From NCBI GenBank assembly GCA_965218095.1, contig OZ244587.1:2112001-2176000 (forward strand): DNA of 64,000 nucleotides. Direction: 5' to 3'. Of the stretch, positions 1-64,000 are shown piece after piece. Numbering within the stretch: the stretch's first letter is position 1; the number at the start of each line of letters is the position of its first letter. Below the pieces are notes generated by a model. The model worked only from the letters and a program-made list of their open reading frames with translations. It made no database searches and was not told the DNA's origin. Both the position numbers and the translations under genes were made by a program. This DNA is from Candidatus Poribacteria bacterium. Its GTDB lineage: Bacteria; Poribacteria; WGA-4E; PCPOR2b.

Positions 1-2647
1 TGTTCACCGTGCCGTTTCAAACGACCTGTCCACATCTCCGAGTCGAACGGAAAAATTGATGACGACGCTCTTCCCCGATGTAGATCTGGTCATTGTCAGT
101 GGTTTTGATGTTTTCTCCCCTCCCGACCTCTCGATTCTGACCGGCATCGCCAATCTGCCGCCGATGAAAATGGGCATCGTTCTCGACTTCGATGAGCAGA
201 ACGAATCCCTCTTTGGGCATGTGAAAGAGAACTATGACCAACTTTTGAGTGTTGGGTTTCAGACCTCTCCCCCGGCCCCTCTCTTACAAGGAGAGTGGCC
301 GGGGGAGGGGTCCTCGCAATCCAGAATCCGCAATCAGCACTTCGCCCAAAATCTGTTCCGCAAGGACCGGTGGCTGCAATCATCGGATGAGAAACTAGAG
401 CTCACGAAACAGATGACCCTCGTGCAAGTATCAGATCGGGTCCAGGAGGTGGAGCAGATTGCCAGGTTGATCAAGCAGTTCGTATTGCATCAGCCCGCTC
501 TTGAACTCCATCGTGTGTGTATCACTTTCTACAACCTTGACATTTACGCGCCGCTCATTCGCGAGATTTTCCCGATTTACGGCATCCCCTATGCCCTGGA
601 TTGGGATGAAGGGCTTACGAATTCCCCGATCGTCGTATCGATCTTCGCGTTGCTTGATGTCATTGAAGGCAATGCGAGTCCGCGGAACAGACGTAAAGTC
701 TTGCAGAGTCCCTACTTCTCGATTGATGATTGGAGTTCGATGATTGACAATTGCGAATTAAAGACGGAGATGCCTCCCCATGCTTTTAGCGCAGCCTTCG
801 ATCAGTTGATGGAAACCTTAAATGTCCGTCAGCAGGTTCTGAAGGGAAGTTGGGAAGAAAAAACGCTGCTCGCCGCACACGAGATCAATGCCTATCGCCG
901 CTTCCGTGCCCTCATTGATGAACTGGTTAATTTTCTCATGGTGGAGTACGATGGGGAGCGTCATCACCGTCTGAACGCCTACGTCAACTGGCTCAGATTG
1001 ATGGCTTCACAAACCACTTATCAATGGGGTAATCTAGACAACGATGGGGTTTGCATTCTGCCGCTTGTCCAGACGAAAGAATTGGATTTTGATATTGTCA
1101 TCTTGGGCGGTTTGGTCAATGGCGATTTCCCCGCAGTTTTTCGCCCTGACGCTTTCCTGCATCCCAGGCGAAGTCGGAGTGAATCCGATCGGCTTCGTGA
1201 AGATCGCTTCCTTTTCTATCAAGCCCTCAAGCTATATCGCAAACATCTGTACCTGATTGCGCCACAGCGTGACGGTGAAATTGAACTGGTACAATCTTCA
1301 TTTATTGACGAACTCCGGCGCGTTGCTGACATCCACACCCTCCAGGATAACACCACGGCCCTTTTTAGTACGGAGAGTTTCCTCAAAGATTACGGGAAGT
1401 TTGCTTGGGAATCCGCAGGGGAAAGAATGGAAAGCGGGAAAGAGGAAAAAAGCGAGATTTCTATCCTTCCATCCTTCCCTTCCTCCCTTCCTTCCCCGCC
1501 TTCTACGCTTTTGCCCTTGCTTGATTTGATCGAGCATAATGTGCGTGTTGAAAAGAGCCGCACAGTCACACACGACCTGCCACAATACGAAGGCTGGCTT
1601 ATACGCGACTTGCTGTCTCGGACAAGCCGGCGTGCGCTTGAAGAACGGCGTGAAGGGGTTTATTCGGTGAGTCAATTGGAAAGCTATGGCCGGTGTCCGT
1701 TTCAGTATTTCTCCGATCGTGTATTAAGGCTGAACCGAATTGAAGAGGAGGAGGAGGAGGAGGGCTTAACAAACCGCGAAAGGGGGAGTCTGCTGCACGC
1801 GATCTTGTTTGAATTCTACGATCGCCGTCGTGACGAGCCGCCGATTTCCGCTTGTACGGATTCGGAATTTGAGGCGGCTGTACAGGAGCTCAGAGAAATT
1901 GCGCGAAAACACCTGAGTTGGGATGGGGTTAAACCGCGTCCCAGACACGGAGGACTGTTTTGGGAGATTGATGTGGAGACGCTCATCGGCGGGCATGGGC
2001 GGACGGGGGTCTTACCTGCATTCCTTGAAGCAGAAAGGGCGCGAAAATTTGAGGTACATCCCCAATATTTTGAGGTCGAATTCGGTTCTAGTGGCAGACC
2101 GGGACAAATAGATCCAATACTCGGCAGCAATGCGCCAATCGCGGTTGGGGAGGTCTCCCTGTCCGGGAAGATTGATCGAATCGAAGTGGGGGATGGGTTC
2201 TTCATTGTTGGCGATTACAAGACAGGGAGGGAAAACCCCAAAATCCGCGATATTCTTGAGGGACGCAGCCTGCAACTGCCAATCTATATCGCCGTTGCTG
2301 AGCAGTTGCTGAAGGGACGCTACCTTCGAGAAGTCAAAGGGGTGGGAGGCGTCTACTACGTTTTGCGGGAAGATAGCAAAGCGGAGCTTGGCATCGGGGA
2401 CAAGGCGTACGATGGCAGGGCGTTTAAGGCGTCTTCCCGAAGCGGGCAGTTGTTGCCCAATTCAAATCAGGGAATTGAGGACACGCAAATGGTCATCGAT
2501 TTGGCGGTCGAATACGTCAATCGGTATGTCGGTTCGATTGCCAGTGGAGAATTTCCATTGACCTCCCACGACAAGCAGCTAGTCTGCCGTTACTGTTCAT
2601 TCAAAAAGATCTGTCGTGTGGGCGAGATTTTAGAGGAAACCGGATAA
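1..2647 (+). CDS. addB: AddB/RexB-like helicase-nuclease subunit B, PD-(D/E)XK nuclease family (5' end outside window)
   Basis: Frame is open from base 2. Motifs YSVSQLESYGRCPFQYF, RGSLLHAIL, GKIDRIE...DYKTG, LQLPIY and C-terminal CRYCSFKKIC (Fe-S staple cysteines) are typical of AddB nuclease domains. Confidence 0.85.
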   Translation, partial: VHRAVSNDLSTSPSRTEKLMTTLFPDVDLVIVSGFDVFSPPDLSILTGIANLPPMKMGIVLDFDEQNESLFGHVKENYDQLLSVGFQTSPPAPLLQGEWPGEGSSQSRIRNQHFAQNLFRKDRWLQSSDEKLELTKQMTLVQVSDRVQEVEQIARLIKQFVLHQPALELHRVCITFYNLDIYAPLIREIFPIYGIPYALDWDEGLTNSPIVVSIFALLDVIEGNASPRNRRKVLQSPYFSIDDWSSMIDNCELKTEMPPHAFSAAFDQLMETLNVRQQVLKGSWEEKTLLAAHEINAYRRFRALIDELVNFLMVEYDGERHHRLNAYVNWLRLMASQTTYQWGNLDNDGVCILPLVQTKELDFDIVILGGLVNGDFPAVFRPDAFLHPRRSRSESDRLREDRFLFYQALKLYRKHLYLIAPQRDGEIELVQSSFIDELRRVADIHTLQDNTTALFSTESFLKDYGKFAWESAGERMESGKEEKSEISILPSFPSSLPSPPSTLLPLLDLIEHNVRVEKSRTVTHDLPQYEGWLIRDLLSRTSRRALEERREGVYSVSQLESYGRCPFQYFSDRVLRLNRIEEEEEEEGLTNRERGSLLHAILFEFYDRRRDEPPISACTDSEFEAAVQELREIARKHLSWDGVKPRPRHGGLFWEIDVETLIGGHGRTGVLPAFLEAERARKFEVHPQYFEVEFGSSGRPGQIDPILGSNAPIAVGEVSLSGKIDRIEVGDGFFIVGDYKTGRENPKIRDILEGRSLQLPIYIAVAEQLLKGRYLREVKGVGGVYYVLREDSKAELGIGDKAYDGRAFKASSRSGQLLPNSNQGIEDTQMVIDLAVEYVNRYVGSIASGEFPLTSHDKQLVCRYCSFKKICRVGEILEETG

Positions 2648-2705
2648 GTAGATGAGATAGCGGTTGATATGCTATAATTACGTGAAACGTGATGCGTGAA
2701 ACGTA

Positions 2706-2865
2706 CCACTGTTAAATAAATTATGACAGTAGGTCAATTTTCCAAAATTGACTCTCTGAAATCGCGTCGAGATTGGAATCTTGACCTACTGTCAAAACAT
2801 AATTTACAGTGTACTATACCCATCAATCCACCTTTACTGTCAAAACTAATTTCACAGTGTAGTAA
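2706..2865. repeat. Intergenic palindromic (REP/MITE-like) element
   Basis: TGACAGTAGGTCAA (2724-2737) and its exact reverse complement TTGACCTACTGTCA (2781-2794); the right end is partly repeated at about 2836-2865. Confidence 0.65.
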
Positions 2866-3032
2866 TGAGTAAATAAGGAGATTCTAATAGTTACTAATGC
2901 ACCCTCTCGTTCCCCAATTCTGCTTGGGGACAGATTTGTGCGAAGTTCTGCTTCCTCCTTTGGATTGTTGCGTATCTACAGTTAGTAGCAAGCTGATTGA
3001 GAGTTGGTATAAGATAAGGAGCAAAATCATCT

Positions 3033-4190
3033 ATGTATGTTGAAGGACCTTTATCTTCGTTGACCCGTGTGAAGAAAGCGCGCTCCCTGCGTGCCTCTTC
3101 GTGGGATACAACCGGAAGAAATAACGATGCCTGGAGTATTCAACCTGACGAGGCGCGAGTGCTTGCTGAGATCAAGGGACCTGGCTGCATCAACCACATC
3201 TGGATGACGCAACGAGACGGTTACCGGAATGTCCTCCTGTGCATCTTTTGGGATGACGAAGAACACCCCAGCGTGCTCTGTCCACTTGGGGACTTTTTCG
3301 GTTTGGGGCACGAAATCGTCAATTCCTACGATTCACTGCTGTTTTCGGCGTCAACAAATGGGAATAACCAGTTCAACACAGGCTGTGCGCTGAATTGCTA
3401 CGTGCAGATGCCGTTTAACAAGTCTGCACGGGTTGAGTTTGTCAACGAAGGCGATGAACCCCACCGTCAATACTTCTACATCGATTATGAACTTTATGAT
3501 CAATCCCTTGGCGATGATGTGGCTTACTTCCATGCGCAGTTTCGTCGAGAAAATCCGTGCGACGGGTGGGGACACGAGATTCGGGTCAACACGCCGGAAG
3601 CCAACATCGTCAACACAGAAAGGCTTGCCTGGGATAACAATTACCTGATCCTTAAAGCGGAAGGACGAGGACACTACATCGGCTGCAATCTCTCCATCAC
3701 CAATTTTCAAGGCACATGGTGGGGCGAAGGGGATGATATGATTTGGGTTGATGGATACAAGTGGCCGCCGGATCTCCACGGCACCGGATCGGAGGATTAT
3801 CTCAACCAGGCGTGGGGCATACAGCCCAACGCATTTCGACACAATGGTTCGTCAATCTACGAGCGTGACACCAATGGCTATCAAACGTCGTATGTGTTTC
3901 ATCTTGAAAATCCGGTCCGATTTGAAAAGGAAATCCGCGCCACCATTGAGCATGGACATGGGAATCATCTCCGTAACGGGATGTCTTCGGTCGCCTACTG
4001 GTATCAACTCGAACCGCATAAACCGTTTGGCATCCTACCTGTTCAGCAACGAAAACCAATTCTCAAGGATGAAAATGGGGAGTGGGTTATCGACGAGACT
4101 GCACAAACATCACAGTCGGAACCGGTGTTGAATGATGAAATGAAGCGGATGAAGGCGCAATGGGCGGAAAAACAGGAGAATGAAACGTGA
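3033..4190 (+). CDS. DUF2961 / glycoside hydrolase family 172 protein
   Basis: GPGCINHIWMT, PLGDFFG, YFHAQFRR, WWGEGDDMI, HGTGSEDY, IEHGHGN and SSVAYWYQ match DUF2961/GH172; SD AAGGAG upstream. Confidence 0.85.
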   Translation: MYVEGPLSSLTRVKKARSLRASSWDTTGRNNDAWSIQPDEARVLAEIKGPGCINHIWMTQRDGYRNVLLCIFWDDEEHPSVLCPLGDFFGLGHEIVNSYDSLLFSASTNGNNQFNTGCALNCYVQMPFNKSARVEFVNEGDEPHRQYFYIDYELYDQSLGDDVAYFHAQFRRENPCDGWGHEIRVNTPEANIVNTERLAWDNNYLILKAEGRGHYIGCNLSITNFQGTWWGEGDDMIWVDGYKWPPDLHGTGSEDYLNQAWGIQPNAFRHNGSSIYERDTNGYQTSYVFHLENPVRFEKEIRATIEHGHGNHLRNGMSSVAYWYQLEPHKPFGILPVQQRKPILKDENGEWVIDETAQTSQSEPVLNDEMKRMKAQWAEKQENET

Positions 4191-4387
4191 TGAGGAGTTT
4201 AGTAGTTCAAGAGTTCAGTCCCAATTTTCGGCGCAACCGAGTTGTGGATGGATCTTTTTCGGATGAGTTCAATCTGGCGACTAACCCCGATTAAGGATCG
4301 GGGTTAAGTTGACGGCTAATGAATACCAGTTAGGTATCACGCATCACGTTTCACGTACCTATTCACCACGATTTTTGGAGGATTTGA

Positions 4388-7300
4388 ATGTTTACAATTT
4401 TTCACGGGTTTTTGGCATTGACAACCGTTCATGCCAATGAAACAGCGGGGGATCAAGAAAATCCACCCGACGAGGTTGTGCAAGAGAATCTATCGACGGA
4501 AGAAGCAGAGGGACCAAAGGTATCTTCCGATGATGATGAAACGAATGAATCGGATTTAAAAGTTGAGCAAAGTGAAGACACGCAACCCGACGATGAGCAG
4601 AATAACGAAGACGTGATAGAAACACATCAAACCGTAGACGCAGAAGAACACAACTTGGAATTAAACGATCGTACGGAAAAATCTTCCGATAACCTTGAGG
4701 CGGAAGCTGTCACGGAAGAAGGGCGCATGGAGGAAACCTCCGAAGCAAGTGAAGCAAAAACTGAAGAAGCCGAAGACCAGGCGGCAGAAGCAATCACAAC
4801 AGATTCGGATCAGGAAACGAGCGAAGATGCTGAGATACCCCTCAGTTTTGGGGGTATTGATGAGGTGTATAATTTCGTCAATGAATTTCAGCACAGTCAA
4901 TCGAGCAATGCCGAGCAAACCTCTGCCAGCACTCAGGATAGCGCCGGCGGCGAAAAGAAAGCGGCAATCTTTGAACACCCCCGCGCCGACGGCGATGCGC
5001 GAATCGAATATGAGGTGACGCTACCGCAAGTAGAATCCAACGAAAGTCTGATCTTGCACTTCAGCATCGGGTTGAGGGACGGCGTCGATTTTGAACTGCC
5101 CCATACGGAGCCTGATGGGGTACAGTTTGCCATCGAGATTTCAGGTGAACGCCGCTTTGAAGGCGTCTCCGTCGCCTGTCAATGGGATGAGCGCCTCATT
5201 GACCTTTCTGATTTCGCCGAAAGCACGATCCAAATTGCGTTCCTGACCAATTGCAATGGCGCAGGCAATACCGACTACGACTGGGCTTTATGGGGCAATC
5301 CGCGCGTCTTAAAGCTCACCTGTGTTTCGCTGCCGGTTGAAAAGGGCGAAACTGAACCCAAAATGAGACGTGGACTTGCGATGGGACTCTTAGAAGGCGA
5401 GTCCCCAGAACTCTCTGTCACTGAATTTGATTTGGAGACATCTACGCTGGTATCCGAAATAGTAGATAAAATCAGCCAACAGATGCAAGCGAAAGTGGGG
5501 GCGGCGATTGTAGAGCTTGCGCTATACACAGAGCAACCAAAGTTGGAGCTCGTAACAGCGGGACCGACTGTTGCCCTCATTGCGGCAAAGGAGGATTTTC
5601 AACTGCAATGCACGATTCGCAACAACGGGCTGGTTCCACTTGAGCCCATCCACGAAGCGACTGTCGCGATAAGTCGGATTAAGTTGCAGCGTGGTCGATC
5701 TACACAGCTACTTAGAACGCTCAACCCCGGTGAGGAAACAGCAGTGTCGTGGAATATCCGCAGCTTTTCACGTGAGTCGGTGACGCAGGTGTCTGTCGCG
5801 CTTCGGTGTCAAACACCGACAGGTGAGATTCGCCAAACCGTTGACAAGACGATCGCAATTCATCCGGCAATCCCCAGAATCTCTAATCAAACTGCTCTAG
5901 AGTTACACACCCATGATCTGAATGGCCATGTAATTACCGAAAACCGGCATTTGCGTGCGGTCTTTGTGAGGGGAAATCAAGGATTTGAATACTATCTGCT
6001 CTTTGCCGCGAAAAATGGGCGTTACCGGCAAGTTGCAGTTTGCAACGCGATCTCAAAACTCTGCTATCGTGACTTGGCGGGAAACATTCAACACACCCGA
6101 ATTACGCCCTCCCTCTATCGTCTCGCCGGAAATAACCGTGGCGAATCGATTGTGTTGCTGTCTTCCGAGGAGAAGGACGCTGACGGCGTGCTCTGGTCTT
6201 ATGAAGGACGTTTTTCGTTGTCAGAGGGAACAAAACGGATCAATGTGGAATACCGTCTTGGTGCCAATCAAGATCGGGAATTGATCGCTTTCAACGGGCC
6301 GATGCTCCACGCAGGCGAATGGGCGTCTGGCGAGCGTAAGACCTTTGCCCTTTTCCCCGGCTTAGAATTTCTGGAAGATGATGAACCGTCGTCGAGTACG
6401 CGCGATGCAGCCTCTCCGATTAACAACCGACTCGTTCCCCATCCCTATAAAATTACGGTTCCGCTGATGGCTATTGAGCATAAAAAGTCGCTGGTTGGCT
6501 TAGTGTGGGATGCATTGGAAACCTGGGATGGCGAAAACAATATGCTATCGGCGGCCTTTGCTTCGCCGAATTGGTATGAACACCAAAGAAACCACCTGAT
6601 GGGGCTGTTTTTACCTACCGTTCCCGATTGGGTTGAAGAAAATCATCTGGAAATTTCGTGCTCATCCGATCAGATCGGACATCCCGGAATCGTCGGCGAT
6701 GCCCGGACCTTCACGCCGTATCCGCTGAAAGCGAACCAGCCAATTACACTCAAAGCACAAATTATTATCGACGGAAACGCTTCCATTTTGGATGCAATCT
6801 CCCACTGGACAGATGCCTATGGTGTGCTTGAGCCTCTGGAAGCACCACGCAGTGATGAGGAGGAACTTCTACTTTCGCGGCACGGCTTCATGCACACCAT
6901 ATGGGACGAAAAGACAGGAAAATCTCGACACTGCGTCGGTTGGACACCTGGGAATGCACCGGGCTTTGCAACGCTGCTGTGGTACGATCACCTCGTCCAA
7001 ACTCAAGATGACGCGGTGAGAGATGAATCGGTCAGGCAGCGGGTCCTTGAAATCGTCAAAAGTACGATTCAAGAATCTGGGGCAGGAGGACTGGTTTCCA
7101 CTGACCTCTGTCACATTTTGAAATGGGAAGCGCCGTTTTACTTCGGGCATATCGAAGCTGGACTAGATCGGCTCAAAGAGATTATGGGCCGATTGATTGA
7201 GGTGCAGGCAGAGGATGGCAGTTGGCGTTTTCACCCAACCACGGATCGCATCAAAACGCTGGGGAATGAAGGGGATGTCGTTTTAGGGACTTGTGCGCAT

Positions 7301-8305
7301 GCTGCCCTGATGCTGCTCAAACACGCTCGCGTCACGGGCGATTCGGAATCGTTGGAAGCTGGACTGAAAGGGCTAAAGTTCATGGAGCGATCCAGCATCC
7401 CGCGTGGCGCACAAACGTGGGAATGTCCGCTTTATGCCCCCGATATCCTCGCAGCAGCCCATGCCCTCGGCGCTTATGTTGAAGCCTACGAGAGCACCAA
7501 CAAGAAACGTTACATGGATTGGGCGGAATACTGGGCAAAAGCAGGACTACCTTTCCTGTATCATTGGCATCTGCCAGTTCGACCCGGTATGCGCTTTGCT
7601 TCTATACCGGTCTTCGGTACAACCTTCTATACCCATTCCTGGTTCGGTGTTCCGGTTCAATGGAACGGACTAGTTTATGCCTACTACCTTCAGCACCTCG
7701 CACGACACAAGCCCGAAAACGGGAACCAGCTTTGGTCCAAAGTTGCAGAGGGGATTACTGTGAGTGCAATGTACCAGCAGTGGACAGAAGGTGAATTGAA
7801 AGGAACGTATCCTGACGGTTTCTACGGTTTCTGCACCGAGGGTCGGGGGCCACACATCAATCCAGAGGGTATCATGGTAAACCTCTATGCCCTGCGCGGA
7901 CTCGATCCAGATATTTCTACCGCGATTCTCCGGAACCAACATGGGCGTATCCACCTGAGCACCGGTGCAAAAATCGAGGCGTTAGATTATGGTGATTCGG
8001 GCAGATTGACTTTCATGCTACGCTATGTTCAACACGAGACAAGCCATAGTATTATTACGGGATACGGCAGTAAATTCCGCAAAGCGGAATCCTCGGCGAA
8101 GTCGGGACCTTCGGCGATTCGGGGGCAAAACGAGGAGATCGCCGCTGTCGATAACCTCGAATCGGTTGAATCCGGCTGGGTTTATCGTGAGGAGAAAGAC
8201 ATCATCTTCATCAAATATAAACACCCAACTGAAGAGATGGATTTTGAAGTCCTTCCTCCGGCAAAAGCGGAAGCCACCCAAAATGAGATTGCGGGTGCGA
8301 TCTAA
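4388..8305 (+). CDS. Large multidomain hypothetical protein (acidic N-terminus, NPCBM-like, CARDB/Ig-like, C-terminal helical barrel-like region); putative glycan-active enzyme
   Basis: 1305-aa ORF with SD GGAGG. E/D-rich segment, then AIFEHP...DGVQF...DWALWGNP (NPCBM-like), QCTIRNNG (CARDB-like) and a Trp/Tyr-rich helical C-terminus. Function is inferred. Confidence 0.6.
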   Translation: MFTIFHGFLALTTVHANETAGDQENPPDEVVQENLSTEEAEGPKVSSDDDETNESDLKVEQSEDTQPDDEQNNEDVIETHQTVDAEEHNLELNDRTEKSSDNLEAEAVTEEGRMEETSEASEAKTEEAEDQAAEAITTDSDQETSEDAEIPLSFGGIDEVYNFVNEFQHSQSSNAEQTSASTQDSAGGEKKAAIFEHPRADGDARIEYEVTLPQVESNESLILHFSIGLRDGVDFELPHTEPDGVQFAIEISGERRFEGVSVACQWDERLIDLSDFAESTIQIAFLTNCNGAGNTDYDWALWGNPRVLKLTCVSLPVEKGETEPKMRRGLAMGLLEGESPELSVTEFDLETSTLVSEIVDKISQQMQAKVGAAIVELALYTEQPKLELVTAGPTVALIAAKEDFQLQCTIRNNGLVPLEPIHEATVAISRIKLQRGRSTQLLRTLNPGEETAVSWNIRSFSRESVTQVSVALRCQTPTGEIRQTVDKTIAIHPAIPRISNQTALELHTHDLNGHVITENRHLRAVFVRGNQGFEYYLLFAAKNGRYRQVAVCNAISKLCYRDLAGNIQHTRITPSLYRLAGNNRGESIVLLSSEEKDADGVLWSYEGRFSLSEGTKRINVEYRLGANQDRELIAFNGPMLHAGEWASGERKTFALFPGLEFLEDDEPSSSTRDAASPINNRLVPHPYKITVPLMAIEHKKSLVGLVWDALETWDGENNMLSAAFASPNWYEHQRNHLMGLFLPTVPDWVEENHLEISCSSDQIGHPGIVGDARTFTPYPLKANQPITLKAQIIIDGNASILDAISHWTDAYGVLEPLEAPRSDEEELLLSRHGFMHTIWDEKTGKSRHCVGWTPGNAPGFATLLWYDHLVQTQDDAVRDESVRQRVLEIVKSTIQESGAGGLVSTDLCHILKWEAPFYFGHIEAGLDRLKEIMGRLIEVQAEDGSWRFHPTTDRIKTLGNEGDVVLGTCAHAALMLLKHARVTGDSESLEAGLKGLKFMERSSIPRGAQTWECPLYAPDILAAAHALGAYVEAYESTNKKRYMDWAEYWAKAGLPFLYHWHLPVRPGMRFASIPVFGTTFYTHSWFGVPVQWNGLVYAYYLQHLARHKPENGNQLWSKVAEGITVSAMYQQWTEGELKGTYPDGFYGFCTEGRGPHINPEGIMVNLYALRGLDPDISTAILRNQHGRIHLSTGAKIEALDYGDSGRLTFMLRYVQHETSHSIITGYGSKFRKAESSAKSGPSAIRGQNEEIAAVDNLESVESGWVYREEKDIIFIKYKHPTEEMDFEVLPPAKAEATQNEIAGAI

Positions 8306-8436
8306 TACTATTTACAGATCTAATGGCTACTAATGCGCCCTCACCGTAGTGGCGACTTCAGTCGCTGAGGCGAGCGAATATATTTGCCACTGCCGGTTGG
8401 TCGCTGGCTCGCTAAATGAACGAAGGAGAATAACTG

Positions 8437-8685
8437 ATGGCAGATTATTCCATTAAACTTGGCGTCGTTGGCTGTGGGTTTACGGGCAGACAAACGGTCT
8501 TTGCTGCCACCGCACTTCCGTGCATAACCGCCGTTGCCGTTGCAGACCTCTTTCATTACAAGTTGGCGGTGGAAGACGAAGGGCGGCGGCATACCGTAAA
8601 AACGGGCGATGTGGCAGTCCCTGAAGCGCTTAGACCATTGATCCAACGGTTGACGGCTATGACATGCTCAACCCGACGTTCATAG
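8437..8685 (+). pseudogene. Chimeric remnant: Gfo/Idh/MocA N-terminus fused to an emfourin-like C-terminus
   Basis: SD AAGGAG, then Rossmann start KLGVVGCGFTG...AVAVADL, which switches abruptly to FHYKLAVEDEGRRHTVKTGDVAVPEALRPLI. Confidence 0.55.
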
Positions 8686-8752
8686 GCGCCGGCGTCCCTT
8701 AGGCTGAAAACAAGCTGCATCTGCAATCCGGGTAAATGAAAAGGAGCTTATT

Positions 8753-9697
8753 ATGTCCATCAAAATCTTGGTTACAAGACGCGAAGATCCAGAAGTTGAA
8801 GCGATACTCGAAGATGTCCCACCGGAAGTCGAGATTCGCTTCTCACCGCCGGGAGCAGCGCTCGGCGATCACGTTTCAGATGTCGAAATTATCTACGGGG
8901 GCATCGGTGAAGCCGATTTCCCCAAAGCCAAATCGTTACGCTGGGTGCAACTACTGTCAGCGGGCGTCGAAGGGATGATGTATCCCGCCTTCAAAGCGAG
9001 CGATGTGATTCTGACCAATTGCCAGAAGCTGTACGGTCTGCAGATTTCAGAACATGCCTTTGCCCTATTGCTGGCGCTCACTCGCAGCATCCCAACTCAA
9101 CTGGAGTTGATGAAACGGAAACATTGGGAGCGTGTCCCGTGCATCGAATTGGCGGGGATGACGATGGGTATTCTAGGGCTTGGCGGAATCGGTCGAGCGA
9201 TTGCAGCGCGCGCAAAGGCGTTTGAGTTCAAGGTGATTGCCATCGATCCAGAGCCAATGGAAAAACTGGATACGGTTGATCAACTCGGAAAACTGGATTG
9301 GCTCTCGGAATTTATGTCGAAATCCAATGTCGTGGTGGTCTGCTGTCCAAGCACTCCTCAGACCCATAAGCTTCTGTCGCACGAGCAGTTTAATCTGCTG
9401 CCGGATGGGAGTTACCTCGTCAATGTCAGCCGAGGCAAGGTGATTGACGAAGACGCCTTAATCGCTGTACTCCGTAGCGGCAAACTCGCAGGCGCAGGAC
9501 TGGATGTCACTTACACCGAGCCGTGTCCGCCAGAGAGCCCGCTCTGGACGGAACCAAACGTGATTTTGACCTCTCATAGCGCAGGCGCATCGCAGAACAT
9601 GCGCGCCCGTGCCACGCGCCTGTTTGTTGATAACCTGCATCGTTATGTCAAGGGCGATCCGTTGGTCAACCTTGTGAATAAGCAAAAGGGATACTAA
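8753..9697 (+). CDS. D-2-hydroxyacid dehydrogenase (NAD-binding)
   Basis: GILGLGGIG, LVNVSRGKVIDE, GAGLDVTYTEP and TSHSAG catalytic motifs. Confidence 0.9.
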   Translation: MSIKILVTRREDPEVEAILEDVPPEVEIRFSPPGAALGDHVSDVEIIYGGIGEADFPKAKSLRWVQLLSAGVEGMMYPAFKASDVILTNCQKLYGLQISEHAFALLLALTRSIPTQLELMKRKHWERVPCIELAGMTMGILGLGGIGRAIAARAKAFEFKVIAIDPEPMEKLDTVDQLGKLDWLSEFMSKSNVVVVCCPSTPQTHKLLSHEQFNLLPDGSYLVNVSRGKVIDEDALIAVLRSGKLAGAGLDVTYTEPCPPESPLWTEPNVILTSHSAGASQNMRARATRLFVDNLHRYVKGDPLVNLVNKQKGY

Positions 9698-9710
9698 GGG
9701 GAGGAACATA

Positions 9711-10455
9711 ATGCTTACGGAACAGCAAATCAGTCACTTTCAAACCTTCGGATTCCTGATCTTCCAGCAGTTGTTCAGTCCGGACGAACTGAACACCATC
9801 CACGCAGAGTTTGAACCTGCGATGGAGGCTGCATTCCGCGATGAGCCATTCGATGGAACGCGCCGGCATTGGCTGGTAACGATGGGATGGATACACCCTT
9901 CCTTGCCTCGTTGCTAGAAGACCCGCGATTCTGCGAGGCGGCAGAGAACTTTATGGCGACGACGTCTTCGGCATCGCCTCCGATATCAACCGTTACGTTG
10001 GGGATACCCACTGGCATCCCGATACAGGCAGCATCCATCAGTACAGCGTCAAATTCGCCTACTATCTGCAACCGGTGGGGGCGGAAAACGGCGCCTTGCG
10101 GGTGATTCCGGGGTCGCACAAGCAGCCCTTTCATGATGAACTGCGGCAGAAGATGAGCGAGTTAGAGCTTGGTATTCGTGACGTTCCCGCCTACGTCTTC
10201 GAATCGGAGCCGGGCGACGCGATTGCCTTCGATGTGCGGTGCTGGCATGCCAGTTGGGGTGGTGGGATTGATCGCTGGATGTGCGTCCTGGTCTACTACA
10301 ACAACCCCAAGACACCCGAGGAGGAAGAAGCTACCCGAAAACAGATCATCGGCAATGGGATTGACTATGTCCCCTGGGCTGCGAATGCCGAAGGGAATCC
10401 TAGGCGGAAACGGTGGATAGATCGTATGCGAGAGTTGGCTCCCGAAGCGTTTTAA
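9711..10455 (+). pseudogene. Phytanoyl-CoA dioxygenase (PhyH) family, two single-base deletions
   Basis: Three overlapping ORFs align end to end with the intact paralog at 13593-14399; one base is missing at about 9888 and one at about 9947. WHPD and WHAS are retained. May be an assembly error. Confidence 0.8.
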
Positions 10456-10473
10456 CGGAAAGGAGTGGAGATT

Positions 10474-10890
10474 ATGTTAACCGGTCTGTGGACGATTGGT
10501 ATCAAAGTGCCGAATCTGGAACGAGAGTTGGCATTTCATGAGCAGATGGGCGCCGAGATTGTCCTTGATGAAACACTGGAATTTGATGGCGAATCTTTCC
10601 GTGTACCGCTGGTCAAAATGGGAGATAAATATCTCCACCTGGCGGAGAAGATGGTTTACGAGCGAATGCTGGGTGAGGAGCTGCCCTTCGGTGTAACGCA
10701 CCTAGTCTACATTAGCGATCACCTTGATGAAGATGTCGCCAAAGCCGTTGAGAGCGGCGCCATCCTCATAGGAGACATCGCCGAGGTCTCGGCGGGATTT
10801 GGTGAGCGCAGAGTGGCGTTCATGCGTGCGCCGAGCGGCTGGATTTTTGAGTTCATCGAGATTAAACGCAACCTTGTGCCGGCAGTCTAA
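10474..10890 (+). CDS. VOC/glyoxalase family protein
   Basis: IGIKVPNLE...HLVYISD...RVAFMRAPSGWIFEFIE glyoxalase pattern; SD GGAG before ATG 10474. Confidence 0.8.
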   Translation: MLTGLWTIGIKVPNLERELAFHEQMGAEIVLDETLEFDGESFRVPLVKMGDKYLHLAEKMVYERMLGEELPFGVTHLVYISDHLDEDVAKAVESGAILIGDIAEVSAGFGERRVAFMRAPSGWIFEFIEIKRNLVPAV

Positions 10891-10905
10891 TCCAACGAGT
10901 TGTTG

Positions 10906-10938
10906 AACCTTGCGAAGGTTTGAAACCTTCGCAAGGTT
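10906..10938. repeat. Perfect palindrome (REP-like, possible terminator)
   Basis: AACCTTGCGAAGGTTT-G-AAACCTTCGCAAGGTT, 16-bp arms, just after the VOC stop codon. Confidence 0.75.
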
Positions 10939-11003
10939 AAATGTCCAACTTATCTAATCACCATTCCTTAGTGGAAACAGCATAAGTATTTTCACAGGGA
11001 GAG

Positions 11004-11395
11004 TTGATGATAAAACTTGGTTGTAACAGCCTTGTGCGAGACAGAGACAATCCGGGCCAGTGGATAGACATCGAGACATCGATTTTCAGCTTGATAGGGG
11101 ATTTCGTTCTCTGGATCCGGGCTATCTTTGCCGCGTCAATCCCATTGCCCAAGAGAAGTATCGAGTCGTTGAACGTCGGGTTGCAGATGTCCCGTTTGGC
11201 AAGTTGTTCGCTGCCCTTAAAAACGAGCCGTATCGCGAGCCAGAGTTACCCATTGATGGGAAGGCGTTGGTGCAAGTCATTACTACTGCTGCACAAGCTG
11301 ATGCTGCCGTATCCCGTGATTCACAGCAGTCGGAATCTATGTGTGTGCTTACAATCTTCAATTCAAAATTAGTTAAGGAGTCAACTTATGTCTAA
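11004..11395 (+). pseudogene. Degraded gene remnant, possibly a sugar-phosphate isomerase/epimerase N-terminus
   Basis: SD GGAGAG, then MIKLGCNSL...WIDIET; the frame breaks at tandem GACATCGA-GACATCGA (11067-11082) and continues as IDFQLDRGFRSLDPGYL. Family call is from resemblance only. Confidence 0.4.
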
Positions 11396-12398
11396 AATCC
11401 GACTGGCGATCATTGGCTGCGGCGGGAATTCCTCGGGCCATGCCCGTAGAATGGACGTCAATCCCGATGTACAGATTGTCGCCGCCTGCGACGTGAACAC
11501 CGACATCGTTAAGGGCTATATCGACCGTAACCTACCAGAGCTTGCGCCGCGTCCAACCGCGTTCGATAATATCCCGAAGATGCTCTCCGAGACAAAACCG
11601 GACGCGGTGCTGATTTCCACGCCGCACACCCTTCACTTTGAACACGGCATGCACGCCCTCAACGCGGGGTGTCATGTCCTCATGGAAAAGCCGATGGTGA
11701 CGTCCGCTCAAGACGCCTATACGATTGCCGAAAAAGTCAGGGAGACAGGGAAGGTGTTTGTCGTCGGTTACAACACCTCCTCCACGGCAAACTTCTATTA
11801 CCTGCGCGAAAGTATCCGCAACAAGACTTTCGGGACGCTGGAGTTGGTGACGGGCTACATCACGCAGGCCTGGCTTCGCCCAACCAAGGGAACATGGCGG
11901 CAGAATCCCCAATTGTCCGGCGGTGGTCAAGCCTATGACAGCGGAGCACACCTGCTCAACAGCCTGTGCTGGTCGGTTGAGTCTAATATCGCTGAGGTCC
12001 ACGCCTTCATTGACAACCACGGCGTTCAGGTGGACATCAACTCGTCCATCAATATTTGCTTTGAAAACGGGGTGTTGGCGGGCATCGTCATCAGCGGCAA
12101 TTGCCCAAGTCCGGGCGGCACCCATGCAGCGTTCATCTTCGACAACGGCCGAATCGAGATCGACGGCTGGGGCGGTGGTTGGATTCGCGTCTATGACGGC
12201 GGGGAACTACTCGACCCACCGCCGATTACTGAGGACATGTCGGCGGGCTCGGCGGACGATAACTTCATTGACGCCATTCTTGGCCGCGCTGAACCCCGCA
12301 CCAGTCCGGTGAACGGTATTATCCACTCTGAGTTGATGGATGCAATCTACGAGTCGGCTCGTACGAGGCTGCCCGCTCGGCCCAAACGGAGAGGATAG
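11388..12398 (+). CDS. Gfo/Idh/MocA family oxidoreductase
   Basis: RLAIIGCGG, ISTPHTLH, HVLMEKPM, WR...SGGGQAYDSGAH. Confidence 0.9.
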   Translation: MSKIRLAIIGCGGNSSGHARRMDVNPDVQIVAACDVNTDIVKGYIDRNLPELAPRPTAFDNIPKMLSETKPDAVLISTPHTLHFEHGMHALNAGCHVLMEKPMVTSAQDAYTIAEKVRETGKVFVVGYNTSSTANFYYLRESIRNKTFGTLELVTGYITQAWLRPTKGTWRQNPQLSGGGQAYDSGAHLLNSLCWSVESNIAEVHAFIDNHGVQVDINSSINICFENGVLAGIVISGNCPSPGGTHAAFIFDNGRIEIDGWGGGWIRVYDGGELLDPPPITEDMSAGSADDNFIDAILGRAEPRTSPVNGIIHSELMDAIYESARTRLPARPKRRG

Positions 12399-12499
12399 TA
12401 GATTGGGCTTTCGCTTCGGTCAACTTGTTCAGAAGTGCAGGGGTTCAGGTATTCATTTATGTTTTACGTTTCACGTTTTTACGCAAGGGAGGATAACCG

Positions 12500-13573
12500 A
12501 TGCAAACCTATCGCGCCGCCGTCATCGGCTGTAGCCGAATGGGCGCATTTATCGACAACGAAGGGGGCGGTCACTTGGCAACTGAAGTGACCGACTACCT
12601 GGCACGGACGTTCCCGAAGTCGCACGCCGCCAGCTTTTTTGCGGAGGATCGGACAGACCTCACCGCTTGCGCTGACCTCCGCACAGAGGTCATGGACGAA
12701 TTCGGGAAGCGATACAATGTCCCCAAGGAACGGCAGTACACCGATTACCGGGAGATGATTGAAAAGGAACAGCCCAACATCGTCAGTGTTGCGACGCAGC
12801 CAGAGCAACGCGCTGAAGTCGTTATCCACGCGGCGAAGAACGGCGTCAAAGCTATCTATGCAGAAAAGGCAATGGCGGCGTCAATGGACGAAGCGGATGC
12901 GATGGTGGAGGCAGTGGAGCGCAACGGCGTTGCTTTCAACCTGGGGACAAATCGCCGTTGGGACACCGGCTTCGACAAAATGAAAGAGATCATCGATAGC
13001 GGGGAATTGGGTGCCCTGCAGACGTTGATTATCTACGGCAACGGGTCGCTTTTCAACACTGCCAGCCATAACTTCGACCTCATTCTGCGCCTGAACAGCG
13101 ATGCGCCGGCGTCATGGGTTTCGGCGCATTTGCCGGAGGGTGACCAGATTATCGATGGGAATATCGTCCGCGAAGACCTAAGCGGACAGGGAATGATCCA
13201 GTTTGAAAACGGCGTGACGGCGCATGCCCTTCTCACGCAGCTTGGCTGGGAAGCTGTCTGCGAGAAGGGAAGCGTCGCGAGCTCCAGAGACGGCGCGGTG
13301 TGGCAAATCCGTCGCCAAAGCCGGGTGGAGCCCTTCCCCAGATTTGAGCGCACCAGCAGCGGCGCGAATATCGTCAAAGACCTGATTCACGCCCTGGATA
13401 CCGGCGAACCGACGCGCGGCGGGATGCGTGTCGCACACGCCAGCACGGAGTTGATTTTCGCGTTCATGGAGTCGCATCTGCGGAATGGGGCACGGGTCGA
13501 GCTGCCGTTGAAGGGGAGCAAGTTGCGTTTGCAACGGGATCGAGCGCCACGGCAGCCGAAGTTTAAGCCATGA
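12500..13573 (+). CDS. Gfo/Idh/MocA family oxidoreductase
   Basis: RAAVIGCSRMG, VSVATQP, IYAEKAMA; SD GGAGG. Confidence 0.88.
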   Translation: MQTYRAAVIGCSRMGAFIDNEGGGHLATEVTDYLARTFPKSHAASFFAEDRTDLTACADLRTEVMDEFGKRYNVPKERQYTDYREMIEKEQPNIVSVATQPEQRAEVVIHAAKNGVKAIYAEKAMAASMDEADAMVEAVERNGVAFNLGTNRRWDTGFDKMKEIIDSGELGALQTLIIYGNGSLFNTASHNFDLILRLNSDAPASWVSAHLPEGDQIIDGNIVREDLSGQGMIQFENGVTAHALLTQLGWEAVCEKGSVASSRDGAVWQIRRQSRVEPFPRFERTSSGANIVKDLIHALDTGEPTRGGMRVAHASTELIFAFMESHLRNGARVELPLKGSKLRLQRDRAPRQPKFKP

Positions 13574-13592
13574 GGCGGTAAGGAGGAATACC

Positions 13593-14399
13593 ATGCTCAC
13601 AGAACAGCAAGTCAACCACTTTAACACCTTCGGATTCCTGATCTTTCGGCAGTTGTTCAGCCCGGACGAACTAAAAACCATCAACGCCGAGTTTGAACAC
13701 GCCTTGATGTCTGCGTACCACCACGCCCCATTTGATGGCACTTACAGACATTGGGTGCGGACAATGGGCCCCGAGACCCCCTTTTTCGTTTCGCTGCTCG
13801 AAGACTCGCGCTTCTGCGAACCGACAGAACAACTCTACGGGGAGGACGCTCTCGGCATTGTTTCGGATGCTAACCGTTACGTCGGCACCACGCGCTGGCA
13901 TCCAGACCACCGTGTCGATCCGACTGAGGATTGCTACGGCGTCAAATTCGCCTACTATCTCGAACCGGTTGGTGCCGAAAACGGGGCGCTGCGGTTGATT
14001 CCAGGGTCACACAAAAACCCGCTGCACAACAACCTGCGGGACAATCTGGGAGAGTTTGGGTTTGAGATCTGCGACGTTCCTGCCTACGTTTGCGAATCGG
14101 AGCCCGGCGATGTGGTCGCCTTTGACATGCGCTGCTGGCATGCGAGTTGGGGCGGAGCGATTGACCGGCGGATGTGTACGGTGGTCTACTACAAAAACCC
14201 GGAGGGTCCTGAAGAGGAAGCGGCGACCCGAAGGCGAGCCGCCAACAGTGCGAAAGAACCGAATAATTCTGGACTCCCTTTTTCGACTCACCGTGATATC
14301 ATGAGCCACTGGGCTGCCAATCATGAGGGAAGCGAAAAACGTCAGTGTTGGATAGATCGGGAGCGGGATCTCGGATTTTTCGATTATCTCCAAGCCTGA
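13593..14399 (+). CDS. Phytanoyl-CoA dioxygenase (PhyH) family Fe(II)/2-oxoglutarate dioxygenase
   Basis: MLTEQQVNHFNTFGFL, WHPD, NGALRLIPGSH, PGDVVAFD...WHAS. Confidence 0.88.
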   Translation: MLTEQQVNHFNTFGFLIFRQLFSPDELKTINAEFEHALMSAYHHAPFDGTYRHWVRTMGPETPFFVSLLEDSRFCEPTEQLYGEDALGIVSDANRYVGTTRWHPDHRVDPTEDCYGVKFAYYLEPVGAENGALRLIPGSHKNPLHNNLRDNLGEFGFEICDVPAYVCESEPGDVVAFDMRCWHASWGGAIDRRMCTVVYYKNPEGPEEEAATRRRAANSAKEPNNSGLPFSTHRDIMSHWAANHEGSEKRQCWIDRERDLGFFDYLQA

Positions 14400-14490
14400 A
14401 GGTCGGACACGGGAAAAGCGCGGGAGCGCCGGAAGCAGATCCGTGTAATCCTACCTATAACATTCTGCTATTACCGATTCGGCGCCAACA

Positions 14491-15642
14491 TTACATTTGA
14501 CCATTTTTACTTCGCATCTCCTGTATTGTGTGGTTGATCTCCTCGAGAACTTCCGGATTGGTTTCCGCTTTTAACTGCGCCTGCAACGACTTTCTCGCAG
14601 CTTCGCCGCCGATTCGTCCCAACGCCCATGCCGCATGTGCGCGGACGAGCGGGTCGTCGTCATTCAACGCCTTTTCGAGGGCAGGCGCCGCGGATGGATG
14701 CTTCCAATTGCCGAGCGCAACCACGATATTCCGCAGAAACCCACGTCGCTTCGCACGCTTGATTGGGCTGTTCTTGAAGCGTTTACTGAACTCCTTTTGC
14801 GTCATGTTAATTAGTGAGAGCAGCTTCGGAGCAAGATTCCCCATCCGTGGATAAAAACCGCGTTCCTTTGTCGGCGTGGCTTTGCTATTCCATGGACAGA
14901 CCTCCTGGCAGATGTCGCAGCCGAAGATCAGGGCGCCCATCTGCGGTCGAAGTTCGCGCGGAATGCTTCCCTTCAGTTCAATGGTGAGGTAGGAAATACA
15001 CAGCCGGGAGTCGAGGACATTTGGGGCAAGGATGGCGTCCGTTGGGCACGCCTCGATGCAGCGGGTGCATGTGCCGCAGCTTCCACGCAGTTGCAGTGGA
15101 TCGGCATCCAACTCGATGCTGACCAGAATGCCTGCGAGGAAGAACCATGATCCTGTCCGCCAGTTGATTACATTTGTGTTTTTGGCAATCCACCCGATTC
15201 CCGCATTTTGAGCGTATTCGCGTTCGAGAACCGGAGCTGTATCCACATAAACTCGGGTTTTTACTTCTTCTTCGGCAGTTTTTTGGATAAATTTCGCTAA
15301 CTGATCCAGTTTCCCGCGGATAATGTCGTGGTAATCCGCCCCCCACGCATACCGAGAAATCTGCCCCCGCGATGGATCGTTGACAAGTTCCTTGGGCGGG
15401 TCGAGCGTGTAGTAATTGATCGCCAACGCGATAATCGATTTGGCTTCAGGAAGAATATTGCGCGGATGGCGCTTCAGCGGGAGATGCCTTTCGAGATAGG
15501 CCATCTCCCCCGCGTAACCATTTTTCAACCATTGTTCGTAAAGATCGATCATCTCACTCGGTTCAGCGGGGATAATCCCGACTAGCTCGAATCCGAGTTT
15601 CTGTGCCCGATCTTTGATCTGTTCGGTCAGAGTCGTGTTCAT
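14491..15642 (-). CDS. queG: tRNA epoxyqueuosine(34) reductase QueG with C-terminal HEAT repeat
   Basis: ISRYAWGADYH, VDTAPVLER, CGTCTRCIEACPT and FGCDICQEVCPWN; start placed at MNTTLT (15642). Confidence 0.93.
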   Translation of the reverse strand: MNTTLTEQIKDRAQKLGFELVGIIPAEPSEMIDLYEQWLKNGYAGEMAYLERHLPLKRHPRNILPEAKSIIALAINYYTLDPPKELVNDPSRGQISRYAWGADYHDIIRGKLDQLAKFIQKTAEEEVKTRVYVDTAPVLEREYAQNAGIGWIAKNTNVINWRTGSWFFLAGILVSIELDADPLQLRGSCGTCTRCIEACPTDAILAPNVLDSRLCISYLTIELKGSIPRELRPQMGALIFGCDICQEVCPWNSKATPTKERGFYPRMGNLAPKLLSLINMTQKEFSKRFKNSPIKRAKRRGFLRNIVVALGNWKHPSAAPALEKALNDDDPLVRAHAAWALGRIGGEAARKSLQAQLKAETNPEVLEEINHTIQEMRSKNGQM

Positions 15643-15698
15643 GGGTCTATGGATTGTGTGCTTATGGGCGTTAAACGTAAAACGTGAAACATGTTCGC

Positions 15699-17078
15699 CT
15701 ATCCACCATTTTTCAAAGCCGGCTTGGCGGTCCACGCCTGCAATTTTGCCATCTCGATGACGCGCTTCCCTTCAAAGCCGGGATAAAACATGGTCCAATC
15801 GAAACGCATTTCCGCGAAATCGGATCGCCCCACAATTGTAGGAACATGGAAATCGGCATCCAGTGGAAGTTCGGCGGGCAGATTTTCATCAGCGGCAATG
15901 GCTTGCAACACTCGGGAAGCAGCTTTGAGGAAACTCCCCGGTGCAATTGCTCGCGGCTCAAGTACGATGGATGCAGGGACACGATGATCGTCGGTAAGTT
16001 TTTCGTTGACCCTCGCCGCCAAATCGAGTAGTGTGTCAACACCAACCGGTTCGTATGCTTCATCGAACTTCAGCGATTGTGTTGGACCAATCAAACGACG
16101 AATTGGTATCATCTGAGGGAGTTTCCCGGTTCGGCGGCGCCAATCCAATGCGAAGACAATCACCCCAAAAATCTCGGCGGGCGAGTAAGAGACGCCATCA
16201 ACAATCTGATAGTTGAGCGCAAGCTGGATCTCCTCCGCAAGCTGGAGGAGGGTGGGTTGATCAATCCAGGTTTGCCGCTCCTTGTACTGCTCATAAAGTT
16301 GCTGGTAATCAATAACTTCAATCCCCTCTCCGACAACGTACGCCACGAAAGCATCGAAATCGCTAATCAACGCCTCAATCTGTGAGGAAGGGCGCATTGG
16401 AGCTGGTGCCCATTCAGATTTTGGCGTGTTCTTACCGTAGCGGAAATTGTCTGAAAATTTGTGTACGAACAAGCGCGCCGGGTGGGTGTATATCACGAGC
16501 GTTCCCTCCCCAATCTTATCACACAGATGACGGAAATCCGCCTTCATCTGTGCCAGGCGATCTTCCACTTCAAAATAGCGATCGAACGCCGTGTGGTAGC
16601 CGATGAAAAGCTGGCTACAGTACCACATCGGCTGACCTGGTGCGAACTCAAATGGGGCATCGCAAAACACGGGCAGTCCCATCAATGCCATGCCGTATGC
16701 GACCTGCGGGCCCCAGCTCTCACCAGGCTTGCAGTGCGCGATTGGGCGTTGCCCTAAAATCTCCTCGACATCGTGGATACCTTGTGATTCCTCATCAATC
16801 ACGCGCTGTACGCCATTATCCCACCCCATCCCATCCAGATACTCCGCATGGAGCGGGTGGCGGGAGTGCCAATCAGAATGAAAATCGATCTCGTGCGCCG
16901 TGAGTGCGTCGATGATATCCTTGCGCCCACGATCTCGTAACACCCGTGCCTTCTCCCCGACGGTGCAGAAGGCGCCGCGACATCCATGTTTCGTCAACAT
17001 GTCAGCCCAGATCTTTACGGTATCATCGATACCGGGGGTTTCATATTCTTCTGTGTCAAATGAAAAAATCAACTGCAT
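15699..17078 (-). CDS. Polysaccharide deacetylase-like (NodB fold) protein with C-terminal extension
   Basis: FSFDTEEY and HEIDFHSDWHSRH resemble carbohydrate esterase family 4 metal motifs. Confidence 0.65.
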   Translation of the reverse strand: MQLIFSFDTEEYETPGIDDTVKIWADMLTKHGCRGAFCTVGEKARVLRDRGRKDIIDALTAHEIDFHSDWHSRHPLHAEYLDGMGWDNGVQRVIDEESQGIHDVEEILGQRPIAHCKPGESWGPQVAYGMALMGLPVFCDAPFEFAPGQPMWYCSQLFIGYHTAFDRYFEVEDRLAQMKADFRHLCDKIGEGTLVIYTHPARLFVHKFSDNFRYGKNTPKSEWAPAPMRPSSQIEALISDFDAFVAYVVGEGIEVIDYQQLYEQYKERQTWIDQPTLLQLAEEIQLALNYQIVDGVSYSPAEIFGVIVFALDWRRRTGKLPQMIPIRRLIGPTQSLKFDEAYEPVGVDTLLDLAARVNEKLTDDHRVPASIVLEPRAIAPGSFLKAASRVLQAIAADENLPAELPLDADFHVPTIVGRSDFAEMRFDWTMFYPGFEGKRVIEMAKLQAWTAKPALKNGG

Positions 17079-17205
17079 GAGCCCTCTCCCTTGGTGTTGA
17101 AAACTGAAGCGTGGATTGTGATTCGTATTGCATTCTCAGGTATCAAGCGTTTGCTAATTCCTGCCCCAGCATTGAGGATCGGGGGACGAATGTAACATTG
17201 TCAAA

Positions 17206-18406
17206 TTACTGTCCCGCTACAAACGGAGTACGGGGGAAAGACATCAGCAGTTCTGGGCCCTCCTCGGTCACATGACACACATCTCCGAGTGGAACGAACA
17301 TCACCCCCGAACCGGGTAAAGAGAAAGTGGCGTGAACAACAGCGGTTGTACCCGCCTTGAGGGGCGTCTCGTTACTTTCAGTCATGTTCGGGCGCTCACT
17401 GTAGTCCAAACCGATCCCGTGTCCAATCCGTCCGCCTTGGATTTCCCAACTGTGTTCTGCCGCCTTTTCCCTTATCGTCCTAGCGATGTGGCCCACCGGG
17501 GTACCCGGTTTCATTACTGCCAAACCCGCTTCCTGGGCCTCTTGGGTAATTCCACAGATCCGTTCTAGCTCGGCACAAGGCCTTTGAAGCACTCCTGTAA
17601 TAACCCTTGTAAACTACATAGGAACAAGCCGCCATCAGGTCTCCTTCCTCCAACACACGCATGTGGGGTTTCACTTCAAGTTTTACATTCGACCAGTCAG
17701 GTGGCGGCCCCGAAGCCAACCAGTATTTAGCGTGATCGGCGCCCTCTCTGCGGATGGCTCTTTCCATTTCCGCAACGATCTCAATGCCTCGAAGACCCGG
17801 TTTGGCTGTCTTGAGCATCGTCTCGAACCCTAGGTCGCTCAGACGGGCTGCATGCCTCATCATTCCGACTTCATCGGGGCTCTTGGCGTATCGCAGTTCC
17901 GCAACAATATCCCTTACAGGTTTGAACTTTTCGCCGAGCCCTTCAGATAAGCTTTGGTAGAAAAGGGTGGGGATGTTTTCAATACCAACGACCCCAATAT
18001 CCTTTCCTCCGAGTCCATTCTCTTGAAGAATTGCCAGTGCTTCCTCGGTAAAACTGCGGGGAGCGCCGCTTTTTCTCGGATCGACAGCCACAGCATTGGG
18101 GTCAATAGCTCCCACCAACCGAACATCGTCAAGGGACGAGACCTCCAGGGCCAGTTCACGCATATAGGGCATCCCTGCAAACAGCAGGACCGGGGCGCCC
18201 TGGCGGGGAACGACAGCGGCCGAATCGACAATGCGGTCATGGTCTGCCCATCCGGATAGATAGGACACATGGCCAGTTTGGCCCCACTTGTGCTCCATTG
18301 GCGGCGAATAGACAAACAGAGCCCCCAGACCTTCCTCCTCTAAGAATTGTTGAATCTTCTCAAATCGAAGCTGATAAATCTCATTTGAAACTCTCTGAGT
18401 TGACAT
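17206..18406 (-). pseudogene. M24 (Xaa-Pro peptidase/creatinase-like) family protein, broken near 17599
   Basis: Creatinase-like N-terminus and LRYAKSPDE in one frame; GHGIGLDYSERP and LGDVCHVTEEGPELL in another. The junction YKGY/TGVLQRP looks like a short out-of-frame deletion. Confidence 0.75.
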
Positions 18407-18429
18407 AAAACCTCCTTCTTGCTATTATA

Positions 18430-18578
18430 TGTATTGGTCAATAACATGTTAAATACGGCGAGATTCACTGGAAATTATACGAATTATGGAGAGCGTGACA
18501 TTTCCATTATTCCCATAATCCGCAGTGAATTGAGTTTATCAGTTCATTTTCCTGCAAGATGTATTTGACCATTATACT
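18430..18578. repeat. Imperfect inverted-repeat (MITE-like) element
   Basis: GTATTGGTCAATAACAT at the left end and ATGTATTTGACCATTATAC at the right end; internal ATTCACTG/CAGTGAAT pair; AT-rich and non-coding. Confidence 0.45.
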
Positions 18579-18854
18579 TCTTGTTATTACACTTTGCAAC
18601 AGCATAAACACCGTTTTGGGTTGTCATTCTGAATAGCAACCTTTATATCTATACTATCACTAAACCTGTGAGAACCCGCATCGGAATTGGACGGTTAATC
18701 TCGCAAGAGTACACGCCTTCAAAAGTTCATTGAACTTTTGAACCCTTGACTCAACTTGCTGGTCGTTTTCTTGATACGCCAAATCGAATAGATTTTCTTA
18801 CGTCTTTAGTGATGATACACTATACCTTTCAAAAAACGCATCTCGGAACTGAAA

Positions 18855-19811
18855 CTACCTTTTGGGGCGCTTCACCTGGGTAAATTGGAAATCCGGTCCT
18901 TTCGTATAAGTTGCCCCAAGGCCCAGTCCCCAATCATACGGACCTGGGCCGGCTTGCTCTTCAGCCCACGCCTTTAGCGGAACACTATCCCAGTCGTCGG
19001 TAAACCAATATTGCGACGACGGTGCGTGAATCGGATCTTTGCCCATCGGGTGTCCACCGTCGCCTATTGCCCCCAGCAACTGTCGCCGGATTGGCGAACT
19101 GCGGGCGATTAGCGCTGCATTCTGTTCATAATAACCGCTTGGTCGTATCCATCTGGGTGTGTAGCTGATATACATTGCCTTGCGGACGCTCTTTGAGCGG
19201 TTTGGGGTCACACTGTGCAAGAGCGTAGGTTGCCATAGCATGGCGCTGCCGGCTGGCACTCGCAATTCAAAGATTTCCTCAGGCTCTAGCCACGACTCCC
19301 AGGTGGCGCGTTGCTCTCGGGTCCACTTGTAGCTCCCCGGCACGAGCAGAATCATGCTGTGACCGGGCTCGGTGTGATCGGAAATGTACCAGCCGACTTT
19401 GAAATCCAACAGCGGCATCCGGCTGTCTACAGTCGTGCCGGCAAATTCTTCTTCGTAATCGAAATGCCATCCTAGCGACAGGATGTCCGGATCTGCGTCG
19501 TCGGGCAGCGGCAATTTATAGTCAAAAACGCTATCGCGATTCTGAATGTTCCAGCCCACGGCATCTACGACCAACGGCAGGATCTTGGGATGGTCGAGCA
19601 GATCCAAGATGGCCTCGTGGCATGCCAGCCCATTGCGCCTGCTTACACTGTCATTGGGACCCAAGCCACGCTCCTGGCGAAGCTGGTCCGCTACCTCGTC
19701 CATTGCGGCCGACACCCGTTCTAGCTCCGGCTGGGTCAGTACACGCTCTAATACCGTGAACCCCTGTTCGTTGAGCTCATCTCTCTGTTGGTCGGTCATG
19801 GCTATAGGCAT
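18855..19811 (-). CDS. Phytanoyl-CoA dioxygenase (PhyH) family protein
   Basis: QGFTVLERVL, WHFD, LVPGSY, VPAGSAMLW...LLHSV...NRS..VRKA; SD GGAGG. Confidence 0.85.
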   Translation of the reverse strand: MPIAMTDQQRDELNEQGFTVLERVLTQPELERVSAAMDEVADQLRQERGLGPNDSVSRRNGLACHEAILDLLDHPKILPLVVDAVGWNIQNRDSVFDYKLPLPDDADPDILSLGWHFDYEEEFAGTTVDSRMPLLDFKVGWYISDHTEPGHSMILLVPGSYKWTREQRATWESWLEPEEIFELRVPAGSAMLWQPTLLHSVTPNRSKSVRKAMYISYTPRWIRPSGYYEQNAALIARSSPIRRQLLGAIGDGGHPMGKDPIHAPSSQYWFTDDWDSVPLKAWAEEQAGPGPYDWGLGLGATYTKGPDFQFTQVKRPKR

Positions 19812-20034
19812 CTAATTACCCTCCACTTTTTTCGCGGGTGGGTCCTGCGTCGTTGTTTGCGGATGTTTCCATTTAGATATTCCTATCGTCTAACGTTTTA
19901 GGCAATGGGCAAAGTTTTGCTACTCAATCGAAGCTATACCACGCCAAATTTTGTCCTTGCCCTGTTATGCGAAGTACCCCGAATCAACCTTTCAAAGCTG
20001 TTTCCCTTTTTTTTGCAAAATGATGATTTTCCTC

Positions 20035-20065
20035 TTGGCTCTTCCCCAAGGATAGGGGCTATACT
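20035..20065 (+). promoter_or_regulatory. MerR-type promoter with 19-bp spacer and operator dyad; leaderless
   Basis: TTGGCT (20035-20040), 19-nt spacer CTTCCCCAAGGATAGGGGC containing a CCCC...GGGG dyad, TATACT (20060-20065); ATG follows 6 nt later. Confidence 0.7.
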
Positions 20066-20071
20066 GAAGCT

Positions 20072-20746
20072 ATGAACAAAGATAAACAACATTTACTCTT
20101 TATCGGTAGGTTCGCAAAAGCCTCATACCTCTCATTGAAAGCACTGAGGCTTTACGATCAAAAAGGCATCTTAAAACCTGCACACATTGCCCCGGAATCG
20201 GACTACCGCTATTATCGGATTGAGCAACTAGATATTGCAAGATTAATCCCATACATGCGCCAAATGGAAATGCCTTTGGTCATGATCCAGCAGATCCTCT
20301 TGGCAGATCCTGACGAAGTAGGAGAAATATTGAGGGATTATTTACAATCCTGTGAACGTCGAGTTGAAGTCGTTCGCAGAACCATCCGAAGTTTAATTTC
20401 TCACCTGAGAAACGAGGAGGTAACACCTATGTCATTTGAAGTAGACGTGAAAGAGGTCACTCCCCAACAGATCGTTAGTATCAGCAAACATGTATACATC
20501 GGGCAACTTGATAGTCATATTAGGGGGAGCATCAATTTTCTCAAAGAGTTCGTCAAAAGGCAAGATGGCGAAATCGTTGGGCCGTCGTTAGGCATTTATC
20601 ACGCTCCTGTTAACCAGGAAGATTCGGTAAAAAAGTCAAGCAAGGTAAACGCACCGAGATCAGAAATCTTCATATCAATTTGCAATACATCGTACAAGAT
20701 AGGAGTAATTCATTCAGGAGCCTGGATGGCGTACAGGGCATCATAG
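20072..20746 (+). CDS. MerR family regulator with truncated GyrI-like effector domain
   Basis: IGRFAKASYLSLKALRLYDQKGILKP...YRYY HTH; GyrI-like similarity ends after GIYHAPVNQED (about 20625); the tail overlaps the convergent gene. Confidence 0.8.
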   Translation: MNKDKQHLLFIGRFAKASYLSLKALRLYDQKGILKPAHIAPESDYRYYRIEQLDIARLIPYMRQMEMPLVMIQQILLADPDEVGEILRDYLQSCERRVEVVRRTIRSLISHLRNEEVTPMSFEVDVKEVTPQQIVSISKHVYIGQLDSHIRGSINFLKEFVKRQDGEIVGPSLGIYHAPVNQEDSVKKSSKVNAPRSEIFISICNTSYKIGVIHSGAWMAYRAS

Positions 20747-21978
20747 CTGCGAAGGAAAACCCTGCCGTTGGAAATCACGGGCGAGGCAGAAATCTCCTCA
20801 CCAATGTCGTTGGAGGCGAGAATTTCAAACTCCCGTCCAGCCTTGACCACGGTCACGACACCGTCTCTCGCTGCTAGGTAGATCTTGCCGTCAGCGGAGA
20901 CGGGCGATGCACGGTGCCGATGGCGGTGTGTTCGTTCTTTGTACACTTCGTCGCCAGTTTTGGCATCCATGCAGATTAGATCGCCGTTCTCCCGGCAGAG
21001 ATAGATAAGCCCATCATGGATGAGGGGTGAGGGCACGTCCGGTGTGCCACGGGGTCGCGTCCAGAGATGCCCCTGCTCAGAGTTAGTTATATCTCCCTTC
21101 GCGTCCGGGCTGAGTCCGAGAACCGATCCATTCTTCGCGGAGGGAACAACGATGAGGCCGGGGGTCGCTACAGGCGAGGCAACAAACCGTAGAGATGGGT
21201 TGTAGCTATCATAAGGATTGAGACCGCCGCAGCGCCAGATCTCCCTTCCGTCGTCGAGTCTGTGGGCAGTGATGTAGTCGGCGCCGTGAACGAGCAGAAA
21301 TTCCCGTGTTCCGTCACGATAGAGGAAAGGTGAGGCGTAGGAATGTTCACACTCTGCGTAGGCGTCGCTCTTACGCTCGTGCTTCCAGATCTCGCGCCCG
21401 GTGGCTTTGTCCAACGCGAGGACAAGCCATGCATTGCTGTGTATCAACTGAAGGTAGAGTCGGTCGCCATCAAGGAGCGGCGTGGATGCCATTACAAAGT
21501 AGAGCTTGAAGTGTCCATACCGTTCTTGCAGATTGGTCCTCCAGACCTTGGCACCTTCGAAGTTGTAGCAGGCGAGGTCACCGGTGCTGACAAATGCCCA
21601 GACATCTCGGCCGTCGGTTGATGGTGAGGGAGATGCGGAGTTTCCTTCGCCGCCGCGGACAACACGGTTGCCGCTCCCCAAGGTACGCTTCCACAAGATC
21701 TTCCCTTCGGTACTGACGCATAGCAGTACCAGCTCATCCCCTTCGGCTGAAGTCAAGAAGATACGGTCTTCCCACACAACAGGCGTGGCGCCAGCGGGAC
21801 CGGGAAGCGGAAGCCGCCAAAGGATGTTTTCGGTTTTGCTCCACTTGACCGGCAAGTTGGTTTCGGGGCTGGTCCCATCATTGCGGGGACCGCGCCAATG
21901 TGGCCAGTTTTCCGCAACAGCGGATCCCACTGTGGTGAGGAGAACGATGCCAAATACCACAATTGACCAATATTTCAT
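20710..21978 (-). CDS. PQQ-binding-like (BamB-type) beta-propeller repeat protein, secreted
   Basis: Signal peptide, AENWPHWRGP, repeated SP/W blade motifs and RSYDALYAI end; start placed at MKYWS. Confidence 0.88.
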   Translation of the reverse strand: MKYWSIVVFGIVLLTTVGSAVAENWPHWRGPRNDGTSPETNLPVKWSKTENILWRLPLPGPAGATPVVWEDRIFLTSAEGDELVLLCVSTEGKILWKRTLGSGNRVVRGGEGNSASPSPSTDGRDVWAFVSTGDLACYNFEGAKVWRTNLQERYGHFKLYFVMASTPLLDGDRLYLQLIHSNAWLVLALDKATGREIWKHERKSDAYAECEHSYASPFLYRDGTREFLLVHGADYITAHRLDDGREIWRCGGLNPYDSYNPSLRFVASPVATPGLIVVPSAKNGSVLGLSPDAKGDITNSEQGHLWTRPRGTPDVPSPLIHDGLIYLCRENGDLICMDAKTGDEVYKERTHRHRHRASPVSADGKIYLAARDGVVTVVKAGREFEILASNDIGEEISASPVISNGRVFLRSYDALYAIQAPE

Positions 21979-22066
21979 CAGTTTTGTAATCACAGCGATG
22001 TGCCCTCCAAATTCTATTGTGTGAAATAATACCTGATACACGCTCCAGGCGCTACTAGTCTGTCTA

Positions 22067-22450
22067 TCAAGCGTTATTTCTCCATTCCTTTCTGTGCTGG
22101 TTTCTTCCTGCCCTTTGCGAATCTACGGAGATTGTTTTCGCGATATACGACAAGAATTTCTCCCGAAGATAACATGACTGCGCCGGGAAATGCTCTGTTG
22201 TGGGCATTGCCGCCAGCAATCGTGAAGTGTCGAATTGCTTTGAACCGGTCGCGCATTCCAGGGACGTCCGGCCGTAAGCCATGTCAATACAGAATTGCCC
22301 TCTGAAACGGATGTCCAAACGCGTATACTTTCCCTTAAAGTTTTCCTCCGCAACGCGGTTAATCTGCTGCTCCACATCACGTTTGACCGCATCTGGGATT
22401 TTTACTCCACCTGAGTCCGGATCAAAAACCCACTGTTTACGTCGTGCCAT
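22067..22450 (-). pseudogene. Fused remnants of a conserved hypothetical protein and a BNR/sialidase-like N-terminus
   Basis: SD GGAGG + MARRKQWV...RLDIRFRGQFC then loses coherence; a second frame (22074-22256) reads NRAFPGAVMLSSGEILVVYRE and then ends. Confidence 0.4.
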
Positions 22451-22497
22451 AACTTCCTCCAATATGTTCGCTGAAATTTCAATTTGCTTGTTATACA

Positions 22498-22758
22498 TTA
22501 TGGGGTTATCCTCAACCGACGCCGCATCTCCTCACTCGATATTCCACCCTCCGCTTCTTGACGAGCCCGTGACTGTTCAATAAGTGCAAGAAACTCTGGA
22601 TCTGTACTCAACGCAATCGTTTCTAAATCCGCGTTTTCTAGTGCTATCGAAGCAGCGATTGGTTTGCCATTGACTGTGACAACCACAGGTTCTGTACTCA
22701 CCTGCCCTGTATATTCAGCTAAACTTGCCTTCGCCTCTGCTTGCTCTATAGTCTTTAT
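22498..22758 (-). pseudogene. Phd/YefM-like antitoxin lacking a canonical start and its toxin
   Basis: Frame reads IKTIEQAEAKASLAEYTGQVSTEPVVVTVNGKPIAA from an ATA codon at 22758; no intact toxin ORF is adjacent. Confidence 0.55.
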
Positions 22759-22887
22759 AAGTCTATTACCTTGTTTTCCCGAGTAGTGACCTATTGATAG
22801 GAGCGGCTATCGCTTTCAGCGCGACGATAGATGGCGAGACTCAGCCAGGGGCTGAGTTGAAAGTGATTCTCTTTGTACTAGGGAGTG

Positions 22888-22930
22888 CTAGAAACTGTCT
22901 GTGAGTCAATGCTTCACTGACAGTTTCTAG
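22888..22930. repeat. Inverted repeat downstream of the USP gene (terminator or MITE remnant)
   Basis: CTAGAAACTGTC (22888-22899) and GACAGTTTCTAG (22919-22930), perfect 12-bp arms. Confidence 0.6.
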
Positions 22931-22949
22931 GTCATAACTTCAATTTCGG

Positions 22950-23801
22950 TTAATGATAAATAAACAACGGAATACCTGCCTGCGCCACAAGGGATTTGGT
23001 TACACTCCCGAAGACGAACTCCGACACACTTCGTCTCCCATACGCCCCCATGACAAGCAGATCGATTTCATGTTCTCGGATGTAGGACAGAATCACTTCA
23101 TCTACCCTGCCTCTCAAGTGGACCTTCTCTAGCTGTACCCTATATCTACCAAAGTAATCGCCGAGTCTGTCGAGCAACCGTTTTCCACGATTCGCATCAT
23201 TGTTGATATTCAGGAGGGTGATGTCGCACTGATTCCAGATGTGAAGCAGCAGAAACATCTGAATGGCTTTGGTGACTTGGACGCTGTTATCATAAGCAAC
23301 AAGCACTTTTTTAATCTCCCTGACAGAATCGGGCACTGCAAAGACCGCCGTCAACCCCTTATGGAGAATTCGATGCAAGGTGTTACCCGATTCGTGTCTG
23401 ATGCTATACCGAAAAAAGGTCTTCTGCCCGATCATAATAAAATCGTGGAATTTTGACTCTTCGATAATTTCCCGAAATGGGCTACCTGTCTCTGAATGGA
23501 TTGTGTGGCGAATCTTTTTCTCCTGACAGGTTTTCTCAAAGTCTTTAAGGATTTCACCGACCATCTCCTGCGTCTCCTTGAGGTGGTGTTGCTCAGAAAG
23601 TTCATCGTAGCGCATCGCTCCGATCGGCGCGGGACCGCCTGAACGTAGGATACCCGGCAGATCGATTACCCCGATGCCGGTCAGTGAGGCGTTATGTTCA
23701 AGAGCGATTTGCGTGGCATATTCGACCGCCGCCTGAGAATAACTTGAACCGTCGAGACACACAAGGATTTCCGCAAAACTCAAAGGATTTCTGAGGGGCA
23801 T
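22950..23801 (-). CDS. Tandem-domain universal stress protein
   Basis: ILVCLDGS, VLVAYDNS and DLLVMGAYGRRSVSEFVFGSVT; start placed at MPLRNP after GGAGG. Confidence 0.88.
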   Translation of the reverse strand: MPLRNPLSFAEILVCLDGSSYSQAAVEYATQIALEHNASLTGIGVIDLPGILRSGGPAPIGAMRYDELSEQHHLKETQEMVGEILKDFEKTCQEKKIRHTIHSETGSPFREIIEESKFHDFIMIGQKTFFRYSIRHESGNTLHRILHKGLTAVFAVPDSVREIKKVLVAYDNSVQVTKAIQMFLLLHIWNQCDITLLNINNDANRGKRLLDRLGDYFGRYRVQLEKVHLRGRVDEVILSYIREHEIDLLVMGAYGRRSVSEFVFGSVTKSLVAQAGIPLFIYH

Positions 23802-23867
23802 TGGCAACCTCCGATCTAAATTGACATACACTGAACAATCCGTTTCTCTTAAACTCCTTTGGCTTCT

Positions 23868-23947
23868 GTTAAGAAATTGTGCAAAGAAACCAAGTTTTTC
23901 CGAAAAACTCGGGGTTTCCAGACAACTTTGCACCTTCTTTTGACATG
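23868..23947. repeat. Palindromic repeat family A, copy 1
   Basis: GTTAAGAAATTGTGCAAAGAAACC...AAAACTCGG...CTTTGCAC; related copies at 35397, 44081, 46851 and 47785. Confidence 0.8.
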
Positions 23948-24172
23948 CCCCAATGGTATTATTATTAGAGCGATTTAAAGCTAAATATAACATATCATCA
24001 ATGGAATATCAACAGGAAATGCGTTTCGCTCGCAGGGGGATGTATGCTTGCTTGACTGGTTCGGGAAAGAAGTTATTAGCTATCACGTGAATGATAAGAT
24101 TCCGGGCAAATTGGCCAGGGTGTTGCACGCGGAAAGACAGAACAACTTTACGCCAAAAAATTAGTCTTGCCG

Positions 24173-24197
24173 GGAACATCCGTCGAGAATCTGCGTC
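24173..24197 (+). promoter_or_regulatory. Putative ECF-sigma autoregulatory promoter
   Basis: GGAAC (24173-24177), 16 nt, CGTC (24194-24197), upstream of SD GGAGG and the ECF start codon. Confidence 0.55.
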
Positions 24198-24257
24198 ATA
24201 ATAGGTGTATACTTGGCGGTTACACGACAATCCAACACTTGACACCCGGAGGTTCTA

Positions 24258-27040
24258 ATGGCGCAAAGTGACGCGGAACTCATAAAGCGAACGTTGGAGG
24301 GCGATGACAACGCATTCGGCTTTTTGGTGGATAAATACAAGGGCGCTGTCCACGCCCTCGCCTACCGCAAAATCGGGGACTTTCACATCGCAGAAGACAT
24401 TACGCAGGACACCTTCCTCAAGGCATATCAGAAACTATCAACGCTGAGGCACTATGCTCATTTCCCAGGCTGGTTGTATGTGATTGCGGCGCGGTGCTGT
24501 ATCTCCTGGCTTAGAGAAAATCAGCACCCAACTCAATCTCTCGACCAGGTAGCGGCACAGATCGAGGCATCGGCTCAAAGAAATATGCTAATGATCGTTT
24601 GCGTAAGGGAGTCCAGGATGCGCTTGAAAGCCTACCTGAAAGTGACCGGACCGTTCTGACGCTACACTATCTGGGTGGAATGACCTACGAGAAGATTAGT
24701 CGTTTCATCGGCGCTTCAACCGGCGCTATCAAGAACCGTCTCTATCGCGCTCGACACCATTTCAAGGAGGAGATAATGAAAATGATACATCAAACTTGGG
24801 GGGCTTTCCAGCTTCCACCGACATTCACACAGCAACTGGTTGAAAATATCTGCCATCTTAGGCCAACAGCAACACCGAACGGCAAACCGCTGGTGCCCTG
24901 GATTACCGCGATAACGCTGGGCGTGGCGACGCTGTTTATCGCGGCTGGCATGTTAGCGACATCGCAATTCCAGCAACCTTATTCCCTCAATGCACCCGCC
25001 CCGACGAAGATGGTCGAATTGACGGATACCTCAATTATTGATACTCCCTTGCAGAAGCCACGGCTTCCAAATCACTTTGATGGAGATAGAAGTCCTGCTT
25101 TGGCTCTCGCAGCCGGCGAGGACGATACGGCGCAGACAGAGAATCCGCGAGGAAACATTTCTGGACAGGTTATCTATGCTGGCTCAGACAAACCTGCCGC
25201 TAACGTACCAATTCGCGCTGCTGGTATGGAGCCGGGTATGGGAGAGGAACCTATCACACACACGGGTATGGATGGTACGTATACCTTGAAGGATCTTATC
25301 GTCGGACCATACGTTGTCATGGTTGGTGATACTTGGGAGTGGCACGAAACTTTTGCTTGGCGTGCTCGCGCTCAGGAAGGTATTCATGTGAAAGCCGATA
25401 ACGTATATACTGGAGTGGATTTCTTATTGACGCCGGGGGCGTTTGTAGAAGGCAAAATCACAGACGGTGACACAGGCGAACCTGTAGCAGGGATACAGAT
25501 CCAGGTTTACGACGCCACGCATCCACCGACTCAGGGCGTGGGACATTGGCTCAAAACTGGTACAAATGGGCGCTATCGCTTCCGTGTGGCGCCCGGACAA
25601 GTAGGTATTTCTGCTGGCCCAACCAATACCAGCGCAGAATATTACTTTGCATATCCTGAGGGGGAATATAGAGGGGAAATCGTGGAGGGTGAAACGATTT
25701 CTGACATTGATTTTGTCTGTTATCGTGGGTATACCATACACGGCACTGTCCAGACAGCAGATGACGAACCGATGGTGGGAGCATCTGTCCGTCTGGCTAT
25801 GGACACTGGATTTAGCCGTTACACGCAGACGGATGAACGAGGACAATTTAGGCTCAACGGTGTATCTAGCAGTATAAATGAGGTAATCATAGATGCCGCA
25901 CATGATCTCCTACACGGACAAGGAACTTGGTCGAAAGGGCAAACAAACCCCGTCGTAATTACAGTTGCTCAGCGAATCACTGCTACTATTGTTGGTCAAG
26001 TGATCGACGAGAGTGGCAAACCAATTGCTCACGCCGACATTGGATTGGGTTGGGAGGAGGGGTACGGTGGGAGAACAACCACTTCGCCGATTGCAGAAAC
26101 AGATTCAGAGGGAAACTTCACCGTGGGGCCGACATTCCATGGAGTGTGGTGGTTGGAGGTTGGCAGAGTCTATCAGGTTTATGCGAAAGCAGCCAACTAT
26201 GGAAAAACCTCATCCGAATGGTTCACTCTGCAGGAAGGTGCTAATAACGTTCCAAACCTTGTATTGCCAAAGGCAGAATACTTCATCGCCGGACAGGTTG
26301 TCGACTGGCAGGGTCAACCTATCGGTGGAGCATCTGTGTTCGCTGAAGGTCCTCACACAGGAGCAAACAGCATCACTGATTCGGCGGGAAAATTTCGCCT
26401 GAAGAATATTGCTGATGACCGTGTACGCGTGTATGCATGGGATGCAGCTTATCCTCCCTCTAATGATAAAGCCCAATTCGAGGCAAACCGAGAAGACGTG
26501 CAACTGGTCTTGCCTCCCAATAAACCAATGTTAATAGATGACGAAGGCAACACAATAGAGTTTGGTTCTTTCCCGCATCCGCTGGAGGGCAAATCTGTAC
26601 CTGAGTTGAAGGTTGACCGTTGGTTCAATACCGAACCGATAGCGCTGGAATCGTTGCACGATAAGGTTGTTGTCCTAAATTTTTGGTCAAGCTTTGTCAA
26701 CTCGGAATCTTGCGCTGTCTGGTTCTCTGCGCTTAATCGTATCCACGACCAATATAGCGATAAAGGGGTTATCGTAATCGGGGTGCATACTTCTGCCGAT
26801 CTCAAACATCACACCAATATCCAAGGAACTGTTGACCAAGAACAAATTAGATACCCAGTCGGAATTGCCACAAAAGATTCGCGGGATGAATTCGGTGCTA
26901 CGTTCAAAGACTACTCAGTTGACTACTCAGTTGGATCTATTCCAACAATTTTATTCGTGGACAAGGCGGGTAAGATTCGATATCTGTTCCTAATCGGACA
27001 ATCCCTTGAGGCAAAGGTGCTGGCGTTGTTGAAGGAGTAA
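24258..27040 (+). CDS. ECF sigma factor fused to a TM helix, carboxypeptidase-regulatory-like repeats and a TlpA-like thioredoxin fold; frameshift near 24579
   Basis: Sigma region 2 (AEDITQDTFLKAY...WLYVIA) in 24258-24659; region 4 (LESLPESDRTVLTLHYLGGMTY...RLYRAR) in the next frame; TM WITAITLGVATLFIAAGM; repeated TD..G.F motifs; VVLNFWS. Confidence 0.8.
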
Positions 27041-27202
27041 CCTGATAAATATATACCATTACCCAAAACTTCTAACTCTAAGTGTCAGGGTGCTGATAAG
27101 GTGCGCGTGAACATGGTTTACACGCTATCTCAATCTATCGTCGTCAAACGGACTCGGAGGCTGTTGCAAGGTTTGACCGGAGACAAAACGTAGCCGCCAA
27201 GT

Positions 27203-29149
27203 TTACGCTTGCGTCGTTCTCCCTTTATCGCTACCCACTTCAGCTATGTGTTCATCATCCTGCTGATAATACCTCCCAAGGACCTCATTATCCAGACTCC
27301 GTCCTTCCTCAATCACCTGCGCTGCAAATTCTAGGTTGATTGTCGTGAGGTTCGCTTCCTGTGCTCGCTGCTCGACACGGGATTGCGTGATGTTCCGCAT
27401 AAATCCAGCCGGTACGAGATTCAGCCGTTCGCGGGCATCTGCCGTCCATTCAAACGGACTTTCAAATGTTTCTGCTTGGGAGGTATCGGCAGGTTCACGA
27501 GACTGTGCGACAGCTTTCAGTTCGGGCGCGTCTTCACGGACAGCGGAAGCCTCCTCCATACTCTCGTTAATAATCCGCATCGCAAACTCATTCGTGATGG
27601 TGTCGATTTTCTGGGTGCGTGCCGATTTCTCGATTCGCGCCTTGACATTACGTCGCATATAACCCCGCGGAACATTCCGCAACGCTTTCTTTGCCTGACC
27701 TGACCACTGGAGGCGTACACCATCGAAGGTCTGTTCCTCACTGACGCCGCCCTCCTGATCTGCAACCTTCTGGAGTGAGTCTTTATCAACCATCTGGAAG
27801 CGGTCACCGCCTGTGCCGCAGACAGGGCATTTCACAGGCTGTTGGTCGCGGGCGGCATACCCACAATCTCCACAGATGTAGGTTTTGACTGCATTGGACT
27901 CTAGTACTGTCTGTGTCGCAATCTCTTTGGCGACCTTGGTCATCCGTTCCGCGGAACGCCCCGGCATAAACGTCTCCATCGCTTGATCGATGACGCTTTC
28001 GGTGATCACGGAATGTCCACGTTCAATCGCAAAGCGGTGGACAGCGGTGCGTGCGATGCCCTGCACCTGCGGCGGTGCTTTCGCCATTCGATCCAATGCT
28101 TCCTGCGTCCAAACGACGGTCTCCTCTGCCTTGACATCAACTTTGGGAACATACCGGTGGCTCGACAGCAGCATGTTACACGGCGCGAGTCGCAATAAGT
28201 TTTCAGTGTTGCTGCCGATGTCCATATCGGGCTCGCTGTGGACGCCGATTCGCCCCAACACCAGCAGCCACGGTTCTGTTTTTCGGGTGTATTGCAAGAT
28301 CTTTTCAAACGCTTTGCCGTCCAGCAAGGTAATTTTGAGGTCGTAGTTGTGGTCTTCCTTGGCGATGGTCCGGGCAATCTCTAAATGGGATTGATAGATT
28401 TTGGCGAGCCCGGTGTCGATGACCTCCTCGTGCAACTGCTCCTGCTCTTTGAATCGGAAGGTTTTGGAGGCTCGCTCGGTTAAGACGCTGACAACCGAAT
28501 TAAATACCACATAGTGAAGATACGGATCATAGACACCAACCGCCTCAACCTGTCTATCAAATGCCTTGCCGATCCGGATCGCCGTTTTCAGTCCACCGAA
28601 GGATTCGGGGCTACCATCAATCCCGACGAGAATATGCCCCTGCTGTTCCACGATAGGCTCAGTATTTCTGACCACGAAGGTATCAGTTTGAATGCGCCGC
28701 GCAACCCGTTCAACGACGCCGCCAAGTAGGCTGTCCTTAACCACGCCCATGCCCAGGGCACCCATAATCACGAGGTCGTAATCGCTCGCCTGAATGTCCT
28801 CCACCAGCTTGATGAAGTGCTTGCCTTCGGGCATCTTCGCTTCAAAGGGAATCTCATTTTGAGCACATTTCTTCTTCATGACCTCCAGGTACGAATCGGA
28901 AATCAACTGAAGCCCCATCGTAATCAAGGTGTCATGAATGCGGCGCTGTTTCTCCAGTTCGGCTTCATCCTGATACTCTTCGGGGAGTGTGTACTCCATC
29001 TGCTTGAAGCGAACATCGTGCATCTTCGCCGCATAGACGTGGGAGCCGACGAGTTGCGACTGAAATTTTTTGGCGAACTCCACGGCGAAATCGACGCTCG
29101 CATCCGAATGTTCCGAGTTGTCAACAGGTACATAGATTTTCTTAAACAT
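27203..29149 (-). CDS. Universal stress protein with two USP domains, three PCP_red-like domains and a rubredoxin-like metal site
   Basis: IYVPVDNS and ILVGIDGS USP starts; three W(T/S)xxA...P...R repeats; CGDCGY...CPVCG. Confidence 0.8.
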   Translation of the reverse strand: MFKKIYVPVDNSEHSDASVDFAVEFAKKFQSQLVGSHVYAAKMHDVRFKQMEYTLPEEYQDEAELEKQRRIHDTLITMGLQLISDSYLEVMKKKCAQNEIPFEAKMPEGKHFIKLVEDIQASDYDLVIMGALGMGVVKDSLLGGVVERVARRIQTDTFVVRNTEPIVEQQGHILVGIDGSPESFGGLKTAIRIGKAFDRQVEAVGVYDPYLHYVVFNSVVSVLTERASKTFRFKEQEQLHEEVIDTGLAKIYQSHLEIARTIAKEDHNYDLKITLLDGKAFEKILQYTRKTEPWLLVLGRIGVHSEPDMDIGSNTENLLRLAPCNMLLSSHRYVPKVDVKAEETVVWTQEALDRMAKAPPQVQGIARTAVHRFAIERGHSVITESVIDQAMETFMPGRSAERMTKVAKEIATQTVLESNAVKTYICGDCGYAARDQQPVKCPVCGTGGDRFQMVDKDSLQKVADQEGGVSEEQTFDGVRLQWSGQAKKALRNVPRGYMRRNVKARIEKSARTQKIDTITNEFAMRIINESMEEASAVREDAPELKAVAQSREPADTSQAETFESPFEWTADARERLNLVPAGFMRNITQSRVEQRAQEANLTTINLEFAAQVIEEGRSLDNEVLGRYYQQDDEHIAEVGSDKGRTTQA

Positions 29150-29194
29150 CGTTCCTCCTCCGATGTCAGTTTTCCATCGACGAATTATATCTTT

Positions 29195-29488
29195 TCAATC
29201 TTCGATTTTCAATCCTGATATTGCGTCGTGCTTTCTTTGCTGATGCTTACCCCAGTATCCGCCGAGGATGTGTCCTAAAATTGTTCCCATAAAAAGGTAG
29301 GGAATTGCAGTCCAATCCCAGTGTAGAATGAAACGGCGGGTGAGAATGTTAATGAGAATCGGGAGATAAATACATCGTCCCCAGGGGCGGGAAAATCTTC
29401 TGAAACGGATTCGGAAAAATCCGAAAGGAAGGTTGATGAGGAAAATAAGGCACGCAACACCTAGACGCGCCATGTTGAGGCTAAACAT
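29195..29488 (-). CDS. Small hypothetical membrane protein
   Basis: 97 aa with three hydrophobic segments, INLPFGFFR...W motif, co-oriented within the operon. Confidence 0.6.
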   Translation of the reverse strand: MFSLNMARLGVACLIFLINLPFGFFRIRFRRFSRPWGRCIYLPILINILTRRFILHWDWTAIPYLFMGTILGHILGGYWGKHQQRKHDAISGLKIED

Positions 29489-29518
29489 TTCGACCTGCTT
29501 GCTCCGAAGAAATCTCGA

Positions 29519-30181
29519 TTATTTCAGCAAGGTTCTTATATCCCGCCGAAGTTGCTGGAGATTGGCTTTACTTCGACTTTCATAGTAGCCGCGTACCTTT
29601 CCCTGTCGATCGACGAGGGCGAACCGCGTGCTATGGAGAATTTCGCCTCCCTGATATCCGGCTGCCAGACTGAAGCCATCGTGGGCAAGTTGATAAATCG
29701 CTGCTTTCTCCCCCGTCAAAAAAGACCACCGACTGTCATCCGCACCATAGCGATCGGCATAGCGCGAGAGCACCGCGGGCGTATCCCGTTCCGGATCGAC
29801 AGAGAAAGAGACGAAATAAACGTCCCCCGTCGCAAATTCCTCCTGAAGTCTCACCATTTCATCCGTCATCGGCGGACAAATTGTGGCGCAGCTTGTAAAA
29901 ATGAAATCGGCGACCCAAACTTTGCCGCGGAGATCTGTCAACGCAAGGGGACGACCATGCTGATCGGTCAGGGAAAAGTCCGGCAGTTGATGCTCAATCA
30001 TGAGCCGCGATAATGAACGCGCTGACTCGGAGGTTACACCGGACTTTTGATGAACCAATGACCGGATGTTAGCACCAAAGATACCAACAATCACGAGGGC
30101 TAACACACCCCAGAGGAATCCACGCAGCATACGTTCGTTGGGTCTGATGTCCTGCTCTGGAGATTTGACTTTGGCTTCCAT
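29519..30181 (-). CDS. SCO1/SenC copper chaperone
   Basis: TM anchor, FIFTSCATICP, SVDPERDTP and HSTRFALVD. Confidence 0.92.
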   Translation of the reverse strand: MEAKVKSPEQDIRPNERMLRGFLWGVLALVIVGIFGANIRSLVHQKSGVTSESARSLSRLMIEHQLPDFSLTDQHGRPLALTDLRGKVWVADFIFTSCATICPPMTDEMVRLQEEFATGDVYFVSFSVDPERDTPAVLSRYADRYGADDSRWSFLTGEKAAIYQLAHDGFSLAAGYQGGEILHSTRFALVDRQGKVRGYYESRSKANLQQLRRDIRTLLK

Positions 30182-30225
30182 AGGCGTCGTAAAATGTGAA
30201 ACGTAAAATTTTCTCACGTTTCATG

Positions 30226-30564
30226 TTAATGCGCTGTGTCTACGGCTTGGGATTCAGCCTTGCCGGCTTCCGCTTCAGCATGGCGGGCATCTGCCAGTAG
30301 GTCTGGAAGCAGCATAAACACAAGAAAAATGCAGATGATAAACGGTGTCAGTGCAATGACTGTCAAGGTTTTCTGCTCGAATTTCAGGTGCATAAAATAG
30401 AGTGCGACATAAGCGGCTTTAGAACATGCCATACCGATAAGAAGAAGCACCGTCACAACCGTCGGCAAAGGCAGGTAGACGACGAGGACTTCAGCAATTG
30501 TGAGTACGAGCAGGATCCAAAATATCCTCATGTATTTCGGGTGTTCCTTTTCAGCGTGTTCCAT
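30226..30564 (-). CDS. ctaF: Cytochrome c oxidase subunit IV
   Basis: LLVLTIAEV and KAAYVALYFMHLKFE, the prokaryotic COX4 motif. Confidence 0.85.
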   Translation of the reverse strand: MEHAEKEHPKYMRIFWILLVLTIAEVLVVYLPLPTVVTVLLLIGMACSKAAYVALYFMHLKFEQKTLTVIALTPFIICIFLVFMLLPDLLADARHAEAEAGKAESQAVDTAH

Positions 30565-30584
30565 ATTAATTCTCCATTTCGTGA

Positions 30585-31211
30585 TTACAGTAGATAGACA
30601 AAAGTAAAGACCATGATCCAGATAAGGTCAACGAAGTGCCAATAAAGCCCTAAGATTTCGACTTTGTGGTTATATTCCGCAGTGTACGTGCCTCGCATTC
30701 CCTGAATCAGGATAACAATGAGGTAAATCACGCCGCCGGTGACGTGGGCACCGTGGAAACCTGTGATCGCGTAGAAGGTCGGACCAAAAAGCTCGGAACC
30801 GGACACCCCATGCTTCAGCGATGTCAGGGTGAGACCGTGCTGGATTAAGTGCGTCCATTCATACGCCTGTAGCCCTAAGAAGATAAGCCCACCCAGAATC
30901 GTCAAGCCGAGATAGGTGCACATTCTTGATTGGTTACCATTCTGAATGGATTCGAGGGCTTTGACCATCGTGACACTACTACAGATTAGCAGGAATGTCA
31001 TAAATGCTGTGAGGTTAATGCCGAGGACTTCCGATGGAGGTGCCCATTCTGCTGCGCCGGCGCGCACGGCACCGTAGGCGGCGAGCAAAGCCCCAAATGA
31101 CATTGCATCGCTAATAAGAAAAAGCCACATCCCCAGCTTGCCCAAGCTGTCGGGCGTGAGGGAAGGCTCATAAGTATCGACAGAATGATCGAGTGTCGCA
31201 GTTTCTTCCAA
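30585..31211 (-). CDS. ctaE: Cytochrome c oxidase subunit III
   Basis: GMWLFLISDA, FYAITGFHGAHV and GLYWHFVDLIW. Confidence 0.9.
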   Translation of the reverse strand: MEETATLDHSVDTYEPSLTPDSLGKLGMWLFLISDAMSFGALLAAYGAVRAGAAEWAPPSEVLGINLTAFMTFLLICSSVTMVKALESIQNGNQSRMCTYLGLTILGGLIFLGLQAYEWTHLIQHGLTLTSLKHGVSGSELFGPTFYAITGFHGAHVTGGVIYLIVILIQGMRGTYTAEYNHKVEILGLYWHFVDLIWIMVFTFVYLL

Positions 31212-31214
31212 TTT

Positions 31215-31469
31215 TCACACTCCTTTCACATTTGAAGATGGTTTATGATTATCGCCCCGATTTGTGCGATTGCATATGTAGAATACGCCACCGCCAATCA
31301 GACCGGAAACAAGATAGGGCATCGCCATAAGAAATAGAATGCTCCACTTGAAACCTTGGGCAATTGGGTCATCAACCAGTTTGCATGAGGGACAGGCTTC
31401 CACAACTGTTGGCATTAGCAGTGCAAAGACCAGAATCCCTATTATTAGTGGAAAGTATTGACGAATCAT
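31215..31469 (-). CDS. Small membrane protein with ACPSC motif
   Basis: Signal-like N-terminus, CxxC, one TM helix; SD AAGGAG; lies between the two subunit III genes. Confidence 0.65.
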   Translation of the reverse strand: MIRQYFPLIIGILVFALLMPTVVEACPSCKLVDDPIAQGFKWSILFLMAMPYLVSGLIGGGVFYICNRTNRGDNHKPSSNVKGV

Positions 31470-31567
31470 AAGAAATCTCCTTATTCACGAAATGAAGATG
31501 GCAATCTCAGGCTTATAGCCAGGTGAAGACATAAATAAAGGTGCGCCATTGCTCGATTGGGAAATGG

Positions 31568-31730
31568 TCTGAATCGCGGATTGGCACCGATTATTGGATG
31601 TCGCCGATTTTTTATCCGCAGGTTCAATCGGATTCGACGTAAGACCTCAGCGAGTTTGGTCGAGCCGCTCTGCCGAACGGTTCTTAATCCGTGTCTTCCG
31701 CGTCATCGGTTTCATCGGTGATTCAGACAA
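31568..31730. repeat. Intergenic palindromic element with a nested second repeat
   Basis: TCTGAATCGCGGA at the left end and TCGGTGATTCAGA at the right end, with short repeats between. Confidence 0.5.
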
Positions 31731-31780
31731 GCAAGCAGTCCACTCGAGCTCCCTCCCACACAATTATGAACCATCCTGAG

Positions 31781-32386
31781 TTAGATTAAGTACACAAGTA
31801 CATAAAGAATGGGCCACAACACCACAACAAACGCCCAGTAAATTGCGCAGACCTCAACGCCAACATGGTGATTGACCGAAAACCGCCCGGCTATCGCCCT
31901 AGCCAAGACAGCTAACAACCAAAAGACTGCCACCAGGACGTGCAAGGCATGGCAACCGATGAGGACATAGAAGATTGAGCCGTATACCCCCGACGAAAGC
32001 GTAAATCCATGATGCACCAAGCGAATCCATTCAGAACCTTGAACAATGAGGAAAACTATGCCAAGAAGCCCCGTCACGAAAAGCCAGTTTCTGAGCTCTT
32101 TCTGACGGTCTTGCCGAATGGCTCGCAGTGCCTGAAACATCGTATAGCCGCTTAAGAGCAGGATGATTGTATTCAGTCCGGTCACACCGATGGGCAAGCG
32201 AACGTCGATCTGCGAAGGCGGGGGCCAGGTCACACTCCCCAAACGAAACACAAGGAACGTCCCAATCAGCCCCGCGAAAAACATGATTTCGGCACCCAAG
32301 AGTATCAGCATCGCTAACCGGGCATTACTTATCGGTCGGGTTTCCCCTTCGGCGTATGGGTGTGATGGATGTTCTGAGTTATTCAT
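31781..32386 (-). CDS. Cytochrome c oxidase subunit III paralog
   Basis: LGAEIMFFAGL, FYVLIGCHALHV and YWAFVVVLW. Confidence 0.85.
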   Translation of the reverse strand: MNNSEHPSHPYAEGETRPISNARLAMLILLGAEIMFFAGLIGTFLVFRLGSVTWPPPSQIDVRLPIGVTGLNTIILLLSGYTMFQALRAIRQDRQKELRNWLFVTGLLGIVFLIVQGSEWIRLVHHGFTLSSGVYGSIFYVLIGCHALHVLVAVFWLLAVLARAIAGRFSVNHHVGVEVCAIYWAFVVVLWPILYVLVYLI

Positions 32387-32413
32387 TTGGAAGTATATTG
32401 ATATTGCAGGTCT

Positions 32414-32524
32414 TCAGTTTTTTACCAGCGCAAGAATGGTTGCAAGAATAAATAGAACAACGAATATTGCGAATAAGAAGAGCCCAAGACGTCGGTTTCG
32501 ACTGCGCTTTTCGTGGTCATTCAT
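32414..32524 (-). CDS. 36-aa single-TM small protein (CoxF-like), absent from the ORF track
   Basis: ATG 32524 to TGA 32414 reads MNDHEKRSRNRRLGLFLFAIFVVLFILATILALVKN; GGGGG upstream; fills the gap between ctaB and subunit III. Confidence 0.65.
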   Translation of the reverse strand: MNDHEKRSRNRRLGLFLFAIFVVLFILATILALVKN

Positions 32525-32547
32525 CTGAATTTTATACCCCCATTCTA

Positions 32548-33450
32548 TTACGCCAACTTGTCAAGTGCCATCACCAGAAACACGAGCGGTAAGTATATCA
32601 ATGAGGCGTACAGCAACCGTTTTGCTGCTATGGTCGATCGGGAAATTGATAGGCTGATGCCAAACGCAAGAAAGCCGATGCTCAACGTAAGAGCGGCGAA
32701 AAAATAAACGATACCAGCGATGCCGATTAACGTGGGCAGTAGTGCTACAACGAGAAGCCCAAGACAGTTGCTGACAATCTGTCTTCTCGTGCTCTTGCCA
32801 TCAGGATGAATGACCGGCAGCAAGCGGAATCCCGCCTGTGCATATTCATCGCGGTAGATGCAGGCAATTGACAGTGAGTGGGGAAGTTGCCAGAGAAACA
32901 GAATTGCGAAAAGCACCCACGCTTCAATATTGAGTGTTCCTCGCGCTGCAACCCAACCGATAACCGGTGGTAATCCGCCTGGAACCGCACCCGCGACAGT
33001 ACAGAGTGATGTCTTCTGCTTCAATGGTGTATAGACGAACAGATAGGTCACGACGATGGCTGAGATGACCAATGCGCTTAAGGTGTTCACGCAAAATGCC
33101 ATATAGAGCAAACCGCCAACGGTCAGTAAAACGCCAAAAAACAGGGCTGTCGTCGGTTGAAGCCGCCGATCTGGCAACGGGCGGTGACACGTCCGCACCA
33201 TCTGGGCATCCAGATCGCGTTCAAGGTACTGATTCAGGGCTAATACCCCCGCCGCTGATAGCCCCGTACCGATAATGGTGTGAATGAGTTGAAGCCAGTT
33301 GAGCGGCTGTGGGGAGGCGAGATAAAAGCCGACTGAGGTTGTAATCAGTATCATCGAAACGAGCCGCGGCTTTGTCAGTTCAACAAAAGCCTGCACTCGG
33401 CGGCGCATTTGGGATAGGTCATTGCTTAGCGTCTCTGTCGTTGACATCAT
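32548..33450 (-). CDS. ctaB: Protoheme IX farnesyltransferase (heme O synthase)
   Basis: ELTKPR, NQYLERDLDAQMVRT.HRPLP, YTPLK and FLWQLPH. Confidence 0.95.
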   Translation of the reverse strand: MMSTTETLSNDLSQMRRRVQAFVELTKPRLVSMILITTSVGFYLASPQPLNWLQLIHTIIGTGLSAAGVLALNQYLERDLDAQMVRTCHRPLPDRRLQPTTALFFGVLLTVGGLLYMAFCVNTLSALVISAIVVTYLFVYTPLKQKTSLCTVAGAVPGGLPPVIGWVAARGTLNIEAWVLFAILFLWQLPHSLSIACIYRDEYAQAGFRLLPVIHPDGKSTRRQIVSNCLGLLVVALLPTLIGIAGIVYFFAALTLSIGFLAFGISLSISRSTIAAKRLLYASLIYLPLVFLVMALDKLA

Positions 33451-34589
33451 ACGGATACCTCATCGGAAACGAGCTCTCGGCTCGCAACAGGTTCTGATCT
33501 ACTTGTGAAGCGAAAAACGTTCAAAGTCAGTACAACGGAAACGACCAGCATTAACGCACCGATCGCAACATGGGCAGTTGTGATTGTTACACCGGCGACG
33601 GGGGACACGACTTCACCAAAAGCGGTGAACTCGGCGAGGTATGCACCGACGCCCATAATCAACTGCAAGGCGAGCAGACCACCCAATAGCAAAGTAAGAC
33701 GAACAAGGGATGAATTTTCCAGATAATTCTTCAAGATCCGCCTCAAGAGCAAAAATATGTGAATTGTTACTAGACCCGCGAAAAGCAGATGGGCATCCAG
33801 CCGATTTCCTGTATGCCTCAACACTGCACCGAAGATGAATTGGATGTAGATAAGGACTAACGTTATGAGACTCAAGCGTCTCAGACGCGAGGCATCTGTG
33901 GCTTCAATTTTCGCCCATGTTTCCAACCAACTGCGCGAAGTAAACAACACAAGACTCGTGGTCAGCGCAAAAAACGCCTGGGCAAAACAGGCGTGTATGA
34001 TGGCGAGAACTCTGCTGAGGTTCGTAACACGGAGACCGCCCATCACCCCTTGAGCGATGACTGCGACAAGGGCAACAACGCCAAGCCATTTCATCCATTT
34101 CCGAGCATCCTTCACCCAGATTGATACCATCAACGCAATCGTCAGAAAGCCAACGGCAGCCCCAATCAGCCGATGGCTATGTTCGTACAGCACGCCATGC
34201 ACGTAAACATCGAGCCGCTCGCCCGATTTAATTAGCGTATAGATGCGTTCATTCTCTCCATCCGTGAGTTTCCATCTGCTGCCTCGTTCTTCGGCAGAAA
34301 TTATAACATTTTCTGACACCGAAATCTCGTTTTTTTCAAGCGCCTTCCGTAGACTCACGGAAAGGTTACTGTTATCCAGATCGGCTTGGAGATTTGGGTT
34401 GATACTGAACAGGAAGCCGCTGACCGTTTTCGACAACGGATAGAGAAACATGTTGTATCCGAAGGTTGTGGGCCAATCGGGGACAGCGAGGCCCGAATCC
34501 GTGCTGGTCACAAGCCCGCCCATACAGATCAGGATGAAAGTCGTCACAGCGGTGAGTACAGCAAGTCGATGAAGCCATGGACGATACAT
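33447..34589 (-). CDS. ctaA: Heme A synthase (COX15/CtaA) with an inserted soluble domain
   Basis: GGLVTSTDSGLAVPDWP, YEHSHR, QGVMGGLRV, IHACFAQ, GAVLRH and TAHV. Confidence 0.88.
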   Translation of the reverse strand: MYRPWLHRLAVLTAVTTFILICMGGLVTSTDSGLAVPDWPTTFGYNMFLYPLSKTVSGFLFSINPNLQADLDNSNLSVSLRKALEKNEISVSENVIISAEERGSRWKLTDGENERIYTLIKSGERLDVYVHGVLYEHSHRLIGAAVGFLTIALMVSIWVKDARKWMKWLGVVALVAVIAQGVMGGLRVTNLSRVLAIIHACFAQAFFALTTSLVLFTSRSWLETWAKIEATDASRLRRLSLITLVLIYIQFIFGAVLRHTGNRLDAHLLFAGLVTIHIFLLLRRILKNYLENSSLVRLTLLLGGLLALQLIMGVGAYLAEFTAFGEVVSPVAGVTITTAHVAIGALMLVVSVVLTLNVFRFTSRSEPVASRELVSDEVSV

Positions 34590-34615
34590 TGAGTCAGTCT
34601 TACCTTTCTCACGGT

Positions 34616-34790
34616 TTAATGGTTCATTAAAAGATTCAGTGTTTCCTGTGCCTTTGGAGACAGTTCTCCCTCCGCCATTTCGCTCGTCTCTTGAATCACG
34701 ATGACCGCATCAATCGCAATTAGAGCTTCGTCCGGAAAAGGCCACGGTCAGTAGAAATGCAACAGTGACGATTGGAGCGTTTCTGCTCAT
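34616..34790 (-). pseudogene. Internally deleted gene remnant (signal peptide joined out of frame to a C-terminal tail)
   Basis: SD GGAGG + MSRNAPIVTVAFLLTVAF; another frame continues PDEALIAIDAVIVIQETSEMAEGELSPKAQETLNLLMNH-stop. Confidence 0.4.
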
Positions 34791-34950
34791 GATAACCTCC
34801 GAGGTTGATTGTGTTTTTGGGATGATTGTTTGCCGCTCAGCGAAAAAGTTCAGTTGCAGCGGAAGTTTGCCGAACCCACTTCTGCATCCCCGTTGCATAG
34901 GCTTAGATAGGACGCAGATAAACGCAGATTCTGATCTATTTTTCTGCGTG

Positions 34951-35340
34951 TCACTTAGTTCCTGTGCCACCAATGACGATAAGGAACGCACTATCTTCGC
35001 TGGCATACACCGCGTGAAGGATGTCAGCCGTGAATGTAACCGCCTCACCTTGTTCCAGCGTGATTTTCTCAGCGCTTGTTGTAAATATGATGCTCCCGCT
35101 AAGCGTAATGACAGTGGCGGCGGCAGGTGCCGGATGCTCCTCAAGCGCAGTTCCCGCTTTGAGGACGGTCAGTACGACGGTCAGTTCATCCCCGCGAGCC
35201 AGTGTCAGCGAGGCTCGACCTGACGTGGCGAATGTCGCTTCTCTCATGAGTTTTTCAGCCATTGACGTAAGTGGAAACGGCTTAGTCAGTGATGTGTTCA
35301 GATCTACAGGTCTGTAGGGTCGTTCAAATGATGTGTTCAT
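34951..35340 (-). CDS. Cupin domain protein
   Basis: LKAGTALEEHPAP...LSGSI...LEQGE...ILHAVYA; SD GGAG before MNTSFER. Confidence 0.8.
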   Translation of the reverse strand: MNTSFERPYRPVDLNTSLTKPFPLTSMAEKLMREATFATSGRASLTLARGDELTVVLTVLKAGTALEEHPAPAAATVITLSGSIIFTTSAEKITLEQGEAVTFTADILHAVYASEDSAFLIVIGGTGTK

Positions 35341-35396
35341 TGTGAAATCTCCGTTGACTGAATACTGAACTTTTCGATTGCTCCTAACAGTATACC

Positions 35397-35451
35397 AGAA
35401 ATCGTGCAAAGCCACCGAACTTTGCCGACAACTCGGTGGCTTTGTACGGTG
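35397..35451. repeat. Palindromic repeat family A, copy 2
   Basis: GTGCAAAGCCACCGA...TCGGTGGCTTTGTAC hairpin directly after the subunit I stop codon. Confidence 0.8.
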
Positions 35452-35464
35452 TTCCATATCGCAT

Positions 35465-37312
35465 CTAATCCGCGCTGGCGCCGGCAGGTATCGGTTCTCC
35501 ATGCACAGGTTCGCCGTTCGGCTGCGTCTGTGGAATCCAGTCTGCTTCAGCACCGGGCACGCTGTATTCATAGGGACCGTGATACACCTGCGGGATCTCC
35601 CCGAAATTGCCGTGCGGCACCGGCGTTGGCGCGTGCCATTCTAAGGTGTTCGCTTGCCACGGATTCCGTTCAGCAACCTTCCCACGGAACATACTCCAGA
35701 ATACGTTGACTAGCAGCAGAATCTGAGTTGCACCCAAAATAAATGCGCAGATCGTAATAAACACATTTATCGGTTGCAGATGTTGTAAGAATTCGTACTG
35801 CATGGGGTTGGTGATGCGTCGCATGTGTCCTGCCACGCCAAGGATGTGCATAGGGAAAAAGACGCCATTAAAGGCGAGGAAGGAGAGCCAGAAGTGGATC
35901 TTGCCAAGTGTCTCGTTCATGTGCCGCCCGAACATCTTAGGGAACCAGTGGAAGATTCCGCCGAAGAGTGCAAACACACTTCCGCCAAAGACAACATAAT
36001 GGATATGCGCCACAATGTAGTATGTATCGTGGATGTGGATGTCTACGGGTGAGTTTGCCATATAGATGCCGCTGAGCCCGCCGATCACGAACATGGAAAC
36101 AAAGGCAAGCGAGTTTAACATCGGCACCGTGAATCGAATTGACGCACGGAACAAGGTGCTGAGCCAGTTGAAGGTTTTAATCGCCGAAGGTACGGCGATT
36201 ACCATCGTTGTGATCATGAAACTCATACCCAATGCCGGGTTCATCCCGCTCTGGAACATGTGGTGTCCCCACACAACCCAACTGAGAAAGGCGATCGAAA
36301 TCATGGCATAAACCATCGACTTATACCCGAAGATGGGCTTTCTGGAAAAGACAGGGAGCATTTCCGACGCCATACCCATGCCCGGCAGAATGAGGATATA
36401 AACCTCCGGATGCCCAAAGAACCAGAAGAGGTGCTGCCAGAGGAGTGGTTCGCCGCCGCCCGCTGGCGAGAAGAATGCGGTGCCTGCCATTCTATCAAAG
36501 AGAAGCAACACAAGCGCAGACGCTACGACTGGAAAGGCAAGTAACAGCAGAATTGCAACGATGAAAAGTGACCAGATAACAAGTGGGAGACGGAAGTAGG
36601 TCATGCCCGGTGCCCGCATGTTGATTATCGTGGTGATGTAGTTAATTGACCCCATCAAGGATGAGATACCCATGACAATGAGGGCAATACACCAGAGGTT
36701 CTGTCCCCAAATCACTCCGGTATAATCTGGAACCGAGGAGAGCGGCGCGTATCCGGTCCAACCCGCGGCGGCGTGCCCACCGGGGACGAAGAACCCGGCC
36801 ATCATGATAATGGCTCCGAGCACACTCGCCCAGAAGGAAAGCATGTTCAAGGTTGGGAACGCCATGTCTCTCGTACCAATCATCAGTGGGATAAGAAAAT
36901 TACCAAACGCACCCACGAGCAACGGCACGACGACGAAGAAAACCATGATAGTGGCGTGCATCGTAAAGAGCGAATTATAAAATGCCGGGTCTATCACGCC
37001 GCTGGGTATGCTCGTCTCCAACCAGCTTTCTTTATCGTCATCGAACCGTTCCTCCCACTTTCGGTCTGCAGCGGTTGCGACTTCGCCGGTCTCCTGATAT
37101 GTTTTGGAAACACCAATAATCGGGAGTGGTTTATCAGGCCATGCAAGTTGCCAACGGAAAAGCAACGCAAGCCCGCCTCCGACCATGAACATAATCAGTC
37201 CATAGACTAGGAATTGTTTGCCAATCATTTTGTGATCTAGCGAGAAGATATACTTACTAACAAAACTCTCTTCATGGTGATGGTCATGAGATTCGTGTGC
37301 GTTATCGTTCAT
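35465..37312 (-). CDS. ctaD: Cytochrome c oxidase subunit I, A1 type
   Basis: DHKMIG, TMHATIM, WFFGHPEVYI, WGHHMF, AVPSAIK, HDTYYIVAHIHY and MRR. Confidence 0.97.
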   Translation of the reverse strand: MNDNAHESHDHHHEESFVSKYIFSLDHKMIGKQFLVYGLIMFMVGGGLALLFRWQLAWPDKPLPIIGVSKTYQETGEVATAADRKWEERFDDDKESWLETSIPSGVIDPAFYNSLFTMHATIMVFFVVVPLLVGAFGNFLIPLMIGTRDMAFPTLNMLSFWASVLGAIIMMAGFFVPGGHAAAGWTGYAPLSSVPDYTGVIWGQNLWCIALIVMGISSLMGSINYITTIINMRAPGMTYFRLPLVIWSLFIVAILLLLAFPVVASALVLLLFDRMAGTAFFSPAGGGEPLLWQHLFWFFGHPEVYILILPGMGMASEMLPVFSRKPIFGYKSMVYAMISIAFLSWVVWGHHMFQSGMNPALGMSFMITTMVIAVPSAIKTFNWLSTLFRASIRFTVPMLNSLAFVSMFVIGGLSGIYMANSPVDIHIHDTYYIVAHIHYVVFGGSVFALFGGIFHWFPKMFGRHMNETLGKIHFWLSFLAFNGVFFPMHILGVAGHMRRITNPMQYEFLQHLQPINVFITICAFILGATQILLLVNVFWSMFRGKVAERNPWQANTLEWHAPTPVPHGNFGEIPQVYHGPYEYSVPGAEADWIPQTQPNGEPVHGEPIPAGASAD

Positions 37313-37346
37313 TCTACACTGACTCCTTTCTTTTCATTTCGGCCGG

Positions 37347-38030
37347 CTATTCTGCCCACTGTTCTCTTATCCACTCTGCATAATCTTCATCAGTATGCAC
37401 CGTAAGGTATCCGAGCATCCCGGAGTGTCCAAACCCACAGAGTTCAGCACAGGGAATTTCGTACGTACCGGGCTTCGTTGCCTCGAACCAGAGGTTGATG
37501 ACCCTGCCGGGGAGGGCATCCTGCTTGAGCCGCATTTGGGGAACGAAAAAACTGTGGATGACGTCTTGAGACGTGAGTTGGACGTGCACGACTTTGTTTA
37601 CCGGTACGTGGAGTTGATTCTCAAGCTCCAGGTCATCGGTAGTCCCCAATTCGCCATCAGTCCCCGGATAAGTTATATCCCAGTTGAACTGTTTGGCACT
37701 CACTTGGACAACAACGTCATCAGGGTTGCTGGGGAACTGGGATGGGAATTTAATTTTGTTCCATTGTGGTAGGCTCAACATCGCGAGCCCAAACACAATG
37801 ACGGTGGTCGCAACGGTCCACGTAATTTCAAGCCTCGTGCTCCCTTCAATGTATTCCGCTTTGCGACCTTCCTTAAAGCGGTACTTGATAATGAAGGTGA
37901 TGAGTGTCGCCATCACGGCGAGAAATACAATCGAGGTAATCCAGTAGATGAGGACAAAGAGGTTATCCACCCCTTCTCCGAAAGTGGATACGTTCTCTGG
38001 AAGCCATTCAGGAAAATTCAGCCATTTCAT
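37347..38030 (-). CDS. ctaC: Cytochrome c oxidase subunit II (CuA, no fused cytochrome c)
   Basis: LEITWT, DVIHSF and CAELCGFGHSGM CuA ligands; no CxxCH. Confidence 0.95.
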   Translation of the reverse strand: MKWLNFPEWLPENVSTFGEGVDNLFVLIYWITSIVFLAVMATLITFIIKYRFKEGRKAEYIEGSTRLEITWTVATTVIVFGLAMLSLPQWNKIKFPSQFPSNPDDVVVQVSAKQFNWDITYPGTDGELGTTDDLELENQLHVPVNKVVHVQLTSQDVIHSFFVPQMRLKQDALPGRVINLWFEATKPGTYEIPCAELCGFGHSGMLGYLTVHTDEDYAEWIREQWAE

Positions 38031-38169
38031 TAAGATCTCCTTTCTGGATCGCTGAATTGATTAAAGTCAGTTTCTATCACGTGATATGAGAGTGGCGCGT
38101 AATTCCATAGGAGAGAAATCCTTTTCCCGACCATCAAGGTAAAGATGCTTCTCCTATAGTGGTAGATAA

Positions 38170-38976
38170 TTATGAGCCCCTCTCCGTTATATTAACACGA
38201 CGATATGCTGTTTGAGTCGCGCCCAAATACATCGCAACACAGAACAGGCTAACAACAAGTAACGATATAGTGAGTTGAGGAATCTCCCCAACGGCTGTGA
38301 GATTGTTGAGATAGAGACATCGGCGCAATGCCGCAACGCCATAGGTTAAGGGATTTACTTTCATGACCCATTCGAGCAACGGTGACACACCAGATACAGG
38401 GAAAAACGCACCGGAGAGCAACCAAATCGGAATGAGGATAAGATTCATAACCGCATGAAAGCCTTGCGTCGAATCCATCCGCCACGCGATCATTAGCCCC
38501 ATGCTCGTCAGTCCAAAACTCAACAGGAACATGACGCCGACTGTTGATAAAACGGAAACGAGGCTGAACGACATGCCAACTATCGGCGACAAAAGCAGAA
38601 AAAGGCTGCCTTGTAAGAGTGCCAATGTTGTTCCGCCACATGCTTGTCCAAGCACGATTCCCCATCTTGAAACCGGGGCAACAAGCACACCTTGGAGAAA
38701 ACCTTCCCGGCGATCTTGTACCACGGCGATGGTCGCAAAAATTGCCGTAAACAACAGCACAAGCGTCAGGATGCCAGGGTAAAAATAGACGATATAGTTT
38801 GTCCCTGTAGGAAGCCCAGATGGACGGAACGATGCGTTTAATCCGCCGCCCAGCAGGAGCCAAAAGACCAGCGGTTGGGCGATCGCGCTGACCAGACGGC
38901 TCCGTTGACGCAGAAATCTGATGATTTCACGCCACCAAATCGTCGCCACAGGGAGTATGATTCTTGCTATTAACAA
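38170..38976 (-). CDS. ABC-2 type transporter permease
   Basis: WREIIRFLRQRSR, DRREGFLQGVLVAP, LSGAFFP and NPLTYGV. The TTG start is uncertain because it lies inside a repeat. Confidence 0.88.
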   Translation of the reverse strand: MLIARIILPVATIWWREIIRFLRQRSRLVSAIAQPLVFWLLLGGGLNASFRPSGLPTGTNYIVYFYPGILTLVLLFTAIFATIAVVQDRREGFLQGVLVAPVSRWGIVLGQACGGTTLALLQGSLFLLLSPIVGMSFSLVSVLSTVGVMFLLSFGLTSMGLMIAWRMDSTQGFHAVMNLILIPIWLLSGAFFPVSGVSPLLEWVMKVNPLTYGVAALRRCLYLNNLTAVGEIPQLTISLLVVSLFCVAMYLGATQTAYRRVNITERGS

Positions 38977-39356
38977 AGTTCAGTTGAGTGCGTTGTAGGT
39001 GTCAAAGATGTAGAATCGAGATGCTATTCAACGTTTTCATAGGAGTTCGGTTGTTGCAATAGCAAACTAGCGCTCTCTCTGAGCATAGTCGTTGCGAACA
39101 GTTGTATTGATGAATGAGTTTAACCCTTGGCCGCTTCTAGCTAATTCCTTCATCTGCTCAATGTTTTGAGAGCCTGCGCTTGCATACGCGTACAGGTAAA
39201 CTGAGCCACTAGAAAACTGGACCCTGATGAAATCTGGGCCGCTTTCATACGCCACAACTCCAGAACCTCCACTAAGATTTTTATAGGCTTCCATACAGCC
39301 CCTCCTATGTAAATATAGTTATATTTTGCAAGCCTAACGAACAAAGTTCAGTTGAG
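38972..39356. repeat. 17-bp direct repeats AACAAAGTTCAGTTGAG flanking a small gene
   Basis: Exact copies at 38972-38988 and 39340-39356; the second is preceded by GCCTAAC (GTTAGGC on the minus strand). Confidence 0.7.
39067..39294 (-). CDS. Small KTSC-like hypothetical protein
   Basis: YKNLSGGSGVVAYE.G.DFIRVQF..G..Y.Y...LARSGQGLNSFIN; SD GGAGG. Confidence 0.7.
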   Translation of the reverse strand: MEAYKNLSGGSGVVAYESGPDFIRVQFSSGSVYLYAYASAGSQNIEQMKELARSGQGLNSFINTTVRNDYAQRER

Positions 39357-39452
39357 GCGGAGGGTTACAAGACAACATCCCGTCTGTTGATTGAGATTAT
39401 AAATAGAACCTGCTCTTGACTCCGATCGGGGAACAAGTTTCGGGGACGGGCC

Positions 39453-40283
39453 TTATGTTGGAAGTTGTGCCCAGGCGGTGACATGCGGCGGCAAGATGAG
39501 CGGGCGTTTCGACGCAACAACTTCCGCCCGAAGTCGCTCGGCAAGCGTTTCCACATCGACCTCTTCAGTAGTCGCAATTCCGTATGCTTCCATGAGCGGG
39601 AGTAGGCTGCGAAAACCGTTCGCTATGAATTGGTAACCCGCCCACGTTTCTGGACCGCCCACCGGTGCCACATACCGTAAAGCGGGCTCAGGCAAGCCGG
39701 CATCAACAAAAGTACCGTACAGGTCAAGACCCATTCCAACATGCGCCCCTGAATGCCGAAACACCTCTACTCCCCAATTGGCTAACTGGTTCATCATGGG
39801 GGTATCCGGACGGGCAATCGACGAGTAGGCCGTGAAATCAACCTCCTGAAAAGCGACGATACCCCCCGGGCGCAGATGCGTTGCGATCTGTTTCAAGGCA
39901 TCTGCGGGGTCAGCCAGATACAGCAAGACCAAGCGTCCGATCAGGGCATCGAAGTCTCTCGCCAGATCCAGAGTTTGGATATCCCCCGCCACGAATTGGA
40001 CGTTTGTCAAGCCCGCTGCCTGCGCCCGCGCTCGGGCAGTTTCGAGAACCTCCGCGTTCATATCCACGCCGACGACTTCCCCCTCACCACCAACCAATTC
40101 GGCGGCAGCGAACGCCACATCTCCGGCGCCGCTACCAATATCCAGAACCTTCATCCTGCTAAAGAGGCCTGCCTCCCTGAGAAAATGCTGCGTTATATCC
40201 TCATACAGCCCTGACTGCTGAATCAACCGCTCTGTCTCCTCCTTGCTGCGTCCCATCGTATATGTTATATCGCTATTGTTCAT
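39453..40283 (-). CDS. Class I SAM-dependent methyltransferase
   Basis: VLDIGSGAGD, VVGVD, FDALIGRLVL and LRPGG. Confidence 0.9.
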   Translation of the reverse strand: MNNSDITYTMGRSKEETERLIQQSGLYEDITQHFLREAGLFSRMKVLDIGSGAGDVAFAAAELVGGEGEVVGVDMNAEVLETARARAQAAGLTNVQFVAGDIQTLDLARDFDALIGRLVLLYLADPADALKQIATHLRPGGIVAFQEVDFTAYSSIARPDTPMMNQLANWGVEVFRHSGAHVGMGLDLYGTFVDAGLPEPALRYVAPVGGPETWAGYQFIANGFRSLLPLMEAYGIATTEEVDVETLAERLRAEVVASKRPLILPPHVTAWAQLPT

Positions 40284-40396
40284 GTCAATTTATCCTCCTT
40301 CTTATAATGAAAACAAACAGGGTTTTTCAGGATTCAGGGATTAGCAGGAAAATCCGATCATCCTCTAAAATCAATCCATTTAATCTTGTTCGTTAA

Positions 40397-41620
40397 TTAT
40401 GGCTCAATCAATTGATGAAACTGTACCTCTCCATCTCTAATCTGGTTAATGACCGCACTCTTGGCGGTGTGTCGGTTTTCATCATAGCCTAAGATAAGCG
40501 TCGCCCCGCTATAGTTATTGGTCGCCGCAATCTGGTCGCGGATCGCTGTTGGTGTCAAGTCGTCTGCACGACGCATCGCCAGAACCACGAGCCGGAGGGC
40601 ATCATATCCCAGCGCAGCCCCTCCGTCGGGCACAACACCAAACATTGTGGTGTAGGCGGTAACAAATTGATGGGCGTCTTCACCCAAATCGCCCGGTTCC
40701 GCTTTGGCCGAAAAGCCGCTACTAAAGAAACTCCCGTCAACTGCCGTGCCAGCCGTGGCAATCAACGCCGCGTTATCCCAACTATCGCCGCCTATGAAGG
40801 TTGCTGTTATCCCGATCTCCTCCTTCGCCTGTCGAACAGCTAAAGGGACTTCGGGGATGAAACCGGTGCTAAAGACTACGTCCGGCGCAGCTTCGGCGAT
40901 TGCAGTCAGTTGCACGGTGAAATCGGTACCTCCTGCCATGTAAAGTTCATCAGCCACGACCGCGCCCCCATAAGCGGTAAAGTTGTCAATGAAGGTTTGC
41001 GATAAGCCTTCCGAATAGACGTCTCCCTCGTGCGTGAGGACTGCGGCGGTCTGAGCCTCTAAACCTTGGGTGGCAAATTCAGCCATCACCTTTCCCTGAA
41101 AGTCGTCGGTGAAAGCCGCCATAAACACAAAGTCACCCGCAACGGTAACGGACGGATTGGTTGCAGACGTGGTCATCATCGGTATTTCGTGGCGTTGAGC
41201 AATCTCCGCGACGACCACAGCATGGCGAGAGCGGTTGGGACCGACGATTGCCGATACCCCCTCTTCGGCAATCAATTCCTCTGCTAGTTCCGCGACGTAT
41301 TCGGTATCGCTTATGTTATCGCTAATGAGGCGTTGTGTCGGTATACCACGAGCGATCAGTTGTATCGGTATGCCCCGCACACCATCCTCTTTGTTCAGTT
41401 GTATCGTCGCCAATTCTGCACCGTACCGACTGTTGTTTCGGTTCGGTGTGGTATAGAGAAAGCCGATTTTAATGGCTCCATCATCGCCTGCATCTGATAA
41501 TGGTGAAAGCAATTGTTGGACTTGCTCACACCCCCAAAACAGGGTGCTCATAAGGAATAGTGGGATCCAAAGCCGACCGATGAATCCGGGTCCAGGCAGC
41601 CGGGCGCGTTGATCTGTCAT
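40397..41620 (-). CDS. Branched-chain amino acid (LivJ-like) ABC substrate-binding lipoprotein, copy 1
   Basis: Lipobox-like FWGC, AIVGPNRS, SATNPSVT, TDFTVQL, GGDSWD and ALGYDA. Confidence 0.88.
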   Translation of the reverse strand: MTDQRARLPGPGFIGRLWIPLFLMSTLFWGCEQVQQLLSPLSDAGDDGAIKIGFLYTTPNRNNSRYGAELATIQLNKEDGVRGIPIQLIARGIPTQRLISDNISDTEYVAELAEELIAEEGVSAIVGPNRSRHAVVVAEIAQRHEIPMMTTSATNPSVTVAGDFVFMAAFTDDFQGKVMAEFATQGLEAQTAAVLTHEGDVYSEGLSQTFIDNFTAYGGAVVADELYMAGGTDFTVQLTAIAEAAPDVVFSTGFIPEVPLAVRQAKEEIGITATFIGGDSWDNAALIATAGTAVDGSFFSSGFSAKAEPGDLGEDAHQFVTAYTTMFGVVPDGGAALGYDALRLVVLAMRRADDLTPTAIRDQIAATNNYSGATLILGYDENRHTAKSAVINQIRDGEVQFHQLIEP

Positions 41621-41738
41621 TGAAATTCTCCTGTAAGGTGCTAGGCAACGCGCAATGAGGGGTTTGCCCCGATGCTGCGATCGGGATTCAAAGCAACTTG
41701 GTAAATGGGATCTCACCCCAAATTGCGCTACTACGAAC

Positions 41739-42947
41739 TTACGGCTCGATCAATTTATGGAACTGTGCCTCGCCATTGATGATGTGGTTGATGACCGCAC
41801 TCTTGTCCGGGTGTCGGTTGTCATCATAGCCGGAGATAAACGTTGCTCCGCTATAGTTAACGGTCGCCGCAATCTGGTCGCGAATCGCCGTTGGTGTCAA
41901 GTCGTCCGCGCGACGCATCGCCTGAGCCACGAGCCGGAGGGCATCATATCCCAATGCCGCCCCTCCGGCGGGCGCAACCTTAAAAATTGAGGTGTAGGCG
42001 GCAATAAATTGATCCGCGTCTTCACTCAAATCGCCCGGTGCGACTCTGGCAGAGAAGAGGCTGCTAAAAAAACTCCCCTCAAGAATCACGCTATTCGTGG
42101 CAATCAACGCTGCGTTATCCCAACTATCGCCGCCGAGGAGGATGCCTGTAATGCCGAGCGTTTTTGCCTGTTGAACCACCAATGGGATTTCGGCTGAGAA
42201 ACCGGGCAGAAAAAAAACGTCCGGCCCCGATTCAGCGATTGCGGTCAATTGCGCGGTGAAATCGGTATCCCCCACCATGTAAAATTGAGCGTGTACAACT
42301 TCGCCCTCAAAAGCAGTAAAGTTGTCAATGAAGGTTTGCGATAAGCCCTCCGAATAGAGAGATTCTCTGCGCGTGAGGACTGCGGCGGTCTTTGCCCCTA
42401 AATCTTGGGTGGCAAACTGAGCCATCACTTTTCCCTGAAAGTCGTCGGTGAAAGCTGCCATAAACACAAAGTCACCCGCAGCGGTAACGGTTGGGTTGGT
42501 GGCAGTGGTGGTCACCATCGGTATCTCGTGGCGTTGGGCGACCGCCCCGGCGGCCACAGCATAAAGCGAGCGGTTGGGACCAACGATTGCCGATACACCC
42601 TCTTTGGTAATCAATTCCTCTGCTATCTCTGCGGCGTGTTCAAGGGTGCTTATATTACCGTGAGCGATAATTGCGATCTCCCTACCATGCACCCCGCCCT
42701 CTCCGTTCAGTTGCAGCGCCGCTAATTCTGCACCGTTCAGACTGTTGCTTCGGGTTGGTCTGGTATACATAAAGCCGATTTTGATGGCTCCATCATCGTC
42801 TCCATCTGGTAATGGTGTGAGCAATTGCTGGACTTGCTCGCACCCCCCAAACAGGGTGGTCATTAAGCATAGTGAGACCCAAAGCCCGTAAGCCACCATG
42901 CGTCTGATAACAGATTGCTTTTGTGCGTTCTTCTGCTGATGTGTCAT
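41739..42947 (-). CDS. LivJ-like ABC substrate-binding lipoprotein, copy 2 (tandem paralog)
   Basis: Same motifs as copy 1, with long near-identical DNA stretches. Confidence 0.88.
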   Translation of the reverse strand: MTHQQKNAQKQSVIRRMVAYGLWVSLCLMTTLFGGCEQVQQLLTPLPDGDDDGAIKIGFMYTRPTRSNSLNGAELAALQLNGEGGVHGREIAIIAHGNISTLEHAAEIAEELITKEGVSAIVGPNRSLYAVAAGAVAQRHEIPMVTTTATNPTVTAAGDFVFMAAFTDDFQGKVMAQFATQDLGAKTAAVLTRRESLYSEGLSQTFIDNFTAFEGEVVHAQFYMVGDTDFTAQLTAIAESGPDVFFLPGFSAEIPLVVQQAKTLGITGILLGGDSWDNAALIATNSVILEGSFFSSLFSARVAPGDLSEDADQFIAAYTSIFKVAPAGGAALGYDALRLVAQAMRRADDLTPTAIRDQIAATVNYSGATFISGYDDNRHPDKSAVINHIINGEAQFHKLIEP

Positions 42948-43058
42948 TGAAATCCCCATTTTTGTTGTAGCGGCGGTTTCAAACCTGTCCGCACTTGTTG
43001 GTTCTGTTGCGGGGGTTTGCCCAAACACTAAAACAACCCAAAACCCACCGCTTGTTTG

Positions 43059-44042
43059 CTAAGAAACATGACCCACAAACGAGGGATCGCTGACGCCGTC
43101 CTCCTCGAAGTGGCGTCCCGTCAGCTTGATGAAAACATCTTCCAACGTCGGCTTGCCAGAACGAACAGACCGAATTTCTGTTGGAAATGCAGCGACAACA
43201 TCTCGAACAAATTCATGTCCCCGATGACATTCGATGCGCAACACCCCGTCAACCGAAGCGGCCGCATACCCAAACCTTCGGCTTATTTTCGGCGCCAGTT
43301 GTTCAGGTACGGGAGAATCAACGATGACAATATCTCCACTGACCTGATCTTTCAGTTCTTCCGGTGTTCCGATGGCGACCAATTTTCCCGCGTTGAGAAT
43401 CCCCACACGGTCACACATCTCTGCTTCGTCCAAAATGTGGGTTGTCAGGACGATTGTCACACCTGCCATCGCTCGTAGATTTTCCAGAGATTCTTTCAAT
43501 TTCCGACGGGCAATCGGATCAAGTCCCGTGCTCGGTTCGTCAAGAAGCAGTAGCTTGGGCTGATGGAGCAACGTCTTCGCAAGTTCCGCACGCCGTCTCA
43601 ACCCGCCGGAGAGCGTCTCGGCGAGGTCATCCGCTCGATCTGTCAGTTCCTGTTGATTAAGCACCCTTCGGATACGGCGTTTCAACTCGTTTCCCCATAT
43701 CCCGTAAAGATGCCCGTGATGCCGAAGATTTTCGGCAACCGTGAGTTTCAGATCCAAACTCGGATGCTGAAAAACGACGCCCAGATGCTTTCTGACCCGA
43801 TACGATTCACGTGCCAGATTGTACCCCAAGAGCGTGACCGTTCCATGAGTCACCGGAATTAAGGTCGAAAGGATCTTAAAGAGTGTTGTCTTACCGCTGC
43901 CGTTTGGTCCAAGAAAGGCGAAAATCTCTCCCGCGGCAATACGAAAACTGATGCCCGCCAGTGCGCATCGGGCGCCGTAAGTGTGAGAAAGGTTCTCCAC
44001 TTCAACCGGGGGCATCTTCAATTGATATTTGAAGGACACCAC
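43059..44042 (-). CDS. ABC transporter ATP-binding protein (DrrA-like)
   Basis: GPNGSGKTT, LSGG, LLLDEPSTGLDP and TTH. Confidence 0.93.
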   Translation of the reverse strand: MVSFKYQLKMPPVEVENLSHTYGARCALAGISFRIAAGEIFAFLGPNGSGKTTLFKILSTLIPVTHGTVTLLGYNLARESYRVRKHLGVVFQHPSLDLKLTVAENLRHHGHLYGIWGNELKRRIRRVLNQQELTDRADDLAETLSGGLRRRAELAKTLLHQPKLLLLDEPSTGLDPIARRKLKESLENLRAMAGVTIVLTTHILDEAEMCDRVGILNAGKLVAIGTPEELKDQVSGDIVIVDSPVPEQLAPKISRRFGYAAASVDGVLRIECHRGHEFVRDVVAAFPTEIRSVRSGKPTLEDVFIKLTGRHFEEDGVSDPSFVGHVS

Positions 44043-44080
44043 GATTTTTCCTAATGTCGGTCAACACTAAAAAAGTCATA

Positions 44081-44131
44081 TTAAGAAATCGTGCAAAGAC
44101 ACCGAGTTTTTCCGAAAAACTCGGTGTCTCT
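44081..44131. repeat. Palindromic repeat family A, copy 3
   Basis: TTAAGAAATCGTGCAAAGACACCGAGTTTTTCCGAAAAACTCGGTGTCT. Confidence 0.8.
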
Positions 44132-44152
44132 GGGCGTAGAAATCTTTAGCCT

Positions 44153-44941
44153 TTACTCTTTGAGTGTGAGTGTAAAGTTCTGCATAACACTCCCACCGGC
44201 GGCGACAGTCACAGCGGCGGGAGTATCCTTGTTCGTCCCACATACCTCATGCCAGTAGCCAACCTTGTAGCTTCCCGGCGGGACGTTTTCCAGCTTATAC
44301 TCACCTTTTTCATTACTGACTGCAAAGTACGGATGGGGGATGTAAGCAATCCAAGCTTTCATCCAACTGTGGACATCACATTTAACAGCCACAGGCCCCT
44401 CCGCCTTCTTTACCGCTTTAACCGGCATCTTCCGTCTGCTCCCCGGCTGCGATTTGTTAAACGCAGGGTTCACCCGACTAAAGACATGAACGTTATGCAT
44501 GATTTTGTCGGGATTGATCATGGTCATCCGTTGACCGATCGGAAGGAGGCGCACATGCGGCTCAAAATGGCAACCTTTCTGATCGATCTGGTATTTGACC
44601 TTCGGGCCCTTTGGAAAATTTGCCCCTGACGAAATATCCATCAGATAAACGATGGCGTTTTTCAAACCGTTTCCTTCGCCGACCATTATGGATTCGTCAA
44701 ATTTATCCGTTTTACCACAGACTTTCGGATCCTTAGTGATTTTGAGTTTCTTCATTGCAGGCGCGTCACCCTCAAACTTCACAACACCGGTGATGGCGCC
44801 GCCGTTGGAAACACTCCCAGCTTTATAGGAAGCGGGGAACACAAGCGATTCGACAGCTTCATCTCCGCCGGCTGCTGCGGCGTTGGTGACATAAATATAT
44901 GCAATCAACAGGGTTAGGATTGTAGCAACTTGGGTTTTCAT
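44153..44941 (-). CDS. Secreted cupredoxin-like / carboxypeptidase-regulatory-like protein
   Basis: Signal peptide, DQKGC, HNVH and CDVHSWM (His/Cys/His/Met type-1 copper-like set). Confidence 0.75.
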   Translation of the reverse strand: MKTQVATILTLLIAYIYVTNAAAAGGDEAVESLVFPASYKAGSVSNGGAITGVVKFEGDAPAMKKLKITKDPKVCGKTDKFDESIMVGEGNGLKNAIVYLMDISSGANFPKGPKVKYQIDQKGCHFEPHVRLLPIGQRMTMINPDKIMHNVHVFSRVNPAFNKSQPGSRRKMPVKAVKKAEGPVAVKCDVHSWMKAWIAYIPHPYFAVSNEKGEYKLENVPPGSYKVGYWHEVCGTNKDTPAAVTVAAGGSVMQNFTLTLKE

Positions 44942-44962
44942 GATTGAACTCCTTTGGAATGT

Positions 44963-46786
44963 TTAAGTACTTAGATTGGTTTCGTTTTCCCTTCTCCGAA
45001 CGGCGCCCTTCAAAGCGAAAAGAACACCGACAGAGATGAAGGCGACCAGTGGCGGGTAAACAAAACGCTTGTTTGAAGGGACAGGATCAAGGACGAAAGT
45101 ATACCACGTTGAAATGGCTCGCTTGGTTTTCACATCGCCGTTAGCACCGTCCCACGCGGAGAAAGCGATGGGGATAAATAGACTTGGTTCAAACTGAAGG
45201 TCATTTTTATCGTCCGTTCTGAGCGCCCGCTTGACCCATAATCGGTACTGACCGTTTTCATATACGCCTTCAACCTGCATCTGGCTTTGGGACGATTGCA
45301 CCGTCGCTTTATCAATTCCCTCTGCGTTCATCTCTGTGACTTTCTCAGGTTCAGCGACCTTCCAATGCCAGAGATAAACGGGACGACGCCCACCCCAGAT
45401 GAAGTACGGTTTGGCATCCGTTGGGCCTTTAACTTTCACAGGGAACTGGATAGCAATGGCATCTTCAACGGTTACACCCGTTTCCTCGTCCTCCTGCGGA
45501 AGCGTTTTCGTCCGATCATCCCACGTAAAGAGGAAAGCAATCTCATTATCGGTATAGAACGATTTCGCCATCACAGAATCTATTGACGGATTGAATTGCC
45601 GCGGCTCAATGACAACCTGACCCACGAGCGGGAAGTAGCTTGCCTCCTCCATTTCGCTCCACGGGGCATCGTTCATGCGCGGCAGTTCGCCGGGGAGATA
45701 TTGTGAGCGCAACACCTTGTCACCGACCGCCGACGCGGGTCGCGTTTCCTGCCCTAATGATTTCACATAATTTGCCAGGTGCCAACTCTTCTCGAAGATC
45801 GGCTTCATCGCATCGTCCAGCTTTTGCTGCTCTGCGGGTGTAATCTCTTCCCCCTCTTCAATCCTGAGCATGATGTCCTCGTACTCATAGGTTTTCTCTT
45901 CTAGCTGCGTGTACTCCGCTTCCTCCGCTTCGGTCATTTCATCCTTGTCTTCGAGCACCGTCATCCGATCTGATTCGGCGTCGGTCAAACCGAGTCGGAA
46001 AGCTGAAACGAACGCCGGCATCGGCGAGCCGGCAATCCCGCCGATAAACCGCTTGAAGATGTCTTCCGTTGTTGAGCCACCCCTGAAATTCCAACTCTGC
46101 GCCAGATTTGCGGGCCAAGTCCGGAAGCCCCACTCATCGGTGAAATCGGGGGCAGATGTGCCATCCCCTCGACCAACTGCGCCGTGACATTCGACACAGC
46201 CGAGGTTGGTGTAGAACGCTTCCCCCTTAGCAACGCTCGCCTCAGCGTAAGGTATCTTCCCTGACAAATCAATTAACCGTGGGGAAGCCTCTTCAAAGCC
46301 CTCGTAAAACGTCTTGATATGGGCGACCAGACTCCATCGCTCATCTTCGCTGAGTAGCCCCTCCCAAGCTGGCATAGACGACTCCGGCATCCCATTTGAG
46401 ATGATGTTAAATAGGTCCTGATCTGTAGGCAGGTTCCCGCTCTCTGTGGAACGAATCTTGTAGAGTCCCGATGTGAAATCCCTCGGTCTTGGCAACAGAT
46501 TTTTGGCTGCGGCCCCATCGCCTGCCCCCTCTATTCCGTGGCAGTGTGCACACTTGTCTTCGTAGAGCGCCTTTCCCGCCTCAGAAGCAGCGGGGGCACC
46601 CTTGCCTTGAGCAAAAATTGGACGGGTTATGATAGCGGAAAAGACAAGGAAACCTGCGATAAAAATAACGAGTGATTTCTTAATAAATAATTGGGGCATT
46701 ATCAGATTACTCTCCGTTTGGTGCCGTCGTCTCAGGAGAAAAGGCATATAATGCTCGCCAGATTTGGAATACCGTGCTCTCATCAT
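44963..46786 (-). CDS. Membrane-anchored diheme cytochrome c with C-terminal EbdC/DOMON-like domain
   Basis: CAHCH and CVECH; FTWDD...DAIAIQFP...LWHWK...IAFSAWDG; C-terminal TM helix. The true start may be downstream. Confidence 0.8.
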   Translation of the reverse strand: MMRARYSKSGEHYMPFLLRRRHQTESNLIMPQLFIKKSLVIFIAGFLVFSAIITRPIFAQGKGAPAASEAGKALYEDKCAHCHGIEGAGDGAAAKNLLPRPRDFTSGLYKIRSTESGNLPTDQDLFNIISNGMPESSMPAWEGLLSEDERWSLVAHIKTFYEGFEEASPRLIDLSGKIPYAEASVAKGEAFYTNLGCVECHGAVGRGDGTSAPDFTDEWGFRTWPANLAQSWNFRGGSTTEDIFKRFIGGIAGSPMPAFVSAFRLGLTDAESDRMTVLEDKDEMTEAEEAEYTQLEEKTYEYEDIMLRIEEGEEITPAEQQKLDDAMKPIFEKSWHLANYVKSLGQETRPASAVGDKVLRSQYLPGELPRMNDAPWSEMEEASYFPLVGQVVIEPRQFNPSIDSVMAKSFYTDNEIAFLFTWDDRTKTLPQEDEETGVTVEDAIAIQFPVKVKGPTDAKPYFIWGGRRPVYLWHWKVAEPEKVTEMNAEGIDKATVQSSQSQMQVEGVYENGQYRLWVKRALRTDDKNDLQFEPSLFIPIAFSAWDGANGDVKTKRAISTWYTFVLDPVPSNKRFVYPPLVAFISVGVLFALKGAVRRRENETNLST

Positions 46787-46850
46787 AGTCCGTCAATTGT
46801 CCTAAACGCCGGCTGCTATCGTCGTTTTCCAAACAAGCAATTTGGTTCAT

Positions 46851-46940
46851 GTTAAGAAATTGTGCAAAGAAACCGATCCCCGCTTCCTCCCCATCTACAC
46901 GGGGAGAACTTTGTTTTTTCGCAAAAACTCGGGTTCTCCC
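46851..46940. repeat. Palindromic repeat family A, copy 4, with a nested insert
   Basis: GTTAAGAAATTGTGCAAAGAAACCG, an insert with a CTCCCC...GGGGAG hairpin, then AAAAACTCGGGTT. Confidence 0.75.
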
Positions 46941-46967
46941 CCTTCGAGGGGCTTCTCAAACACGCTC

Positions 46968-47747
46968 TTAATGCTCTGCCTCGCCAGACGTCCGCGGCCG
47001 ATACCCGGTGTACTCCGATAAAAAGAGAATCACATCCCAGATTTCCTCCTCCGTCAGATGGTCTTCCCAGACTGGCATCGCGGAATCCCAAGGGGTCGCA
47101 CGTGACGGCAAACCGGGCCCACCCTTACTAATGCGCCAGAACAGAAAGGATTCTCGAAAGTTCGGGATGATGCCGGGGTCTTGGAAGTTTGCAGGCGGGG
47201 GGTTGAAACCGTGGGCGAAATGCCCCTCCCCATCAAGGTCGTCGCCGTGGCAGAAGAAACAGTTTTGATAATAGACCCGACGCCCGTTCTCTACGTGGGC
47301 CTTGAATGCTTCCTTGTCATCGTTTTCAAGGTGACGGAAGGGGCTCTTCACTTCTTGCGTGGGGCCGATAACCTTGTCGCGGTAGGTCAATTCATCGGGC
47401 GGTGCCGGGTGGGCAGTACGTAACACCGCTGGTGGATCTGCCTTTGTCGATACCTTAGAAAAGGTAAAAACGAGCATAACCAAAGGAATAAGGACGAACA
47501 ATACGGTACATCTTGTCCTCTTATCGTCATCAGCCAACGTTTCTTTGATGGGACGCAGAAATTCTCGAAACCTGTCATCTTCAACGGATACGTGAACCAA
47601 AATCGCTAATAGAATGAGGCCCAGATACATTCCGATTACGCTGGCGGGTAACGGCACAGACCACACGCCCCCAATGAAGAATCTTAAAAAGAGCCAAAGT
47701 AGGACAAAGAGTATCAAGCATTTAGTGAAAAGTGACATCCGTTTCAT
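46968..47747 (-). CDS. Membrane-bound monoheme cytochrome c
   Basis: Three N-terminal TM helices; CFFCHG and SAMPVW. Confidence 0.85.
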   Translation of the reverse strand: MKRMSLFTKCLILFVLLWLFLRFFIGGVWSVPLPASVIGMYLGLILLAILVHVSVEDDRFREFLRPIKETLADDDKRTRCTVLFVLIPLVMLVFTFSKVSTKADPPAVLRTAHPAPPDELTYRDKVIGPTQEVKSPFRHLENDDKEAFKAHVENGRRVYYQNCFFCHGDDLDGEGHFAHGFNPPPANFQDPGIIPNFRESFLFWRISKGGPGLPSRATPWDSAMPVWEDHLTEEEIWDVILFLSEYTGYRPRTSGEAEH

Positions 47748-47784
47748 GGTCAGTCAAATCTCCTTATTCATACGGCTTTTGGCT

Positions 47785-47860
47785 CATGTCAAAAGAAGGT
47801 GCAAAGTTGCCCGGAGAAACCGTGTTTTCCCGAAAGCTCGGTGACTTTGCACATTTTTTT
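47785..47860. repeat. Palindromic repeat family A, copy 5 (inverted)
   Basis: CATGTCAAAAGAAGGTGCAAAGTTG is the exact reverse complement of the end of copy 1. Confidence 0.8.
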
Positions 47861-48081
47861 ACTTTTCAGTTACTGAGAGAAATTAGGTATTTCCTGTCCT
47901 CAACCGCTCCCGCCGGAGAGTTCTCCCCCTTTATGAAATTTGAAGAATGAATCGGGCAACGATCTTGTCGGTCGAGTTTCCAAACTCGATAGTTGCCGTG
48001 TCGAGATGTGAATCTCGACCTACAGGTTACCAGCGGGGGTCTGGATTTGCCAATCCAGACCCAGCGAAGTGAAAACTTCTA

Positions 48082-49611
48082 CTATTCGGCGGTCTCCCCC
48101 ACCCCTTCATCTAGAACTTCGCCTTCAGCCACTGTTGCGTCTATTGCACCTGTTAGGGTTGATAAAAATGCGAGCAGATCGCTCATATCGGAAACAGACA
48201 ACAGGAGTGGGAAGTTATCGGGCATTGGGGAAGTCACATCAAGTCGTTTACCGAAAGCACGACTGTAAGTCGGTCCCTCGTCGATATCGAATGTATCAAT
48301 GATCTGCTCTTCGCCATCGACATTTAAGGTGATTTCGTCCTCATTTTCCGACACCAACTCCCCGACAATCGGCTCATCGTCATCAAAGGTGATTACAGTC
48401 GCCTGAACCTTCACATTCGATTTGGAAACTGTCTGCGTCTCTCCGCCGACTTGGAGTGTGATGTTCTCGTCGTCCTCATCAACGAGGTCGCCGCTGACGG
48501 GAGTCCCTGTGTCGGCGGGCGTGACTTGAATCCAGAAATAGCCCTGCGCCTTCAGATTGGATAATTCCTCGATCGGCTCAGGGTCGAGTTCGTTCAAGAG
48601 AATTGTTTGTTCGGTTTCATTGCCGGCAGCGTCTTTCACGCGCACAGTAATTTTTTCGTTGTCCTGAGAAACGAGCGTTCCCTGAATAGAGGCACCGCCT
48701 GTTTTTACTGTGACAGAACCGTATCCGCTCACAATTTGGGCATTCGGTTTAAGGATGGACTCCTCGATATACCGCATGTTCAGTGCGGCGATCTCGGTCA
48801 AGTCAGGGGCGGCGACAACTTCAACCCCTTCGTCAAGCGTTTGACCGGCTGGCTTCTCGAGCCTCGCAACCTCGTGACACGCAATGCACTTTGCGGTATT
48901 GACAAAGACATTTTTTCCGCGCTCAACGTCGCCGGCGAGGAGGGGGGGCAGTTCCTCCACCACCGCTACCGCGCTTCCGATATCTACGGGCGGCTCGAAT
49001 GGTGTCAGGTCTACCTCTCCGCCTTGATTTTGTAGGAAGGCGATAACGGTTTCGATCTCCAGTTCCGACAAACTGATTGGCGGTTTCCAGACCGGCGGCA
49101 TAATGTTTCCGTAGCCGGGGACAAGGAATTTGTGTGGTTCATACACCGACTCAATGATGTATTCCTTAGCCGTTATGCCAGGTTTTCGCGTGGCGGAACG
49201 TGTCCCAATATCTGTCATGTCCGGACAGCGACTCTTTGGCGCCGAGGTATCAAGCGTGTGACAGGTGTGGCATTTCCCTTTTCCGTTAAAGATCGCCTCG
49301 CCGGCTTCAACAAACGCCTCCGGTGTCCGTTCTATACTCGAAAGGTCTACTGTCGCAGTCGGTGATGGCGGAACAACGCTGGCGGCAAACGCATAGAACC
49401 AGATGACCAGCAGCGAGAATGACAGCAGTTTCATCACACTCTGCCAGAGTATGATATTCGCTAAGGCAAAGATAAAAAACCAGGCAGACCACGGGAGCAG
49501 ATTTTCCGAAGCGATTGGAAACGCTGGAGCCTTCGCGATGTAGGCAATGAAGCTCACTACCATTAAGATTAAACAGATGATTCTAATGGGCGTTTTCTGC
49601 ATCGATTTCAT
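48082..49611 (-). CDS. Membrane-bound diheme cytochrome c with a triplicated beta-insert
   Basis: TM region; CHTCH and CIACH; three G.LV.E/Q...IT repeats ahead of SPMP. Confidence 0.82.
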   Translation of the reverse strand: MKSMQKTPIRIICLILMVVSFIAYIAKAPAFPIASENLLPWSAWFFIFALANIILWQSVMKLLSFSLLVIWFYAFAASVVPPSPTATVDLSSIERTPEAFVEAGEAIFNGKGKCHTCHTLDTSAPKSRCPDMTDIGTRSATRKPGITAKEYIIESVYEPHKFLVPGYGNIMPPVWKPPISLSELEIETVIAFLQNQGGEVDLTPFEPPVDIGSAVAVVEELPPLLAGDVERGKNVFVNTAKCIACHEVARLEKPAGQTLDEGVEVVAAPDLTEIAALNMRYIEESILKPNAQIVSGYGSVTVKTGGASIQGTLVSQDNEKITVRVKDAAGNETEQTILLNELDPEPIEELSNLKAQGYFWIQVTPADTGTPVSGDLVDEDDENITLQVGGETQTVSKSNVKVQATVITFDDDEPIVGELVSENEDEITLNVDGEEQIIDTFDIDEGPTYSRAFGKRLDVTSPMPDNFPLLLSVSDMSDLLAFLSTLTGAIDATVAEGEVLDEGVGETAE

Positions 49612-49629
49612 CCTGACTGTGTTGGATTA

Positions 49630-51441
49630 TTAATCATCCCCTGTGGCGGCTTCCCCCTCGACAGACGCATATTCCGCTTTTTTCTTGTCGCCCCATAAGC
49701 CGATCCAGAAAATGAAGCCGACGAGGGCAAAGAAAATCACCATAATCACGGCAATCACATTGACGGCATCGCCAAGCGCCGGTGTAAATGAATCCGGCGA
49801 GGTGTCGGGCATGACGCCAAAAATATGCCATGCCTCTCGGAGTCCCGACCGTGCGTAACCCATCAATCCCATCAGTGAGGTAAAGGTAATGGCGAGTAGA
49901 ATCAGCACATATTGTGACCGGTCTGTCATCTGCCCCCAGTTGATTTCGCTTGAACGCATCGCTTTCCGGTACATGATCAGGTCAATCACCGTTACCAAAA
50001 TCATGACGGCTAACGCGACCAGCACCTGAATCGGCGTCAGAACGTCGACGCGCAACTCAGCGGGGACTTTGAACCCTACGATCCCAATCGTAACAATCCC
50101 TGCGACAGCAAGCCCAGAAATAGCTGCGATGATGATATTGCCAGCCTTACTCCAACCCACCGTCGGCGTTTTACCGGATCGGCGGTAAAAAAGAAAGCTG
50201 AAAAAGGTGGTCAAGATGATGATATTGACAACCGTATTCTTTGCCGTCATCAAGCCGAATAATCCAACGAGAGGGTGATACTCACTTCCCATTGCAGCTT
50301 TCTCCCCGGGAGTAGCAATCAACGAGCGCGGTGTCATCCAGACCGCGACACATATAACAATGATCGTTACCATGTAGAGGCGATAGCGGGCGTATTTTTC
50401 CCCTCCTTCGATGCGGGTCATGCCAGACCAGAGGTAGTAATTCGCGCCGATGAACAACACGCCAATCATCACCGCCTGAATGATGAACAGCCACGAAAAC
50501 AGACTCCCCATCATGTTGATGCCCATCGTCTGGTTAAAATTGTAGATTTCTCGACCCAACCAGTAGCCGGCGAACGGCAGTGGGATAAGACCACACAGCG
50601 CGATAAAATTGCCGGTATATCCCATCCAGTCATAGTGGGCCTTGTCTTCTGTCGTTTTGGCAACCAAGAAACGAAAGGCGGCATAGGCGCCGACGATTGC
50701 ACCGCCGAAAGCCACATTTCCGATGAGACGGTGGATGTTGACGGGCATCCATGTATAGTTATTGACCGCCTGCCACATCGTACCGATGAATTGGCCGGTT
50801 TCGTCATGAAGCGGAATCGCCTTGTGTCCGGTCTTCGGACCCATAATTGCTGGGCTCGTCTGATATGTCAGCCATGCGTTCGAGACGAACATAATCGCCG
50901 TGCCGAACACGTTCAGGAGCACACCTAGAAACAGATGCCACATTTTCGACGCTTTGCCCTGCATCCGATCCCACCCGTAGGAGTAAAGGTAGAGCGTAAA
51001 GGTTTCCCCGAAGAACAGGAAGACGTAGAAAATCATCGTCGGACCGAAGATTCCTGTCATTTTGTTCATCACTTTGGGGTAACACCAAATGAGTACAAAA
51101 ACCAACACGCCGCCCATCAGGGCAGTTGTCGAGAACGCTCCCATGCAGAGTTTGATGAACTCCTGCGCCATTTTGTCATATCGTTTGTCCTTTGTTTTCA
51201 TTCCAACAAACTCAATGACAACTGCGAACATTGGGACCCCTAAGATAAAGGAACCGAACAGCAGGTGCAGTTGGGCGGCGATCCAGGCAGCGTTGCGGCT
51301 GCCAATCTTCGGGAAGGGACGGTACTCTGTGTCTGTCGCATCCTGAGCAAAGGCAGGCGCAATTGTCAGGAGCAGATAGATAGCAAGCAGCCCGAGAAAA
51401 AGGTATAACCTGTTTTTAGAGTCGGTGGGTATGAAATGCAT
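49630..51441 (-). CDS. Cytochrome bd-like oxidase subunit I (CydA-like, no Q-loop, no adjacent CydB)
   Basis: QLHLLFGSFILGVP, FFGETF, NIHRLIGN, MTAKN and MGYARSGLREAW (counterpart of GRQPW); polytopic membrane protein. Confidence 0.8.
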   Translation of the reverse strand: MHFIPTDSKNRLYLFLGLLAIYLLLTIAPAFAQDATDTEYRPFPKIGSRNAAWIAAQLHLLFGSFILGVPMFAVVIEFVGMKTKDKRYDKMAQEFIKLCMGAFSTTALMGGVLVFVLIWCYPKVMNKMTGIFGPTMIFYVFLFFGETFTLYLYSYGWDRMQGKASKMWHLFLGVLLNVFGTAIMFVSNAWLTYQTSPAIMGPKTGHKAIPLHDETGQFIGTMWQAVNNYTWMPVNIHRLIGNVAFGGAIVGAYAAFRFLVAKTTEDKAHYDWMGYTGNFIALCGLIPLPFAGYWLGREIYNFNQTMGINMMGSLFSWLFIIQAVMIGVLFIGANYYLWSGMTRIEGGEKYARYRLYMVTIIVICVAVWMTPRSLIATPGEKAAMGSEYHPLVGLFGLMTAKNTVVNIIILTTFFSFLFYRRSGKTPTVGWSKAGNIIIAAISGLAVAGIVTIGIVGFKVPAELRVDVLTPIQVLVALAVMILVTVIDLIMYRKAMRSSEINWGQMTDRSQYVLILLAITFTSLMGLMGYARSGLREAWHIFGVMPDTSPDSFTPALGDAVNVIAVIMVIFFALVGFIFWIGLWGDKKKAEYASVEGEAATGDD

Positions 51442-51518
51442 GATCTTGTGTCTCGCAATCTGAACGGGCGAAGGGACAATAATTCGCCGCTTCTCGTTAT
51501 GGCGGTGACTCAGCGATG

Positions 51519-52283
51519 TTACTTCGCGCCTTTTTTCTTGAAATCAGCATTCGTAAAATTGATCTCAAGTTCTCCGCTGGCAGAAACTTCGACAGCCTTG
51601 GCTTTTGTCGTTCCAAGCTCCTCGTGCCATGCTTGAATGCGATATTTGCCGGCAGGAACACCTTTGATTGCGTACGCCCCGTTATCGCTTGATGCTTCAT
51701 AATCGTCGGAACTGACCCACTTGCCATCTTTGCCCTTATAACCCGTCACGGCGTAATAGTCATTGTCTGCGACAAAGATATATCCCGCCATCCAATTGTG
51801 GATATCGCAGGTGAACTTAATAGCCTCGCGCTTTGCTAATTTCAGGGGGAAAGCTTTACCGGGGCCAGGTATCAGCCAATTGGGAGCTTCGTTTTTTTTC
51901 GCATGGGAATGAACGTTATGCGCAACCGGATCGCTGGATTGTATATCCACGGTCGTACCTGCAACCACTGCCAGAACGTGTGGGGTATATGCACATCCAA
52001 CTTGATCCATGACCGGATTTTTGGAAGGCGGTGTCGCCTTGGCTTTGCGTGCGCGTACATAGACAACTACATTCTTGATCCCTTTACCTTTGGAAACGAC
52101 AAGCGCCTCAGCCTTCGTTCCTTTTACAGCGTTGATACAGTGCTGGTCTTTGGTTGCCGTCAGGGGCTGGCGCGTAGGTGGAGCCCCATCATACGTGACC
52201 GTCCCGATGATTGTGGCGGCAGACGCGAAGCTGATTATGAATATGAAAAGACTAAGTGTCATCAGGGTCATTACGGTTTTCAT
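51519..52283 (-). CDS. Secreted cupredoxin-like / carboxypeptidase-regulatory-like protein, paralog
   Basis: Signal peptide, DQVGC, HNVH and CDIHNWM. Confidence 0.75.
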   Translation of the reverse strand: MKTVMTLMTLSLFIFIISFASAATIIGTVTYDGAPPTRQPLTATKDQHCINAVKGTKAEALVVSKGKGIKNVVVYVRARKAKATPPSKNPVMDQVGCAYTPHVLAVVAGTTVDIQSSDPVAHNVHSHAKKNEAPNWLIPGPGKAFPLKLAKREAIKFTCDIHNWMAGYIFVADNDYYAVTGYKGKDGKWVSSDDYEASSDNGAYAIKGVPAGKYRIQAWHEELGTTKAKAVEVSASGELEINFTNADFKKKGAK

Positions 52284-52394
52284 GATTTAATTTATCCTTT
52301 CTTTTTCTGAATACGATACTGCAAGGTTTTTGTAAAGATCGAACACTATAGTAGCATGATACAAAAAAGAGGACAAGGGTTAAAAACGAAAACA

Positions 52395-52410
52395 TCACGG
52401 ATATCCGTGA
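52395..52410. promoter_or_regulatory. Perfect 16-bp palindrome, candidate operator
   Basis: TCACGGATATCCGTGA about 110 bp upstream of the first gene of the bd-like module. Confidence 0.4.
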
Positions 52411-52676
52411 CACGATGACAGGCGCATATTCCGCTTTTACTGGCCCGTCGAAGTGGGTCGGAAATTTCCTTTGAACTCATGGTAATTCCTCAGTTGTATA
52501 ATCGCACCGACGGAAACGTGATTCTCTTGTTCCCTCTGTTCAATATTTCTGGAGATCTGCTCTGGCAGGGGATTGATATGCTCACTGAAATCATCGCCGA
52601 ACTTAATCAAGAAATGGACTCGTGATAACCAAATGCTCCACGCTAGGTCGATTTCTGAGGTTTCACCATTTACGCA

Positions 52677-54023
52677 TCACGCTTCCCAATTTCCTTTTCG
52701 TTTTCTATCCGCCGATCTATAGTAAATTCGCAGCGGCGTCCCGCTGAAGCCGAATGCCTCGCGGATACCGTTCATCAGATAGGCTTCATAATGGGGCTGG
52801 ATTTTATTCGCATGACGCGCAAAAAGTAGGAATGTTGGCGGTTGGGTCTTGATTTGTGTGATATATTTCAAGGCGGGACGAACACCACCGGCGCGTGGCG
52901 GTTGATGAGCGTTTTTGAGGTGTGCGAGAAGGTTATTTAACCCGTACGTGGGGACGCTCGTAGAATACTCGCGATGAATGACGAGCGTGAGATCGAGAAG
53001 TTTCATCACACGCTGGCCCGTAAGCGCCGAAACAAAGAGCAGTGGGACATAGGACAATTGTGGCATTTGGTGACGAATCGATTCGACAAACTGATTAAAC
53101 GTGGTATTATCCTTCTCGATCAGATCCCATTTGTTCACGACCAAAATACACGCTTTGCCCTGTCTGGCGATATAGCTTGCGATGGTTTTGTCTTGATGCG
53201 CGATTTCGCGAGTGGCATCGATAACAAGCCATGAAATATTGCTTTGACGAATGCTACGGATGGCACGCTGAACGGTGGCTTGTTCGAGTTGACTATCGAT
53301 TGCAGATTTTCGCCGCATCCCCGCGGTGTCGATTAGCTCAAACGGCACAGCGTCATGCACGAAACTGATGTTCACGGCGTCGCGTGTTGTGCCGGGCCGC
53401 TCATCGACAATCATCCGCTCCTCGCCGAGAATCGCGTTGATGAGCGACGATTTGCCTGCATTCGGACGGCCAACGATGGCAACCTTAATCCCTTTGGCAG
53501 GGGCATCGGGACTTTCTATTTCTGCTTCCGGCATGGCGAACACAACTTCGTCAAGCAGAATGTTAATCCCCATGTTCTGGGCGCACGAGATAAACAAAGG
53601 GTCACCCAAGCCAAGTTGATAAAACTCCGTTCCTTCGGTTTCCAGCCTCACATTATCCGCTTTATTGACGACGACGAAGATCTGCTTGTCCGTCTTTCGC
53701 AGCATGTCTGCAATCAGCAGGTCTTGCGGCATGATGCCTGTCTTTGCGTCAACCACAAACAGGATCGCCGTCGCTTCATTCAACGCTACTTCGACCTGCC
53801 ATTGCACACTATCAATGAGGTCATCCTCCGGATCGAGATCTAAACCGCCCGTATCGACAATCGTAAAGGCGTGGTCGTCCCACTCAACGTCCGCATAGAT
53901 CCGATCGCGCGTCACACCCGGCTGATCGTGGACGACAGCGATCCGTTCTTTGGCGATCAGATTAAAGAGAGAAGATTTCCCTACGTTGGGTCTTCCGACA
54001 ATTGCAACGATGGGTTGTGCCAT
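52677..54023 (-). CDS. der: Ribosome biogenesis GTPase Der/EngA
   Basis: Two GRPN.GKSS P-loops, DTGG/DTAG, NKAD/NKWD and a C-terminal KH-like domain; SD GGAGG. Confidence 0.97.
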
Positions 54024-54069
54024 GAACGACGCCTCCTTTCTTGATACGAGCATAATGCGTAAAACATAT

Positions 54070-55722
54070 TCATGCTAGTTGTTTGGCTTCTGGAGCGTCG
54101 CCAGATTCTAGCGTCTCGATAACGCCGGCGCCAACGCTATCACCCCAGACGTTGACGGTTGTCCGACATCGGTCAAGGAACCAATCGATTGTCAGGATCA
54201 ACCCGATACCTTCAATCGGCAGCCCAACGGCTTTCAAGACAATCACCATCGTTACAAGTCCGGCCTCTGGGATGCCCGCCGCGCCGATGGCGGCAAGCGT
54301 CGCGGTCAGGAAGATGACCATCTGCTGGACGGGGCTCATGTCGATTCCATAGACTTGCGCAATGAACATCGCAGCAACGGCTTCGTAGAGGGCTGTGCCG
54401 TCCATGTTAATGGTCGCCCCGAGTGGCAGGACAAAACTCGCTGTCCGATTGGATACCCCATTTTCCTCCTCGGTTCCTTTCATTGTCAACGGCAGGGTCG
54501 CGGAACTTGAGGACGTGGAAAAAGCATTTAACAGCGCTGCCCCCATTCCCTTAGCGTAAGTCAATGGGTTTCGTCTCCCAATCAGAAAGAGGATTATCGG
54601 TAACACAACGATGCCGTGCATGAGGAGTCCGAATATGACAGTGAAACTATATTTCCCAACCGCAAGGAGTTCCGGCAGGAAGCCGCGGAAACCGCCGGCA
54701 TCGCCAATGCGCCCGGCGATCAACCCGAAGATGCCAATCGGCGCAAAGATCATGATCCAGTGGACGATTCGCATGACAGCGCCATTCAGGGCGGAGATAA
54801 CATCAGTGGCAAGCCGTCCGCGCTCACCCAAAATGGAAAGCGCCGCTCCAATCAGCAGCGAGAAGAAGATCAGCGGCAGAATGTCCGTGCGCACCATCGC
54901 GTTGAAAAGATTTCGCGGAATCAAGCCTTCTTTTCCAGTTGCCTTGTTTCCAATCAAAACCTCCGTTAACGTATTACCGACACTCCTTCCCTCTTTGCCA
55001 CGTACTTTTCCAGCAACGGGCAAATCAATTTTTACGCCTTTTCCTTCAAGTCGAAGCTGTGGTTCATCGGAAACGAGTTGTCCCTCAACGCGACGAAATG
55101 GTAGGCGCGTGTCATCATCTGCGATGACATAAATCGTCTCAGCCACTTCAAGGCGTTCCCACAACCTCACCGTAGCCGAGTTTTCGGTCATCGACTGAAG
55201 CATGCCCCGCATCCCCTGATCTGGCAGAATCAGCACATACTTCTGGTCATATCGTGTCTTCTCCCAACTGCTGTTCGTTAAAGTCACCGTGCGGTTATTT
55301 TCGCCGCCAACGGTATAGGTAAATTCCGGGTGTTCCTCGCCGCGGGAGATACCTGCCCCTGGTTGGATGATGTTAACTAGGATAAGACCAATGAACACTG
55401 AAATCCCGGTCGTCGCCATGTAGTAAAGGACAGTACGTCCGCCGATTGAACCGAGATTGCGAATATCCCCCAAGCCCGTAATGCCAACAATCATTGAAAG
55501 CATGACGAGGGGGACTACAATCATTTTCAAAGCGTTCAGAAATATATCGCCGAGCAGCGTCGTCTTCACCGCGAAGTTTGGCAGCCATCCGCCAACGACA
55601 AGTCCAACAATGATGGCGATGACGATGCCAACGAGGATGCGTTGGCTGCCACCTTCTGTTGATGCCTCCGAAGATGTAGGGGGATTTGTTTGAGCCATTT
55701 TAGGGGAATTTGTTTGAGCCAT
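54070..55722 (-). CDS. Dicarboxylate/amino acid:cation symporter (DAACS, GltP/EAAT-like) with a large loop insertion
   Basis: [25 protein letters not shown] and [16 protein letters not shown]. Confidence 0.92.
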
Positions 55723-55752
55723 TTGTTGATACCTCCTTCAGTTACCACATCT

Positions 55753-56118
55753 TTATGTTTTACTCAATATAACTTCTTTGATAAACGTCAGAAGATCTTG
55801 CTGTTGCTCATGGGTTAGATAGTAGGAAAACGCAGGCATATCCTTCTTTCCAAAGTTAATGCTATGGATGAGTTGTTCGTCACTGCGTTCCTCCCAAAAC
55901 GCCGCTGTCGTCAGATTTGCCGGTCTAAGCCGTTTGAAGCGCCCAATCCGACCATTACCTTCACCGTTTGCGCCATGACACCCAGCACAATATCTCGCAT
56001 AATTATACTCAACCTCAGAGCCATACCTGGTGCTTGGATCAACTGTGCGACAAAGCCAAATCAGCCAACTCAGGCTAGCGGCGATCATCGCAATGATGAT
56101 TAGAAGATGTCGGATCAT
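55753..56118 (-). CDS. Small membrane-anchored monoheme cytochrome c
   Basis: N-terminal TM helix, CAGCHG and MPAF. Confidence 0.85.
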   Translation of the reverse strand: MIRHLLIIIAMIAASLSWLIWLCRTVDPSTRYGSEVEYNYARYCAGCHGANGEGNGRIGRFKRLRPANLTTAAFWEERSDEQLIHSINFGKKDMPAFSYYLTHEQQQDLLTFIKEVILSKT

Positions 56119-56283
56119 TTGACTGTAGTTAGGGTTGGGTAGAAGTCACTGCCTTCAAGTGCTGACCACGAAATTTCCTCCAGGAGCGGAGGACGGTTAA
56201 ATACAAAGGGAATTCGGTCACGCTCCGAGCCAATTTTCATCAACCGCTCGGGGAATGGGTAATCGTTGAGGTCATCTGAAAAC

Positions 56284-58059
56284 TCAATGACCTTTAGTAG
56301 GCTTAATTTTCTTGACTAGCCGATATATAGATTTGGCTCGTTCTTCCAAAAAAACCATGTAGTCATCATCGTATAGACCATCAATAAAATCCTCAGCATT
56401 TGGTATCAAGTGGTTCTCCAAGCTCTTAACAAGTTTTGGGTTCGCCTTTTTTAAATCACTCAGGTATTTAGAGGGAGCCTTTTTCCCGATTTTTATATTT
56501 GTCAACTTAGGTATCAATGTGCGATTGGCAACTGAGTCAATATGTTCAATTACTTCTTCGTTATCTCTGTATTTACTCCGCAAGAAAGAATCAGGGAAAA
56601 TATGATGGGCTTCAAGGTTACTATTGAAAGACAAGCGATTGGTATTTTGCCAATCAATTAACCCTCCTTCACCAAAGTTAACCAGGTTTAGTATGCCCCT
56701 ATAAAGAGAACTCCCTTTATTGTTCAGTGAAAGAATCTCTTCCTTAGAATTAATCTGTATCCGAAGTTTGTCGCAATATGTCCTATCCGTAGTATGTCCG
56801 TCGTTGGCTATTTTTATCAATTTACCTGTATCTTCGAGGATTACTTCGTTTGATGAACCCGAATACCTTTGAGAAAAAATAGAACCCCAATACCAGTATC
56901 GAAGGAATTCATTTTGCCTCTCGTTCATTTGGGAAAAATCATGCCCTGGAAATTCTCTTAGAAACATAATCAAGGGAATCAACATATTTTCATAAGGCAT
57001 CCATGATTGAGAAAGTATGAAGTGGTTTTTGTAAAGCCAATCCAAACATTTTTGATATAGCTCACAAATTATCTCCCAGTGTTCGTTAAAGTCTTTGGCA
57101 GTCAAATTTTGAAGTATGTACGACCTAGCAATCTGACGATGTTGGCTCACGATATAGGCGATACACCTCACCACAATCTGAAGGTTAAGTAAGGTAAAGC
57201 GGTGTATGTCTTCAAACTCGACGGTTTTATCCCGCAGATTAAATCCACCGTATAATTTTGCGGTAAGAATATCAACGAAATTGAGTTGAATTCCTCTGCT
57301 GTTGCTTCTCTCAAAGAACAGAGCAAATTTTTCTTGGGTTGTGTCCAGCAGATAGTAGGAGATGAGTTTCTCCGCCTTGAATAAATCTTCTAACTTATTT
57401 AGGATTCCTAAAAACTTATCAAACAGTTCGTCAGATCGTTTTGAGTCTTGTGATACCCTTTTCCCAAACCTGGTGTTTTCAAAACATTCTCGTTTGTGAT
57501 CCTCACGTTTAATCTTCCCTTCAATAATTGACCACACATCGGCAATCTTCACCGACAATCGGTCTGGGTTCTCTTGCCCACTGATTTCAAAAAGGAGCTC
57601 CTCAAGATTTTGTCTGTTGATGCCTCTGCTTGATGCTTCATCATCAAGTTCGTCGTCGTTTTTGGTAACAAACCAGACCGAGTCAGCTTCCGTGAGCGCA
57701 CGATATATTGAAGTAATTCTTTGCTGACCGTCTAAAATCAAGTGAAAGTTAGTCGTTTTGACCTTCGCATTGATTTGCTCTTTAGTGTAATGCTCCTTTT
57801 TTAGTCCGTGTCTCCTTTTTCCCTTCTGTTTTCGAGGTCTACAATCTATTTCCCTTACAGTAATTTCAAATGAAGGCACACCATAAATCAGTGAACCAAT
57901 GAACACTCCTCGCACTAAAGAATCAAATAGGTCATAAGTTTTACTCACTTCCCACACGAATTCTCTTTGGAATTCAGGCAAGATGATGTTTTTGCCATCA
58001 ATATTCTCAATTAAACCCTTCAGTGACTCTGTGTTTGCCGTTTGAATGTCGTTTAACAT
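56284..58059 (-). CDS. DUF262 domain protein (GmrSD-like restriction endonuclease) with C-terminal HNH-like motif
   Basis: LPEFQREFVW, LDGQQRITS, FERSNSRG; EAHHIFP...ANRTLI...N; AT-rich relative to the window. Confidence 0.85.
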   Translation of the reverse strand: MLNDIQTANTESLKGLIENIDGKNIILPEFQREFVWEVSKTYDLFDSLVRGVFIGSLIYGVPSFEITVREIDCRPRKQKGKRRHGLKKEHYTKEQINAKVKTTNFHLILDGQQRITSIYRALTEADSVWFVTKNDDELDDEASSRGINRQNLEELLFEISGQENPDRLSVKIADVWSIIEGKIKREDHKRECFENTRFGKRVSQDSKRSDELFDKFLGILNKLEDLFKAEKLISYYLLDTTQEKFALFFERSNSRGIQLNFVDILTAKLYGGFNLRDKTVEFEDIHRFTLLNLQIVVRCIAYIVSQHRQIARSYILQNLTAKDFNEHWEIICELYQKCLDWLYKNHFILSQSWMPYENMLIPLIMFLREFPGHDFSQMNERQNEFLRYWYWGSIFSQRYSGSSNEVILEDTGKLIKIANDGHTTDRTYCDKLRIQINSKEEILSLNNKGSSLYRGILNLVNFGEGGLIDWQNTNRLSFNSNLEAHHIFPDSFLRSKYRDNEEVIEHIDSVANRTLIPKLTNIKIGKKAPSKYLSDLKKANPKLVKSLENHLIPNAEDFIDGLYDDDYMVFLEERAKSIYRLVKKIKPTKGH

Positions 58060-58105
58060 GATTTACTCCTAAGTCACGTGATAATGCTTGGCAATAGAGT
58101 TAATT

Positions 58106-59214
58106 GAGGGGTGTGCATAGTAGTTCATTGGAAAACAGCCGCCATATGAGAGATATTGCGAGCAGGTAACTTCCATATGGCATTGGCAATCATAGCCACT
58201 TGCACTGATAACACCCCGATAGCTAAACAACAGCGTACATTGAAAAACCCCTTGACCGGTAACTGCTTCTGTTGAGGAGTGGTGCCTATCACTTTAGCAA
58301 TCAAGTCAAACAACGGTTCAACCGAACTGCGACGTTTGCTTAAACAGAGACGCTGCTTGGGTTGGTTGATAAATCGATGATACGCCTTGGCAAACCGTCC
58401 CTTTGTCCATCTAAGTGCCGGGGTAATCAAAGCGACTTGTGCCTTCGCCCAACGACGGATACGGTCTGCTTGGGTATAGGCATCATCGGCAGTGAGTGTC
58501 TGCGGTGAAAGTTGTGTCAGAATCTCAGACGCTTTAGCATCTATCGCCCAACTTTCGGAGACCGACGCACGGTGCACAGTTATCAGTGTTGGGAACGCAC
58601 CTTGTGTGCAGATAATGTGAAGTCCGTAGCCATAGACCCAGCCATGATAACCACTCTTGCTCCACGTGGCATCGGTGTCGAGGTTGCGTAGATGTTTAGG
58701 TGCTTTTCCTGCTTTGCGGTCAGTTTGATGCCAGACGGGTCCTCGTGCCTTAAATAAACTTTTGTCGGCTACCAGATGAGCCAAGTTGAATTGTTGGGAC
58801 AAGTCAGTGGCATACTGACCGATAAACAATACAAATGCCTCTATCACTTCATATAATGCCTTATAGCGACGTGCAATCGTGGTTCGATGAGGGGGCTGTT
58901 GCCACCCCAGCATTTGTAACACTTCTGGGTGATTGATTAGCCACCGCCATTGCGTTTTGAAGCCATAGATGCCGTGAAACTGCATCAACATGAAGAAAAT
59001 GATAAACGAGGTGGTTGAATATGTCAATGGTTTTGCGTGTGTGACACCTGGTTTGTCAATACGGTGTTGCATAAACTGCTCAAAGAGTTGCATAATAAGA
59101 GTGACATAATCAGCCAACATTGGTCTTTGTACCATATTGGGGCTCCTTTTGCTATGATAACAATAGGAAACCCTTTTGGCTTGATTATGTCAACTATATT
59201 TATGCACACCCCTC
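58106..59214. mobile_element. Complete insertion sequence (1109 bp), 14-bp terminal inverted repeats, 8-bp target duplication
   Basis: GAGGGGTGTGCATA (58106-58119) and TATGCACACCCCTC (59201-59214); AGTTAATT at 58098-58105 and 59215-59222. Confidence 0.92.
58125..59135 (-). CDS. DDE transposase (DDE_Tnp_1-like; IS982/IS4-related, family uncertain)
   Basis: VADKS, DTDATWS...WVYGYGLH, TADDAY and RRSSVEPLF (D-D-E). Confidence 0.88.
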   Translation of the reverse strand: MVQRPMLADYVTLIMQLFEQFMQHRIDKPGVTHAKPLTYSTTSFIIFFMLMQFHGIYGFKTQWRWLINHPEVLQMLGWQQPPHRTTIARRYKALYEVIEAFVLFIGQYATDLSQQFNLAHLVADKSLFKARGPVWHQTDRKAGKAPKHLRNLDTDATWSKSGYHGWVYGYGLHIICTQGAFPTLITVHRASVSESWAIDAKASEILTQLSPQTLTADDAYTQADRIRRWAKAQVALITPALRWTKGRFAKAYHRFINQPKQRLCLSKRRSSVEPLFDLIAKVIGTTPQQKQLPVKGFFNVRCCLAIGVLSVQVAMIANAIWKLPARNISHMAAVFQ

Positions 59215-59366
59215 AGTTAATTGGAAATAAGCCGATTCTACAATATGTTGGGTAATAAACGACAATTTACTGCTAAATATTGTGGATTGTCGTTATTTCC
59301 AAATATGTCTAATGTACTTCAGTATTTGATGCGCCATGGTTTCTGACCTCAAACTAAAATCCCAAA

Positions 59367-62300
59367 TCACTCACTAAGCGAGATGAGATAATCCCTGACA
59401 AAGCGAATCTGCTTTTCGGCGTCATTATCCGCGAAGCCTTCTACAGCCTGATACTCCCCACCAATCTTGGGCCAATTTTGAGGCATCGCTGTTCCCGGTT
59501 GGAAGGTTTGCGGATCTTTCAGCCATTCAATGACCCAATCCGCTTTGAGACGGTGTTTGGCTAAGGCAAGATCTGGACGCCCTGTCTTATCACTACCTGG
59601 GGGAATAACTTCGCCTTGTTCTGGATGACAGGAGATGCATTGAAGCGCATCAAAAATCTGTTTGCCAACACTGAGCTGCGTTTGATCCGGCGGTTGCAAA
59701 GCTATCGTTTCATACGGGAATGGCTCATCCGAAAGCGCCGAGAAATATTTAACAAGGGCAGTAGCATCATCATCCACCAGACCAAAAGTCGGCATCCGAA
59801 CCTCAAGCCCATAGCGAATCGGGGTTGGACCTTTCAAAAACTCGAACAGCCAATCCGGGTAAACCTTCGCGCCTTGCGCTTGCAGGGTCGGCGGGGCCAA
59901 ACGTTGCGCATTAGTCAGATCGAGTTCCTTATTGGCAGCAACGACGTTAACAAAATCGCCGCCCTTCCCTTCGATTTGATGGCATCCTGTACAATTGAAT
60001 TTCTTGACCAACCGTTGTCCAGCATCAATCTGGCTTGTCTTTTCACTCGGTTGGTGAATGTAACTGAGCGGGTATTTTTCGGGTTGGAAGCTCTTGATCA
60101 GAACGGCGAGTGCCCGCGCATCGTCCTCGTCAATTGGGAATATAGGCATCCGAGAGACGATGCGGCGCGTCTGGTACCTTCTTGGATTGGTGACCTTACC
60201 AATCGTCCACCCATGCCAACTGTGTTCAATATTTGTCGTATCCCCGAAGTCAAGTTCCTCAACGGTCTTTGCACCGAACTCACCGAGGTCCGCGCCGACC
60301 TTTGACTCATTTTCAAACCCCGGAATATTGTGGCAACCAAGGCAGCCGTAAGTCCGAACAAACTTTTCCCCCTCAGCCGGATCGATCTCCGCATCAGGAT
60401 ATTCTTGACCGGCGACAGGAGAGGTAATCGGCGCTTTCAGGCTCATCAAATAAGCCACAACGTTATCAACTTCGGAATCGGTCAGGCGAAGGCTCGGCAT
60501 AACCGTGTCAGGGTCATAAGACTTTGGATTACTGATCCACCGACGGAGAAAATTGGGAGTTACTTTACTGCCAACGCCCTCCAGCTTCGGTGCAAAATCA
60601 CTCCCTAATTCGCCCACAGCATGACATGCAAGACAGCCTACCGTTTTAACGGTTTCCTCACCCGCAGCAATTGCTTCGGGAGATGTCGAGAATGTCGCAT
60701 CAGCTTGATCGATTGTTGGATCTTTCATCTGCGCGAGGAACGCCGCGATGGATTTCACCTCGTCCACAATTTTGTCGATCGCACTGTCTTGATAAGGATA
60801 TGGGGTTCCATCGTCCTTTTGGAGTATGATACCGTCGACTGTCTTGGTAACGACCCCGGTGTGCTTATTTCCATTTTTAAGATAGACCATCTGGGTCAGT
60901 TTTTCGACGGGAAAGAAGGTTGGCATTTTGGTATCCGGCAAATAAGCCGCTGGTTTTTTGATCCAACCTTCAAGCCAGTCAACATTATTGACTTTGCTTC
61001 CAATTTTGGCAAGCGATGGACCAACTTTGTCTATATTCGCCAATGCGGAGTATCCTTCAACAGCGTGACAACCGTGACACCCTAAATCTTCAAAGAGCCC
61101 CATCCCTTTTGAGAGGTCGGGCGAATAATCGCGTGTCTCCCCAGTTTCTGGAGATGGATAGTCCAACATCATGACGCCATCATGGCAGCGACGACAATTG
61201 GATTGCATATATCCTCGGAATTCTTCTGACGCTTTGCCGGTATGTTCATCTAGTCCCAAAACCGGTGTCAGCCAAAATTCCTTATGAGTCAGCGCATGTG
61301 CAGATTTCTGGGTAAGGGCTTGTCCTTGTCCGCCGTGACATAGTACACAGCCGAATCGCTCGACAGGGTGTTTGGCGAGAAGCACATCTCGGTGAGGGTG
61401 TGTACGAAGTTCAGAGTCGTAGCCAGTTTCATACGTAATTTCGACCACATCAGCGTAAATGTCCGGATCATTAAAGGTGAATGTCCCATCGTCGCTCAAT
61501 TTATAACTACCTTCCTCCGCTTCCTCTTCATCAATCAGAACTATTTCGCCTCCAACCTTCACGAATGGATGCATCAATTGATAAGAGAGTTTGCTTTCTC
61601 CATCCCCTTCAACCGCCTCAAATGTCTCTTTAGCGGTTGCTTCATATCCACTTTTGTCCGTCGCAAAGTGGCAGGTTGCACATCGATCTGCCGTATAATC
61701 AAAATCCTGAATGTAGTATTGAACAAGCGATCGTGTTTTTGTGAACGGACTTTCGAGTAAGTCTCCAGCAATGGTTCGTTTAATACCACTTACAGAGTGA
61801 AGTTTTTCTTCGATTTTTGCAATAGCTACATGTTTCGCCTGATTGGCTTTAATCTCACCCACCTTTGCACGAAGCTCACTGGTTTTATCCGTCAACGCCG
61901 TGTCTGGTGGATTATATTTTTTGGCAAGTAGATATTCACCCAATGCTGCTTCAAGGTGCTCACTGGCCTCATACAACTCGGCTAACCCTCTATAAGCGCC
62001 AGAGAGTTTACGCTTGGCCTCCAACACAGCGTCAGTCAACTCTCCCTCAATCCGACTTTCACTTTCGTCCAACTTCCCTTTCCATTTTTCTGATTTCTCT
62101 TTTTCTTTATGATGCAGGGCATGTTGATATTTGTAGTTAATCGCGTCAGCCTCACTTTGCTCAAACTTGCGGTCTTGTAAGGCTTCATCAAGTTTTATCT
62201 TTGCTCTTGTGATTACGCTTCTCAATTTACCCTCTTGTTGTGGATCAATATCTTGAGGCTCTTGAATCTCAGGCAAATCCTTTTTTGCGTTTTCCATCTC

Positions 62301-62480
62301 GATTTTGGTCTTTTCGTATTCGTATTGATAAAACTTCCTTTGAATCTCCTTCCATGGTCGTCTTGCAACCGTTTCATCAAAAAACCCCCACAGGGTAACA
62401 AGCCCCAATAATCCGGAAAGGAGGAAAAATAGGGCTGAGTAAGATTTTTCTTCGACTGGGATTTCTTGTTTGCTCCTCAC
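59367..62480 (-). CDS. Membrane-anchored octaheme cytochrome c associated with the bc complex
   Basis: Eight CxxCH motifs (CATCH, CVLCH, CRRCH, CHGCH, CLACH, CLGCH, CTGCH, CISCH), N-terminal TM helix, coiled segment and repeated MP motifs. Confidence 0.88.
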   Translation of the reverse strand: MRSKQEIPVEEKSYSALFFLLSGLLGLVTLWGFFDETVARRPWKEIQRKFYQYEYEKTKIEMENAKKDLPEIQEPQDIDPQQEGKLRSVITRAKIKLDEALQDRKFEQSEADAINYKYQHALHHKEKEKSEKWKGKLDESESRIEGELTDAVLEAKRKLSGAYRGLAELYEASEHLEAALGEYLLAKKYNPPDTALTDKTSELRAKVGEIKANQAKHVAIAKIEEKLHSVSGIKRTIAGDLLESPFTKTRSLVQYYIQDFDYTADRCATCHFATDKSGYEATAKETFEAVEGDGESKLSYQLMHPFVKVGGEIVLIDEEEAEEGSYKLSDDGTFTFNDPDIYADVVEITYETGYDSELRTHPHRDVLLAKHPVERFGCVLCHGGQGQALTQKSAHALTHKEFWLTPVLGLDEHTGKASEEFRGYMQSNCRRCHDGVMMLDYPSPETGETRDYSPDLSKGMGLFEDLGCHGCHAVEGYSALANIDKVGPSLAKIGSKVNNVDWLEGWIKKPAAYLPDTKMPTFFPVEKLTQMVYLKNGNKHTGVVTKTVDGIILQKDDGTPYPYQDSAIDKIVDEVKSIAAFLAQMKDPTIDQADATFSTSPEAIAAGEETVKTVGCLACHAVGELGSDFAPKLEGVGSKVTPNFLRRWISNPKSYDPDTVMPSLRLTDSEVDNVVAYLMSLKAPITSPVAGQEYPDAEIDPAEGEKFVRTYGCLGCHNIPGFENESKVGADLGEFGAKTVEELDFGDTTNIEHSWHGWTIGKVTNPRRYQTRRIVSRMPIFPIDEDDARALAVLIKSFQPEKYPLSYIHQPSEKTSQIDAGQRLVKKFNCTGCHQIEGKGGDFVNVVAANKELDLTNAQRLAPPTLQAQGAKVYPDWLFEFLKGPTPIRYGLEVRMPTFGLVDDDATALVKYFSALSDEPFPYETIALQPPDQTQLSVGKQIFDALQCISCHPEQGEVIPPGSDKTGRPDLALAKHRLKADWVIEWLKDPQTFQPGTAMPQNWPKIGGEYQAVEGFADNDAEKQIRFVRDYLISLSE

Positions 62481-62542
62481 GACTTCTATTAACTCCTTAT
62501 CGTTAGCGTATAGATTTATGAGGCGATAAGCCTATATCCCTG

Positions 62543-63409
62543 TTAGATATTGAACCATGGTGTCACCCAGATGTATTTGATATTTCCTACCCATCGGAGA
62601 ATCATTTTGATCGGTAATGAAAGCATCGTTAAAAACAGAAATGAAGTGACAATGTATCGCACCAATCCAAGCTCTTGCAGAAACTTGCTTGTCTTTATCC
62701 TCCAAAAATAAAAGATGGGGCCTAAGGCAAAGTAACCCGCAACACAAACAAATCCAACGAAGGCAGCAGTTCGATCGTTTCGGATGCCCAATAAATAGGT
62801 CAAGTTGACATTCGTTAATGGGACAACTTTGTGCGGATCCCATTCTTTCCATGGGGCGAAAAAGTTCCAACCGGGACCTCTCAAAAAGGTGCCGACGACC
62901 ATCAGCGCAATCCATAACACGAAAAAGCCGAAACAGAAAGTTACAAGTGCAAATGGACGCTCTTTCAGCGTATAGTAGCCTTTTCCCTTGGGGTTAATGT
63001 CTATATAGGGAATAGCGATTAAGCCAGCAATAATCAGCCCCGGCAACACAACACCTGCAATCCACGGATCAAAGTAAACCAGCATTTCCTGTAATGCAAG
63101 GAAATACCAGGGGGCTTTAGAAGGGTTCGGAGTTTTCGTTGGATTACTCGGCTCCTCAAGCGGGGCGTCGATTGTAATCGACCATATCCCGAGAATCAAC
63201 ATCACAATAATTGCACAGAGAAATTCATTGCGACAAAGGTAGGGCCAAACGTAAACCTTATCTTTCAGAGCCGCTTCTGCTGGTGTGCCAGTGCGGTCAT
63301 TTCTGCGAGCTTGGCTAAATGCGAGCCATGTGAAAAATGGTAACAAAAATACAATCGCAATGATCGGGACATTATCCGGTTTTTTGATAAGTTCAAGAAA
63401 AGGTTCCAT
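62543..63409 (-). CDS. Cytochrome b subunit IV-like (PetD/QcrC-type), extended
   Basis: APLEEPSNP..TPNPSKAPWYFL (PEWY-equivalent), IPYID and RP; SD GGAGG. Confidence 0.85.
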   Translation of the reverse strand: MEPFLELIKKPDNVPIIAIVFLLPFFTWLAFSQARRNDRTGTPAEAALKDKVYVWPYLCRNEFLCAIIVMLILGIWSITIDAPLEEPSNPTKTPNPSKAPWYFLALQEMLVYFDPWIAGVVLPGLIIAGLIAIPYIDINPKGKGYYTLKERPFALVTFCFGFFVLWIALMVVGTFLRGPGWNFFAPWKEWDPHKVVPLTNVNLTYLLGIRNDRTAAFVGFVCVAGYFALGPIFYFWRIKTSKFLQELGLVRYIVTSFLFLTMLSLPIKMILRWVGNIKYIWVTPWFNI

Positions 63410-63575
63410 ACTTCACCTCCCAAAAAAGAATTCATCGGTTTATGAGTTCATTGTTGAACGCCAACTGAACCCCTGAACAACTGAACTTTCTTCATCAACC
63501 ATACTTCGAGCATGTCATATTATGGAGATTGAAAATTTAATTCGGTAAAACCGTATTCCTATCCATTATACACTT

Positions 63576-64000
63576 CTATAGTGGCCCAGAGATGCCCCCA
63601 TCCTTGCGGACACGCCAAAAGTGCAATGCCATCAACACGCTTGCTAAAAGTGGCACAGCGACACAATGCAGGATATAGAACCGTAATAACGTTGATGGGC
63701 CAACGATTGTCCCACCAAGTAGGGCAAAGCGTACATCATTCGATTGTGTGATAATCTCTTGTGGATGGAATGGCCCTTCATGTCCTAGGACCGGTGTGGC
63801 TCGCGCCATATTTGTTCCCACGGTGACCGCCCAAAATGCGAGTTGATCCCACGGGAGCAAATAACCGGTAAAACTCAGGAAGAAGGTGACAAGAAGGAGG
63901 ATAACCCCAACTGCCCAGTTAAATTCTCGCGGCTTTTTATAAGACCCCGTTAGGAAAACGCGAAACATATGAAGCATCACAGAGATGACCATGCCGTGGG
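63576..64000 (-). CDS. petB: Cytochrome b6-like N-terminal subunit (5' end outside window)
   Basis: [41 protein letters not shown] and [15 protein letters not shown]. Confidence 0.92.

Follow-up and report, generated by a model that had tools for sequence, protein, structure and literature searches.

A probable OR-N-type cytochrome bd-like module between two predicted cupredoxins in a poribacterial sponge symbiont

The window analysed here, a stretch of 64,000 nt, originates from the genome of a sponge symbiont of the Poribacteria (6.35 Mb, 93.87% complete). It contains a module of six co-oriented genes on the minus strand, which according to the ORF list extends from 44153 to 52283 (Table 1). 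In the gene order from cupA to cupB, the encoded proteins have 0, 0, 2, 1, 2 and 0 CXXCH motifs. An earlier note, made from the sequence alone, had described two cupredoxins, a CydA-like protein and three cytochromes c encoded in one orientation, and profiles, alignments and structural models bear out all six identities. The note also placed the module next to a complete aa3-type oxidase. The operon is indeed present, but it lies 6 kb away, with ABC, binding-protein and methyltransferase genes in between. Two genes for binding proteins and one for a methyltransferase displace the ABC-2 permease gene here, which in relatives is found directly after the ATPase gene and before COX2. Further, the gap between c2sh3 and c1 is almost nil in relatives, compared to 334 nt here. 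No convincing ORF was found in this spacer, pieces of 25-100 nt of it are found again at 28 further genomic sites, and contigs from RNA libraries show loose ends and raised depth in it.

Table 1. Features of the module and of its surroundings in the window.
Feature	Position	Strand	Size, basis or occurrence
bc-type complex genes: multihaem cytochrome c (1037 aa) and C-terminal portion of cytochrome b	59367-63409	-	Pfam
Monohaem cytochrome c	55753-56118	-	121 aa; Pfam; 75/80 Poribacteria loci, just upstream of cupA in relatives
cupA, predicted periplasmic type-1 copper protein of amicyanin-like type (signal peptide, cupredoxin, C-terminal Ig-like)	51519-52283	-	254 aa
CydA-like protein, probable OR-N type, module-heading paralogue	49630-51441	-	603 aa
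c2sh3, dihaem cytochrome c with membrane anchor and acidic SH3-like repeats	48082-49611	-	509 aa
Spacer of short dispersed repeats	47748-48081	.	334 nt; between c2sh3 and c1
c1, three-TM monohaem cytochrome c	46968-47747	-	259 aa
c2EB, dihaem cytochrome c fused to NxrC/EbdC-like (EB_dh) domain	44963-46786	-	607 aa
cupB, second predicted amicyanin-like type-1 copper protein	44153-44941	-	262 aa
ABC-2-type ATPase	43059-44042	-	Pfam ABC_tran; after cupB in relatives; 71/80 Poribacteria loci
ABC-2 permease	38170-38976	-	Pfam ABC2_membrane; 61/80 Poribacteria loci
aa3-type oxidase operon (COX2, COX1, CtaA, CtaB, two COX3, SCO1)	29519-38030	-	Pfam

The CydA-like protein matches PF01654 with 64.4 bits (cut-off 26.2; E 9.7e-18), and this match is restricted to the profile positions 3-240 of 418. 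Sequence and model both give a signal peptide and 13-14 TM helices. The model (pLDDT 85.7) was aligned to E. coli CydA (6rx4_A) with a VIA-align Z of 35.1 and an rmsd of 3.8 over 359 residues (model 41-593 vs chain 3-515), which spans the nine-helix core, and a Foldseek match was obtained with an E of 2e-8. The next VIA-align matches were ActF/ActC (Z 19.0-22.6) and PsrC (Z 15.4). Since the segment between TM6 and TM7 has only about 30 residues in the model, the protein has no Q-loop, in line with the early end of the Pfam match and with the earlier note, which had recognised none. Thus, as modelled, the protein keeps the CydA fold, while the Q-loop is lost and about five extra TM helices are found in its place. 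No CXXCH motif is present in its 603 aa, and thus the haem c motifs within CydA by which OR-C is defined are missing. A quinone-binding motif was not identified in the module.

For a comparison of functional sites, 106 bd-like rows were aligned with five canonical CydA sequences of Poribacteria. H59, the equivalent of His19, which also aligns with Geobacillus His21, is unchanged in 105 of the 106 bd-like rows (one Y row has a gap), and H237, the equivalent of His186, in all of them; both columns are His in the five canonical rows as well. E146, corresponding to Glu107, is replaced only once, by Thr in a Y row (105/106), and M311, R535 and W538 are unchanged throughout the 106 rows. The last two are equivalent to Arg448 and Trp451, the R and W of the GRQPW motif, and the counterpart of this motif in the alignment with the canonical sequences, G533-L-R-E-A-W538, is the diverged GLREAW that had been pointed out earlier. 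By its fold and by the equivalents of His19, His186, Glu107, Arg448 and Trp451, the protein resembles canonical CydAB[X] (E. coli bd-I, 6rx4/6rko). In contrast to canonical bd, it has neither CydB nor Q-loop, it carries a signal peptide and approximately 200 extra residues in the form of extra helices, and its electron donor is presumably a cytochrome c or a cupredoxin and not quinol. Moreover, all 106 bd-like rows have Tyr (Tyr139) in place of Glu99 and Ser (Ser532) in place of the haem b595 ligand Glu445, with Glu at both positions in the five canonical rows; the active site is therefore not canonical. His389 and His539 of the CydA-like protein are invariant.

Among the three cytochromes, c2sh3 has hydrophobic segments in its N-terminal part, CXXCH motifs at 114 and 242 and matches in Pfam and NCBIfam, and c1 is characterised by the invariant features HPxPP, CxxCH and Met224. 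The protein c2EB is anchored by helices at both termini and combines two cytochrome c stretches with an EB_dh domain (PF09459, 54 bits, cut-off 33.3, E 3.1e-14); NCBIfam TIGR03477 was matched with E 9.2e-23, under the cut-off of this model. In the PDB, the EB_dh domain matches NxrC of Kuenenia (7b04_C, 1.4e-8) and EbdC (2ivf_C, 6.4e-5). No EB_dh domain occurs elsewhere in this genome. The axial ligands of the haem b in EbdC, which we take to be Met108 and Lys201, were located by residue counting in the alignment of c2EB with 2ivf_C. The Lys201 column is occupied by R556, adjoined by the near-invariant K555, and the Met108 column by I463, with an invariant K459. Because of the isoleucine at the Met108 position, the haem ligation in the EB_dh domain is uncertain.

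Pfam was weak or blind to the cupredoxins (Copper-bind with E 0.0033 for one, no match for the other). In a 20-row alignment, cupA shows the invariant residues H122, C159, H162 and M165 and a Cys pair (C49/C97), and H149, C188, H191 and M194 of cupB, which is 35% identical to cupA, fall in invariant columns. The profile of cupA matches amicyanin with E 1.2e-3, all four ligands being aligned, and its model (pLDDT 88.8) was assigned by Foldseek to cupredoxin folds with E values of 1e-6 to 1e-4 (best 1.2e-6). Judged by alignment and model, cupA and cupB are predicted type-1 copper proteins with a cupredoxin fold and His/Cys/His/Met ligands. Their fold and ligand pattern, H...C-x2-H-x2-M, are those of amicyanin and short-loop type-1 cupredoxins. 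Unlike amicyanin, they comprise approximately 230 mature residues, each has an N-terminal extension, the conserved Cys pair and, at the C-terminus, an Ig-like (CarboxypepD_reg-like) domain, and they have no methylamine dehydrogenase context.

In the modelling as a complex that the earlier note suggested, the pair of the CydA-like protein and c1 scored 0.67 and the best of three controls 0.00. Of 80 solved complexes, 58 attained the mark applied to this score, as did 2 of 110 mismatched pairs; these counts hold only roughly here because our own alignments were used. The runs agree in at least 41% of the contacts, and the partner pLDDT is at least 76. The model places the membrane helix of c1 on the helices that replace the Q-loop. 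Homologues of c2sh3 are fused to CydA-like proteins in three cases (P0122, P0129 and P0131), and we count these fusions together with the c1 model as a physical link between the partners. Mismatch-free contigs of four RNA libraries, which come from a single sponge study, map to all six genes and span the cupB/c2EB and cydA/cupA junctions. The module is thus apparently expressed in the sponge; the contigs are also compatible with DNA carry-over and carry no expression level.

The order of the six genes is kept in nearly all of 80 Poribacteria loci (c2sh3 in 79, c1 in 78, c2EB in 78, cupA in 79 and cupB in 75), so that the synteny expected in the earlier note exists. Upstream of the module, the multihaem cytochrome c gene was found in 73 and the cytochrome b part in 56 of these loci, and in most of them one strand carries a gene train consisting of the bc-type complex, cytochrome c, the module, the ABC-2 transporter and aa3. 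The core (CydA-like protein, dihaem c, monohaem c and dihaem-c/EB_dh) recurs on unrelated metagenome contigs: downstream of 45 genes of the module-heading paralogue X, and considering only contigs with room for the respective partner gene, c2sh3-like genes are present in 32/34, c1-like genes in 29/30 and c2EB-like genes in 23/23 cases. In the tree, the Poribacteria clade groups with X, apart from the paralogues Y and Z (SH-aLRT 96). The Poribacteria clade has a long branch (2.39). The canonical CydA proteins of other Poribacteria cluster on their own with a branch length of 2.56, which sets the CydA-like protein apart from quinol-oxidising CydA. Homologues named Nitrospira sp./Ca. Manganitrophaceae (P0143/P0271) were found with E 1.2e-104 and 37% identity. 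Unlike the gene described here, a 637-aa homologue of this naming in clade Z is not followed by cytochrome genes on its contig. The poribacterial protein is a lone module-heading paralogue, without NXR and without an OR-N1-like partner.

Since 2010, it has been proposed that Nitrospira, Nitrospina and manganese oxidisers use bd-like (OR-N) proteins as their main terminal oxidase. Within the cytochrome bd superfamily, OR-N has been catalogued as a family (Murali, Gennis and Hemp 2021, bioRxiv 10.1101/2021.01.16.426971), and statements in several papers propose its enzymes as cytochrome c-oxidising O2 reductases (10.1101/2021.01.16.426971, PMC10839748, PMC12342949, PMC10579370). According to the statements in PMC10839748 (2024) and PMC12342949 (2025), no activity of an OR-N member had been measured to date. 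The module very probably belongs to this family of bd-like, module-heading respiratory modules. As outlined for OR-N1 and OR-N2, its CydA has an N-terminal four-helix bundle with the His19 equivalent, about 14 helices, no Q-loop and no haem c motif, and alternative electron donors are encoded in the operon; we found no quinol site, a signal helix plus 13-14 helices, and three cytochrome c and two cupredoxin genes. OR-N2, described there as often lacking a second CydA (10.1101/2021.01.16.426971), which the module lacks as well, is most likely the specific group, and this label, as opposed to N1, is based on gene context and on a tree with unnamed paralogues and not on the HMMs of the OR-N authors.

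All six protein types are also described for the NXR-associated cluster of Nitrospina gracilis, Kuenenia stuttgartiensis and Nitrospira, as a bd-like oxidase, two cytochromes c (one monohaem, one dihaem), an alternative NxrC and a pair of cupredoxin-like proteins (PMC3578206, PMC6606698). Its bd-like protein is reported to have 14 helices with membrane helices where the Q-loop was, as here, and the Nitrospira counterparts, bd-like_3/alt_NxrC_2 and bd-like_2/alt_nxrC_1, belong to a cluster with reportedly strong transcription (PMC6606698). The TO_1 cluster of Ca. Manganitrophus and other Nitrospirota is similar in that, as described, a bd-like protein is paired in it with an EB_dh-type cytochrome b in the periplasm (PMC9040806). 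Thus, together with the 37% identical Nitrospirota homologue, the assignment of the earlier note to a Nitrospira/Nitrospina-type module is supported, but the novelty it implied was overstated, as far as these sources describe the family and the six-protein cluster. In contrast to the NXR-associated cluster, the poribacterial locus lacks nxrABC, a TorD-like chaperone and a second bd-like paralogue, and it has the genes of a bc-type complex and of aa3 nearby, in a sponge symbiont that is aerobic. The presence of one paralogue and no nitrite oxidoreductase makes the module independent of NXR and of a second CydA.

In the whole genome (93.87% complete), no match to PF02322 was found at E<=0.1, in agreement with the lack of cydB stated earlier. 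There is only one CydA-type gene and no canonical bd, and the only PF00115 match belongs to aa3, so that the module is the only other candidate oxidase of the genome; the same single match means that no NorB-type haem-copper gene was found. The two Molybdopterin-family loci are far outside the 64-kb window, which as noted before contains no molybdoenzyme gene, and with frames of 905 aa (with an in-frame TGA) and 572 aa none is of NarG/NxrA size.

Based on these observations, we favour with a probability of roughly 0.45 that the module is a terminal O2 reductase fed by cytochrome c or cupredoxin, beside aa3. The four membrane proteins would form one complex without CydB, with the cytochrome anchors packed on the helices that took the place of the Q-loop. 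Electrons from the bc-type complex would reach the module via soluble cytochrome c and the cupredoxins and pass along a haem c/haem b chain to a b558-like haem (H237 and probably M311). From there they may proceed to the first four-helix bundle, whose remodelled dihaem site would reduce O2 to water with protons from the cytoplasm. A stricter form is doubtful: a self-sufficient O2 reductase with a single CydA, in which about eight cytochrome anchors replace CydB and amicyanin-like cupredoxins feed electrons, between the bc-type complex and aa3. If it holds, the CydAA' heterodimer model for OR-N is not general. Several points speak against O2 reduction: according to the statements cited above, no OR-N member has a measured activity, the active site is not canonical, and the haem ligation in the EB_dh domain is uncertain. 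In addition, full-length canonical CydA was found in 95 of 151 sampled Poribacteria genomes, besides the aa3 flanking the module in the loci compared above, and thus an extra oxidase is not obviously needed. Moreover, the cluster is reportedly conserved among anammox bacteria, which are strict anaerobes (PMC3578206, PMC6606698), which argues against O2 reduction as the general job of the family.

The anammox occurrence would fit better to a quinone-linked role; that the cluster of Nitrospina, Nitrospira and anammox bacteria connects NXR with the quinone pool was proposed in the same sources (PMC3578206, PMC6606698). The module could then be an alternative-complex-III-like quinol:cytochrome c/cupredoxin oxidoreductase, or work in reverse, with a quinone site other than the lost Q-loop. 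The quinol-interacting ActF/ActC and PsrC are the closest structures after CydA, and the helices replacing the Q-loop have no assigned role; however, this likeness is at the level of the fold (6-10% identity), the module has no recognised quinone motif, a bc-type complex is already encoded directly upstream in the ancestral gene order, and practically all rows retain the His of the O2 site and the Glu of the proton channel, so that we consider such a function unlikely. A pure electron-transfer scaffold without own catalysis, either as an adaptor in a bc-type/aa3 supercomplex or as a membrane haem/copper wire, is quite unlikely, although COX2 has no fused cytochrome c domain (Pfam) and aa3 therefore needs an external donor, the module lies between the bc-type and aa3 genes in most loci, and a complex III/IV supercomplex with bd-like proteins was speculated for Nitrospira (PMC6606698). 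On the two metagenome contigs that received a Pfam annotation (L104 and L131), no aa3 genes accompany the core module, a haem protein with 14 helices is an elaborate way to make a wire, and the invariant H59, E146 and H237 suggest, from the alignment, bound haems with a protonatable site, beyond a mere scaffold.

Canonical cytochrome bd has detoxifying side roles, and the module could be a reductase that detoxifies NO, peroxide or some other small oxidant. This is left open for OR-N in PMC10839748, the module coexists with aa3 and, in the mentioned 95 of 151 genomes, with canonical bd, and a NorB-type gene is missing here. Nevertheless, we regard it as improbable: with no nirK match above the cut-off and no nirS match, no NO source is recognised in the genome itself, and the position in the gene train of the aerobic chain points to core respiration. 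Accordingly, of the second terminal reductase considered in the earlier note, the O2 version remains a candidate, while the nitrogen-oxide version gains nothing. Least credible is an ordinary quinol-oxidising bd with cydB elsewhere, or an NXR membrane anchor. Relatives are publicly annotated as 'cytochrome ubiquinol oxidase subunit I' and the best solved relative of the EB_dh domain is NxrC of Kuenenia, but the genome-wide PF02322 result, the tree position of canonical CydA, the lack of a large molybdoenzyme and the confinement of EB_dh to the module speak against them. A canonical qOR is contradicted by the missing Q-loop, the missing CydB and Tyr139/Ser532.

The module type was already known; new are the lone paralogue without NXR, the RNA-library contigs and the placement of the c1 helix. 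The poribacterial version is of interest for its aerobic context, its fixed six-gene set and the signs of expression in the host, and its compact gene set is suited to heterologous expression. If it is a single-CydA O2 reductase, Tyr for Glu99, Ser for Glu445 and the invariant His389/His539 would represent a third design of haem-only O2 reduction. Last but not least, the module is a second candidate oxidase for a symbiont living in sponge tissue that swings between oxic and anoxic states.

The module consists of six open reading frames arranged head to tail, all on the minus strand, in which two amicyanin-like cupredoxins (cupA and cupB) enclose a CydA-like protein, the dihaem cytochrome c2sh3, the monohaem cytochrome c1, and c2EB, a dihaem cytochrome c with an EB_dh domain resembling NxrC and EbdC. 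In descending coordinates the intergenic gaps are 77, 18, 334, 181 and 21 nt. There are two CXXCH motifs each in c2sh3 and c2EB, one in c1 and none in cupA, CydA-like and cupB. Pfam places cytochrome c domains in the three cytochromes and EB_dh in c2EB (E = 3.1e-14), the C-terminal half of which also resembles the haem b subunit of type II DMSO reductases (TIGR03477, E = 9.2e-23, under the model cut-off in NCBIfam). Thus, the frames, motif counts and domains agree with the description of the six genes in the earlier note.

Coordinates of the module genes and of the insertions in the surrounding gene train
Feature	Position	Strand	Description
cupA	51519-52283	-	254 aa ORF
CydA-like	49630-51441	-	603 aa ORF
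c2sh3	48082-49611	-	509 aa ORF
c1	46968-47747	-	259 aa ORF
c2EB	44963-46786	-	607 aa ORF
cupB	44153-44941	-	262 aa ORF
Train interruption	52677-55722		engA + dicarboxylate symporter (Pfam)
Train interruption	56284-59135		GmrSD-like restriction gene + DDE transposase (Pfam)
Train interruption	39453-43028		two Peripla_BP_6 binding-protein genes + methyltransferase (Pfam)

The 334-nt gap between c2sh3 and c1 (47748-48081) is nearly absent in close relatives. It is made up of short dispersed repeats, pieces of which (25-100 nt) recur at 28 other sites of the genome with 73-97% identity, and no convincing ORF was found in it. The depth of contigs from RNA libraries is elevated over this spacer, with numerous loose ends at 47998 and 48027/48028. 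Promoter and terminator scans of 43000-53000 did not exceed shuffled sequences (8 versus a mean of 9.1; 16 versus 12.1), and since the site counts were no higher than in the shuffles, these scans are uninformative on the transcription unit.

Residues 49-302 of the CydA-like protein match PF01654 (Pfam, E = 9.7e-18), and the match covers only profile positions 3-240 of 418. The model based on a 24-row alignment (pLDDT 85.7, pTM 0.87) has an N-terminal helix ending A-F-A/Q-D, which we read as a putative signal peptide, followed by 13-14 transmembrane helices. CydA chains make up all of its top ten PDB matches (Foldseek, best E 2.1e-8), and VIA-align superimposes it on E. coli CydA (6rx4_A) with a Z of 35.1 and an rmsd of 3.8 over 359 aligned residues. 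Because this match spans residues 41-593 of the model and 3-515 of 6rx4_A, the whole nine-helix CydA core is present. Relative to this core, approximately 200 additional residues are inserted in the middle of the protein, and at the canonical place of the Q-loop the modelled TM6-TM7 segment is only about 30 residues long.

The window protein was then compared with 105 other bd-like sequences and five canonical CydA proteins of Poribacteria. Common to bd-like and canonical rows are H59, E77, E146, Y153, W157, H237, R535 and W538, the last two being the R and W of GRQPW; the divergence of this motif to GLREAW, pointed out in the earlier note, is confirmed by the alignment. All 106 bd-like rows have Tyr139 and Ser532 in columns that are Glu in the canonical rows, and H169, R238, M311, H389, R531 and H539 are invariant in the bd-like rows only. 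Based on HMMER alignments, we take H59, E146 and H237 to be the positions of E. coli His19, Glu107 and His186, Tyr139 that of Glu99, and Ser532 that of Glu445, the ligand of haem b595. In short, the CydA fold is retained with conserved haem-ligand and proton-channel positions in its first bundle, while the quinol loop is lost.

This protein is always accompanied by five c-type haem motifs and the NxrC-like domain, on subunits that are all membrane-anchored with their bulk predicted outside. The conserved gene order and the existence of CydA-cytochrome fusions suggest that the module proteins may form a complex. Modelling of the CydA-like protein together with c1 (alignments A1 and A6) gave a median score of 0.67 over three runs, the best of three controls reaching 0.00; the mark that this score attains is passed by 58 of 80 solved complexes and by 2 of 110 mismatched pairs, counts that are only rough here, own alignments having been used. 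Contact agreement was at least 41% and partner pLDDT at least 76. The confidently modelled interface joins c1 residues 25-60, a stretch containing the second hydrophobic segment of this cytochrome together with P32, P34 and S54, all three invariant, to residues 331-392, 506 and 508 of the CydA-like protein, which in the model belong to helices and a loop (around P371 and H389) in the region occupying the Q-loop position. No structure of OR-N, a family of the cytochrome bd superfamily without a quinol site, was among the PDB matches of the CydA-like model (Foldseek, VIA-align), and therefore the score, which expresses the confidence of a predictor rather than a measured interaction, is unlikely to reflect memorised structures.

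For the cupredoxins, Pfam gave a sub-threshold match of cupA to Copper-bind (E = 0.0033) and no match of cupB to this or another cupredoxin family. In an alignment of both proteins with 13 relatives from Poribacteria and five distant ones from metagenomes, H122-N-x-H125, C159-D-x-H162-x-x-M165 and the cysteine pair C49/C97 (cupA numbering) are invariant. The profile of this alignment finds amicyanin, at a marginal E of 1.2e-3, with H122, C159, H162 and M165 falling on its HNVH and C-x2-H-x2-M stretches, on residues that we take to be the copper ligands of amicyanin. The AlphaFold model of cupA (pLDDT 88.8, pTM 0.85) matches a NirK cupredoxin domain (1.2e-6), a Nitrosopumilus cupredoxin, amicyanin, plastocyanin and pseudoazurin. 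Each protein has a signal-peptide-like N-terminus and a C-terminal Ig-like domain with weak CarboxypepD_reg matches. Both are amicyanin-like type-1 copper proteins, soluble and encoded in an aerobic respiratory neighbourhood, and would be expected to bind copper.

The synteny in relatives, whose absence would have counted against the reading of the earlier note, was analyzed at the best 80 of 191 confirmed relatives on one-genome-per-species contigs (70-89% identity; 77 titled Poribacteria and three "uncultured bacterium"). It is kept in nearly all of them: tblastn detected c2sh3 at 79, c1 and c2EB at 78 each, and, with a 40% identity floor that removes cross-matches between the cupredoxins, cupA at 79 and cupB at 75 loci. 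Order and strand are identical throughout, and where a gene was missed the locus is truncated by a contig end. The module is embedded in a longer train, with genes for cytochrome b (56/80), a multihaem cytochrome c (73/80) and a 121-aa monohaem cytochrome c (75/80) before cupA, and for an ABC-2-type ATPase (71/80), an ABC-2 permease (61/80), COX2 (49/80) and COX1 (26/80) after cupB. The lower counts are due to the flanks of 8 kb. In the window the train is broken at three places (see the table); the dicarboxylate symporter is found at the same place in 16 of the 80 relatives. The ABC-2 ATPase (43059-44042) and permease (38170-38976) are conserved as a pair between cupB and COX2, and their best NCBIfam matches are generic (DrrA-like, under cut-off); the pair may help to handle copper or haem cofactors for the oxidases encoded next to it.

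Two further proteins of the window should be mentioned. Beside the aa3 operon, a 648-aa protein (27203-29149) combines Usp, three PCP_red stretches and a rubredoxin-like motif; genes for PCP_red-domain, DUF420 and ParA/NUBPL-like proteins also flank bd-like modules on two unrelated metagenome contigs (L104:1885-2361, L131:18109-19772). An 813-aa protein (24599-27040) has an unusual architecture of sigma-70 region 4, three CarboxypepD_reg-like repeats and a C-terminal AhpC/TSA-redoxin domain.

PF01654 was matched in 134 of 151 sampled Poribacteria genomes. Nearly every genome from three families in one order carries the bd-like gene (24/25, 10/10 and 98/100 genomes with a PF01654 match), and it is nearly absent from the other sampled families (1/15). 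In 95 of the 151 genomes a canonical CydA of full length (frames of 350-486 aa, E<=1e-119) occurs as well; it is lacking in the source genome, a single contig of 6.35 Mb that is 93.87% complete and contains the window at 2112001-2176000. The absence of cydB from the module, on which the earlier note had remarked, holds for this whole genome: PF02322 was not found at E<=0.1 and the only PF01654 match is the CydA-like gene itself, so that a canonical bd with cydB elsewhere is rejected. The nxrAB/narGH search proposed in the same note revealed just two Molybdopterin-family loci, both far from the window, with frames of 905 and 572 aa, neither of NarG/NxrA size. EB_dh is found in c2EB only, and an NXR or Nar partner is rejected for this genome as well. 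The 905-aa frame (G000:C1:3661606-3662874), which contains one in-frame TGA, probably encodes a selenocysteine enzyme of the formate dehydrogenase type. The single PF00115 match is the aa3 COX1 of the window, and thus the genome has no cbb3 or NorB-type enzyme.

Outside Poribacteria, a HMMER search of 1.84 billion cluster representatives yielded 1083 homologous clusters at E<=1e-3, of which 190 reach E<=1e-30. One cluster is named Nitrospira sp./Ca. Manganitrophaceae (637 aa, 37% identity) and another Fibrobacterota. In three homologues (P0122, P0129 and P0131; 784-889 aa, 46-48% identity) the CydA-like protein is fused to a C-terminal cytochrome c resembling c2sh3. Metagenomes were scanned from a seed of five Nitrospirota-like sequences (A3), which biases the set towards relatives of the Nitrospirota-like P0143. 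The 80 contigs obtained contain two paralogues, X, with 41-47% identity to the window protein, and Y, with 37-41%; Y often precedes X by about 5.5 kb on the same strand. For the 45 X genes considered (L100, with X on the other strand, excluded), counting only contigs with enough room, we found downstream a c2sh3-like gene in 32/34, a c1-like gene in 29/30 and a c2EB-like gene in 23/23 cases, and upstream a cupredoxin-like gene in 7/24 and Y in 16/25. Immediately before the bd-like gene that heads the module, each of the two annotated metagenome contigs has a tandem pair of FGE-sulfatase (formylglycine-generating-enzyme-like) genes (L104:6273-8240, L131:5789-8453), in L104 between the two bd-like paralogues; the pair is absent from the Poribacteria module.

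Grouping with canonical CydA had been put forward in the earlier note as a test, and in a FastTree analysis of 111 rows the canonical proteins stand apart on a branch of length 2.56. Poribacteria, X, Y and Z, a small Manganitrophaceae-like clade, form a polytomy in this tree. A quick IQ-TREE tree of 37 of these rows, spanning the clades with canonical rows left out and supported by SH-aLRT only, separates X and Poribacteria from Y and Z (96) and nests Poribacteria among X (85, 88), although their long branch (2.39) calls for care with this grouping. On its strength the window protein is the paralogue heading the module; the genome is without a Y-type partner.

Murali, Gennis and Hemp (10.1101/2021.01.16.426971) apply the name OR-N to relatives of CydA that lack a quinol site and are encoded in operons with other electron donors. 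Their OR-N1 and OR-N2 proteins contain 14 helices, and OR-N2 is frequently found with no second CydA. The NIDE0901-like protein is assigned to OR-N2, with OR-N1 as its expected partner (PMC12342949). A cluster conserved across Nitrospina, Kuenenia and Nitrospira comprises an alternative NxrC, one monohaem and one dihaem cytochrome c, two cupredoxin-like proteins and a bd-like oxidase of 14 helices, with membrane helices instead of the Q-loop (PMC3578206). N. moscoviensis has two modules, bd-like_2 with alt_nxrC_1 and bd-like_3 with alt_NxrC_2, each containing two cytochromes c together with a companion paralogue of the bd-like protein, all highly transcribed (PMC6606698), and TO_1 has a periplasmic cytochrome b (PMC9040806). 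Since the Poribacteria genes encode the same protein types, the set is of a known kind, and the earlier note was correct in naming it a Nitrospira/Nitrospina-type module. In contrast to the published clusters, it resides in another host, between bc-type and aa3 genes, without NXR and without a second paralogue. No title or abstract describing the module in Poribacteria was found in literature searches on this phylum and cytochrome bd or bd-like proteins, cupredoxins or the respiratory chain. The supplementary phylum table of Murali et al. may list Poribacteria.

The module is real and conserved, and it is probably expressed. In four sponge metatranscriptome runs, all from a single study, 17-25% of the words sampled from the stretch were present. 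Contigs of these RNA libraries over 43000-53000 match portions of each of the six genes, many of them free of mismatches, and span the junctions cupB/c2EB (44736-45128) and cydA/cupA (51369-51552). Essentially no coverage was seen at 52352-53000 in all four runs and in several c2EB bins in two, but with contigs only such gaps are not evidence of silence. These data are consistent with transcription in the host; neither expression level nor strand can be read from contigs, and carry-over of DNA is possible.

With a probability of roughly 0.45, we favour an O2 reductase fed from a bc-type complex. Electrons would pass via cytochrome c or a cupredoxin to the cytochrome subunits of the module, then to the haem at H237/M311 and to the dihaem site at H59, where O2 would be reduced with protons entering past E146. 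This value is held below one half because the site is remodelled (Tyr139, Ser532), because the module is reported from anaerobic anammox bacteria, because most Poribacteria have aa3 and a canonical bd too, and because nothing has been measured. For the Nitrospina-type cluster the canonical oxidase role was doubted and a function like that of alternative complex III suggested (PMC3578206). Of the alternatives, the quinone-linked enzyme envisaged by Lücker et al. (2013) seems the least unlikely to us.

The position between bc-type and aa3 genes would suit a non-catalytic wire or supercomplex adaptor linking the two complexes, an idea we consider improbable for a protein with conserved haem-ligand and proton-channel positions. 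Slightly more doubtful still is a detoxifying reductase; in this genome nirS gave no match and nirK none over the cut-off (best 85.6 bits against 296.3). That the module is a canonical bd or an NXR anchor is very improbable, despite the NxrC-like domain, in a genome without cydB and without a NarG/NxrA-sized gene. Composition, function and O2 affinity of bd-like/OR-N enzymes are stated to remain untested in two recent papers (PMC10839748, 2024; PMC12342949, 2025), and a purified bd-like oxidase was not found in our literature search. The module is a fresh instance of an already known, still unsolved type of system, and its value lies in providing a minimal, NXR-free, single-paralogue example for biochemistry.
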